Made by a program: the position numbers and the translations under genes. The notes under the pieces are model-generated. The model saw nothing but the letters and a program-made list of their open reading frames with translations, was not told the DNA's origin and made no database searches. A DNA stretch of 45,598 bases, taken from assembly GCA_036229005.1 (NCBI GenBank), contig JAZAMN010000045.1, forward strand, positions 1-45,598, read 5' to 3'. Below are positions 1 through 45,598 of this stretch, one piece after another; position 1 is the first letter of the stretch, and every line of letters begins with the position of its first letter. The stretch is from Myxococcota bacterium (GTDB lineage: Bacteria > Myxococcota_A > UBA796 > CAJQPC01).

Positions 1-189
1 CGGGGGTGGGGGGCCCCGCGCTGTGTGTGGGGGGGGGGGGGGGGGGGGGGGCCCCGCGTGGGGGGGGGGGTCTTGGGGGGGGCGGGTAGCTGGGGTCGGG
101 TATCAGGTATCAGGGAGGCGGCGACCGGGGACCGGGGACCGGCCACCGCCGATGACGTTGTGGTGGGCTGGGGCGGTGGGGGCAGCCGA

Positions 190-620
190 CTCTGGGGCGT
201 TCTGGGGGAGGGCCCGGCAGTTCGAGCGGGCCACGGTGGGCTCGGAGCTGGCTTGGACGCCCAACCTGGGTCGGGGGCCCGGCGCTCGCACGGGCCTGGA
301 CGGTTCCGAATGGCTGGCGCCCAACACCACCACAATCACCGATGACGGCCTGCTGGGCGCAGACCCCGCGCCAGCCGGCTCTGGGGGCGTTCTGGGGGAG
401 GGCCCGGCAGTTCGAGCGGGCCACGGTGGGCTCGGAGCTGGCTTGGACGCCCAACCTGGGTCAGAGTCCCGGCGCTCGCACGGGCCTGGACGGTTCCGAA
501 TGGCTGGCGCCCAACGCGGCAATCGCCGATGCCGGCCTGCTGGCCGCAGACCCCGCGCCAGCCGACTCGAGGGGCGTTCTGGGGGAGGGCCCGGCGCTTG
601 GTGCGGGCCACGGTGGGCTA
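190..620. repeat. ~189-bp direct tandem repeat (2 full copies plus a partial third)
   Basis: GGCGTTCTGGGGGAGGGCCCGGC recurs at ~196, ~386 and ~573. Units contain GGCCCG..CGGGCC hairpins. Confidence 0.9.
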
Positions 621-985
621 CGGGGTGTCAATGCGCGCTTTTGGGGAGCTACGGGGTGTCAGTGCGCGCTTTCTGGGAGCTACGGGGTGTCAGTGCGCGC
701 TTTTGGGGAGCTACGGGGTGTCAGTGCACGCTTTGGGGCGTTTCTGCGCGCACTCAGGTGGCGTAGCTCGGGAAAAGCGCGCACTCAGGTGGCGTAGCTC
801 GGGAAAAGAGCGCACTCAGGTGGCGTAGCTCGGGAAAGGCGCGCACTCAGGTGGTGTAGCTCGGGAAAAGCGCGCACTCAGGTGCCGTAGCTCGGGAAAA
901 GCGCGCACCCAGGTGCCGTAGCTCGGCAAATGCGCGCACTCAGGTGCCGTAGCTCGGCGAAGCGCGCACTCAGGTGGCGTAGCTC
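615..985. repeat. Converging inverted 31-bp arrays, locus A (4 forward + 8 reverse units)
   Basis: GCTAC at 617/648/679/710; GTAGC at 763/794/825/856/887/918/949/979. Confidence 0.95.
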
Positions 986-1142
986 CGGGCAGGAGCGGGA
1001 CCTATCGGTGGCCCGGTCTTGCCTTCACGCCGGACGGCTCAGACGTGATGCCCAGCCTCGGTCAGAGCCCCGGCGCCCGGACCCGATCCGACGTGATGCC
1101 GGTCCCCGGTCGTCGGTCTCCGGTCGCCGCCGACCCCCGACT

Positions 1143-1196
1143 CCCGATACCTGATACCCGATACCCGATACCCGATACCCGATACCCGATACCCGA
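1143..1196. repeat. Heptamer tandem repeat (CCCGATA)~7
   Basis: Read directly; abuts the tetR stop codon. Confidence 0.95.
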
Positions 1197-1197
1197 C

Positions 1198-1821
1198 TCA
1201 GCCTCCCCACCCCCTCACCCACGCCGCCAGGTGCTGCTCGAAGAAGGCCTCGGCGTCCAAAGGCCGGCAGGCGTGGCCGCCCAGCTCGTGCTGGTGGAGC
1301 ATGCCCAGCAGGATGGGGGAGAGGAAGGCCACCGAGGCGCTGCGCAGGTCAGCGTCGGGGTGGAGCTCGCCGCGGGTCCGGTGGATGGAGAGGCGGGTCT
1401 CGATGGCCTGGATGCTGGGCTCCAGCAGGTGGTTGACCACCGAAGGACCGCGCTGGGTGTGGCCCAGACCCTGGCTGAGCGCGCCCTCGAAGAGGCGGCC
1501 AAGGCCCTCCTGCCAGGCCTCGATCAGGCCCATGCCCACCCGCCGCATGCTGGGCTCCAGCGCCAGCGCGCCAGGATCCCGGCTGGTCTCCAGGTAGCGC
1601 TCCGCGTTGACCCGCGCGGCGTCCAGCGCGGCCTCGACCACGCCGTCCAGATCGCCAAAGTAGTGCCGCAGGGTGGGCACGCTGACCCCGGCGACGCGGG
1701 CCAACGCCGCAAGGGTGGCCGAGCGCCCCTCGCCCCCAGAGAGCGCCCAGGCCACGCGCAGCGCGAGCGCATGACGACGCTGCTCGTAGTCGGGGTTCCG
1801 GCTTCCAGGAGGACGGCCCAT
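1198..1821 (-). CDS. TetR/AcrR family transcriptional regulator
   Basis: N-terminal MGRPPG..; HTH motif TLAALARVAGVSVPTLRHYFG; C-terminal RGELHPDADL. Confidence 0.9.
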   Translation of the reverse strand: MGRPPGSRNPDYEQRRHALALRVAWALSGGEGRSATLAALARVAGVSVPTLRHYFGDLDGVVEAALDAARVNAERYLETSRDPGALALEPSMRRVGMGLIEAWQEGLGRLFEGALSQGLGHTQRGPSVVNHLLEPSIQAIETRLSIHRTRGELHPDADLRSASVAFLSPILLGMLHQHELGGHACRPLDAEAFFEQHLAAWVRGWGG

Positions 1822-1926
1822 CGTGTTCCCTATATGGACGCAGATAGAAAAATGGTCAAGGCCCTTGGCAGCTCCTGACCGGCGTTCTATATCTCATGCC
1901 GAATACCGAACCAACAGGTGCTCCCG

Positions 1927-2322
1927 ATGCAGCCCAACGCCTGGTACGCCGTGCTCCCCTCCACGCTCCTGGATCAGCGCGGCGTCTACGCTTGCCGCAT
2001 CCACGACAGCGAGGTGGTGCTCTGGCGCGACGCCCAGGGCTGCCCCCAGGCGGTGCGGGACATCCACCCCGATCGCGCCGAGCCCCTGCGTCCCCAGGCC
2101 CTCCAGACCCTGGTCCGCGAGCACGACGCCGAGGATTGCCGGGTGGTCGGGCCCGTGCGCTATTCGATCCCGGCCCGGCCCGTGCTCAGCGAGCACCGCC
2201 TGCAGCAGCTCCCCGTGGCGGAGGGATTCGGCCAGCTCTGGCTGTGGAGCGGGCCCGAACCGGCGCGCCCCGAGGGCGTTCAGAGCCAGGGCCTCGGGCC
2301 CCTGAGTGGCGCTCCAGCCTGA
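1927..2322 (+). CDS. Small Rieske-fold-like protein lacking canonical 2Fe-2S ligands
   Basis: NAWYAV..VVLWRDAQG.PQAVRD and LPVAEGFGQLWLWSG match the ends of oxygenase Rieske domains. CPHR is replaced by HPDR and there is no CxxH. ATG 1927 chosen over GTG 1918. Confidence 0.6.
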   Translation: MQPNAWYAVLPSTLLDQRGVYACRIHDSEVVLWRDAQGCPQAVRDIHPDRAEPLRPQALQTLVREHDAEDCRVVGPVRYSIPARPVLSEHRLQQLPVAEGFGQLWLWSGPEPARPEGVQSQGLGPLSGAPA

Positions 2323-2376
2323 ATCCACAGCCCATCCACCCTGGGCAGCGGCCGGCCCTTCGGCTACTGCATTGAC

Positions 2377-4788
2377 ATGGATGCGCTCGGTCACCCAGAG
2401 TCTCTTCAGCTCAGCGTCGGGCGGGTCGATCTCGTGCGGGGATTGGTTCACCGCGACGACGAGTTGGTCCGTCTGACCGGCCGCGAGACCGCGCTGCTGC
2501 GCTACCTGGCGGCGCGCCCTGGCCAGGTGGTCTCCCGCGAGGCGCTGTTGCTGGAGGTGTGGGGCTACGCCGAGAACGTGGTCTCCCGGGCCGTGGACAA
2601 GACGGTGAACAGGCTCCGGGGTCGCATCGAGCGTGACCGGGCTCACCCCGAACACCTGGTGACCGAGTACGGCATCGGCTTCCGGCTCTTGCCCGCCAGC
2701 GAGGACACCCTCCCGCAGACCCCGCCCCAACCCCAGACCGAGGGCCTCGCCGGGCGCGACGCGGAGCTGGCCGAGCTGCAGCAGGCGCTGTCCCGCGAGC
2801 GGCTGATCACCGTGGTCGGCGCTGGCGGGATGGGCAAGACCCGGCTGGTGCGGCACGCGCTCCCCGGCGCGCCGCTGCTGCGCGCGGACGCCCTCACCGA
2901 ATCGGAGCTGCTGGCCGGACTGCGCGCCCACCAGGCCGCGCCCGTCGTGGTGGTCGACAGCGCGGAGCACCAGCCCGAGGCCCTGACGGTGGCGCTGGAT
3001 GGCTGGCTGCAGGCGTCTTCGGGGACCCTTGTCCTCACCAGCAGGCGCCCGCTGCTGGTGCGGGGGGAGTGGAGCTTGCGGCTGAGCCCACTGGACGTCC
3101 AGGCCAGCCGGCAGATCCTGCTCCAGCAGGCTGGCCGGCAGCGCAGCGGCTGGGGCCAGGGCCATGACGCGGCCGTCGAGCAGATCTGTGAGGCGGCCTG
3201 CGGCTGGCCCCTGGCGCTGGAGCACCTGGCGCTTCGGGCGCGCCTTCTGGGCCCGCGGGATCTGGTCGCCCAGCTCGGCGAGGGCCTGCCCCTGGACCTG
3301 CCCGGCCCTCGGGACGGCGCCGCCCGACACCAGACCCTGGGCGCCAGCCTGGCCCACACCTGGGACCGCCTGCCGCAGGACACCCAGGCCTTCGCGGTCC
3401 GGCTCGCGGTCTTCGAGGGGCCCATCACCCTGGAGACCCTCCGCGTCGTGCTCCAGGCCCCCGCCAGTCTGGTGCACCTGGAGCGCCTGAGCGACTGGGG
3501 GCTGGTGGCCGTGCACGACCAGACCCAAGAGGTGCGCGTCGCGCTCTTTGAGCCCTGGCGGCGCCACCTGGCTCTGCTGCTCGGCGCACCCGAGATGGCC
3601 GAGCTTGCGCGCTCGCTGCGCCAGCGTCACATGGCCCGCTTCACCGCCCTCGCCGCCGCTCAGGGGGAGGAGACCGAGCCCTTCTCCAAGCTCGACGGAC
3701 CCGACCGCGTCTCCAGCACCAAGTTGGAGCGCGCGGACCTGGACAAGGCCCTGGAGTGGGCGCTGCAGGTGCGGGATGCCGATGCGGTGCGCGTCTGTGG
3801 GGAGAGCCTGGTGCAGCTCCACAACCACGTCCGCGATCTGGCGGCGCTGCGGGAGCTCGTGGAGCGGCTGCTGGACGCCCCGGTGCCCCTGCCCCTGGAG
3901 CTCACCCTGGAGCTCCGACTCTGGCGGAGCTACCTTTCGGCCATCGATGGCGGCGTGGAGTCGGCCCTGGAGCAGACCCGGGCCGTGCTCTCAGAGGCCC
4001 GCGCAGCCAAGCTCGTCGAGGCCGAGGCCGCCGCCCACCTGGGGCTGGCCATGATCCACTACCTGGGCGAGCTCGGCGACCCCATCCCGCACCTGGAGGC
4101 GGCTCTGCGTTGCGCCCAGGAGGGCGGCACATTCACCGGCCACTACCACCTGGAGCTGGCCTGGCGGCACATGGATCTCGCCCAGGAGCCGGGCCGCCTG
4201 GAGCGCGCGGTGCACCACTTTGCCGAGGCGCGGCGCGCGGCTCTGCGGGTGGGCAACAGCAAGCTGGAGGTCGGTGTCTTGCGCGGACAGGCCTTCTTGG
4301 CTCTGCACCGGGGAGACGTGGACCAGGCCCGGGCGCTGGGGGAGCGCGCCATCCCCCTGCTTGTACAGCTTGGCAACTCCACCACCAGCAGCCTGGAGCT
4401 CTGCGGCCGCGTCGCCTTGGCCTCCAACGACGCGGAGCGCGCTGTCCAGCACTTGAAGCGGGCCCTGCGGGGGCGCGTCCGGGAGGGCCAGCGGGTCGCA
4501 CGCACCCTGGGCTATCTGGCCTCGGCGCACCTCGCTGGGGGAGAGATGCAGCAGGCGCGCGCGCGCATCGAGCAGGCCGAGCGGTTGGCCAGAAAGCAGC
4601 GGGGAAAGCTGGATCTGACTCAAATCCTGTATCAACGCGGGTGCATCGATCTCGCCGATGGGGACCGCCCCGCCGCCTTGCGCGCGCAGCAGGAGGCCGA
4701 CGCTCTGCAGGCGCAGCTCGCCAGTGGCTATCGGGAGCTCAAGCGGGTCCTGGAGCTCAAGGAGGCCCTGGAGCAGGCCCTGGCATGA
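2377..4788 (+). CDS. OmpR-type winged-helix / NB-ARC-like STAND ATPase / TPR regulator
   Basis: LTGRETALLRYLA..VSREALLLEVWG..LRGRIE..TEYGIGFR; Walker A GAGGMGKT; Walker B-like VVVVDSAE; TSRRPL; GWPLALE; helical TPR-like C-terminus. Confidence 0.88.
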   Translation: MDALGHPESLQLSVGRVDLVRGLVHRDDELVRLTGRETALLRYLAARPGQVVSREALLLEVWGYAENVVSRAVDKTVNRLRGRIERDRAHPEHLVTEYGIGFRLLPASEDTLPQTPPQPQTEGLAGRDAELAELQQALSRERLITVVGAGGMGKTRLVRHALPGAPLLRADALTESELLAGLRAHQAAPVVVVDSAEHQPEALTVALDGWLQASSGTLVLTSRRPLLVRGEWSLRLSPLDVQASRQILLQQAGRQRSGWGQGHDAAVEQICEAACGWPLALEHLALRARLLGPRDLVAQLGEGLPLDLPGPRDGAARHQTLGASLAHTWDRLPQDTQAFAVRLAVFEGPITLETLRVVLQAPASLVHLERLSDWGLVAVHDQTQEVRVALFEPWRRHLALLLGAPEMAELARSLRQRHMARFTALAAAQGEETEPFSKLDGPDRVSSTKLERADLDKALEWALQVRDADAVRVCGESLVQLHNHVRDLAALRELVERLLDAPVPLPLELTLELRLWRSYLSAIDGGVESALEQTRAVLSEARAAKLVEAEAAAHLGLAMIHYLGELGDPIPHLEAALRCAQEGGTFTGHYHLELAWRHMDLAQEPGRLERAVHHFAEARRAALRVGNSKLEVGVLRGQAFLALHRGDVDQARALGERAIPLLVQLGNSTTSSLELCGRVALASNDAERAVQHLKRALRGRVREGQRVARTLGYLASAHLAGGEMQQARARIEQAERLARKQRGKLDLTQILYQRGCIDLADGDRPAALRAQQEADALQAQLASGYRELKRVLELKEALEQALA

Positions 4789-4798
4789 TCAACCCTGA

Positions 4799-5455
4799 TC
4801 AGCCCTGGGGCTTCTCGGCGGCCTGGATGGCGGCGATGGCGGCCTTGCGGTCGTCGGCCTTGAACACCCCGCTGCCGGAGACCAGGGCGTGGGCCCCTGC
4901 GTCCACAAAACGCCAGGCGTTGTGGGTCTTCACGCCGCCGTCCACCTGGATCACGGTGTCCAGGCCGAGCTGGTCGATGCGGTTGCGCAGGCGCTCGATC
5001 TTGGGGAACACGCGCTCGATCAGCGACTGCCCGCCAAAGCCGGGGTTCACGCTCATGATCAGCACCTGGTCGCAGAGCTCCAGCACGTAGTCCAGCTCCC
5101 GCTCCGAGGTGTGCGGGTTCAGCGCCACGCCGGCCTTCGCGCCCAGGCTGCGGATGAGCTGCAGGCTGCGGTCCAGGTGCGTGCTCGCCTCGGCGTGGAC
5201 CGTGATCCAGTCGGCCCCGGCCTCGCGGAAGTCGGCCACGTACTTGTCGGGCTCGACGATCATCAGGTGCACGTCCAGCGGCTTGTCGGTGATGGGCCGC
5301 AGGGCCTTGACCACCAGGGGGCCGATGGTGATGTTCGGCACAAAGCGCCCGTCCATCACGTCCACGTGGATCCAGTCCGCCGTGTCGACGGAGGCGATCT
5401 CCTGGCCCAGCTTCGCGAAGTCAGCGGAGAGGATGGAGGGGGAGACGATGGCCAT
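4799..5455 (-). CDS. rpe: Ribulose-phosphate 3-epimerase
   Basis: [45 protein letters not shown] ribosome-binding site before ATG 5455. Confidence 0.98.
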
Positions 5456-5532
5456 GGTGTCCTCGCTTGGGGGGCCCACCTAACCAAGTGGGGGTCCGCT
5501 CAATGTGCCGAAGGGGTGCATTCCGCAAGCGA

Positions 5533-5588
5533 GGACAGGCTCAGTCTCTCCGCCTCCTGCGGAGCGAGCCCAGGGCCAAGAGCGCCAC
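5533..5588. repeat. 56-bp direct repeat, copy 1 (orphan duplicate of the 3' end of the 8362-12324 gene)
   Basis: 51/56 identical to 8354-8409; minus strand reads VALLALGSLRRRRRD-stop. Confidence 0.9.
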
Positions 5589-5619
5589 GCAGGGAGTCCT
5601 ACGCGGCGCTCTGGCGGGG

Positions 5620-7431
5620 CTACTTGTCGTCCACCAGCCCCTGTTCGGCGAAGTAGCTCGCTGCGAGGGTCTTGGAGTCGGCGTCGAGCTCGGCCAGGAT
5701 GGTGAGCAGGTCATCCGCGCTCAGGGACTTGTCGACCGCGAGCTGCTCCTGCACCAGCTTGGAGGCGGCGCTGTAGTCCGAGGTGTAGATCTCCAGCCAG
5801 GGGGTCTTGCAGGCCGGGCAGCCTGGACCGGTCGGGGGGCTCCAGCCGTCTCGGATGGCCTCGATCTCCACGTAGGCGAGGTCGGCCTTGAGGGCGTCCA
5901 TCAGCGCCTCGATGCGGGTGACCAGGACCTTGATCTGCTCGTCTTTGTCGCAGGCGTAGCCCAGGTCGTTGCCGTCGGTGTCGCGCTGGTTGGGATTGTA
6001 GGTCTCCGGGCAGTTGTCGTCGTCGTCGAGCACGCCGTCGTTGTCGTCGTCCGTGTCGGAGGCGTTGGCCACGCCGTCTCCGTCGATGTCTGAGTCGCAG
6101 ACATCCCCCTTGCCGTCCCCGTCCAGGTCGAGCTGGAGCTCATTGCTCACGGTGGGGCAGTTGTCTTCGTCCGCGCAGAGGCCGTCGTCGTCCGAGTCGT
6201 TGTCGCTGTCGTTGGCGCAGATGTCGCACGGATCTCCCAGCCCGTCTCCGTCGGTGTCGGTCTGTGTGGGGTTGTAGCCTAGGGAGCAGTTGTCCAGATC
6301 GTCCGCGACGCCGTCGTTGTCGTCGTCGATGTCGCACTCGTTTCGGGTGCCGTCTCGGTCCGTGTCAGGTGAGCCTTCGTCGACGCCGCCGTCGCAGTCG
6401 TTGTCCTCTCCGTCGCACTCCTCGTAGGCGCCGGGGTAGATGTCGGGGTCGAACTCGTCGCAGTCGCCGTCGGCTGTCACGCTGTCTGGGTTGATCGCCG
6501 GAATGAAGGCCTCGAGCTGCTCTCGGCTCGCGCCCCAGCCATCTTCGTCAAGGTCGAGGGGGTCCTCGGTGGTGGCGGGGCTGCCGGAGGGGGTGATGCT
6601 GACGGTGTAGAAGTCCGCGAGGTCGATGCCGCTCCAGTTGTACGTGAGCGTGGAGTCCCCTCCGGCATGCCAGCCCGAGCGGGTGTACAGGTAGAAGTCG
6701 TCCACGGCGAGGGAGTCGAAGCACTCTCCCCACGCGCCTCGGCCCAGGACACGGTCTCGGTAGCCAAGGATGGGCATCCAGTGAAAGCCGATCACCTCGT
6801 CGTCGTACGAATAGTCGCCGCTCCCGGTCCAGGCGGCCCCCTCGTCCACGCCCAGGAGCTCACCGATGGTGCCAGCCACGTAGTCGGGCAGGGTGATCAG
6901 CAGCGCCACCGGGCGGTCCGCGCGGATCTCCCTGCGGATGCTCGCCTTGGAGACGTTGTCGCGGTCGGTCGTGCTCCAGTTGGCCGCCTGCGCGTCGGTG
7001 TTGTCGTAGGCATCCAGCACGTCGCTGCCCATGTCCCCGTCAAGCAGGGGGACAGCGACCTCCCAGGACCAGGTCCCGGGGGAGCCCCCCGTGTAGTAGG
7101 GCAGTTCGTTCTGGAGTGCCTCCACCATTGCGCCGATCCCGGGCCGATGGTCGGCGCTGGCGCCGTGGTAGGTCGAGAGACCGGTGATCAGGCCAGGCCA
7201 GCCGTTTCCGTCCCAGTAGCCAGCGATCATCGCGAAGGCCGCTGGACCGCAGTCGTTCGGGCCCGAGAAGGACTGCTGCGCGTAGTTGGGGACGCTGCCG
7301 TCGACCTCGACTGCGTCTTCGATGATGTAGCTCCGGTCGTCGACCGTGCAGAGGAAGGTCCCAGCGAAGGCGTTGCTGCTCAAGAGCAGGGAGCCGGCGG
7401 AGAGTGCTGCGAGGAGTGCGTGTCTGTTCAT
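5620..7431 (-). CDS. Secreted papain-fold (C39-like/C10-like) cysteine peptidase with metal-binding and thrombospondin type-3 repeats
   Basis: Signal peptide ending AFA; YAQQ..DCGPAAFAMIAGYW; HWMPILGY; DCDEFDPDIYPGAYEECDGEDNDCDG; several DNCP..N..Q.D.DGDG.GD.CD repeats. Confidence 0.8.
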   Translation of the reverse strand: MNRHALLAALSAGSLLLSSNAFAGTFLCTVDDRSYIIEDAVEVDGSVPNYAQQSFSGPNDCGPAAFAMIAGYWDGNGWPGLITGLSTYHGASADHRPGIGAMVEALQNELPYYTGGSPGTWSWEVAVPLLDGDMGSDVLDAYDNTDAQAANWSTTDRDNVSKASIRREIRADRPVALLITLPDYVAGTIGELLGVDEGAAWTGSGDYSYDDEVIGFHWMPILGYRDRVLGRGAWGECFDSLAVDDFYLYTRSGWHAGGDSTLTYNWSGIDLADFYTVSITPSGSPATTEDPLDLDEDGWGASREQLEAFIPAINPDSVTADGDCDEFDPDIYPGAYEECDGEDNDCDGGVDEGSPDTDRDGTRNECDIDDDNDGVADDLDNCSLGYNPTQTDTDGDGLGDPCDICANDSDNDSDDDGLCADEDNCPTVSNELQLDLDGDGKGDVCDSDIDGDGVANASDTDDDNDGVLDDDDNCPETYNPNQRDTDGNDLGYACDKDEQIKVLVTRIEALMDALKADLAYVEIEAIRDGWSPPTGPGCPACKTPWLEIYTSDYSAASKLVQEQLAVDKSLSADDLLTILAELDADSKTLAASYFAEQGLVDDK

Positions 7432-7443
7432 GGGTCTCTCCGC

Positions 7444-8235
7444 TCAGTTGGATGAGGGGGCAGGGAGGGTTCCGAGGAACGCCGCCCACTCCCGCTTGAG
7501 GCGCTCAAGGCGGGTCAGGTAGGCGTCGGTGTCTCGCAGGTCGCTGTTCACCGAGACGGTCGCGGACTCGGAGAGGATCCCCGAGTTCGGGTGGTAGTAG
7601 AGGTCTCCCTTTGTGGTATCGAGCACAAAGACGGGCATCACAGCCGTCCCCCAGCGCTCGGTGACCTCGAACTGTGTGCTGTCGGTCCCCTTGAGGACCT
7701 GGGTCTCCATGGAGCCCAGCAGGGCCTGCTCGCGGGAGATGCCGTTCCAGTAGGCCACGATGGGCGGCAGCTCCAGGCGGGCGCCCATCTCCAGGAAGTA
7801 GAGGGTGTCGTCGTAGCCGGACATGTCCTCGCCCGTCAGGGCCTCCCAGTCGATGCTGTCCAGGCTCGCCTTGCTGTCCGTGGAGAACGCGAACAGGTAG
7901 GTGTTGGGGTCCCCATCAGCGTGCAGGTAGGTGTGGGTCTCGATCAGGGTCACGGAGCCCCACAGGTCTGCTGCCACAGCCTTGGCGTAGGTCGGCATCT
8001 CCGCTGCGGTCGGCAGGGTCACGCTGAGGGGACAGTCCGCCACACACTGGTCGTAGAAGTCCGAGCCCGAGGTCGTACAGTCGCCCTCGTCGTACTCCTC
8101 ACAGACCTCCACCCGGTTCTCGGCGAGGTCCACGCAAGAGAGCTTGCAGTAGTCGGTCTCGGCCGCCTCGCTCGTTGAGGCGAGGATCGTAGGACTCACG
8201 CACGCAAACAGTGACACAAACAGAGTTGTGGTCAT
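7444..8235 (-). CDS. Exported/lipoprotein with Cys-rich N-terminus and possible Spi/I69 propeptide-like inhibitor domain
   Basis: LFAC lipobox-like; NTYLFAF...YFLEMGARLELPPIVAYW resembles the C10 prodomain pattern; 12 bp upstream of the peptidase. Confidence 0.55.
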   Translation of the reverse strand: MTTTLFVSLFACVSPTILASTSEAAETDYCKLSCVDLAENRVEVCEEYDEGDCTTSGSDFYDQCVADCPLSVTLPTAAEMPTYAKAVAADLWGSVTLIETHTYLHADGDPNTYLFAFSTDSKASLDSIDWEALTGEDMSGYDDTLYFLEMGARLELPPIVAYWNGISREQALLGSMETQVLKGTDSTQFEVTERWGTAVMPVFVLDTTKGDLYYHPNSGILSESATVSVNSDLRDTDAYLTRLERLKREWAAFLGTLPAPSSN

Positions 8236-8326
8236 CTCTTCTCCAGTCGGTCGTTGATGGGCGGGTGACCTCCGTGGTCACCTCACGCATCAGACCTACC
8301 TGGGTCTGTGTGGTGTTGGCTGTCCC

Positions 8327-8362
8327 AGCCTGTCCCAGTCTGTGGGACACCTGGGACAGGCT
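8327..8362. terminator. Hairpin after the FG-GAP gene
   Basis: AGCCTGTCCCAG-N12-CTGGGACAGGCT, 12-bp perfect stem; no U-tract. Confidence 0.5.
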
Positions 8363-8409
8363 CAGTCCCTCCGCCTCCTGCGGAGCAAGGCCAAGGCCAA
8401 GAGCGCGAC
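8354..8409. repeat. 56-bp direct repeat, copy 2
   Basis: Matches 5533-5588; encodes the gene's VALLALALLRRRRRD-stop. Confidence 0.9.
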
Positions 8410-11400
8410 CCCGAAGGAGGCGCCGGAGCCGGGGACGCTGGTGCAGCCGCGCTTGCGGACGTCGTAGCCGTCGCAGTCCTGGTCGAGTTCGTCGCCTAGG
8501 ACCTCGGCGGCGCCAGGGTGGACGCTGGCGTCGGCGTCGTTGCAGTCGTCCGAGCTGCTGACCCAGTCGGCGCTGGGGTCGCAGAGCTTGTCGCTGTGGT
8601 CGCTGCCGTGGCCGTCGCCGTCCTGGTCCAGGTAGTAGCGGGTGGCCCCGTCCGCGCCCTGCAGGTCGGCGTCGTCGGCCAGGCCATCGCAGTCCTCGTC
8701 GACGTCGTCCGCGTCGCAGATCTCGACGCCGTCGGGGCTCACATCGGCCCGGGTGTCGTCGCAGTCGTCGGCGTTGGCGACCCGACCGTCCTCGGCCGAG
8801 CAGGCGTACTCCAGGGTGGCGGGGTCTCCGTAGCCGTCGCCGTCCCCGTCCGTGTAGAAGGCCACCACGCCGTCGGCGCCGTCCAGGTCGTCGTTCTCGG
8901 CCAGGCCGTCGCAGTCTTCGTCGGTGCCGTCCGCGTCGCAGACCTCACGGGCGCCAGGGTGCACGTCGCTGCGGCCGTCGTCGCAGTCGGTGTCATCGCC
9001 CACGAAGCCGACGGAGGGGGTGCAGGCCAGCTCGGTGATCGCGGCGTCGCCGTAGCCGTCGCGGTCGGCGTCGGCGTACCAGGTGGCCGGGTCGGCGGCG
9101 CTGGCTTCGTCCACGGTGCCGTCGCAGTCCTCGTCCACGCCCACGCCGGAGCAGAGCTCTTCGGTGGCGGGGTGGATGTCGGGGTCGATGTCGTTGCAGT
9201 CGCCGCCGATGGAGATCAGCCTGTCCGAGTCGCAGCGGAAGACCTCCGTGTCGTCGTTGCCGTAGCCGTCTCCGTCGACGTCGGAGTACCAGGCGGTCTG
9301 GCCGGTCGCGCTCGTGTCGCGGTCATCGGGCTTGCCGTCGCAGTCCTCGTCCACGTCCAGCGGGTCGCAGACCTCGGCTGCGCCGGGGTTGATGGCGGGG
9401 TCGCCGTCGTCGCAGTCCAGCCCGATGGAGATCAGCGGGCTGGTCACCACACAGACCTCGACGCGGGAGTGCAGGTCGCCGTAGCCGTCGCCGTCCGCAT
9501 CGGTGTAGGCGGACGTGGTGCCGACCAGGTTGGTGTCGTCGTCGTTCACCAGGCCATCGCAGTCTTCGTCGACGCCGACGCTCTCACAGATCTCGTCCGC
9601 GGCAGGATGGATCCGGTAGTCGCCGTCGTCGCAGTCGCCGTCAACGGTCGCATAGCCGTAGGGCTCGGTGCACTGGTCCAGGGTGTCGGTGGACAGTCCG
9701 TAGCCGTCGTTGTCGCTGTCTCGGTACCAGGTCAGCATGCCCACGCTGGCGTCGCTGTCGTCACAGTCGGTGTTGTCGGAGACGGTGCCGCTGGGGGCGG
9801 TGCAGGCAACGGTCTCCTCGCTTGCGTCACCGAGTCCATCCCCGTCTGCGTCCGCATACCAGCTCAAGAGGGTGATGGAGGCGTCTGTGTCATCACAGTC
9901 CTCATCGCTCACGTACCCGTCCCCGTCGCTGTCGGTGCCGCCAGGGAAGACCTGGATATGGCCACGCACGAGGCTGCTGGGGGGCACCGCCAGGGCGAGG
10001 TCCACCAGCCCGTCCCCATCGAGGTCCTGGTCGGCGAGGGCCACCGCCAGGGTCGCGATCCAGCCAGAGTCCAGGATCAGGTCGGCGCTGGAGCCTGTGC
10101 CGCTGCTGCTGCCGTAGAAGACCTCCACGTGGCCGGTGTAGCGGGTCAAGAGGCCCAGGTCGGCGTAGCCGTCGGCGTTCAGGTCGCCCAGGCCGACGAC
10201 GTCTTCGGTGTAGAGGGCGGAGTCGGCGGGGGTGGGGCCCGCGCTGCCGACGCGCACGCCGCTGGCGTCGCCGTGGATCAGGGTGGAGCTGTCCCGGTAG
10301 GCGCAGAGGGCGTCCGGGTACCCGTCCCCGTCCACGTCGCCCACGGCCACCAGCAGCCCGCAATAGGTGCCGCTGTCGATCAGCGTGGCGCTGCTGGAGA
10401 GGCCGGAGGCGGAGCCGGCGTAGAGCTGCAGGGCCGTGCCCGTGGTGCCCAGGGTGGTGCCGTACTCGTCGGCCAGGACCAGCAGGTCGTCGTAGCCGTC
10501 CGCGTCGAAGTCCGCGACGGCCAGGTCGTCGCCCATCTGCTGGCCGCTCGTGGTGCCCGACACGCTCAAGTGCGCGCTGCCCAGGCCACTGGCGCTGCCC
10601 AGGTAGGCCGTCACGCCGCCGGCGCCGGCGCCCACGCCGGTGTTGAAGGCCAGGTCCGCGTAGCCATCGGCGTTGAAGTCGCCGCTGTCTGCGCGTCGCG
10701 CGGGGCCGTAGCTGGGGGCGGCGCTGGTGAGTGTCTCCAAGGACGCGCCCAGGGAGCTGCCGCCGTAGAGCACGAGGGCTTCGGTGCTGGTGAAGGCCAC
10801 CAGCTCGTCGTAGCCGTCACCGTCCAGGTCTCCGGGCCCGTAGAGCACGCCGTCCAGGGCGCTGACGCCCAGGTCGCTGGGGTCCAGGGTGTCGTCGGGG
10901 GTGTCCGAGATCCCGGCGCTGCCGCCGAAGCTCAAGCCCAGGGCCGCATCGTCGGTGGTGTAGGCCAGGTCACCGTAGCCATCGCCGTCGAAGTCGCCGC
11001 CGGCCAGGGTCTCGCCCAGGTCGTCGTCCCAGTCTTCGGGCTCCCACTCGTAGTCCAGGGTGAGGGCGGGGCTGGAGGCGCCGAGGAGCACGCCGCCAAA
11101 GACGCCGGCCGCGCCGATGCCGATGTCGTCGTAGCCATCGCCGTCCAGGTCCCCCACGCCGGCCAGGGCCTCGATGCCCACGCTGGGGTCGCCCAGGTAG
11201 CTGTCGTCGGCGGTGGTGGAGGGGCCGCCTGAGGCGCCCAGGTGCAGGGTGACCCTCCCCAGGGCCGAGCTCCCGTAGCTGCCGTAGTTGAGCTCGAGCA
11301 GGCCCAGATCGTCCAGGCCGTCGCCGTTCACATCGCCCAGGGCGGCGATGGTCTGGGCGTGTCCGGGCAGGGAGCCCACGTAGGTCTGGTCGGGGCTGCT

Positions 11401-12324
11401 CCCCAGGCCCGCGCTGGAGCCCAGAAAGAGCTCCACGTAGCCGTAGGCCTTGTGGCCGATCGCTACGTCGGTGTAGCCGTCGCCGTCCACGTCCCCCAGG
11501 CCCACGACTTGAGCGCCGTACTTGGGCACGCCGCTGCTGCTGGCCTGGGTCCACGCGGAGCTGGGGCCGCTGGCGCTGCCGCCCATCAACTCGGCGTAGC
11601 CCAGGTCGTAGTCGCCCAGGATCACCTCCTCGTAGCCGTCGCCGTCCACGTCCCCGGCGCAGTCCAGGCTGTCGATGGTGAGCACCTTGCTGGGGGCGTA
11701 GATGACGGGGGTGTCGTCCACCCCGGAAGCGCTGGTCTCAAAGACCGCCAGGTCGCCGTTTCGGTACACGCCGATCAGCTCCGCCGTGCTGTCGCCGTCC
11801 ACATCGCAGAAGACCATGCCGTCTTCCGGGCCGACGGTGGAGGGGGGCTCCATGTCCAGGTCGACGGACTCGTCCACGCCAGCGCTGCTGCCCCAGCGCA
11901 CCGAGACGCTGTCCCGCTCCCCAAAGACCAGGTCGTCGTAGCCGTCGCTGTCCAGATCGTCGCTCAAGATCTGAGGGGGATGGGTGTACATGCCAAAGCT
12001 GCCCACGATCATCAGCGTGTGCTCCGCGGCAGGGCCCGTTGCGCTGCCGGGGAAGAGCCAGTGGTAGCCCCGGTGCCCCAGGCCGGGATCGCTGATGAGC
12101 AACTCGCCGTAGCCGTCCCCGTCCAGGTCGCCGACGCCCGTGAGGCGCTCTCCGAAGGCATAGTCGGTGTCGAAGCCACCCTGCAGCTCGACCTGGGGCT
12201 CCCGGTAGACGGCTCCCGAGAGCTCGCCCGAGCGGGCGAGGGCGTGCGCCCGCGGGGCTGGGGTGCTTCCGCTGTCCCAAGGCACTGGGACACAGGACAG
12301 GAGCATCAAGGAGACGAGCGGCAT
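8362..12324 (-). CDS. FG-GAP/integrin-alpha-like repeat surface protein with MopE-like metal-binding repeats and MYXO-CTERM-like tail
   Basis: Many GD[LV]DGDGY.D motifs; repeated WY.D.DGDGYG..DCDD..HPGA.E.C..DEDCDG; C-terminal GCTSVPGSG-hydrophobic-RRRRRD; N-terminal LLSC. Confidence 0.9.
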   Translation of the reverse strand: MPLVSLMLLSCVPVPWDSGSTPAPRAHALARSGELSGAVYREPQVELQGGFDTDYAFGERLTGVGDLDGDGYGELLISDPGLGHRGYHWLFPGSATGPAAEHTLMIVGSFGMYTHPPQILSDDLDSDGYDDLVFGERDSVSVRWGSSAGVDESVDLDMEPPSTVGPEDGMVFCDVDGDSTAELIGVYRNGDLAVFETSASGVDDTPVIYAPSKVLTIDSLDCAGDVDGDGYEEVILGDYDLGYAELMGGSASGPSSAWTQASSSGVPKYGAQVVGLGDVDGDGYTDVAIGHKAYGYVELFLGSSAGLGSSPDQTYVGSLPGHAQTIAALGDVNGDGLDDLGLLELNYGSYGSSALGRVTLHLGASGGPSTTADDSYLGDPSVGIEALAGVGDLDGDGYDDIGIGAAGVFGGVLLGASSPALTLDYEWEPEDWDDDLGETLAGGDFDGDGYGDLAYTTDDAALGLSFGGSAGISDTPDDTLDPSDLGVSALDGVLYGPGDLDGDGYDELVAFTSTEALVLYGGSSLGASLETLTSAAPSYGPARRADSGDFNADGYADLAFNTGVGAGAGGVTAYLGSASGLGSAHLSVSGTTSGQQMGDDLAVADFDADGYDDLLVLADEYGTTLGTTGTALQLYAGSASGLSSSATLIDSGTYCGLLVAVGDVDGDGYPDALCAYRDSSTLIHGDASGVRVGSAGPTPADSALYTEDVVGLGDLNADGYADLGLLTRYTGHVEVFYGSSSGTGSSADLILDSGWIATLAVALADQDLDGDGLVDLALAVPPSSLVRGHIQVFPGGTDSDGDGYVSDEDCDDTDASITLLSWYADADGDGLGDASEETVACTAPSGTVSDNTDCDDSDASVGMLTWYRDSDNDGYGLSTDTLDQCTEPYGYATVDGDCDDGDYRIHPAADEICESVGVDEDCDGLVNDDDTNLVGTTSAYTDADGDGYGDLHSRVEVCVVTSPLISIGLDCDDGDPAINPGAAEVCDPLDVDEDCDGKPDDRDTSATGQTAWYSDVDGDGYGNDDTEVFRCDSDRLISIGGDCNDIDPDIHPATEELCSGVGVDEDCDGTVDEASAADPATWYADADRDGYGDAAITELACTPSVGFVGDDTDCDDGRSDVHPGAREVCDADGTDEDCDGLAENDDLDGADGVVAFYTDGDGDGYGDPATLEYACSAEDGRVANADDCDDTRADVSPDGVEICDADDVDEDCDGLADDADLQGADGATRYYLDQDGDGHGSDHSDKLCDPSADWVSSSDDCNDADASVHPGAAEVLGDELDQDCDGYDVRKRGCTSVPGSGASFGVALLALALLRRRRRD

Positions 12325-12332
12325 GGAGAACT

Positions 12333-12376
12333 CCAGTTGACATTCAATCTATCGGTGTCAACTGGGGGGTGACAAG
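12333..12376 (-). promoter_or_regulatory. Putative sigma70-type promoter with overlapping inverted repeat
   Basis: Minus strand TTGTCA-N18-TAGATT, conserved with 17352-17395; CCAGTTGACA..TGTCAACTGG dyad. Confidence 0.5.
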
Positions 12377-12382
12377 CAAAAA

Positions 12383-13306
12383 CTAAGCTGGATCGCCCAT
12401 TCTCTCACCGCTCTCCATCCGGCCGCCGTTGATCAGGTCAGCGGCCTTGCGCTTGGGCTTGCCGGGGAGCTGACCCTCCAGGACCTCCAGGCGGCCACTG
12501 CCGGTGCCGATGAACAGGCGCTTGCCGTCCACCTGGACCACGCCGGGCTCGCTGTCGCCGGCGTCCCAGCGGGCGGTCTTGACCTTGAAGACGCCGCCGC
12601 GGAAGGCGCACTGGGTGCCGGGCCAGGGGTTCAGGCCGCGGACCTGGTCGTGCAGCTCCTTGGCGGGGCGGGAGAAGTCCAGCAGGGCGTCCTCCTTGGT
12701 GAGCATGCGGGCGTGGGTGATGCCTTCCGTGGGCTGGACCTGCGGGGTGATGTCGTCGAGCTGCTCCAGGGTCTGGACGATGAGCCTGGCGGTCAGGTGG
12801 GCCAGGCGCTCGGCGAGCTCGGTCTGGGTCTCGTCGGGGCCGATGTCGATGGCCTCACGCAGGAGCACGTCGCCGGTGTCCATGCCCTCGTCCATCTGCA
12901 TGGTGCAGACGCCGGTCTGGGTGTCGCCGCTGAGCAGCGCCCACTGGATGGGGCCCGCGCCGCGCCAGCGGGGGAGCAGGGAGCCGTGGCCGTTGATGCA
13001 GCCGCGCTTGGGCACGCTCAGCAGGTGGGGGGTCAGGATGCGGCCGTAGGCGACGACCACGGCGACGTCGATGTCCAGCTTGCCGTAGTTCTCGGGGAAG
13101 GGGCCGCGCCGCACGCCCTTGGGCTGGCGGGTCTCCAGGCCCAGCTCCCGGGCGCGCACCACCACGGGGGGGCTCTGCAGCTTCTTGCCGCGGCCGACGG
13201 GCTTGTCGGGCTGGGCGACGACGGTGACGACCTCGTGGCCGGCCTCCACCAGGGAATCCAGGGTGGGGACGGCGTAGGCGGGGGTGCCGAAGAAGGCGAC
13301 GCGCAT
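12383..13306 (-). CDS. fmt: Methionyl-tRNA formyltransferase
   Basis: FFGTPAYA, QPDKPVGRG, VVAYGRIL, NGHGSLLPRWRGAGPIQW, MDEGMDTGD, LNPWPG. Confidence 0.97.
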   Translation of the reverse strand: MRVAFFGTPAYAVPTLDSLVEAGHEVVTVVAQPDKPVGRGKKLQSPPVVVRARELGLETRQPKGVRRGPFPENYGKLDIDVAVVVAYGRILTPHLLSVPKRGCINGHGSLLPRWRGAGPIQWALLSGDTQTGVCTMQMDEGMDTGDVLLREAIDIGPDETQTELAERLAHLTARLIVQTLEQLDDITPQVQPTEGITHARMLTKEDALLDFSRPAKELHDQVRGLNPWPGTQCAFRGGVFKVKTARWDAGDSEPGVVQVDGKRLFIGTGSGRLEVLEGQLPGKPKRKAADLINGGRMESGERMGDPA

Positions 13307-13333
13307 GGGGGGCTCCGGGGGCGGGGGCCCGGA

Positions 13334-16300
13334 CTAACTCGCCAGGGGGCGCCGCCGCCGCCGAAGCAGCAGGCCCGCCAGGACCAAGGCCGCCAGCGGG
13401 GTGCCGGACCCGGTGCCGCCGCGGGTGCTGCAGCCGCCGATGCGCGAGTCGCTGCCGTCGCAGTCCTGGTCCACGCCGTCGCGGGGGGTCTCCGGGGCGC
13501 CGGGGTAGACGTCGCCGTCGCTGTCGTCGCAGTCGTCCGCGTTCAGGGCCCAGCCCTCGCCGCCGTCGCAGCGGTCCTCGGTGACGCTGGAGCCGTAGCC
13601 GTCGCCGTCCAGGTCCTCGTTCCAGGGGGTGACCGCGAAGGCGCCCTCGGGATCGGCGTCGTCGGCCAGGTGGTCGCAGTCCTCGTCCACGTCGTCGTCG
13701 TCGCACACCTCGACCGCGCCGGGGTTCACGTCGGCCCGGGTGTCGTCGCAGTCGCTGTGGTCCGCGACGAAGCCGTCTTCGGCCTCGCACAGGTAGACCA
13801 GGGCGGAGACATCGCCGTAGCCGTCCCCGTCGCTGTCCACGAAGAAGCTGGAGGTGCCGCTGGCCAGCTCGGCGTCGTCGTTGCCGGAGAGGCCGTCGCA
13901 GTCCTCGTCGGTGTCGTCGGCGTCGCAGACCTCGGGGGCGCCGGGGTGGACGTCGGCCCGGGTGTCATCGCAGTCGCTGCTGTCGGAGACGAAGTCCGAG
14001 GGGGCGGAGCAGGCCTGCGCGCTGGCGTCGGGATCACCGAAGCCGTCTCCGTCATTGTCGGCGTAGAAGGTGCTCAGATCGGCGGCGTCGCGCTCGTCCA
14101 CCAGCCCGTCGCAGTCCTCGTCCACGCCCACCCCGGCGCAGAGCTCCAGGGCGTCCGGGTGGATGGCGGCGTCCCCGTCGTCGCAGTCGCCGGCCTGCAG
14201 GATGTGGTCGGCCACCTCGCAGGCCAGGACCCCGCCGGACTCCAGGCCGAAGCCGTCTCCGTCGTTGTCGGGGTACCAGGTCTGCAGGCCGCTCACGGAG
14301 TCGTCGGCCTCGTCGGCCAAGCCATCACAGTCCTCGTCGGTGTCCAGAGCGTCACAGATCTCGACCGCCCCGGGGTTCACGGTGGGGTCCCCGTCGTCGC
14401 AGTCCCCCTGCCTCCTCACCGCCCCGCTGGGGGCCTCGCAGAGCTTCAACAGGGTGCTCCCCAGGCCGTAGCCGTCCCCGTCGCTGTCCGTGTACCAGTT
14501 GGCCTGGCCGGTGGCCGAGCTGTCGGCGTCGTCGCTGAGGCCGTCGCAGTCCTCGTCGGTGTCCAGCGCGTCGCAGACCTCTTGGGCGCCCGGGTTGATG
14601 GCGCTGTCGGTGTCGTCGCAGTCTCCATCCACCAACACGGCGCCGCTGGGCTGCGCGCACTGGACCGTGACGCTGCTGCTGTCGCCGTAGCCGTCGGCGT
14701 CAGCGTCGCTGTACCAGGAGGTCCCGGGGTGGACCGCGCTGTCGGTGTCGTCGCAGTCCGTGTCATCCGACACCGTCCCGCTGGGCGCAGTGCAGGCCCG
14801 GGAGCGGTCCGTGGGGTCGCCGTAGCCGTCCCCGTCCGAGTCGCTGTACCAGTCCAGCATCGTGACGCTGGCGTCGCTGGGGTCGCAGTCCTCCGAGTCC
14901 GGCCACCCGTCCCCGTCGCTGTCGGCCTCTCCCGGGAAGATGGCCACGCGCCCCCTGAAGGTCTCTTCGGGCTCCAGGGCGACCGCGAGGTCGGTCACGC
15001 CGTCGCCGTTCAGGTCGGCGCCCGCCGCGATCTCCCCGATCTGGGTGTCCTCGGTCTCCAGCTCGAAGGCCCGGTCCCAGTCGGTGTCCAGGCCGGAGGC
15101 GGAGCCCAGGTAGAGCAGCAGGGTGCCCTCGTTGCCGTCGCCCAGGGCGACATCGTCGTAGCCGTCCCCGTTGGCGTCTCCGATGGCGAAGAACGCCCCG
15201 AACTCCGCGCCCGAGACCGGCGTGGGGCCCGTGCCTGTGCTGCTCAGACCGGTGGCCGAGCCCAGCAGGAGCACAGACCCGGAGGCCTCGCCCACCAGGA
15301 CGTCGTCGTAGCCGTCCCCGTTCACGTCGCCCGGGACCACGGCGCGGTCCAGGAACCAGCCCGAGAGGGTCGTGGACTGGTCCGGCGTGCTCGCCAGCCC
15401 GGAGGCCGAGCCCAGGAAGAGCTGAACGCCCTGCCCGCAGGTGGAGCCGGTCCACTGGGTGGTCAGGATCAGGTCGTCGTAGCCATCCGCGTCCACGTCG
15501 CCGACAGCCAGCGCGTAGCCGACGTACTGCTTGGTGTCCCCCTGAAAGGTCCAGCTCGCGGTGCTCTCGATCCCCGAGGCGCTCCCGGAGTACAGCAGCG
15601 CCTGACCGTGCTTGCGGAAGCTGTGGTCTCCGCCCAGGACCAGGTCCTGGTAGCCGTCTCCGTCAAAGTCCCCGTACACCAGCCCCCACGCCTGGGGCGT
15701 CGTCTCGGCCAGGGTCACCGTGTCGGTGCTCGCGGAGAAGCCCGCGCTGCCCCCGTAGAACACCTCGGCGGCCCCGCCCGCGGTGTCCAGGTCCACGACC
15801 ACCAGCTCGGGGTAGCCGTCGCCGTCGATGTCTCCAGGCGCCCGCAGCAGGGTCCCGGTCCCCGCGAGCGTCTCGTCGTGCGCATCGGAGACGCCGGACG
15901 CCGCGCCCCAGCTCAGGCCCACCCCCGCCTCGCCCAGCCCGTAGGCCAGGTCGTCGTAGCCGTCGCCGTCCCAGTCGTCCGTGGCCAGGCTCAGGCCCAG
16001 CTCCCCGTACCAGTCCTCCGGCTCCCACTCCGTCGCCAGGGTCATCCCCAGCCCAGCATCGAGCTCCAGCACGCCGGCGAACAGCGCCTCCTGCCCGATC
16101 ACCAGGTCAGGCACCCCGTCGCCGTTCACGTCCCCCGCGGCCCCCAGCGCGCCGATCCCCACGCTCGGGTCCCCCAGGTAGCTGGCGTCGGCCGTCGTGG
16201 AGGGCCCCCCGGTGGCCCCCAGGTGCAGGGTGATGCGCCCCAGCGCCGTGGTCCCGTAGCTGCCATAGAGCGGCTCCAGCAGCGCGAGGTCGTCCAGGCC

Positions 16301-17344
16301 GTCGCCGTCCACGTCCCCCGGGGCGGCGATTTGCTGCGCGTGCCCAGCGATGCTGCCCAGGTAGGTCTGGTCGGGTGTGGTCGCGGGCCCGGTGCTGCTC
16401 CCAAGGAACAGCTCCACGTAGCCGTAGGCCTTGTGCCCCACGGCGAAGTCGTCGTAGCCATCGCCGTCCACGTCCCCCAACCCCACCACCTGGTAGCCGT
16501 ACTTGGCCACCCCGGCGCTGGTGCTCTGGGTCCAGTCCGGGGTGGTCCCCAGCCCAGCGCTGCTCCCCAGATACAGGTTCGCGGTCCCGCTGATGTAGTC
16601 GCCGATCAGCACGTCCTGGTAGCCGTCGCCGTTCACGTCGCCCGCGCAGTCGATCACGCAGTTGAAGGGGCCCTTCCCCACCTTGGTGGAGGCGCTCGCC
16701 AGCCCCGCGCTGCTCCCCGCGAACCACTCGAAGCCGCCGTCCGCCGTGACCGTCAGGTCCGGGTAGCTGTCGCCGTTCACGTCGCAGAAGGCCGCGTCGG
16801 TCAGCACGCCCATGTTCTCGGTGACCGTGAGGCTCTGGGTCGCGGTCTCGCTGATGCCGCTGGCGCTGCCCTCCCACACCTTGATGGTCGCGTCCCAGAG
16901 GTCCTCCCGCTGGCGGATCACCAGGTCCTCGTAGCCGTCCTGGTTCACGTCCGCGTGGGCGATGCCCGCCCAGGATTCGCTGCTGAGCTGCCCCTCCAGC
17001 AGCAGATCCTCGTCCTCCGATGCGCCCGCCGGGTCCCCCTCGAAGAGCCAGCTGTAGCCTCGGCCGCCGTAGTGGGCCGCGCGCACCAGCACCTCGTCGT
17101 CCCCGTCCCCGTCCAGGTCCCCGACCCCGGTGAGCTGGTCCCCGAAGTCCATGGTGTCGTCGTAGCCACCCCAGATCGTGCTCTCGGCGGTGGTGGACAC
17201 GGTCCCCGACAGCCCGCCGGAGATCGCCAGCCAGCCCGAGGGGTCGATCGCATCGCGCGCACCTGGGACAGCGCGCTCACCCGGGAGAGCGGAGTCCACG
17301 CCGGGCGAAGGCGCGCAGGAGAGGAGCAGGCTGAGCAGGTTCAT
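13334..17344 (-). CDS. Paralogous FG-GAP / metal-binding repeat surface protein with MYXO-CTERM-like tail
   Basis: Same architecture as 8362-12324 with shared strings (GHKAYGYVELFLGSS, SYLGDPSVGI, EWEPEDW); tail GGCSTRGG..LVLAGLLLRRRRR. Confidence 0.9.
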   Translation of the reverse strand: MNLLSLLLSCAPSPGVDSALPGERAVPGARDAIDPSGWLAISGGLSGTVSTTAESTIWGGYDDTMDFGDQLTGVGDLDGDGDDEVLVRAAHYGGRGYSWLFEGDPAGASEDEDLLLEGQLSSESWAGIAHADVNQDGYEDLVIRQREDLWDATIKVWEGSASGISETATQSLTVTENMGVLTDAAFCDVNGDSYPDLTVTADGGFEWFAGSSAGLASASTKVGKGPFNCVIDCAGDVNGDGYQDVLIGDYISGTANLYLGSSAGLGTTPDWTQSTSAGVAKYGYQVVGLGDVDGDGYDDFAVGHKAYGYVELFLGSSTGPATTPDQTYLGSIAGHAQQIAAPGDVDGDGLDDLALLEPLYGSYGTTALGRITLHLGATGGPSTTADASYLGDPSVGIGALGAAGDVNGDGVPDLVIGQEALFAGVLELDAGLGMTLATEWEPEDWYGELGLSLATDDWDGDGYDDLAYGLGEAGVGLSWGAASGVSDAHDETLAGTGTLLRAPGDIDGDGYPELVVVDLDTAGGAAEVFYGGSAGFSASTDTVTLAETTPQAWGLVYGDFDGDGYQDLVLGGDHSFRKHGQALLYSGSASGIESTASWTFQGDTKQYVGYALAVGDVDADGYDDLILTTQWTGSTCGQGVQLFLGSASGLASTPDQSTTLSGWFLDRAVVPGDVNGDGYDDVLVGEASGSVLLLGSATGLSSTGTGPTPVSGAEFGAFFAIGDANGDGYDDVALGDGNEGTLLLYLGSASGLDTDWDRAFELETEDTQIGEIAAGADLNGDGVTDLAVALEPEETFRGRVAIFPGEADSDGDGWPDSEDCDPSDASVTMLDWYSDSDGDGYGDPTDRSRACTAPSGTVSDDTDCDDTDSAVHPGTSWYSDADADGYGDSSSVTVQCAQPSGAVLVDGDCDDTDSAINPGAQEVCDALDTDEDCDGLSDDADSSATGQANWYTDSDGDGYGLGSTLLKLCEAPSGAVRRQGDCDDGDPTVNPGAVEICDALDTDEDCDGLADEADDSVSGLQTWYPDNDGDGFGLESGGVLACEVADHILQAGDCDDGDAAIHPDALELCAGVGVDEDCDGLVDERDAADLSTFYADNDGDGFGDPDASAQACSAPSDFVSDSSDCDDTRADVHPGAPEVCDADDTDEDCDGLSGNDDAELASGTSSFFVDSDGDGYGDVSALVYLCEAEDGFVADHSDCDDTRADVNPGAVEVCDDDDVDEDCDHLADDADPEGAFAVTPWNEDLDGDGYGSSVTEDRCDGGEGWALNADDCDDSDGDVYPGAPETPRDGVDQDCDGSDSRIGGCSTRGGTGSGTPLAALVLAGLLLRRRRRPLAS

Positions 17345-17351
17345 GGGGTTC

Positions 17352-17395
17352 CCAGTGGACGTTCACCCTATACGTGTAACCCACAGGTTGACAAG
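17352..17395 (-). promoter_or_regulatory. Putative promoter homologous to 12333-12376
   Basis: TTGTCA-N18-TAGGGT; gap-free 44-bp alignment with the paralog's upstream region. Confidence 0.5.
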
Positions 17396-17454
17396 TCTGG
17401 AATGCGCTCGGGCCCATCGTCCAGGTGTACCCTCCCGATCCCGGAGTTCTCCCC

Positions 17455-19227
17455 ATGCTTCTGCTCCTTCTGGCCTGCAAGACCCCCGAGCCCGTCCCCT
17501 TCGATCCCCTGGCGGTCTTCCCCAGCAGCGAGCTGGTCTCCGATGGCCACCTGGACATCCCCCAGGACCTGCTCACCGCCGCCGAGACCCCCCTCCCGGT
17601 GGCGCGCCTGGAGCACCGCAGCGGCTTCTCGGTGGTGCAGACCACGGTGTTCGACCTGGGCGTTCAGATCGACCCCAGCTCCCTGCCCGGGCTGGATCAG
17701 GTGGACCAGGCCGGGAGCGTGCAGATCTGGGATCTGACGGTGGGGGAGCGCCTTCCTTGCTGGGCCGAGGTGGATGCCTACCCGCAGGACACGGAGATCC
17801 CCACCCTCCTGGTTCGTCCGGCGGCCCCCCTGCCGGTGGGCCACCAGGTGGCTGTCATCGTGTTGGACTCGGTGCGCACAAGCGAGGACACCCCGGTGCC
17901 GAGCCCCGCATGGTGGACGGCCGCGCAGGCCGGAGAGCCGCTGGAAGGCGCGGACAGTGCGCACTGGGCGGGACTGGCGACCTCGCTTGCGGAGCTGGGT
18001 GTAGAGGGGGTGGTGGCGGCCACGGATTTCCCGGTCGGTGAGGGCACCGCCCCGTTGCGCCACATGGCCGCTTCGACCCAGACCCCGACGGAGTTCTCGC
18101 TCTACAAGGTCTCCGACGTGGACGAGGGCGCGGCGGTGGAGCCGGGGACCTGGCGGCTGATCCAGGGGCACTTCCGGGTGCCGAGCTACCTGAACGAAGA
18201 CGGCGCCTTCACGCTGGACTCGGAGGGGCTGCCCATCGAGCAGGGCAGCTACGACGCGGACCTGATGGTGCTGGTCCCGGAGTCCGCGCGCGCGGGGGCC
18301 GACGCGGTGTGGATCTTCGGGCACGGGATCTTCTCGGGGCCGGGGGACTACCTGGACGTGGAGGGCGACAGCAACGGGGTGATCGCGCTGGCGAACGAGG
18401 CGAGGGCGATCGTGGTGGCGACGCGCTGGCGGGGGCTCACCCGCACAGATCTGCCCTCGGCGGTCGCTGCCGGAAACGACTTCGGGCGCATCGTCGAGGT
18501 CACCGACAAGCTGGCCCAGGGCGTGGCGGACACCCTGGCGCTGGAGCGGCTGATCGTGGACGGCGCGCTCTTTGACGACCCCGCGCTGGCCGGGCTCTGG
18601 GACGGGGAGCACCTGGGCTACTACGGCATCTCGCTGGGGGGCATCCAGGGGGCGACCTTCCTGAGCCTGCAGGAAGACATCGAGTTCGGGGTGCTGCACG
18701 TGGGCGGCTCGGCGTGGTCGACCATGCTGGAGCGCAGCGCGAACTGGACGCTGTTCGAGGAGCTGCTGGTGCCCTCGATCCCCTCGGCGGGCGACCGGCA
18801 GCGGCTCTACGCGGCCAGCCAGCTCTACTGGGACGTGTCCGACCCCGCGGGCTTCACCGCGGAGCTCCAGGGGGTGGACACCCTCTGGCAGGTGGCCCTG
18901 GGCGACGAGCAGGTCCCCAACCGCACGACCTGGCTGCTGGCGCGGGGAGCCGAGATGCCGCAGGTGGGCCCGGCGGTCGAGGAGGTCTGGGGGCTCTCGC
19001 AGATCGAGGCGGGACAGGACAGCCGCGGGGTGGTGATCTTCGACCCCCAGCGCGGGCTGCCCGCCGAGGCCAACCGCCCGGCCGAGGTCACCGGCGCCCA
19101 CACCAGCCCCCGCGTGTGGTCGGGTGCGCGTCTGCAGGCGGCCCGCTACCTGGACCCCAGCGACCCGGGCGTCATCGCGCACTACTGCGGCGAGGACCCC
19201 TGCACCGCGGACAACCCCGGTCCCTGA
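17455..19227 (+). CDS. Lipoprotein with alpha/beta-hydrolase domain
   Basis: MLLLLLAC; IFGHGIF; nucleophile elbow YYGISLGG; GDEQV and a C-terminal His as triad candidates. Confidence 0.75.
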   Translation: MLLLLLACKTPEPVPFDPLAVFPSSELVSDGHLDIPQDLLTAAETPLPVARLEHRSGFSVVQTTVFDLGVQIDPSSLPGLDQVDQAGSVQIWDLTVGERLPCWAEVDAYPQDTEIPTLLVRPAAPLPVGHQVAVIVLDSVRTSEDTPVPSPAWWTAAQAGEPLEGADSAHWAGLATSLAELGVEGVVAATDFPVGEGTAPLRHMAASTQTPTEFSLYKVSDVDEGAAVEPGTWRLIQGHFRVPSYLNEDGAFTLDSEGLPIEQGSYDADLMVLVPESARAGADAVWIFGHGIFSGPGDYLDVEGDSNGVIALANEARAIVVATRWRGLTRTDLPSAVAAGNDFGRIVEVTDKLAQGVADTLALERLIVDGALFDDPALAGLWDGEHLGYYGISLGGIQGATFLSLQEDIEFGVLHVGGSAWSTMLERSANWTLFEELLVPSIPSAGDRQRLYAASQLYWDVSDPAGFTAELQGVDTLWQVALGDEQVPNRTTWLLARGAEMPQVGPAVEEVWGLSQIEAGQDSRGVVIFDPQRGLPAEANRPAEVTGAHTSPRVWSGARLQAARYLDPSDPGVIAHYCGEDPCTADNPGP

Positions 19228-19254
19228 CCCAGCGAACCCAGTGATTCTGGCCCC

Positions 19255-19929
19255 ATGAAGCTGACCCTGCGCTCCCCGCCGCCCGATGTGGAGTCCCTGA
19301 TGCAGCGCGCCCGGCGCCTGGCGGGGCGGGATCTGGCCTGGCTCGCGGCCCGCCTGGACCGCCCCGTTCCCCCCGATCTGCGCCGCCACAAGGGCTGGAT
19401 CGGCGACCGCATCGAGGAGGCCCTGGGCGCCACCGCCGGCAACCAGGCCGACTGCGACTTCCCCCACCTGGGCATCGAGCTCAAGACCCTGCCCGTCGAC
19501 GAGCAGGGCAAGGTGCGCCAGTCCACCTTTGTCTGCAGCGCCCCCTACGACGGCTCCGGCGGCCGCCACTGGGAGGGGAGCTGGGTGCAGAAGAAGCTGG
19601 CCCGCGTGCTCTGGGTGCCCATCGTCGGCACCGGTCCCATCGAGAGCCGGCGCATCGGAACGCCGCTGCTTTGGTCCCCCAATGAGCAGGAAGAAACGCT
19701 GCTCTCCACGGACCATGAGGAGCTCGGGCGCCTGCTGCACAGCGGCGAGATCGACCAGATCTCCGCCCGCCGCGGCCAGGTCCTGCAGCTCCGCCCCAAG
19801 GCGGCCCGCGGCCAGGACACCACCTGGATGCTCACCGACGAGGGCGAGTGGGCCCGCGCCCAGCCCAAGGCCTGGTACCTGCGCTCGCGGTTCACGCAGG
19901 AGATCTTGGCGCGGAGCTTTCTGGTGTGA
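19255..19929 (+). CDS. mutH: DNA mismatch repair endonuclease MutH
   Basis: KGWIG..E.ALGATAG..DF.HLGIELKTLPVD..STFVC, KLARVLWVPI, LWSP, GQVLQLRPKAA, WYLRSRFT, all collinear with MutH. Confidence 0.93.
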   Translation: MKLTLRSPPPDVESLMQRARRLAGRDLAWLAARLDRPVPPDLRRHKGWIGDRIEEALGATAGNQADCDFPHLGIELKTLPVDEQGKVRQSTFVCSAPYDGSGGRHWEGSWVQKKLARVLWVPIVGTGPIESRRIGTPLLWSPNEQEETLLSTDHEELGRLLHSGEIDQISARRGQVLQLRPKAARGQDTTWMLTDEGEWARAQPKAWYLRSRFTQEILARSFLV

Positions 19930-19977
19930 GGGGGATCAGGGGTCAGGTATCGGGTATCGGGGGGGCCGGGTGAGCGG

Positions 19978-20162
19978 GGCATCGGTACCTGAACGCCCGC
20001 CTGGCGGGGGCATCGGCACCTGAACGCCCGCACTTCGGGGGCATCGGCACCTGAACGCCCGTCGGGCGTTGGCATCGGCACCTGAACGCCCGCCCCACCC
20101 CCAGAAATCCGGGCGTTCGACCCCTGATGCCTTCAGAATCCGGGCGTTCGACCCCGGATGCC
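19978..20162. repeat. Converging inverted 31-bp arrays, locus B (4 forward + 2 reverse units)
   Basis: GGCATC-N7-GAACGCCCG at 19978/20009/20040/20071; CGGGCGTTC-N7-GATGCC at 20110/20141. Confidence 0.95.
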
Positions 20163-20180
20163 CGCCAAGCAGGCGCGAGC

Positions 20181-20480
20181 TTACTCCCCATACGCCTCGT
20201 AGCAGACGGAATCGCAGTCCTGGTTCACCATCGCAGCCGGCAGCTCCACCCGCCCCGTCGCCCGCAGGCAGCCCTCCTCCTCCATGCATGCGACCAGGCA
20301 GCCCTGCAGCGGCGCGCCCCACGCCTCGCAGTCGGACTCCAGCGCAGAGCGCTCCACCTCGAGTCCGCAGCCATCGAGCCAGGCCTGCTGCCGCTCAGCG
20401 ACCTCAGCGCAGGACTCACAGGGCACCGCAGACTCTGTGGGCCCACTCGCGCTACATCCGAGCCACAGGACGAACCACAC
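20181..20480 (-). CDS. Small Cys-rich lipoprotein
   Basis: AGGAGG then GTG; MWFVLWLGC lipobox-like; many Cys in 99 aa. Confidence 0.6.
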   Translation of the reverse strand: MWFVLWLGCSASGPTESAVPCESCAEVAERQQAWLDGCGLEVERSALESDCEAWGAPLQGCLVACMEEEGCLRATGRVELPAAMVNQDCDSVCYEAYGE

Positions 20481-20985
20481 GACGCCTCCTCCACAGCAAA
20501 AGGAACGCAGGGAGGAAGAGCGCGCCACCGCCCGCAGGCAGCACCCCACACCCCCCAGACGGCCCCGCGGAGCCCTCCTCCGAGACACACTCTTCGGCGA
20601 GGAACTGCGCCCCAGGCTCGAGCACCGGCGCCACGCAGACCCCGGAGACGTCCCCCCAGGCGACCGCGCCGACCTCGATCCCCTCGCAGCAGGCCGGCCC
20701 GCCCTCCAGCCAGGTGTGCCGCACCCCGACCAGTGCGCCCCCTTGGTCGAAGTGGTGCTCGGTGACCCACTCCACCTGGTCGTTGATCTGCAGGAAGCCC
20801 ACCGCCCCGGCGCTGGAGCACCGCCAGCTCTGGAGACCGCTGGTCGGCAAGGGCCGCTCGTCCCAGCCGCGGCAGTCCTGCACCGCGCAGTCCAGCGCCT
20901 GCACGCAGGCCCCGTCTACCCACTCCCCCTCGACCGGAGGACAGCCGGTGTCGGCCAAGGCAGCGCTCAGCAGGAGCAGGCTCAC
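20452..20985 (-). CDS. Small Cys-rich secreted protein with MYXO-CTERM-like tail
   Basis: MSLLLLSAALA signal; GGCGVLPAGGGALFLPAFLLLWRRRR tail. Confidence 0.65.
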   Translation of the reverse strand: MSLLLLSAALADTGCPPVEGEWVDGACVQALDCAVQDCRGWDERPLPTSGLQSWRCSSAGAVGFLQINDQVEWVTEHHFDQGGALVGVRHTWLEGGPACCEGIEVGAVAWGDVSGVCVAPVLEPGAQFLAEECVSEEGSAGPSGGCGVLPAGGGALFLPAFLLLWRRRRVVRPVARM

Positions 20986-21193
20986 CCTCCCTCCCCGAGC
21001 GGCAGCCCCAGCGCCTCGAAGGCACCGGCCCGCGCGGCCGCAGCCTCGACCATCTCCTCCAGGTTCATCTCAAGCCTCCCAGCGAGCACCCCCTCATCCT
21101 CCACCATCCCCCCCGAGAGACCAAGCCCCACCGTCGGGAATCTTCAAGACAGCCCAAACCCGCGCCAATAGCCTCCCGAAAAAGGAGCCCACC

Positions 21194-21595
21194 ATGCCCA
21201 GTCTGCACGCCGCCGGCCGCTTCGAGACCAGCCACCACCCCCTGCCCGCCCTGCTCGAGGAGCCCGGCGCCACCCTGGGTCTGATGCGCGTGGACAAGGC
21301 CTTCACCGGCGAGCTGGTGGGGAAGAGCTCCGTCTGGATGAGCTACCACCGCAGCAAGACCGACCCCGCCTGCGCCACCTACGTCGCTCTGGAGCGCATT
21401 CAGGCCCGCATCGGCGAGCGCTCCGGCAGCTTTGTCGTCGCCCACCTGGGCCTGCGGGGACCCGGCCTGGAGAGCCTGGAGCTGCCCATCGCGGCGGGCA
21501 GCGGCACTGGGGACCTTGCCGGGATCTCCGGGAGGATGGAGATCGTGGTGTCCGAGGGGGAGCACGCCTACCGCCTGGACGCCCAGCTCCCCTGA
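21194..21595 (+). CDS. DUF3224-like beta-barrel protein
   Basis: AAGGAG RBS; KAFTGELVG.S, YVALERI..GERSGSFVVAH, GSGTGDLAGISG. Confidence 0.85.
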   Translation: MPSLHAAGRFETSHHPLPALLEEPGATLGLMRVDKAFTGELVGKSSVWMSYHRSKTDPACATYVALERIQARIGERSGSFVVAHLGLRGPGLESLELPIAAGSGTGDLAGISGRMEIVVSEGEHAYRLDAQLP

Positions 21596-21603
21596 AGAGA
21601 CAA

Positions 21604-21635
21604 GGGCGCCTGACCCCAAGCGAGGACAGGCGCCC
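21604..21635. terminator. Hairpin between convergent genes
   Basis: GGGCGCCTG..CAGGCGCCC stem. Confidence 0.5.
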
Positions 21636-21684
21636 GTCGACCACCTCAGAGAGGGGCCCTCAGCGAGGGGCCCTCAGAGAGGAC

Positions 21685-22851
21685 TCAGTAGCTCCAGGTC
21701 ATGCAGTGGAAGCGGTCCGTGGTGGGCTGCTCCACGACGTCGATCACCACCGGGCCCAGGTCGGGGTCGAGCTTGACCGTGACCACGTCGGCGACGCCGC
21801 CGCCGGAGGTGCCCGCCGGGCCGATCCAGTACTGGCCGTCCGCGGTCACGTCTCCGCGGACGCTGCCGCGGCCGTTGGTCTCGAAGGTCGTGCCGTCGAT
21901 CCAGGTCTCCAGGGTGCCCAGGAGCTCCATGTCGCCCGTGGCGTAGTCGATCTCCCAGAAGTCACCGGTGTAGTTGGACCAGATGATCCGGTCGTCGGCG
22001 GTGACGCCCATGTGGTGGGTCGCGGAGCGCTCGCCGTCGCCGACGTGCGTCACGGTGCCCGTGGCGGTGTCGATCCAGGTGAAGTTGTCGCCGTCCTCGG
22101 TCCAGCCCACGGCGGTGCCGTCCTGGAGGAAGCCCAGGGAGGGCATGGAGCCGTTGTCCAGCACGACCTCGACCGTGCTGGCGCCCGTGCCGGTGTCGAT
22201 GCTGATCAGGCAGAGGTCACAGCCGCCCACGTCCAGGCCGCTGTCGCCGGTGTAGCCGCGGGTGACGCCATAGAGCTTGCCGTCTGCCGGGTTCACCTGC
22301 AGGCTGCTGATGGCGTGGCCGGTGGAGCCGATCTCCGTGGCCACGCCGCTGATCGCGTCGTAGCTGTAGAGCACGCTGGCGGTCGACTCGTTGCCGTGGG
22401 TCACGGCGTAGAGGATCGCCGCGTCCAGGGTGCCGTCGCAGGCATCGCCCGCGCCGTCGAAGTCGCTGTCGCTCTGGTCGACGTTGGGCTCCTGCGGGCA
22501 GTTGTCCTGCAGGTTCAGCCAGCCGTCGGCGTCCATGTCCTGGGGCAGGCAGGTGATGGTCTCCACCTGGATCTCACCCTCCTGGAGCACGCCGTCACCC
22601 GCGGTCCCGCCGCCAGCGCCGTCGTCCACACCCAGCCAGGTCACCCGGTAGCCCTGGTCACAGCCGTAGCCGGCCTCCAGGTACACCTGGGAGTCACCCA
22701 GAGCGGAGTAGGCGTCGGAGCCGGAGCTGCCGTCGGAGCCGTCCGCACCCGCAGCGCCGTCTGCGCCCGCAGCGCCGTCCGCGCCGTCGGCCCCCGCGGG
22801 GCCCTCACTGCAGCCTGCCAGGAGCAGGCCCATCATCGCGATCGTGATCAT
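21685..22851 (-). CDS. Lipoprotein: collagen-like GAD/GAA run, TSP3-like motif, probable beta-propeller
   Basis: LAGC lipobox; G-X-Y repeats; DNCP..NVDQ.D.DFDG.GDACD; repeated xxD..TG blade ends. Confidence 0.8.
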   Translation of the reverse strand: MITIAMMGLLLAGCSEGPAGADGADGAAGADGAAGADGSDGSSGSDAYSALGDSQVYLEAGYGCDQGYRVTWLGVDDGAGGGTAGDGVLQEGEIQVETITCLPQDMDADGWLNLQDNCPQEPNVDQSDSDFDGAGDACDGTLDAAILYAVTHGNESTASVLYSYDAISGVATEIGSTGHAISSLQVNPADGKLYGVTRGYTGDSGLDVGGCDLCLISIDTGTGASTVEVVLDNGSMPSLGFLQDGTAVGWTEDGDNFTWIDTATGTVTHVGDGERSATHHMGVTADDRIIWSNYTGDFWEIDYATGDMELLGTLETWIDGTTFETNGRGSVRGDVTADGQYWIGPAGTSGGGVADVVTVKLDPDLGPVVIDVVEQPTTDRFHCMTWSY

Positions 22852-22861
22852 GGTCGACTCC

Positions 22862-24052
22862 TCAGTAGGCCCAGGTCATGGCGTGGAAGCTCAGACCTGC
22901 GGTGGGGGTGGCGCGCTCTTCGATCAGGGTGGGGTAGCCGTCCTGGTCCAGGGACACGATGTGGATGTAGGCGTCAGAGTTGCCGTAGGTCACGCCGCTG
23001 CCCACCCAGAAGTGCGCGTCGCCGGAGACGTCACCGCGGGCGCCGTTCTCGTACTCGCCTTCCCAGGCGGTGCCGTCGGTGGTGTACTCCAGCTCACCCA
23101 GGGACCACATGCCCAGCTCGGTGTCGATCTCCCAGAGCTCGCCGCCGCCGTTCATCCAGAAGATGCGGTCGTCATCGGTGGCGCCCATGTGGTGGCCCCA
23201 GGAGTTCTCGTACCAGCCGGTGTAGGTGATCTCGCCGGTGCTGGTGTCGATGCCGATGAACTCGTCGCTGTCCTCGGTCCAGCCCCAGGCGCTGCCGTCG
23301 CTGAGGAAGGTCAGGGAGGGGATCGGGGCCACCTGCAGGTCCGCGACCTTGGTGGCGGCGCCGGTGCTGACGTCCAGGGTGACCAGCGCGCTGTCCCAGC
23401 CGCCGACGTCCATCCCCGAGTCCCAGTCGGAGCCGCGGACGATGGAGTAGAGCTGGCCGTCGGCCGGGTTCATGGCCAGGGTGACCAGGGCGTGGCCGGT
23501 GTCGCCGATCAGCTCGTAGCTGCCGTCCACCACGTTGTAGCGGTACAGGGAGCTGCTGGTGCTGCTGTTGCCCTTGGTGATGGCGTACATGGGGGCGCCG
23601 TCGCTGCTGCTGTCGCAGGCGTCGCCCTCGCCGTCGAAGTCGGCGTCGCCCTGGTCGACGTTGGCGTCCAAGGGGCAGTTGTCCCAGATGTTGTCGAAGC
23701 CGTCCTCGTCCAGGTCGGGGGCCAGGCAGGTCAGGGTCTCGGAGTCGATCTCGCCGTCCTGCAGGACGCCGTCCGCCGCGGTGCCGCCGCCGTCGCCGTT
23801 GTCGACGCCCATGCGGATGACCTGGTAGCCGTAGGCGCAGCCGTAGGCGTCTTCGTAGAAGTCCTTGGAGGCGATCAGGGTCGAAGAGCCGTCCGCGCCG
23901 TCGGAGCCGTCCGCGCCGTCGGAGCCAGCCGCGCCATCGGCACCGGTCGCGCCATCAGCACCGTCCGCGCCGGCGGGGCCCTCACAGGCGGGCAGAGCGA
24001 AGAGAAGGGAAGCAGCGAAAAGGCCTGCGCTCAGGCCGGTCAGGGAACGCAT
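22862..24052 (-). CDS. Tandem paralog of 21685-22851
   Basis: LPAC lipobox, same domain order, shared C-terminus FH.MTW.Y; AAGGAG RBS before ATG 24052. Confidence 0.8.
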   Translation of the reverse strand: MRSLTGLSAGLFAASLLFALPACEGPAGADGADGATGADGAAGSDGADGSDGADGSSTLIASKDFYEDAYGCAYGYQVIRMGVDNGDGGGTAADGVLQDGEIDSETLTCLAPDLDEDGFDNIWDNCPLDANVDQGDADFDGEGDACDSSSDGAPMYAITKGNSSTSSSLYRYNVVDGSYELIGDTGHALVTLAMNPADGQLYSIVRGSDWDSGMDVGGWDSALVTLDVSTGAATKVADLQVAPIPSLTFLSDGSAWGWTEDSDEFIGIDTSTGEITYTGWYENSWGHHMGATDDDRIFWMNGGGELWEIDTELGMWSLGELEYTTDGTAWEGEYENGARGDVSGDAHFWVGSGVTYGNSDAYIHIVSLDQDGYPTLIEERATPTAGLSFHAMTWAY

Positions 24053-24162
24053 GGGGGTCTCCTTGGATGGGTGCCCCTTCATATCCCGGCAGGACGGGGC
24101 TTCGTAGGTGCTTCAGCCCAGCCTTCCGTGCGGTTCAACCCGGCTTTCCGGTGGGCGTGGGA

Positions 24163-25473
24163 TCAGCGTAGGGTCCACTGCCGCCCCCGCCGCAGCACAT
24201 CGGGGGCCTCGTCGCTCTCCCACACGATCACCCGCTCGGCGTGCCAGGCCAGCGCCGGAACCCGCGCCGCGTTGCTGTGCAGGACGGCCCCCTCCGGCGT
24301 GCTCTGCCGCACACTCCGGCCCACCGTCACAAGCTCCGCCCGCGAGGGCGCCTCCGCCAGCCAGAAGCTCCGGGCGTGCAGCCCTGCGCGCGCGCCCGCC
24401 AGCACCAAGCCCGCCAGCACCAGCCCCTGGAGCCAGCGCCTTTCCGCCCAAGGCAGCTCCGCCAGCAGCCACACCCCCGCCAGCCCCAGGCCCTGGACGG
24501 CGTAGATCTGCCAGTAGCGGTGTATCGCCGCGCCCTGCACAAAGAGCCCCACCCACAACAGGCCCAGGAGGGGGAGGACCGCAGCCACCCGCCGCTTGTG
24601 GGCCAACCACCCCACACCCACGGCCCCCACCAAAGTCAGCGGCCACGTGGCGCCAGCGAGGTGCGACTGACCCACCGCGACCCAGGCGGCCCGCCAGCCC
24701 AGGGGCGCGCCGGCCTCATCCAGGACGCCGTGCAGCCCGACGCGGTGCGCGAAGGCGCCCCAGAGCGGCTCCCAGCCCCCCAAGAGCGCGATCCAGGCCA
24801 GCAACAAGGCGGCCATTGCGGCGGTGGCGGCTCCGACACGGATCGCCGCACCTCGCTGGCGGAGGGATGTGTGGAAGAGCGCGAGCAGACCGCCAGCCAG
24901 AGCGGTGGGCCAGTCAACGCAGAAGGCCAGGATCAGCATCCCCACCTCCCCCCAGAGACGCCCGCGCTGGGCGAACACGCAGGCCCAGACCACGGCGGCC
25001 CACAGCAGGGAGCCCTGGGGGTCGGGGAGGCTGCCGTAGATGGCGACCAGGGGGTGGGCGATGGCGCCCAGCGCGACCAGGGCGGGCCAGGGGCGGGGCA
25101 GGTGGGGGCGCGCGAGCAGGAGCACGCCGGCGGTGGCGGCGCCTTGGGCGAGCCAGGGGAACAGGCGCATGGCCAGGGGGCCTTCGCCCAGGAGCTGGGA
25201 GGCCAGCCAGCCCAGCCAGACCACGGCGGGGGGGTGGTCCAGGTAGAGGTCCCGTTCGGGGCGCATGGCGAGCCCGTCGCGGAGGCTCAGGTGGCGCACG
25301 GCCTGGCCGTAGAAGCCGCCGCTCCAGCCCTGGTCGCTCTCGCCGAAGCCCAGGGTGAGCCCCTGACTGCACAGCAGCAGCGCGACGGCCGCGACCACCA
25401 GGGGGCCCAGCCAGTCGGGAAGCCGAGAGGGGGGGGCGGTGTCCAGCGCAAGCTCCGGGGGGTGAGGCCCCAA
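24163..25473 (-). CDS. ArnT/PMT-like (GT-C fold) membrane glycosyltransferase
   Basis: Polytopic; YLDHPP and LAMRLFP motifs. Start uncertain. Confidence 0.7.
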   Translation of the reverse strand: MGPHPPELALDTAPPSRLPDWLGPLVVAAVALLLCSQGLTLGFGESDQGWSGGFYGQAVRHLSLRDGLAMRPERDLYLDHPPAVVWLGWLASQLLGEGPLAMRLFPWLAQGAATAGVLLLARPHLPRPWPALVALGAIAHPLVAIYGSLPDPQGSLLWAAVVWACVFAQRGRLWGEVGMLILAFCVDWPTALAGGLLALFHTSLRQRGAAIRVGAATAAMAALLLAWIALLGGWEPLWGAFAHRVGLHGVLDEAGAPLGWRAAWVAVGQSHLAGATWPLTLVGAVGVGWLAHKRRVAAVLPLLGLLWVGLFVQGAAIHRYWQIYAVQGLGLAGVWLLAELPWAERRWLQGLVLAGLVLAGARAGLHARSFWLAEAPSRAELVTVGRSVRQSTPEGAVLHSNAARVPALAWHAERVIVWESDEAPDVLRRGRQWTLR

Positions 25474-25483
25474 TCATGGCAGC

Positions 25484-26089
25484 TTGCCTGGAGTCCCCGT
25501 GTCCCCGACCCCCGCCGACGTGCGCCGCTTCTGGTTCGGCCAGCCCGACCCCACACGACCTGCGACGGTCGATTCGTCGATGTGGTGGAAGGGAGGGGAT
25601 GCGTTGGATGCGCAGATCGGGGCCCAATTCTCGGGGCTGATGGCCCGCGCCCTGGCGGGCGAGCTCTCGGCATGGCGCTCCACAAGCGAGGACACGCTGG
25701 CGCTGATCCTGCTGCTCGACCAGTTCCCGCGGAACGTGCACCGGGGCACTGCGCAGGCCTTTGCCGGCGACCCTCTGGCCCGGGAGCTGGCGCGCGCGCT
25801 GGACGGGGGACCGGAGGCCTGGGACCTGGACGCGCGCTGCTTTGCGCTGATGCCCTTCGAGCACTCCGAGGATCTGGCCGACCAGGAGCACTCGGTGAAG
25901 CGCTTCGGGGAGCTGGCGGCAGGTGGCGATTCAAAGGCGGCGTACTACCTGGAGTTCGCCGAAAAGCATCGGGACATCGTCGCGCGCTTTGGGCGCTTCC
26001 CCCACCGGAATCGGGTCTTGGGTCGGGTGTCCTCGCTGGCGGAGCGCAGCTTCCTGGAGGATGGGGGGCCGAGCTTTGGGCAGGGGTGA
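25484..26089 (+). CDS. DUF924 family protein
   Basis: FWFG, ILLLDQFPRNVHRGT, MPFEHSEDL, RFGRFPHRN..LGR. Start may be GTG 25499. Confidence 0.92.
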   Translation: MPGVPVSPTPADVRRFWFGQPDPTRPATVDSSMWWKGGDALDAQIGAQFSGLMARALAGELSAWRSTSEDTLALILLLDQFPRNVHRGTAQAFAGDPLARELARALDGGPEAWDLDARCFALMPFEHSEDLADQEHSVKRFGELAAGGDSKAAYYLEFAEKHRDIVARFGRFPHRNRVLGRVSSLAERSFLEDGGPSFGQG

Positions 26090-26096
26090 GCGCCAC

Positions 26097-26263
26097 CGGC
26101 GACCGGGAACCGGCGACGGGCGACCGGCATGACGTCGCCGCAGCTTCGGGCCCGCACCGGGTGCCGGGCCCTCCCCGAGGCGTCTCCCCAAGTCGGCTGC
26201 CACCGCCGCTGGAGCTCAGCCCTGGGTCATCGGCGGTCCCCGGTCTCCGGTCTCCGGTCGCCG
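26097..26263. repeat. Minimal copy of the MITE/REP-like element
   Basis: CGGCGACCGG..CCGGTCGCCG inverted ends; core CGGGCCCTCCCCGAG..CCAAGTCGGCTGCCAC. Confidence 0.8.
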
Positions 26264-26293
26264 CGGGGTGAGCCGTGCAGCTAAGATGGGTGC

Positions 26294-26965
26294 ATGATCC
26301 TCCTCCTTCTGGCCTGCACCTCCTCCGACGACGACAGCTCTCTGGGCGATGACACCCAAGCGGAGGTCCAGCTCTGCTCCCCGCTGGCGGGCTTCGAGCC
26401 GGGGGCGACGGCGTCCTTTGACACGCCCCAGGCGGTGCAGGACGAGAAGGGCTACCGCTACTGGTACACGCAGACCGTGGAGTGGATGGAGGTCGGCTAC
26501 GACGAGACGCGGGTGGTCGTGACCCAGCAGGCCTGGCAGACCGGCGGGGGCTACGACAGCTACAGCGCGGAGCTGACGCTGGAGTACCTCTGCGACGCGG
26601 ATGGGGTCTGGTACACGTCCTCGCGGCGGGAGTGGACCGGGACGCTGACTGGCGGTGGGGAGGACTCGGGCTGGGTCGAGGGGAGCTTCACCGGCTACCT
26701 GATGCTGGCGGCGGACCCGAGCACCACGTGGACGGCGGACTGGACGGCCACCTTCGTGGACGACGGCGGGACCCAGGTGGACGACGCGCGCACCTACCTG
26801 TTCACGCCGACCGCGACGGAGACGGTGGAGACCCCCGCGGGCAGCTACACCGCCCTGCGGGTGGACGGGACGCAGGCCGGCGCGCCCATCGGGACCTGGT
26901 GGTACGCCGAGGGCCACGGGCTGGTCATGACCCCCGAGCGCGAGCGCGTCCCCGCCTTCGAGTGA
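26294..26965 (+). CDS. Beta-rich lipoprotein of unknown function
   Basis: MILLLLAC; ETVETPAGSY.ALRV..WWYAEGHGLV motif. Confidence 0.8.
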   Translation: MILLLLACTSSDDDSSLGDDTQAEVQLCSPLAGFEPGATASFDTPQAVQDEKGYRYWYTQTVEWMEVGYDETRVVVTQQAWQTGGGYDSYSAELTLEYLCDADGVWYTSSRREWTGTLTGGGEDSGWVEGSFTGYLMLAADPSTTWTADWTATFVDDGGTQVDDARTYLFTPTATETVETPAGSYTALRVDGTQAGAPIGTWWYAEGHGLVMTPERERVPAFE

Positions 26966-27997
26966 TCACCAGTTGGTGGGCTTGGGGTTGCGCTCGTCGA
27001 AGTCCATCTGGTGCCAGTAGGGGTAGATCGGGCGCTGGCGGCTGACGGCGTCCAGGCGGGCGATCTGGTCGGCGCTGAGGGTGATCTCGGTGGCCTGCAG
27101 GTTGGCGCGGAGCTGGGACTCGGTGCGGGCGCCCACGACCACGTTGGCGACGCTGGGGCGGGAGAGCACCCAGGCCAGGGCGATCTGGGGGATGGAGCGG
27201 TCGTGCTCCTCTGCGATCTCGTCCAGCACGTCGACGATGTTGTAGAGGTGCTCCTGGTCGACCTCGGGGCCGCCCACGTGGCCGCCCTTGGAGATGCGGC
27301 CCTCGGCGATGGGCTGGCCGCGGCGGATCTTGCCGGTCAGGCGGCCCCAGCCCAGGGGGCTCCAGACCATGGTGCCGACGCCCTGGTCCAGCGCCAGGGG
27401 CATAAGCTCCCACTCGTAGTCGCGGTTGGCCAGGCTGTAGTAGCCCTGGTAGGCGACGTAGCGGGCCAGCCCGCGGGCCTCGCTGGTGGCCAGGGCCTTC
27501 ATGAGGTGCCAGCCGGAGAAGTTGGACGCGCCGATGTAGCGGATCTTGCCCGCGGTGATCAGGTCGTCCAGGGCGCGCAGGACCTCGTCGGCGGGGGTCA
27601 GGGCGTCGTAGCCGTGCATGAAGTAGAGGTCGATGTGGTCGGTCTGCAGGCGGCGCAGGCTGTCCTCGCAGGCGCGGATCAGGTGCCAGCGGCTGGCGCC
27701 CTTGTCGTTGGCGCCCGGGCCGGTGGTGAAGGAGGCCTTGGTGGAGATCAGGGCCTGGTCCCGGCGGCCCTTGAGGGCCTCACCCAAGATCTCCTCGCTG
27801 GCGCCGTTGCTGTAGATGTTGGAGGTGTCGAAGAAGTTGGCCCCGGCCTCCAGGCAGATGTCGACCAGCGCGCTGGCCTGGGCCACGTCGGTGGTGCCCC
27901 AGCGGGCGAAGAACTCACTGCTGCCGCCGAAGGTGGCGGTGCCGAAGCTGAGGGCGGGGACCTTGAAGCCGGAGCGGCCGAGCTGACGATGTTCCAT
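26966..27997 (-). CDS. Aldo/keto reductase
   Basis: RQLGRSG, FDTSNIYS.G.SE, ISTK, SLRRLQTDHIDLY, GKIRYIGASN, WSPLGWG.L.GK. Confidence 0.96.
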   Translation of the reverse strand: MEHRQLGRSGFKVPALSFGTATFGGSSEFFARWGTTDVAQASALVDICLEAGANFFDTSNIYSNGASEEILGEALKGRRDQALISTKASFTTGPGANDKGASRWHLIRACEDSLRRLQTDHIDLYFMHGYDALTPADEVLRALDDLITAGKIRYIGASNFSGWHLMKALATSEARGLARYVAYQGYYSLANRDYEWELMPLALDQGVGTMVWSPLGWGRLTGKIRRGQPIAEGRISKGGHVGGPEVDQEHLYNIVDVLDEIAEEHDRSIPQIALAWVLSRPSVANVVVGARTESQLRANLQATEITLSADQIARLDAVSRQRPIYPYWHQMDFDERNPKPTNW

Positions 27998-28104
27998 GGA
28001 CTGGACTCCTGTGAGGGTACGCCCGGAGTGACCGGGTGGGGGGCCCTTCATTGCGCACCGGAGTGTGCGGTGTCATTGGATAGTGTTTCCACAGACGGCG
28101 GATA

Positions 28105-28995
28105 GTGATGAACCTGCAGGACCTGCGGCTGTTTCTGGCCATCTCCGAGGCCTCCAGCCTGAGCGCGGCCGGCCGCAGCGTGGGCTTGGGGGCGAGTGCG
28201 TCGAGCGCAGCGCTCAAGCGGCTGGAGGCGCACACCGACACCCGCCTGGTGGAGCGCAGCACCCGGAGCCTCCGCCTGACCCCAGAGGGGCTGGCCTTCC
28301 TGGAGACCTGCCGGCAGGTGCTGCAGACCTGGGATCGGGGGCAGCAGGACCTGCTCCGCTCCCGTCAAGCGCTGCAGGGCCGCCTGCGGGTGGCTGGCCC
28401 CATGGACCTGGGAGAGCGGCTGCTGGGGCCCTGGCTGGCGGAGTTCGGGGCCCTGCACCCGAGCGTGGAGCTGAGCTTGTCGCGCTCGGACGCCTTCCAC
28501 TCCGTGCGGGCGATGGGGGTGGACGTGGCGGTGCGCTACGGGCGCCAGGACGACTCGAGCCTGGTGGCCCGCCTGCTGCACACCGGCAGTCGGGTGCTGG
28601 TGGCCTCGCCTGCCTACTTGCAGCGGATGGGCGCGCCGGAGCAACCCCAGGCGCTGGCCGAGCACCGCTGCCTGGGCTGGCTGCGCAAGGGGCGCCCCCT
28701 GGACCGCTGGGCGCTGCAGCGGGGGACCGAGCGGGCGATTGTGGACGTGGCCCTGACCCTGCGGGGCGACGGCGCGCTGGTGCGGCACTGGGCGCTGGCG
28801 GGGCACGGCATCGCCTACAAGAGCGAGCTGGACGTGCGGGAAGACCTGCGCGCGGGCGCCCTGCGGCGTGTGCTGCCGAGCTGGTCGGGGCCAGAGCTGC
28901 CGCTGTATGCCCTCACCCCCAGCCGCGCCCACCGGACGGCGCGTGTGCAGGCCCTGCTGGACTGGCTGGCTCAACGCCTGGGGACCCCACCCTGA
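28105..28995 (+). CDS. LysR family regulator (divergent from the aldo/keto reductase)
   Basis: SLSAAGR..SAALKRLE..RLVERSTRSLRLTPEG; DVAVRYG; VASPAYL. Confidence 0.95.
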   Translation: MMNLQDLRLFLAISEASSLSAAGRSVGLGASASSAALKRLEAHTDTRLVERSTRSLRLTPEGLAFLETCRQVLQTWDRGQQDLLRSRQALQGRLRVAGPMDLGERLLGPWLAEFGALHPSVELSLSRSDAFHSVRAMGVDVAVRYGRQDDSSLVARLLHTGSRVLVASPAYLQRMGAPEQPQALAEHRCLGWLRKGRPLDRWALQRGTERAIVDVALTLRGDGALVRHWALAGHGIAYKSELDVREDLRAGALRRVLPSWSGPELPLYALTPSRAHRTARVQALLDWLAQRLGTPP

Positions 28996-29014
28996 GCGGG
29001 GCCCCCGGCGGAGC

Positions 29015-32000
29015 TCAGGGCTGGTACTGCCCGGTGACCAGGGCGAGCTGCAGGGCAGCCATGTCCCGGGCCATGCGCTGGTTGAGCAGGCCGATGCGGG
29101 CCTGATCCAGCATGAGCTGGGCGTCGCTGACCTCCAGCCAGGTGCCGGCGCCGGCCGCGAAGGCCTGCTCGCTCAGGCGCAGGTTCTCGGTGGCCAGGGA
29201 CAGCTCCATCTCGACCGCGGCGAACGCGGTGGCGGCCTGCTCCCAGTTCTGCCACGCCAGACGGATGTCCTCGCTGGCGTCCAGACGGGCCTTCTGTGCT
29301 TCGTAGTCGGCGACTCGGAGTTGGGACGCGTATTGGCGGTTGGTCTGGAGCCGGTACCCTCCATCCCACAAGGTCCAGTTGGCGGACACCTGGAACATCC
29401 AGAACTCGTTCTGCCCCTGGAAGCCGGTGTTCTCGGTCCAGGAGTAGGTGAAGCGGGAGTCCACGGTGGGCAGCCAGCCGAGCTGGTCGGCGCGCTTTCG
29501 GTAGGTGGCGACCTCCATGGCCTTGTCCGCAGCGAGCACGTCCGGGCGGGACTCCACGGCGGCCATGGCCTGGTCCAGGCTGTCCACGGGGGCGGCGATG
29601 GGGCCGGGCATCTCCACCAGGCTGTCGGCGGGCAGGCCGGTCAGCTTGGCGAAGGCCTGCTCGGCGCTCAGGATGCGGGCCTCGGTCTCCAGGAGCTGGC
29701 GCTCGGCGCGGGCCAGGGCGAGCTCGGCCTGCAGGCCCACGATGGGGGGCGCGGCGCCGGCGTCCACCTGGCGGCGGGCGATGCTCAGGTGGTCCCGGGC
29801 GTTGGCCACGGAGTCGGTCGCGATGGCGTAGGACTCCCGGGCCACGACCAGCCCGTAGTAGGCCTGGGTGACCCCCACGAGGAGCTGGCTACGGGCGTAG
29901 GAGATCTGCTGGTTCACCTGCTCCCGCTGGGCGTAGGCGCCGCGCAGGCCGGAGAAGGCCACCGGGTTGAACAGCGGCTGCACCACCGAGACGTTGTAGT
30001 CAAAGTAGGAGAGCTGCTGGATGACCAGGGGCTCGGCGTCGTCCAGGGCGGCCTGCTCTTCGGCCTCGACCTCATCGAACACGGCCTCGGTGATGGCCTG
30101 CTCGGTGGGGTCGGTGGTGGTGGCCAGGAAGATGGGCTCCAGGGTGCTGGGGCGGAAGATCATCTCGCTCATGTCGAGCTCGATCTCCTGCTGGTTGCGG
30201 GTCCAGTTGGCCCCACCCACGACCCGGGGGGTCAGGGTGCTCCAGGCCATGGGGACGGCGGTCTGGGCCTGGAAGGCCTGCTCCTCCATGATCTTGAGGT
30301 CCAGGTTGGAGCCCTCGGCGGCCGCGATGGCGTCATCGAGGGTGACCAGGCCCTGGGCCTCTGCGGGCACGGAGAGGGCGAGACCGGCAGGGACCAGCAG
30401 CCAGGGCAGGACCTTGGCGACGCTGGGGGTGACCGGGGTGGGGGACTCGCTGGACTCCGACTTGCGGCCCACCAGGCGCTTGAAGAAGTTGGTGAAGTCC
30501 TCGCTCAGGGCGACCATGGTGGGGACCATGACCAGGGTGAGCACGGTGGCCACGGCCAGGCCGAAGGACACGGAGACCGCCATGGGGCCCCAGAAGTCCG
30601 CGCTCTCGCCGCCGGTGATCAGCTTGAACTTGGTGAAGTCGAAGGAGATGCCGGTCGCCATGGGGAAGAGGCCCAGGATGGTGGTGATGGCGGTGAGGAT
30701 GACGGGTCGGAAGCGGACCAGGCCCGCCCGCACCACCGCGTCCTTGAGGGCCATCCCCTCCTTCTGGCACTGGTCGACATAGTCGAGGAGGACGATGGCG
30801 TTGTTGACCACGACGCCCGCCAGGGAGATGACGCCCACGCCGGTCATCATGATGCCGAAGGGAGTGCCGGTGAGCAGCAGGCCCCACAGCACGCCGATCA
30901 GGGAGAGCATCACGCTCATCATGATGATGAAGGGGCGGGTCAGGCTGTTGAACTGGGTCACCAGGACCAGGAAGATCAGCAGCACGGCGATGCCGAAGGC
31001 CTTCATGAGGAACTCGGCGGCCTCCTGCTGCTCCTCGTTGGAGCCGCCCATGCCGAGCTGCACCCCCTCGGGGGCGTCGTAGTCGGCGATGAACGCGGCC
31101 ACGGCGGCCTGCGCGAGGTCCTCACGGGCGCCCTGCACCTCGGCGCTGATGGTCACGACCTTCTCGCGCTCCAGGTGCTTGATGGCGCCGGAGCCGCCGC
31201 GGGTCTCGAAGCTGGCCAGGGTGGACAGCGGGACCATCATGTTGTCCTTGCCGGGCACGCGCAGGTCCAGGATCGAGGGGATGTCCTGCTTGTAGGCGTC
31301 GGCCATCTCCACGACGATGTCGTACTCCTCGTCGCCGTCGCGCAGGGTGCTGGCCTTGGTGCCGGCGACCGCGGTGCGCACGGTGTTGGCCACGGAGGCG
31401 GTGTTGGTCCCCACCTTCTTGGCGGCGGCGCGGTCGACCTCCAGGCGCAGCTCGGGGCGGCCCACCTTGTAGTCGTCCTGGATGTCCACGATCGACCAGC
31501 TACTGCGGGGGTCGGCGCCGGGCTCGGAGCTGAGCTTGGCCAGCTCGCGCTGGAGCTCCTCGCTCACCTGGCCCAGGACGTGGAAGTCCTCGCCGGTGAT
31601 CTGCACCTCGATGGGCTTGCCGGTGGGCGGGCCCATCTCCTCCTTGTCGACCACGATCTTGGCGCCGGTGGCCTGGGCGGACACGGAGCGGATGCGGGCG
31701 ATGGCCTCGCTGCTCAGGCCCGCGCGGACCTCCTCGCCCTCGCGGGCCTTGGACTCGCTGGGCTTGAAGTCGATGGTCAGGCGCGCCGCGTGGGGCACGG
31801 AGCTGCCCATGGACAGACCGCCGCCGCCGCCGCCGGCGACGCCGACCTCGGTGACGTAGGTGTCCACGTCCGGCTCCTGGGCCAGGATGGCCTCGATCTG
31901 CCGGGCGATCTGGTCGGTCTTCTCGATGCGCGTGCCGTCGGGCATGGTGATCTGCACGAAGGCGCGGGCGGGCTCGGTGCTGGGGAAGAACTCGGTGCCG

Positions 32001-33670
32001 TGGTTGAACATCCCGTAGATGACGAAGGTCGCCACGAAGGAGCTCATGCCCAGGCCGAAGAAGCTCAGGTAGCGGTGGTCGATGGACCACTCCAGCAGCC
32101 CCTTGTAGCGCTTCATCACCCAGCCGTAGAGGCCGGTCTCGGGGATGGCCTCCTCGGACGGGACCTGGCCCTCCTCCAGCTTGGTGGCCTTCATCAGGGC
32201 GGCGGTGGCCGCGGGGATGACGAACACGGCCACGATCAGGCTGCTGGTCAGCACGATGATCAGGGTCTTGGGCAGGTAGCCCATGAACTTGCCCATGATC
32301 CCGCTCCAGAAGATGAGCGGGGCGAAGGCGGCCACGGTGGTCAGGGTGGAGGTGGCCACGGGCAGGGCCACCTCGGACACGCCGATGATGGAGGCCTCGC
32401 GCAGGGACTTGCCCAGCTCCACGTGCCGGTAGATGTTCTCCACGATCACGATGGCGTTGTCGACCAGCATGCCGAGCGCCAGGATCAGGGAGAAGAGCAC
32501 GACCATGTTCAGGGTGATGCCCATGGCCGAGAGCACGATGAAGCTCAGGAGCATGGACAGGGGGATGGCCAGGCCCACAAAGAGGCTGTTGCGGAAGCCC
32601 ATGAAGAAGAGCAGCACGCCCACCACCAGCAGCAGGCCGGTGATGATGTTGTTCTCCAGCTCGGAGACCATGGCCTCGATCTCGCGGCTCTGGTCGGCGA
32701 TGAAGGCGTACTGCACGCCCTCGGGCCAGTTCGCGGACTCGGCCTCCACGGTCGCCATGGTGCCCTTGGCGATGTCGACGATGTTCTCGCCGGTGCGCTT
32801 CTGGACGGAGAGGGAGATGGAGGGGGTGCCGTTCATCCGGGAGAAGGTCGCCCGGTCGGCGTAGCCGTCCACCACGCGGCCCACGTCGCGCACAAAGACG
32901 GTCTCGCCGCCCTGGTTCTTGATGGGCACCGCCTCGATGTCCTCGGCGGTCTGGAACTCACCGGGCACGCGCAGCAGGTAGTCGGCCTCGCGGGCGTCCA
33001 CGTTGCCGCCGGGCACGTTGACGTTCTCGGCGCTCAGGGCCCCCATGACCTCGCCGAAGCTGAGGTTGTACATGCGCATGCGGTCGGGGTTGAGCTGGAC
33101 GGAGATCTCACGGGTCAGGCCACCGGAGAGCTTCACCTCGAGCACCCCGGGGACCTGCCCCTCGATCTCGTCCTTGAGGTCCTCGGCCAGATCCTTGAGG
33201 CGCTCCTCGTCCATGTTGGACCCGTCGGGGTTGGTGCCCGTCATGGTCACGATCAGGATGGGGATGTCCGAGAAGGAGACCTCCTGGACCACGGGGTCCT
33301 CGGTGTCCTCGGGGATGTCGGCCTTGGCCGCGTCCACCTTCTCGCGCACCTTGGGCAGGGCCTCGTCGATGTCGATGTCGGGGTCGAACTCCAGCACCAC
33401 GGAGCTGGCGCCCTCGTAGGAGGTGCTGGAGAGCTTGTCCACATCCTTGAGATCCTTGAGCTTTCTCTCCATGGGCACCGTGACCAGGGTCTCGATGTCC
33501 TCGGGGGAGACGCCCGGGTAGATCGTGCTGACGACCACCACGGGGATGGGGATGTCCGGCGCGGCTTCCCGCGGCAGGCTCATGTAGGAGACGATGCCGG
33601 CGATCAGCACACCCACCACGGCGACCGCCACGGTGGTGCTGTGATCGACCAGCCACTTGGCCCAATTCAT
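29015..33670 (-). CDS. RND (AcrB-type) efflux permease fused in frame to a TolC-like outer-membrane factor
   Basis: YPGVSPEDIETLVT, GMLVDNAIVIVEN, RFRPVILTAITT (aa ~1-1065). After aa 1105: TLDDAIAAA, VVQPLFN, VTQAYYGL, RPDV, NWTLWDGG. Confidence 0.9.
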   Translation of the reverse strand: MNWAKWLVDHSTTVAVAVVGVLIAGIVSYMSLPREAAPDIPIPVVVVSTIYPGVSPEDIETLVTVPMERKLKDLKDVDKLSSTSYEGASSVVLEFDPDIDIDEALPKVREKVDAAKADIPEDTEDPVVQEVSFSDIPILIVTMTGTNPDGSNMDEERLKDLAEDLKDEIEGQVPGVLEVKLSGGLTREISVQLNPDRMRMYNLSFGEVMGALSAENVNVPGGNVDAREADYLLRVPGEFQTAEDIEAVPIKNQGGETVFVRDVGRVVDGYADRATFSRMNGTPSISLSVQKRTGENIVDIAKGTMATVEAESANWPEGVQYAFIADQSREIEAMVSELENNIITGLLLVVGVLLFFMGFRNSLFVGLAIPLSMLLSFIVLSAMGITLNMVVLFSLILALGMLVDNAIVIVENIYRHVELGKSLREASIIGVSEVALPVATSTLTTVAAFAPLIFWSGIMGKFMGYLPKTLIIVLTSSLIVAVFVIPAATAALMKATKLEEGQVPSEEAIPETGLYGWVMKRYKGLLEWSIDHRYLSFFGLGMSSFVATFVIYGMFNHGTEFFPSTEPARAFVQITMPDGTRIEKTDQIARQIEAILAQEPDVDTYVTEVGVAGGGGGGLSMGSSVPHAARLTIDFKPSESKAREGEEVRAGLSSEAIARIRSVSAQATGAKIVVDKEEMGPPTGKPIEVQITGEDFHVLGQVSEELQRELAKLSSEPGADPRSSWSIVDIQDDYKVGRPELRLEVDRAAAKKVGTNTASVANTVRTAVAGTKASTLRDGDEEYDIVVEMADAYKQDIPSILDLRVPGKDNMMVPLSTLASFETRGGSGAIKHLEREKVVTISAEVQGAREDLAQAAVAAFIADYDAPEGVQLGMGGSNEEQQEAAEFLMKAFGIAVLLIFLVLVTQFNSLTRPFIIMMSVMLSLIGVLWGLLLTGTPFGIMMTGVGVISLAGVVVNNAIVLLDYVDQCQKEGMALKDAVVRAGLVRFRPVILTAITTILGLFPMATGISFDFTKFKLITGGESADFWGPMAVSVSFGLAVATVLTLVMVPTMVALSEDFTNFFKRLVGRKSESSESPTPVTPSVAKVLPWLLVPAGLALSVPAEAQGLVTLDDAIAAAEGSNLDLKIMEEQAFQAQTAVPMAWSTLTPRVVGGANWTRNQQEIELDMSEMIFRPSTLEPIFLATTTDPTEQAITEAVFDEVEAEEQAALDDAEPLVIQQLSYFDYNVSVVQPLFNPVAFSGLRGAYAQREQVNQQISYARSQLLVGVTQAYYGLVVARESYAIATDSVANARDHLSIARRQVDAGAAPPIVGLQAELALARAERQLLETEARILSAEQAFAKLTGLPADSLVEMPGPIAAPVDSLDQAMAAVESRPDVLAADKAMEVATYRKRADQLGWLPTVDSRFTYSWTENTGFQGQNEFWMFQVSANWTLWDGGYRLQTNRQYASQLRVADYEAQKARLDASEDIRLAWQNWEQAATAFAAVEMELSLATENLRLSEQAFAAGAGTWLEVSDAQLMLDQARIGLLNQRMARDMAALQLALVTGQYQP

Positions 33671-33679
33671 GTCGGACTC

Positions 33680-34762
33680 CTAGTACTGGACCCGGCCGGC
33701 CACGCAGCACTCGCCTGCGCGCACGACCATGAGGGCATCACCGGCCGCGAGCTCGCGACCGCCTTGGCTGACGACGCGGTCGCCGTCCTGCAGACCGCTG
33801 GCGATCACCGCCTGATCCCGGACGAAGCGCTCGACCTCGACGGGCTTCCAGACGGCCACCCCGTTGTCCTCGACGAACACACCGGTCTCATCCAGCTTGG
33901 TGATGAGCCAGTCCTGGGGGATGGTGAGGGCGGTTGTGGAGAGCTCCCGGTCCAGCTCGACCCGACCGATCATCCCGGGCATCAGGCTGCCCTCGGGGTT
34001 GGCCACGTCGACCTCGACCGCGAAGGCCTTGGTCATGGGGTCGGCGGCGGGGGAGATGGCGGAGATGGTGCCGGAGAAGGCCCCGGGCACGCTCTGGCAG
34101 CGGAAGCGCACGCTCTGGCCCATGGACACCTGGGAGATGTCCCGGTCGGAGACGGAGACCTCCAGGGTCACGCGGTCGGTGCGGACCAGGCGGACCACCG
34201 GGGCGGAGGGGTTGGCGATCTCGCCCTCCTCCACGTAGACGTCCACCACCTGACCGGCGAAGGGCGCGCTGACCACGGAGCGGTTGAGCTGCAGGCGGGC
34301 CATCTCGGCGTTGGCCCGGGCGACCTTGGCCTGGGTCTCCACCGACAGGGCCTGCTGCTTGGAGACGGCGTCCCCGAGCTTCTGGACCCGCTGCCACTCG
34401 GCCTCGGCCTGCTGGGCCTGGGCCTCGGCGATCTCGTGCTGGTAGCGCCGGGTCGCCACGTCGATGCGGGCGAGCACCTTGCCCTTGGAGACGCGGTCGC
34501 CGGTGCTGACGTTGACGGCCTCGACGAATCCGCCGGCCGGGACCGCCAGGTTGGCGTCGGCCTTGGCGGCGACGGTGGCCGGGAGGCTCAGGGACACGGA
34601 GGCCTCGCCGGACTTGACGGCGGCGACCTCCACGCGGGTGCCGCCGATGTCGGGGAGCTCGGTGGCGCCCACGGGCTCGGCGTTTGCGGGGGCGTCGCTC
34701 TCGGCACCACAGGCCACGAGCAGCAGCAGGGAGGCGGCGGAGATGAGGGGGGAGGCTCTCAC
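33680..34762 (-). CDS. RND periplasmic adaptor (membrane fusion protein), lipoprotein
   Basis: LVAC; GDRVSKGKVLARID; VSAPFAGQV; LMPGM; GLQDGDRVV. Confidence 0.93.
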   Translation of the reverse strand: MRASPLISAASLLLLVACGAESDAPANAEPVGATELPDIGGTRVEVAAVKSGEASVSLSLPATVAAKADANLAVPAGGFVEAVNVSTGDRVSKGKVLARIDVATRRYQHEIAEAQAQQAEAEWQRVQKLGDAVSKQQALSVETQAKVARANAEMARLQLNRSVVSAPFAGQVVDVYVEEGEIANPSAPVVRLVRTDRVTLEVSVSDRDISQVSMGQSVRFRCQSVPGAFSGTISAISPAADPMTKAFAVEVDVANPEGSLMPGMIGRVELDRELSTTALTIPQDWLITKLDETGVFVEDNGVAVWKPVEVERFVRDQAVIASGLQDGDRVVSQGGRELAAGDALMVVRAGECCVAGRVQY

Positions 34763-35343
34763 GGGGTCACTCCGTGGAAGAAGATGGAGATCAAGCGGTC
34801 AAGGGTCTGCTCATCCAGCGAGATCTCCTCGCAGGAGGACGCGGTCATGGACGAGAAGACGCGGAAGTGCCAGATGCCCTGGAAGGCCAGGGCCAGGTCG
34901 ATGGGGTTCAGGTCTGCGCGCAGCTCTCCGCTGGCGATGCCCTGAGCGAAGAGCTCGGAGAAGAAGTGGGCGTCCCGGCCGACGATCTGGGAGACGTCGA
35001 TCTGCGGGCCGCTGCTGCCGGGGCTGAGCACGAGCCGGGTCACGAAGCGGTTGAACTCCGGGGCGGCCTGGATCTGCGCCAGGTGCAGGCTGCACACGTT
35101 GTGCAGGCGCTCCCGTACCGTGCGGTCCGTCTGGGCCAGGGTGCCCTGCATGAGGGCGTCGGCCTGGCTCAGCCGCTCGCTCAGGAGGGTCTGGAAGAGC
35201 CCCTCCTTTGAGCCGAAGTGGTAGTACAAGGTCGGCTTGGTGACCCCGGCCGCCTCCACGATCTGTCGCACCGAGGTCTGGGCATAGCCCTTCTCGGAGA
35301 AGAGTCGGATGGCGTGGGTCGCGATGCGCTCTCGAACGTCCAT
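34759..35343 (-). CDS. TetR family regulator of the efflux operon
   Basis: LFSEKGY..TSVRQIVEAAGVTKPTLYYHFGSKEGLF; GTGA overlap with the adaptor start. Confidence 0.95.
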   Translation of the reverse strand: MDVRERIATHAIRLFSEKGYAQTSVRQIVEAAGVTKPTLYYHFGSKEGLFQTLLSERLSQADALMQGTLAQTDRTVRERLHNVCSLHLAQIQAAPEFNRFVTRLVLSPGSSGPQIDVSQIVGRDAHFFSELFAQGIASGELRADLNPIDLALAFQGIWHFRVFSSMTASSCEEISLDEQTLDRLISIFFHGVTP

Positions 35344-35381
35344 ACTGCCTTTCGCCTCCGGCCCGGGCCGAGGTGGTTACC

Positions 35382-35426
35382 TACCGGTCGGTAAGGTCCT
35401 ACCGTACGGTAGGCTACCGGTCGGTA
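35382..35426. promoter_or_regulatory. Triple palindromic operator TACCGNNCGGTA
   Basis: Copies at 35382-35393, 35400-35411 and 35415-35426, upstream of tetR. Confidence 0.75.
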
Positions 35427-35472
35427 ATCCCCCCATCGGCAGGCGACCAGCCCACGTGCAACAAAAGTCACG

Positions 35473-36876
35473 ATGAAGATCTCCTTGCACTCCCCCGGCC
35501 AGCGCGCCCAGCCCTGGACCCCCGGTCAGCCCGTCCCCCCAGAGGCGTGGTTCCGCGCTGAGAATGCCGACTCCGCGCTGCTCTCCGTGGTGCAGGCCCA
35601 GCCCGGGATCCGCCGCCTGCACCTGATCGAGCCCGCCTCGGAGCTGCTCCCGGAGCTGCCCGCGCTGGCCCTGGACGCCCTGTGGATCCAGAGCCGCGCC
35701 CCCATGCCCACCCTGCGCCTGCCCGCGGGCCTGAGCACCCTGCGCCTGCCTGGCTGCCTCTTCGAGATGGCCCAGCTCGCGGACCTGCCGCCCACCCTGG
35801 AGCACCTGGACCTGAGCGGCACCCCCCTGCAGCACTCCCTGCTCCCCGCCCTGGCGCGCCACCCCCTGCGTGAGCTGCGCCTGTGCGGCGTGCCCCTGCT
35901 GGACTTCGACGCCCTGCGTGCCCAGCTCGAGGTCCTGGCGCAGACCGACATGGGCGCCCGCATGGCCCTGTCCGAGGCCTGGGAGGACGTCATCGAGTTC
36001 CGCTTCGACGAGGGCCACGGCGAGCCCTTCTACGTCGAGGCCCTGCCCGAGTCGGACCCCGCCGCCATCCCCCTGCCGGAGGCCCAGGCCCCCCAGCGCG
36101 GCGACAAGGAGCCCTGGGAGCGCTGGCGCATCCTGGCCGACAGCGCGGAGATCTTCTCCCTGGATCTGGCCGCCATGGCCGGACCCCTGAGCGGCCTGCA
36201 GGCCCTCTTGCAGATGCGGGAGCTGCGCACCCTGGACCTCTCGCGCACCCCCTTCTCGGAGCCCGCGCTGCTCGCCGGGATGCCCCTGGAGCGCCTGAAC
36301 CTGGCCCACACACAGGTGGCCTCGCTGGGGCCCATCTCTCAGCTCACGAGCCTGAGGGCCCTGGATGTCTCGGGGGTGCACCTGCCGGACCTGGAGGGCC
36401 TCTCAAACCTCTCCTCCCTGAAGGGGCTGCGACTCTCCCACCTGGCACTCTCGGGGCCCACCGCCGCGCACATTGCCGCCTGCACACAGCTCAAGGCTCT
36501 GGCCCTCCACGAGGTCACACTGGCGCCCGGCAGCCTGCAGGCCCTGGCCACCTTGCCCGCCCTCCAGCAGCTCTCCCTGCACGGCTCCGACCTGCGCGAA
36601 GGGGAGCTGGCCGCCCTGGGCGCGCTCGCCACCCTGCGCGATCTGGACCTGACCCGCTGTGCGCTCGGGGACGCCGCCGGGCTCTCCGCTCTGACCCAGC
36701 TCCGCACCCTGTCCCTGCGCAAGTCCAGCCTGCAGGACGCCGACCTGCCCCACCTGGAGGCCCTCACCCAGCTTGAGCTGCTGGCCCTGGGCTTTACGCA
36801 GACCACCCAGGCGCCGTGCGAGGCGCTCGCCGAGAAGCTCCCCGGGGTGCGGGTGTTGATGGCCTTCGCGGAGTAG
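35473..36876 (+). CDS. Leucine-rich repeat protein
   Basis: Repeated L..L.L motifs: LEHLDLSGT, LRTLDLSRT, LERLNLAHT, LRALDVSG, LRDLDLTRC. Confidence 0.85.
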   Translation: MKISLHSPGQRAQPWTPGQPVPPEAWFRAENADSALLSVVQAQPGIRRLHLIEPASELLPELPALALDALWIQSRAPMPTLRLPAGLSTLRLPGCLFEMAQLADLPPTLEHLDLSGTPLQHSLLPALARHPLRELRLCGVPLLDFDALRAQLEVLAQTDMGARMALSEAWEDVIEFRFDEGHGEPFYVEALPESDPAAIPLPEAQAPQRGDKEPWERWRILADSAEIFSLDLAAMAGPLSGLQALLQMRELRTLDLSRTPFSEPALLAGMPLERLNLAHTQVASLGPISQLTSLRALDVSGVHLPDLEGLSNLSSLKGLRLSHLALSGPTAAHIAACTQLKALALHEVTLAPGSLQALATLPALQQLSLHGSDLREGELAALGALATLRDLDLTRCALGDAAGLSALTQLRTLSLRKSSLQDADLPHLEALTQLELLALGFTQTTQAPCEALAEKLPGVRVLMAFAE

Positions 36877-36903
36877 GGCGGCCCCGGGATCAAGGGGGCG
36901 CGC

Positions 36904-37407
36904 TCAGTCGTCCAGCGTCAGGCTCAGGGTCTGCCGGTGCCGGGTCTCGCTGCCCTCGAGCACCAGGTGGAGCTCAAAGAACTCCGGCTCGAACACCGTC
37001 ACGTCCCACTTGGTGTTCACCAGCACCGGGTCGGCGAACAGCAGGTCCATGTCCTCGAAGGCGATCATGGGGTTGTCGTTGTCCACGTCGGCCTCCAGGA
37101 TGAAGACTCCCGCCTGCTCGCCGCCCTCCGGGTCGGTGTAGACCAGCTCGCGGCGGCCGACCTCGCTGTCCTCGCCAAAGTAGAGCGTGCCGGGGGTGTC
37201 CAGGAGCGCGTCCTCCAGGATCTCGAAGGGCTGGCTGTAGTCGGCGCGCTCGGCGTAGTCGTAGTGGTTCTCCTGGATCTCCCAGGTCTCGTCCAGCAGG
37301 TGGCGCTTGACGGTGTCCACGTCACCAAAGTTGCTGGAGTCCAGCAGGAAGAGGGGCGCGCACCCGCACAGGGCGCTCAGGGCGAGGGAGAGCATTGGCG
37401 AAAACAC
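36904..37407 (-). CDS. Hypothetical lipoprotein
   Basis: Hydrophobic N-terminus ending LCGC; acidic beta-rich body; host-like codon bias. Confidence 0.65.
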   Translation of the reverse strand: MFSPMLSLALSALCGCAPLFLLDSSNFGDVDTVKRHLLDETWEIQENHYDYAERADYSQPFEILEDALLDTPGTLYFGEDSEVGRRELVYTDPEGGEQAGVFILEADVDNDNPMIAFEDMDLLFADPVLVNTKWDVTVFEPEFFELHLVLEGSETRHRQTLSLTLDD

Positions 37408-37473
37408 GAAGGGGTCCTTGCTTTAAACCACGATAACCGCGGGGGTCTCCAACCCCGTGGTGTACTCCCTCCG

Positions 37474-40400
37474 ATGCTGGGCCCCTTCTCCCTCACCGAC
37501 ACCCTGGCCACCGGCGGCACCGCGACGGTGTGGCGCGCGGTCTACAGCGACGGCCGCCCGGGACAGGTCGCCCTCAAGGTCCTGACCGAAGAGCGCGCCA
37601 CGCGGCCCGAGGACCTCTCCGCGTTCCGGAGGGAGGTGCGGGCGGCGGCCAGGCTGAATCACCCCAACATCGCCAGCGTGTTGGACTACGGCACGGTACC
37701 GGATCCGGGCCCCGGCGAGGTCAGGCTGTCCGGCCTCAGCCCCGGCGCCCCCTGGCTGGCGATGGAGCTGGGCAGCGGCACCCTGCACCCCCACTGCGGC
37801 AAGCTGGCCTGGGTTCAGGCGCTGGAGGCGCTGGAGGCGCTGCTCTCCGCGCTGGCCCACGCCCACGCCCACGGGCTGGTGCACCGCGACGTGAAGCCCC
37901 GGAACCTGCTGCGGGTGGGGGAGCGCTGGAAGCTGGGCGACTTCGGCCTGGCCCACGTGCTGCCCGGCGCCGACGACACGCGCATCATCGGCACCCCCAG
38001 CACCATGGCCCCCGAGCACTTTGCCGGCGCCTGGCGCGACCACGGGCCCTGGACCGACCTGTACTCGGTGGGCTGCCTGGCCTGGCACCTGGTCTGCGGC
38101 CGCACCCCCTTCCACGCGGCCCGCACCCCCCTGACCCTGCGCGAGGCCCACAATAGCTGGCCGGTGCCCGAGCTTGAGCCCACCGGGCCGGTGCCGCCGG
38201 GGCTGGAGGCCTGGATCCGCCGCCTGATGGCCAAGCGCCCCCAGGACCGCCCGGCCTTCGCCGCCGACGCCCTGCACGCCCTGCGCGCCCTGGGGCCCGC
38301 CCAGCCCCTGCGCAGCCAGCCCGTGATGCTGGGGGCCGCCGACGCGGAGATGGCCACCGCCGAGCTCGACCTCGCGCCCGCGGACCTTCCCCAGGCGCTC
38401 GCGCCCACCGAGAGCGCCTGGCCGCCGCCGCCCTTCGCGCCCGACTGGCGCAGCGACCCCCGCCTGCCGCCCCCCGTGGGCCTGGGTCTGGTCGCCCTGC
38501 GCGCCCGCCCGGTGGTGGGCCGTCAGTCCGAGCGGGACCTGCTCTGGCGCACCCTGGGCCAGGTGGTGTCGGGCGAGGGGCTGCGCGTGGCCGGCCTGCA
38601 CGGACCTCTGGGGAGCGGCCGCTCGGCGCTGGCTGGCTGGCTGGCGATCGAGGCCCACGCCCGCGGTCAAGCGCGGGTCTTCCAGGCGCGCTTCGGCCCC
38701 GGCGAGGGCGGCCTGCGCGAGGCCGTGCTGACCAGCTTCCAGCTCCAGGGCCTGGACACCGAGGCCTGCGTGCACCGCCTGGCCCGGCTGCTGCGCCGCT
38801 GGAACCTGGAGCGCCCCGACCACGACGCCCGCGTGCTGGCCTCGCTGCTGCACGCCCCGCCCCCCGGCCGCGCCGCCCGCTTCGCCGCCGAAGAGCAGCG
38901 CGCCGCCCTGGTCCGGGTCCTGGCCGCCTGGGCCAATGAGCGCCCGGTGCTGCTGGTCCTGGATGAGGCGGGTGCGGGGAGCGCTGGGGCTGCGCTGGTC
39001 CACCTCCTTCGCCAGCGGGGTGCGCTGCGCATCCTGACCCTCTGGACCGCCCCCGAGGACAGGCTGCCCGCCGACCTGTCCCTGCACATCGGGCCCCTCC
39101 CCGAGGCCGACCTGGACCTGCTGCTGCGGGGGGTGCTGGGGCTGTCCCCCGAGCTGTCCGTGCAGGTGCAGGACCGCGCCCAGGGCAGCCCCGCCTTTGC
39201 CCTGCAGCTCGTCGAGGCCTGGGTGGAGCAGCGCGCGCTGGAGGAGAGCCCCAGCGGGCTGGCGCTGCGCCCCGAGCACACCGAGCTGCCCCCCAGCCTG
39301 CGGCGCCTGTGGCGCGCCCGCCTGGAGGCGCTGTTGGCCGAGCTGCCCGCCGCCGACGCGCGGGCGCTGGAGGTCGCCGCGCTGATGGACCGCCGCCCGC
39401 CGGTGTCGGCCTGGCAGGCGATCTGCGCGCACGCGGGCTGGGCCCCGTCGGAGCCCCTGCTGCCCACCCTGCTCCAGCGGGAGCTGCTCAGCGTCGAAGA
39501 CGGGGGCCTGCACTTCCCCCAGTCCTGGCTGCGCGAGGCGCTGCGCGAGCACAGCCAGGCCCAGGGGCGCTGGCCCATCCAGCACGCCACCCTGGCCGCC
39601 TGGCTGCGCGACGCCGGCCCGGAGCTGGCCGGTCCCCGCGGCCTGCACCACCTGGAGGCGGGCGACTGGGCGTCCGCGCTCGAGGACCTCTGCAGCGCCC
39701 AGGAGCGCGCGATCGCGCGCGGGCAGCTCACCCAGGCCGCGCTGCTGGACCCCCCGCGCACCCGCGCGCTGCGCGCCTGGAATCCGCCCCCCGAGCACCC
39801 CGCCTGGGCCCGCGACCTGCTGCTGCGCGCGCAGCTCGCCTTCGGCCGCGGGGACCAGGACGCAGGCCTCAAGCTGGCTCGGCAGGCCGTGCAGGCGGCC
39901 CGGCGGCTGGGCAACGCCGGCCTGGAGGCCCGCGCGCTGTTGGAGGGGGGCCGCCTGCTGCACCGCCGCGGTGAGCTCTCGCGGGCGCGCCGTTGGCTGC
40001 GCCGCGGGGTCAAGGCCGCCTTGGTCCAGGGGGACCGCAGCACCGCCGCCCACTGCCGGGAGCTGCTGGCCAACACCCTGGCGGAGCTCGGCGAGCTGGC
40101 CGCCGCCGAGCAGACCCTGCAGAGCGCCTGGGAGGACTACGAGGCCACCGGCGAGACCGTCGGCGTGGGCAGCGTGCACCTGGGCCTGAGCTTCCTGTGC
40201 CTGGCCCGGGGCGGGCTGGACGACGCGGAGGCACACGCCCAGGTCGCCCTGGAGCACTGCACCGGGGTGGGTGCTGAGCGCATGCGCTGCGCGGCGCTCG
40301 GGGTGCTCGGGGACGTCGCCCGCGCCCGCGGGGAGCCCGAGGCCGCCCGCCGCTGGTTCCAGCGCGCCCTGCGCCTGCACGCTGGCTCCGGCCGGCTCTA

Positions 40401-40761
40401 CGCCACCGCCCTGACCTGGCTGAACCTGGCCCTCACCGAGCTTGAGGCCGGCCAGGACACCGCCGCGCAGGCCGCCCTGGAGCAGGTGCAGCGCTTCCAG
40501 CAGGGGCAGGGCGCCGGCAACCTGCAGGCCCTGACCACCTTGGCGCAGGCCGTGGTCTCCGCGCGCGCCGGGGCCGCCGACACCGATCAGCGCTTCTCCC
40601 GCGCGCGCATCCGCCTGGAGCAGACCGGCCAGGTGCACCGGGACATCCACCTGCTGGCCACCCTGCTGGCCCAGGCCTGCGAGGCACAAGGCTGGACCCA
40701 GCTTGGTCAGCGGGCGCGTGACCTCGCTGATGCCCAGAGTGAGAGGTTGCCGGCGGGCTGA
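37474..40761 (+). CDS. Ser/Thr protein kinase - AAA/STAND-like ATPase - TPR protein
   Basis: VALKVL, HPNIA, HRDVKPRN, DFG, MAPE, DLYSVG; VVGRQSE, GPLGSGRS, LLVLDE, GSPAFA; TPR-like C-terminus. Start set at ATG 37474. Confidence 0.92.
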   Translation: MLGPFSLTDTLATGGTATVWRAVYSDGRPGQVALKVLTEERATRPEDLSAFRREVRAAARLNHPNIASVLDYGTVPDPGPGEVRLSGLSPGAPWLAMELGSGTLHPHCGKLAWVQALEALEALLSALAHAHAHGLVHRDVKPRNLLRVGERWKLGDFGLAHVLPGADDTRIIGTPSTMAPEHFAGAWRDHGPWTDLYSVGCLAWHLVCGRTPFHAARTPLTLREAHNSWPVPELEPTGPVPPGLEAWIRRLMAKRPQDRPAFAADALHALRALGPAQPLRSQPVMLGAADAEMATAELDLAPADLPQALAPTESAWPPPPFAPDWRSDPRLPPPVGLGLVALRARPVVGRQSERDLLWRTLGQVVSGEGLRVAGLHGPLGSGRSALAGWLAIEAHARGQARVFQARFGPGEGGLREAVLTSFQLQGLDTEACVHRLARLLRRWNLERPDHDARVLASLLHAPPPGRAARFAAEEQRAALVRVLAAWANERPVLLVLDEAGAGSAGAALVHLLRQRGALRILTLWTAPEDRLPADLSLHIGPLPEADLDLLLRGVLGLSPELSVQVQDRAQGSPAFALQLVEAWVEQRALEESPSGLALRPEHTELPPSLRRLWRARLEALLAELPAADARALEVAALMDRRPPVSAWQAICAHAGWAPSEPLLPTLLQRELLSVEDGGLHFPQSWLREALREHSQAQGRWPIQHATLAAWLRDAGPELAGPRGLHHLEAGDWASALEDLCSAQERAIARGQLTQAALLDPPRTRALRAWNPPPEHPAWARDLLLRAQLAFGRGDQDAGLKLARQAVQAARRLGNAGLEARALLEGGRLLHRRGELSRARRWLRRGVKAALVQGDRSTAAHCRELLANTLAELGELAAAEQTLQSAWEDYEATGETVGVGSVHLGLSFLCLARGGLDDAEAHAQVALEHCTGVGAERMRCAALGVLGDVARARGEPEAARRWFQRALRLHAGSGRLYATALTWLNLALTELEAGQDTAAQAALEQVQRFQQGQGAGNLQALTTLAQAVVSARAGAADTDQRFSRARIRLEQTGQVHRDIHLLATLLAQACEAQGWTQLGQRARDLADAQSERLPAG

Positions 40762-40832
40762 GGGTCTGGGGGGTGGGCTCAGGGCTTGGGGCCCTGGTCC
40801 GCTCTGCTCCTTCCGTGGCAAGCTCACGCCGC

Positions 40833-41975
40833 ATGCAGCCCCCACCCTCCGACTGGCGCGCCACCCTGCGCCTGCTGGCCATCGAGCACGCGCCGCTGCT
40901 GCTGCTGGTCCTGGCGCACCTGGGGCTGGGCTACGGGCTGCAGGCCGCCCTGGGTGCGCCCATCATGGAGATCGCCGTCTCCTACGAGGTGGTGAACCTC
41001 TTCGTCATCCTCTTCGCGGTGCTCTTCTTCTCGGGGCACGCGCTGACGAGCCTGCCCAAGGTCCCCGAGGGCCAGTCCGCCTTCCGCTTCATCTGGACCG
41101 ACCTGCGCACCCGCTGGCTGACCCCGCGGCGGCTGTTGGGCTACCTGGTCGTGCACCTGGCGCTGCCCTTCTTCATGAGCGCGTTCCAGTGCATCAAGAT
41201 CGCGATTCCGCGCTTTGTTCCGTTCTCTTGGGATGAGCGATTCCACCGCTGGGACCTGGCGATCCACGGCGGCCACATGCCCTGGGAGCTGCTGGGGCCG
41301 CTGAGCGGAGATGGCGCCACCCTCCTGCTGAACGTGGCCTACAACCTGTGGTTCTTCATCCTCTTTGGGCTGGTCGTGTGGCAGGGCCTCAGCGAGGACC
41401 GGGTCTTGCGCTTCCGCTTCCTGGCGAGCTTCCTGCTGGTGTTCATCCTGGGGGGGAACGTGCTGGCGATGCTGTGGTCGTCGGTGGGGCCCTGCTTCTG
41501 GGGCATGGCGGTGCCCGGCCCGGATCCCTACGCCCCGCTGATGGCGCGGCTGCACGGCATCAACGACGCGCTGGTCGCCCAGAACGGCGCCGAGGGCGTG
41601 CACTTGTGGTCCCTGGACGTGCAGGCCCAGCTCTGGGAGGTCTACGCCACCGGCGCCGTCGAGACCGTCGGCGGCATCTCCGCTATGCCCTCCATGCACG
41701 TGGCCAGCTCGGTGCTCTTTGCCTGCCTTGGCTGGGCCCACTCCCGCTGGCTGGGCGTGCTGCTGACCGCCTTCGCGGCGGTGATCCAGGTCGGCTCGGT
41801 CACCCTGGGCTGGCACTACGCGGTGGACGGGTACGTGGGGGCCTGCATCACGCTTGTGATCTGGTTCGGCGTGAAGCTGGCGGTGGAGAAGACGGGCTTT
41901 GGGCGGCTGCTCGCGGGGGGACCGGGGCCACGGGCTCTGAGTGAGCGGGGGGCTGGGGCTACGGTGCCTGAGTGA
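40833..41975 (+). CDS. PAP2 superfamily (PAP2_3/Aur1-like) membrane phosphatase or phosphotransferase
   Basis: SVGPCF, ISAMPSMHVA, GWHYAVDG; multiple transmembrane segments. Confidence 0.88.
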   Translation: MQPPPSDWRATLRLLAIEHAPLLLLVLAHLGLGYGLQAALGAPIMEIAVSYEVVNLFVILFAVLFFSGHALTSLPKVPEGQSAFRFIWTDLRTRWLTPRRLLGYLVVHLALPFFMSAFQCIKIAIPRFVPFSWDERFHRWDLAIHGGHMPWELLGPLSGDGATLLLNVAYNLWFFILFGLVVWQGLSEDRVLRFRFLASFLLVFILGGNVLAMLWSSVGPCFWGMAVPGPDPYAPLMARLHGINDALVAQNGAEGVHLWSLDVQAQLWEVYATGAVETVGGISAMPSMHVASSVLFACLGWAHSRWLGVLLTAFAAVIQVGSVTLGWHYAVDGYVGACITLVIWFGVKLAVEKTGFGRLLAGGPGPRALSERGAGATVPE

Positions 41976-42246
41976 GCGGGGGGCTGCGGCTACGGGCTCT
42001 GAGTGAGCGACACCCCCTGGCTACGGCCGCTGAGTGAGCGCTTTGCGGAGGCTAGGGCCCACCGGTGAGCGCTTTTGGCCTCTCCAGGCACCCAGATGGC
42101 TCTCAATCGGGCGATTTCGGGTGTCTTTGGGGCTGTTTTGGGCCCGATCGGTCGCCGAATCGCTCACCGAGCAGGCCTAGCCTCAGAAAGCCGCTCACTC
42201 GGGACGCGTAGCCTCCAACAAGCGCTCACTTGGGACGCGTAGCCTC
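41926..42246. repeat. Converging inverted 31-bp arrays, locus C (5 forward + 3 reverse units)
   Basis: GTGAGCG at 41941/41972/42003/42034/42065; CGCTCAC at 42161/42192/42223. Confidence 0.95.
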
Positions 42247-43288
42247 ACCCCACGGGCCGGGGCGGCTGCTCGCCGCTCAGCCAGCCCGCCTGTTGGTACC
42301 AGCGGATCTGGTCGCTAAAGGTCTGCTCCACGGGCCGGAAGGACACGCCCAGCTCTCGGGCGCTGCGGCGCGGGTCGAAGTGCGTGCGGTCCCGCTCGTC
42401 CAGCATCCGGCGCACGCTGGCCCAGGAGAGCAGCGCGGGCTTGCCCGTGATGCGGGAGACGAGCTCCTGCACGACGGACACCAGCATCAGGGCCAGGGGA
42501 GGGACCTTGCGCGTGGGCGCGGGCTGGCCGCTGACCTGCTCCATGACCGCGAAGAGCTCCTGCGCGCTCAGGTGCCGGCCGGCCGCCAGGTAGCGCACAC
42601 CGGAGCGCCCCCGCTCGGCCGCTGCGAGCAGGGTCTTCGCCACGTCCCGGGCGTCCACCACCGAGAAGCTGGCCGGCGGCACCCCCGGCAGCTTGCGGCC
42701 CAGGTAGTCCATCGTGAACTGGCCGGCGGGGGTGGGCCCCAGGTCGCCGGGACCCACCATCCAGCCGGGCAGGACAAGGCTCAGGTGGGCCTGGGGGTGG
42801 CGGGCCAGGAACGCCAGCGCTGCCCGGTCGGCCAGCACCTTGGAGCGGTAGTAGGGGTCGTGGGCCTGGGCGTCCTCGCGCAGCATCTCCTCGTCGATGG
42901 GGGCGCCGCGGGGCCCGTGCAGCACGGCGATGGAGCTGGTGTGGACCATGCGCCGCACCCCCTGCGCATAGGCCGCCTCCAGCAGCTCGGCGGTGGCCTG
43001 CACGTTGATCCGCTCCAGCTGCGGCCAGTGGTTCCCGCCGCCGAAGCTCTCCCGGAAGTAGGCCGCGGTGTGGAAGAGCACGTCGACGCCGTCGAGCCGC
43101 TCCTGGAATCCCGGGAGATCGAGCAGATCGCCCACCACCACCTCCAGCGTGGGGTGCTCGGGCAGCAGGCGGCCGGCCTTGTCGGGGTCGCGGGCCAGGG
43201 CGCGCACTCGCCAGCCCTGCTCCAGCAGCAGCGCGCAGAGGTTGTTGCCCAAGAGCCCAGTGGCTCCAGTCACGAACGCGGTCTTCAT
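42245..43288 (-). CDS. NAD-dependent epimerase/dehydratase (extended SDR, dihydroflavonol-reductase-like)
   Basis: VTGATGLLG, FHTAAY, HTSS, YYRSK, VVDARDVA. Confidence 0.93.
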   Translation of the reverse strand: MKTAFVTGATGLLGNNLCALLLEQGWRVRALARDPDKAGRLLPEHPTLEVVVGDLLDLPGFQERLDGVDVLFHTAAYFRESFGGGNHWPQLERINVQATAELLEAAYAQGVRRMVHTSSIAVLHGPRGAPIDEEMLREDAQAHDPYYRSKVLADRAALAFLARHPQAHLSLVLPGWMVGPGDLGPTPAGQFTMDYLGRKLPGVPPASFSVVDARDVAKTLLAAAERGRSGVRYLAAGRHLSAQELFAVMEQVSGQPAPTRKVPPLALMLVSVVQELVSRITGKPALLSWASVRRMLDERDRTHFDPRRSARELGVSFRPVEQTFSDQIRWYQQAGWLSGEQPPRPVG

Positions 43289-43366
43289 CGGGTCTCCGAG
43301 GGGTTGGGTTCCCCCCGAGACTGCCCGCCACACCTCTTGCACAGAAGGGGCAACTCAGACATTCTG

Positions 43367-43384
43367 CTTTGCATTCCTGCAAAG
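43367..43384. promoter_or_regulatory. Candidate LysR binding dyad
   Basis: CTTTGCA-TTCC-TGCAAAG between the divergent SDR and LysR genes. Confidence 0.5.
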
Positions 43385-43397
43385 GCGAGGACACGTG

Positions 43398-44240
43398 ATG
43401 CCGGACTGGAGCTGGGCCGATCTGCGCCTGCTGATGGAGGTCTCCCGCCACGGCAGCCTCTCCCGCGCCGGGGAGGCCATCGGCAAGAGCGCCTCGACCC
43501 TCTCCCGCCGCCTGGACCGCTTGGAGGCCCAGGTCGGCCAGCCGCTGCTGCTGCGCACCCCCGAGGGCTGCACTCTCACTGACGCCGGCCGGGAGCTGGC
43601 CGCCGTCGCCCAGGACACCGACCGCGCGCTGCGGCGGGCCCACGATCGCCTGGAGCAGCAGCTCAGCGGCCAGGTGCAGCTCTCCTGTGGCGATGGCTTC
43701 GTGGCCTTCCTCACCCCGCTGATCGCCCGCTTCTGTGAGGCCCACCCTGAGTGCAGCGTGGGCCTTCTGGTGGACGACAGCTTCCTGCACATCGAGCGCG
43801 GCGAGGCCGACCTGGCGCTGCGCACCCTGCACCGCGGCGAGGCCTCCCTGGTCTACCGGGAGCTGGGCGGCATCCGCTACAGCCTGGCCGCCGCCCCCAG
43901 CCTGATCGCCCGCTTCACCGGGCAGCCGCTGGAGCGCTGGCCGCGCGTGGGCCTGCTGCCACCGCTGGACGGCCTCGGACCGCAGCGCGCCCTCTCCGTC
44001 CTCGGCCCCGTCGTGGTGCGCAGCAACAGCTTCTCTGCCCATCTGGACGCCGTGCGCGCCGGCGTGGGCCTGGGCGCCGTCCCCCTGGTCACCATGGAGG
44101 GGCTGCACCCGCTGCCCGGGCCCCCCTTGCCCACAGAGCCCCTCTACCTGGTGAGCCGTCGGCGCAGCGAGCTGGCCCCGCAGGTTCGCGCCTTTGTTGC
44201 CTTGTTGGTGGCGGAGATCCCGGCGTTGTTGGCGGGGTGA
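43398..44240 (+). CDS. LysR family regulator
   Basis: WADLRLL..GSLSRAG..STLSRRLDRLE..LLRTPEGCTLT.AG; EADLALR. Confidence 0.93.
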   Translation: MPDWSWADLRLLMEVSRHGSLSRAGEAIGKSASTLSRRLDRLEAQVGQPLLLRTPEGCTLTDAGRELAAVAQDTDRALRRAHDRLEQQLSGQVQLSCGDGFVAFLTPLIARFCEAHPECSVGLLVDDSFLHIERGEADLALRTLHRGEASLVYRELGGIRYSLAAAPSLIARFTGQPLERWPRVGLLPPLDGLGPQRALSVLGPVVVRSNSFSAHLDAVRAGVGLGAVPLVTMEGLHPLPGPPLPTEPLYLVSRRRSELAPQVRAFVALLVAEIPALLAG

Positions 44241-45470
44241 GGAGTCGGGGGGCGGGCCGCGAGGGGGCTCAGGTCTCAGGTATCGGGTATCGGTCATCAC
44301 GCCGCTCCTGGTCCCGACGCCCCGCCCCACCCGTCCGTGGCCCGCGCGCAGCGCCGGGCCCTCGCCGAGATGTCTCCCCAAGTCGGCTGCCACCTCCATC
44401 GGAGCCCGCCACTGCGCCATCGCCGGTCTCCGGTCCCCGGTCGCCTGTCGCCGTGAGGGGTCTCAGGTCTCAGGTATCGGGTCTCAGTCATCACGCCGCG
44501 CCAGCCAGACCCGTCGTCTGTGGGCGGACCAGGACGTCCATCCGGGGACCGGTGGCTGTCGTGGCCCGCGGGCAGCGCCGGGCCCTCCCCGAGCCGCCCT
44601 CCAAGTCGGCTTCCACCCCCATCGGAGCCCGCCACCGCGCCATCGCCGGTCCCCGGTCGCCTGTCCCCGGTCGCCGCGAGGGGTCCAGGTCTCAGGTCTC
44701 AGGTCTCAGTCATCACGCCGCTCCTGGGCCCAGCCCACCGCCCACCCGCCTGTGGCCCGCGGGCAGCGCCGGGCCCTCGCCGAGCCGCCCCTCCAAGTCG
44801 GCTGCCACCCCCATCGGAGCAAGCCACCGCGCCATCGCCGGTCCCCGGTCGCCTGTCCCCGGTCGCCGCGAGGGGTCTCAGGTCTCAGGTATCGGGTCTC
44901 AGTCATCACGCCGCACTGGGCCCAGCCCACCGCCCACCCGCCTGTGGCCCGCGCGCAGCGCCGGGCCCTCCCCGAGACGTTTCCCCAAGTCGGCTGCCAC
45001 CCCCATCGGAGCCCGGCCCAACGTCATCGCCGGTCGCCTGTCCCCGGTCGCCTGTCGCCGCGAGGGGGCTCAGGTCTCAGGGTTCGGGTCTCAGTCATCA
45101 CGCTGTGCCATCCAGCGCCGTTGTCTCTAAGCCGGACCAGGATGTCCATCCGGGGACCGGCGGCTGTCGTGGCCCGCGCGCAGCGCCGGGCCCTCCCCGA
45201 GGCGCCCCTCAAGTCGGCTGCCACCCCCGCCGCGAGCCCGGCCCAACGTCATCGCCGGTCGCCTGTCCCCGGTCGCCTGTCGCCGCGAGGGGTCTCAGGT
45301 CTCAGTCATCACGCTGTGCCAGCCAGCGCCGTTGTCTCCAGGCCGGACCAGGACGTCCATCCGGGGACCGGTGGCTGTCGTGGCCCGCGCGCAGCGCCGG
45401 GCCCTCCCCGAGACGCTTCCCCAAGTCGGCTGCCACCTCCATCGGAGCCCGCCACAGCGCCATCGCCTAT
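44241..45470. repeat. Tandem array of six 192-224-bp units of the MITE/REP-like family
   Basis: AAGTCGGCT marker at 44380/44603/44795/44987/45211/45423; TCTCAGG/TATCGGG heptamers at the junctions. Confidence 0.93.
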
Positions 45471-45598
45471 GACTGTTTGGGTGGTTTTCCACCTGCACGC
45501 ACAGCACCCCATCACCTACAAGTCGCCCGCCCCGTTGAGGGCTAGGACCGGACCCGGGATGGGGTGCTGCTGTGGGCAAGAGGGCCTTAGTGATGCCT

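Follow-up and report, generated by a model that had tools for sequence, protein, structure and literature searches.

The window analysed here, that is the whole stretch of 45,598 nucleotides of contig JAZAMN010000045.1 (Myxococcota bacterium, assembly GCA_036229005.1), contains on its minus strand an ORF of 1551 aa (29015..33670, ATG start) in which an RND permease, a linker and a channel of TolC fold follow one another in a single frame. It is the last gene of the operon tetR-mfp-rnd~omf, in which the mfp start overlaps the tetR stop. The next gene, a LysR (28105-28995), lies on the opposite strand, and the operon holds no separate channel gene. The features of the locus are the following:

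35381..35427, no strand assigned: three palindromic boxes of 12-14 nt, TACCGNNCGGTA, upstream of tetR, a likely TetR operator to which the regulator would bind
34759..35343, minus strand: TetR-family regulator, first gene of the operon (TetR_N, E 1.9e-19)
33680..34762, minus strand: periplasmic adaptor (MFP) with a lipoprotein-type signal (…LLLVAC); TIGR01730 RND_mfp, 203.7 bits, cut-off 94.9
29015..33670, minus strand: RND permease, internal signal-peptide-like linker and outer-membrane factor in a single ORF, from the ORF and Pfam calls
30503..33670, minus strand: RND permease domain, aa 1-1056, with GMLVDNAIV in TM4 and VNNAIVL in TM10
30416..30502, minus strand: amphipathic helix after TM12 and basic loop, aa 1057-1085, predicted to be cytoplasmic (n-region equivalent)
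30368..30415, minus strand: K1086 and hydrophobic core, aa 1086-1101 (h-region)
30356..30364, minus strand: A1103-E1104-A1105, predicted SPase I site, with a putative cut after A1105
29018..30355, minus strand: outer-membrane factor, aa 1106-1551, predicted mature channel protomer of 49 kDa, from Pfam and the structural model
from Q1106 (+1), minus strand: predicted N-terminus of the mature channel, QGLVTLDDAIAAAEGSNLDLK

The Pfam family ACR_tran (PF00873) covers aa 6-1053 of the ORF (E 1.3e-211; 705.6 bits, cut-off 28; profile positions 4-1017 of 1021), and OEP matches two stretches downstream of the permease (E 3.3e-45; 154.6 bits, cut-off 22). The segment K1086-Q1106 corresponds to 30415-30353, and the predicted mature part, Q1106-P1551, comprises 446 aa. 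The description given in the initial annotation, of one 1551-aa ORF with a TolC-like domain of 446 aa behind the linker, is confirmed by the ORF, the Pfam matches and the coordinates, as is its remark that no ATG directly precedes the hydrophobic segment, there being no Met between aa 1053 and aa 1129. Elsewhere in the genome, nine further RND-like ORFs and six further channel-like ORFs were found by profile search, none of them fused.

The TACCGNNCGGTA boxes give three matches upstream of tetR for 0.01 expected, a number reached in none of 100 shuffles, and only four are present genome-wide, these three included. The same box is also found upstream of tetR in L106-L109, L082, L083, L113-L115 and L123, which include a distant fused clade. 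Since the boxes are nearly unique to this locus and conserved upstream of tetR in related loci, it is likely that the operon is autorepressed by its own TetR. The tetR gene occupies the same position in most of the fused loci tested. The fourth genomic box, at G000:C11:91441, may mark another target.

At the subfamily level, the permease belongs to PF00873 though its score falls short of the NCBIfam cut-off for each RND subfamily. This holds for the AcrB/HAE1 subfamilies (TIGR00915, 399.7 bits for a cut-off of 940; NF011706, 229.7 for 2150; NF000282, 458.1 for 1250; NF033617, 581.3 for 1250) and for the CusA/CzcA heavy-metal pumps (TIGR00914, 418.2 for 701.45). The designation "AcrB-type", proposed in the initial annotation, is therefore not retained. 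The nearest permeases of solved structure are MexK (E 1.7e-97) and MdtB (E 5.6e-94). AcrB-like pumps carry DD in TM4 and KN in TM10. The present permease has DN in TM4 (aa 404-405, 32455-32465) and NN in TM10 (aa 956-957, 30795-30810) in place of these, as does its whole subfamily, so the proton relay of this subfamily may differ from that of AcrB-like pumps.

The channel does not reach the cut-off of the TolC subfamily TIGR01844 (125.9 bits, cut-off 225); its two OEP repeats, TolC fold and four barrel strands are those of the TolC family. An AlphaFold2 model of aa 881-1551 (91-row alignment, mean pLDDT 90.2, pTM 0.62), which has no bearing on cleavage, comprises the final helices of the permease, a linker modelled with low confidence and, from aa 1111 on, the whole channel protomer. 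The pLDDT is low from aa 1071, the linker containing a single 10-residue helix (aa 1088-1097, pLDDT <50), and is mostly >85 in the channel, where the four barrel strands and both repeats are formed. The modelled channel matches TolC, OprM and CusC with E about 1e-16, and the domain keeps a long variable surface loop.

Homologues were searched with aa 1000-1551 as the query among proteins of 853-2715 aa; 7993 candidates were scored and yielded 127 hits, the best 120 of which were listed. At least 102 clusters besides the query, at 35-69% identity, are fused and carry both Pfam domains, which makes 103 with the query. Fused orthologues are present in 23 of 40 relatives and a split orthologue in one (G009), the remaining 16 having no close orthologue among the matches listed. 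A search of 300 genomes of the phylum gave 136 listed matches, from which 40 regions, mostly long open frames, were picked by hand; 29 of these are fused, and all 29 have the basic loop, the core and a small-X-small site. The ratio of 59 fused to 17 free loci in the locus set is not a frequency, as the regions were hand-picked; L036-L065 (short duplicates), L018, L106-L109 and L119 (duplicates) and L120 (gene in pieces) were left out before the counts. The fused set includes a Bradymonadales-type clade, fusions on DD/KN-type permeases (L072, L075-L080) and one on another subfamily (L035), and a related fusion is present in cultured, non-pathogenic Bradymonadaceae, P0121 (Lujinxingia litoralis), P0123 and P0151 (Persicimonas caeni), as named by NCBI. 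The pieces of the rnd-omf gene in L120 are either frameshifted or misassembled. Three further loci (L108, L113, L115) are titled Cognaticolwellia or Enterobacteriaceae, yet their proteins fall among Myxococcota-type sequences, and they are probably mislabelled bins.

RND permeases have 12 helices with both termini in the cytoplasm, and it is from this established topology that the loop after TM12 is placed inside. The linker that follows has the anatomy of a Sec signal peptide cut by SPase I, namely a basic n-region, an uncharged core, small residues at -3 and -1 and no Pro at +1 (for the -3/-1 rule and the definition of the lipobox, see PMC9360617). What it lacks is an N-terminal position with its own start codon, the segment being internal at aa 1086. 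The linkers of the 103 fused clusters were scored by rules, anchored on the first helix of the channel. A hydrophobic core (best 9-aa hydropathy >=1.8) and at least two K/R ahead of it are found in all 103, D/E in the core window in none, and the mean net charge passes from +1.7 before the core to -2.9 in the first 20 mature residues. Neither does any cluster have Pro at +1, nor a Cys between the core and channel helix 1, which led to the rejection of a lipoprotein route through SPase II.

A strict A-X-A ending 3-7 residues before channel helix 1 is present in 84 of the 103 clusters and absent from this register in 19. In shuffled sequences the count is 18.6 ± 3.8 when the linker is permuted and 26.1 ± 4.1 when the last 14 residues are (maxima 33 and 43, 2000 shuffles of each kind); the homologues being kin, the significance of this difference is overstated. 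The relaxed small-X-small site occurs in 103/103, against 60 and 71 in the shuffles, and an Ala stands five residues ahead of the anchor in 88/103. By columns, A1103 is Ala in 90% and A1105 in 88%, with about 26-34% for their neighbours, and conservation is 0.34 in the basic loop, 0.26 in the hydrophobic core and 0.29-0.31 in the columns next to the two alanines. In the 59 fused loci, the core and at least two K/R are present in 59/59 and a strict A-X-A within 22 aa in 50/59, a count for which no null was computed. On a crude summed membrane-helix scale, the core of the window scores 6.2 and the median core 3.9, against -2.6 to 3.4 for TM1-12, the helices of the permease being better membrane helices than the linker core. 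With two prolines and a hydropathy of 2.3, the core of the window is among the weakest of the 103. The free sister channels have an ordinary N-terminal signal which ends in the same register as the fused linker. By its anatomy the linker is a conserved signal, whose chemistry is kept while its sequence drifts, and it likely serves as the export signal of the channel itself.

We propose that the precursor, a chain of 168 kDa, is cut after A1105 by the SPase I of the cell, releasing the pump of the inner membrane (119 kDa) and the channel subunit (49 kDa), and we consider this very likely. The steps of export, cleavage and assembly that we infer are as follows. The RND part would be inserted co-translationally at SecYEG, the basic loop would hold the h-region N-in, and a thirteenth helix of signal type would thread the 446 aa downstream of it into the periplasm, where SPase I would cut after A1105. 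The freed chain would then trimerise in the outer membrane like the non-lipidated TolC and dock on the lipoprotein adaptor, and the pump would keep the spent helix as a tail, or have it trimmed. Conservation, register, geometry and repeated origin and fission give good support to the earlier suggestion of re-export of the channel by the extra helix and its release by SPase I, cleavage itself being predicted. The term "self-processing" used with it is not appropriate: the enzyme predicted to act is the SPase I of the cell itself (Peptidase_S26 has six matches at five loci in the genome), and nothing suggests self-cleavage. Of the hard-wired 1:1 stoichiometry, only the part concerning synthesis follows from the fusion; the latter is dispensable, as shown by the split orthologues L034 and L111 and the six other channel genes of the genome.

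The geometry of the complex bears on whether the channel has to be released. The membrane part of AcrB is about 5-6 nm thick. In the window's clade, a median of 10 residues, about 4 nm when stretched, separates the core from the first helix of the channel. Published reports give a length of about 33 nm for AcrAB-TolC in cells, in which no direct AcrB-TolC complex was seen (PMC6570770), and 14 nm for TolC, with a barrel of 4 nm and H1 in the equatorial domain at mid alpha-barrel (PMC8277102), the N-terminal helix running from the equatorial domain toward the membrane domain (bioRxiv 10.1101/2025.03.19.644130). It can be estimated that H1 starts roughly 18 nm above the inner membrane. A spacer of ~4 nm set against ~18 nm implies that the channel domain would have to be cut off if it functions as an ordinary channel, an argument with less force for the Bradymonadales-type clade, where the spacer after A-X-A has 15-72 residues. 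In the Bradymonadales-type fusions L066-L071 and L096-L105, 29-72 acidic, Pro/Gln-rich residues separate A-X-A from helix 1.

The same distances weigh on the possibility that the helix is an uncleaved thirteenth transmembrane anchor, with the channel tethered to the pump and either reaching the outer membrane or adopting a non-canonical periplasmic form. In favour of such a tether, one related clade has up to 50-72 residues of spacer following the helix. We nevertheless judge it very improbable, because the ~10 residues between the helix and channel helix 1 in the window's clade are far below ~18 nm, all four barrel strands and the long variable surface loop are kept, the conservation of A-X-A would be purposeless in an anchor, and the helix is weakly hydrophobic. 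It is also conceivable, though unlikely, that the chain is cut by another protease, periplasmic or intramembrane, or by SPase I in a slow or regulated manner, as is LtaS, so that a tethered precursor lasts. The slow release of LtaS by SpsB (PMC11898559), the proline-rich and weak core of the window and the several Peptidase_S26 loci, one of whose paralogues could act, are compatible with this. The conserved features are, however, exactly those of the -3/-1 rule (PMC9360617), and they stand in the register seen in free channels that have ordinary signals, which argues for the cut by SPase I.

Another alternative is separate synthesis of the channel, initiated at a start codon within the linker, with the full-length chain as a by-product. 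An in-frame ATG, GTG or TTG with a Shine-Dalgarno-like match of at least four bases precedes the core in 11 of the 59 fused loci, and a Met in 14 of the 103 proteins. The former is the background level: of 2809 windows taken from the RND part as controls, 14% contain such a start, and free channels have it in 10 of 17. In-frame ATG within 17 codons before the core is found in 9/59 fused loci, against 36% of the 2809 controls and 14/17 free channels. In the window itself there is no in-frame ATG, GTG or TTG with a Shine-Dalgarno-like match in these 17 codons, and the fused chain would be made anyway, with no stop codon between the domains. An internal translation start was accordingly rejected, and we give it very little credence.

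The remaining reading, an artefact of assembly or a stop codon recently lost in a single strain, is already refuted, and its probability is practically nil. It drew on three same-genus genomes, which at first showed one TGA within the match; a stop inside the genes of these relatives was rejected, as the TGAs are terminal stops of ORFs open for 1557-1572 codons. Contigs from four runs of three studies were aligned to 28900-33800. The junction is bridged by independent contigs: record 9 of X2 (10,927 nt) covers 28907-33800 with 14 substitutions and no gaps, record 17 of X3 covers 28900-32459 with 13 substitutions and no gaps, and record 3 of X1, which is possibly the source sample, covers 30198-31549. 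No indel is listed across this interval in any of them. All 25 listed strain substitutions are synonymous, 24 of them at third codon positions, and 102 other clusters at 35-69% identity are likewise fused. The sequencing runs that contain most of the stretch are marine. In the RNA runs, X15 gave no match to the locus, X12 two short exact pieces, both outside the junction, and X13 pieces of a relative at ~90%; among the pieces listed from these three runs, none bridges the junction.

With regard to known systems, the operon has the same three components and folds as the tripartite RND pumps AcrAB-TolC, MexAB-OprM, MexJK and MdtABC-TolC, here with a TIGR01730 adaptor and a local TetR; in those pumps the permease and the channel have separate genes, whereas here they form one ORF. 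Unlike OprM and CusC, the channel has no lipobox. Fusion as such was already present in annotation, as initially stated: JGI named several of the fused homologues [quoted passage not shown], and Atlas contains clusters of ~1460 aa with PF00873 and PF02321 whose commonest taxon is Bacteroidota. These CusA/CzcA-TolC fusions, known here from cluster annotation, have the same domain order and length class, but a different RND subfamily. Two plasmid searches, and a search for OEP in four plasmids of Bacteroidota and in one other genome, returned only free channels and no fused Bacteroidota sequence.

The single ORF, with its internal signal placed after a polytopic membrane domain, has the arrangement of FbcH and LtaS. 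FbcH of Bradyrhizobium japonicum, the cytochrome b-c1 precursor, is reportedly encoded by one gene and split into two subunits at an internal signal behind a polytopic protein; both products stay in the inner membrane, unlike the channel considered here. LtaS of Staphylococcus aureus is a multi-pass membrane protein cut internally by a type I signal peptidase, as predicted here: SpsB cuts between Ala217 and Ser218, which releases the outer domain (PMC11898559). The cleavage of LtaS inactivates one enzyme, whereas the predicted cut would mature two subunits for two membranes. No published study of RND-channel fusions was found in a literature coverage that includes few subscription journals and no supplements, nor in the accessible parts of a 2021 review and of PMC10434189. 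The parts of tripartite pumps, annotated RND+OEP fusions and an SPase I cut within the polytopic LtaS were thus already known; what the locus adds is a quantified conservation of the signal, evidence that fusion and fission recurred within one phylum, a geometric argument that speaks against a tether, and carriers of a related fusion that are in culture.

At the evolutionary level, the TGA of the permease overlaps the ATG of the channel in the split pair of G009. This pair (L034) is sister to the fused L019 in both the RND tree and the channel tree (branch values 99 and 98, both starred) and is nested among fused rows; in the simplest reading, it is apparently a fission that reused the internal segment as an ordinary signal. 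In the quick channel tree, a clade of eight further free channels lies within the fused ones. A single clade of the 16 fused rows within a 26-row subset is rejected (p-AU 1.4e-49; LG+G4, quick tree, unrooted), and the starred branches force 5-6 changes of state. Fusions on other RND subfamilies (L035; L072, L075-L080) have the same linker design. We read these data as pointing to at least three origins of fusion, the count being a minimum since it comes from the quick channel tree and a 97-row RND FastTree with long-branch warnings for L035. A fusion would probably have arisen by loss of the RND stop codon and of the channel's start codon in an mfp-rnd-omf operon, an event that seems to have happened more than once and to have been reversed.

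In L031 (5960-6090, G001:C25), an unrelated two-permease operon, the permease stop, one codon and the channel ATG follow each other in the same frame, an arrangement that shows a route to fusion, one base change away. In the unfused permeases L116 (7100-7280), L117 and P0110, TM12 is followed by one more hydrophobic segment, with which the protein ends; in L116 and L117 this segment is followed by a stop and then by an in-frame free channel with its own signal. These segments are possibly remains of fission or a duplicated signal.

A broader hypothesis can be put forward, tentatively, and we regard it as less probable than not: RND-channel polyproteins would be a recurrent and reversible design, with at least three origins in the phylum on different RND subfamilies, in which a barrel subunit of the outer membrane leaves co-translationally from the tail of a 12-helix inner-membrane protein and its release by SPase I beside the pump couples the amount, place and timing of channel and pump assembly, rather than the outcome of neutral stop-loss. 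Bacterial polyproteins cut by signal peptidase have rarely been published, and in this case one precursor would supply two membranes. If the proposed processing is correct, Sec and SPase I would be able to pass on a barrel subunit of the outer membrane from the end of a transporter with 12 helices, which would constitute a natural test of the choice of export route. Many genes named "RND permease" or "TolC family protein" would then encode two proteins, and efflux inventories and structure predictions of these chains of 1500 aa would mislead. Fusion and fission of the same gene pair would also offer matched natural pairs for testing coupled synthesis in pump assembly. The processing is directly testable in the cultured Bradymonadaceae that carry a related fusion.

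FG-GAP repeats and metal-binding motifs like those of MopE also occur in the window, in two large proteins of secreted type (1320 and 1336 aa) at 8362-17344. Two long minus-strand ORFs, 37423-40845 (1140 aa) and 42315-44420 (701 aa), have no Pfam match at E 0.001. Proteins with TSP_3 and collagen repeats are encoded at 5620-7431 and 21685-24082.
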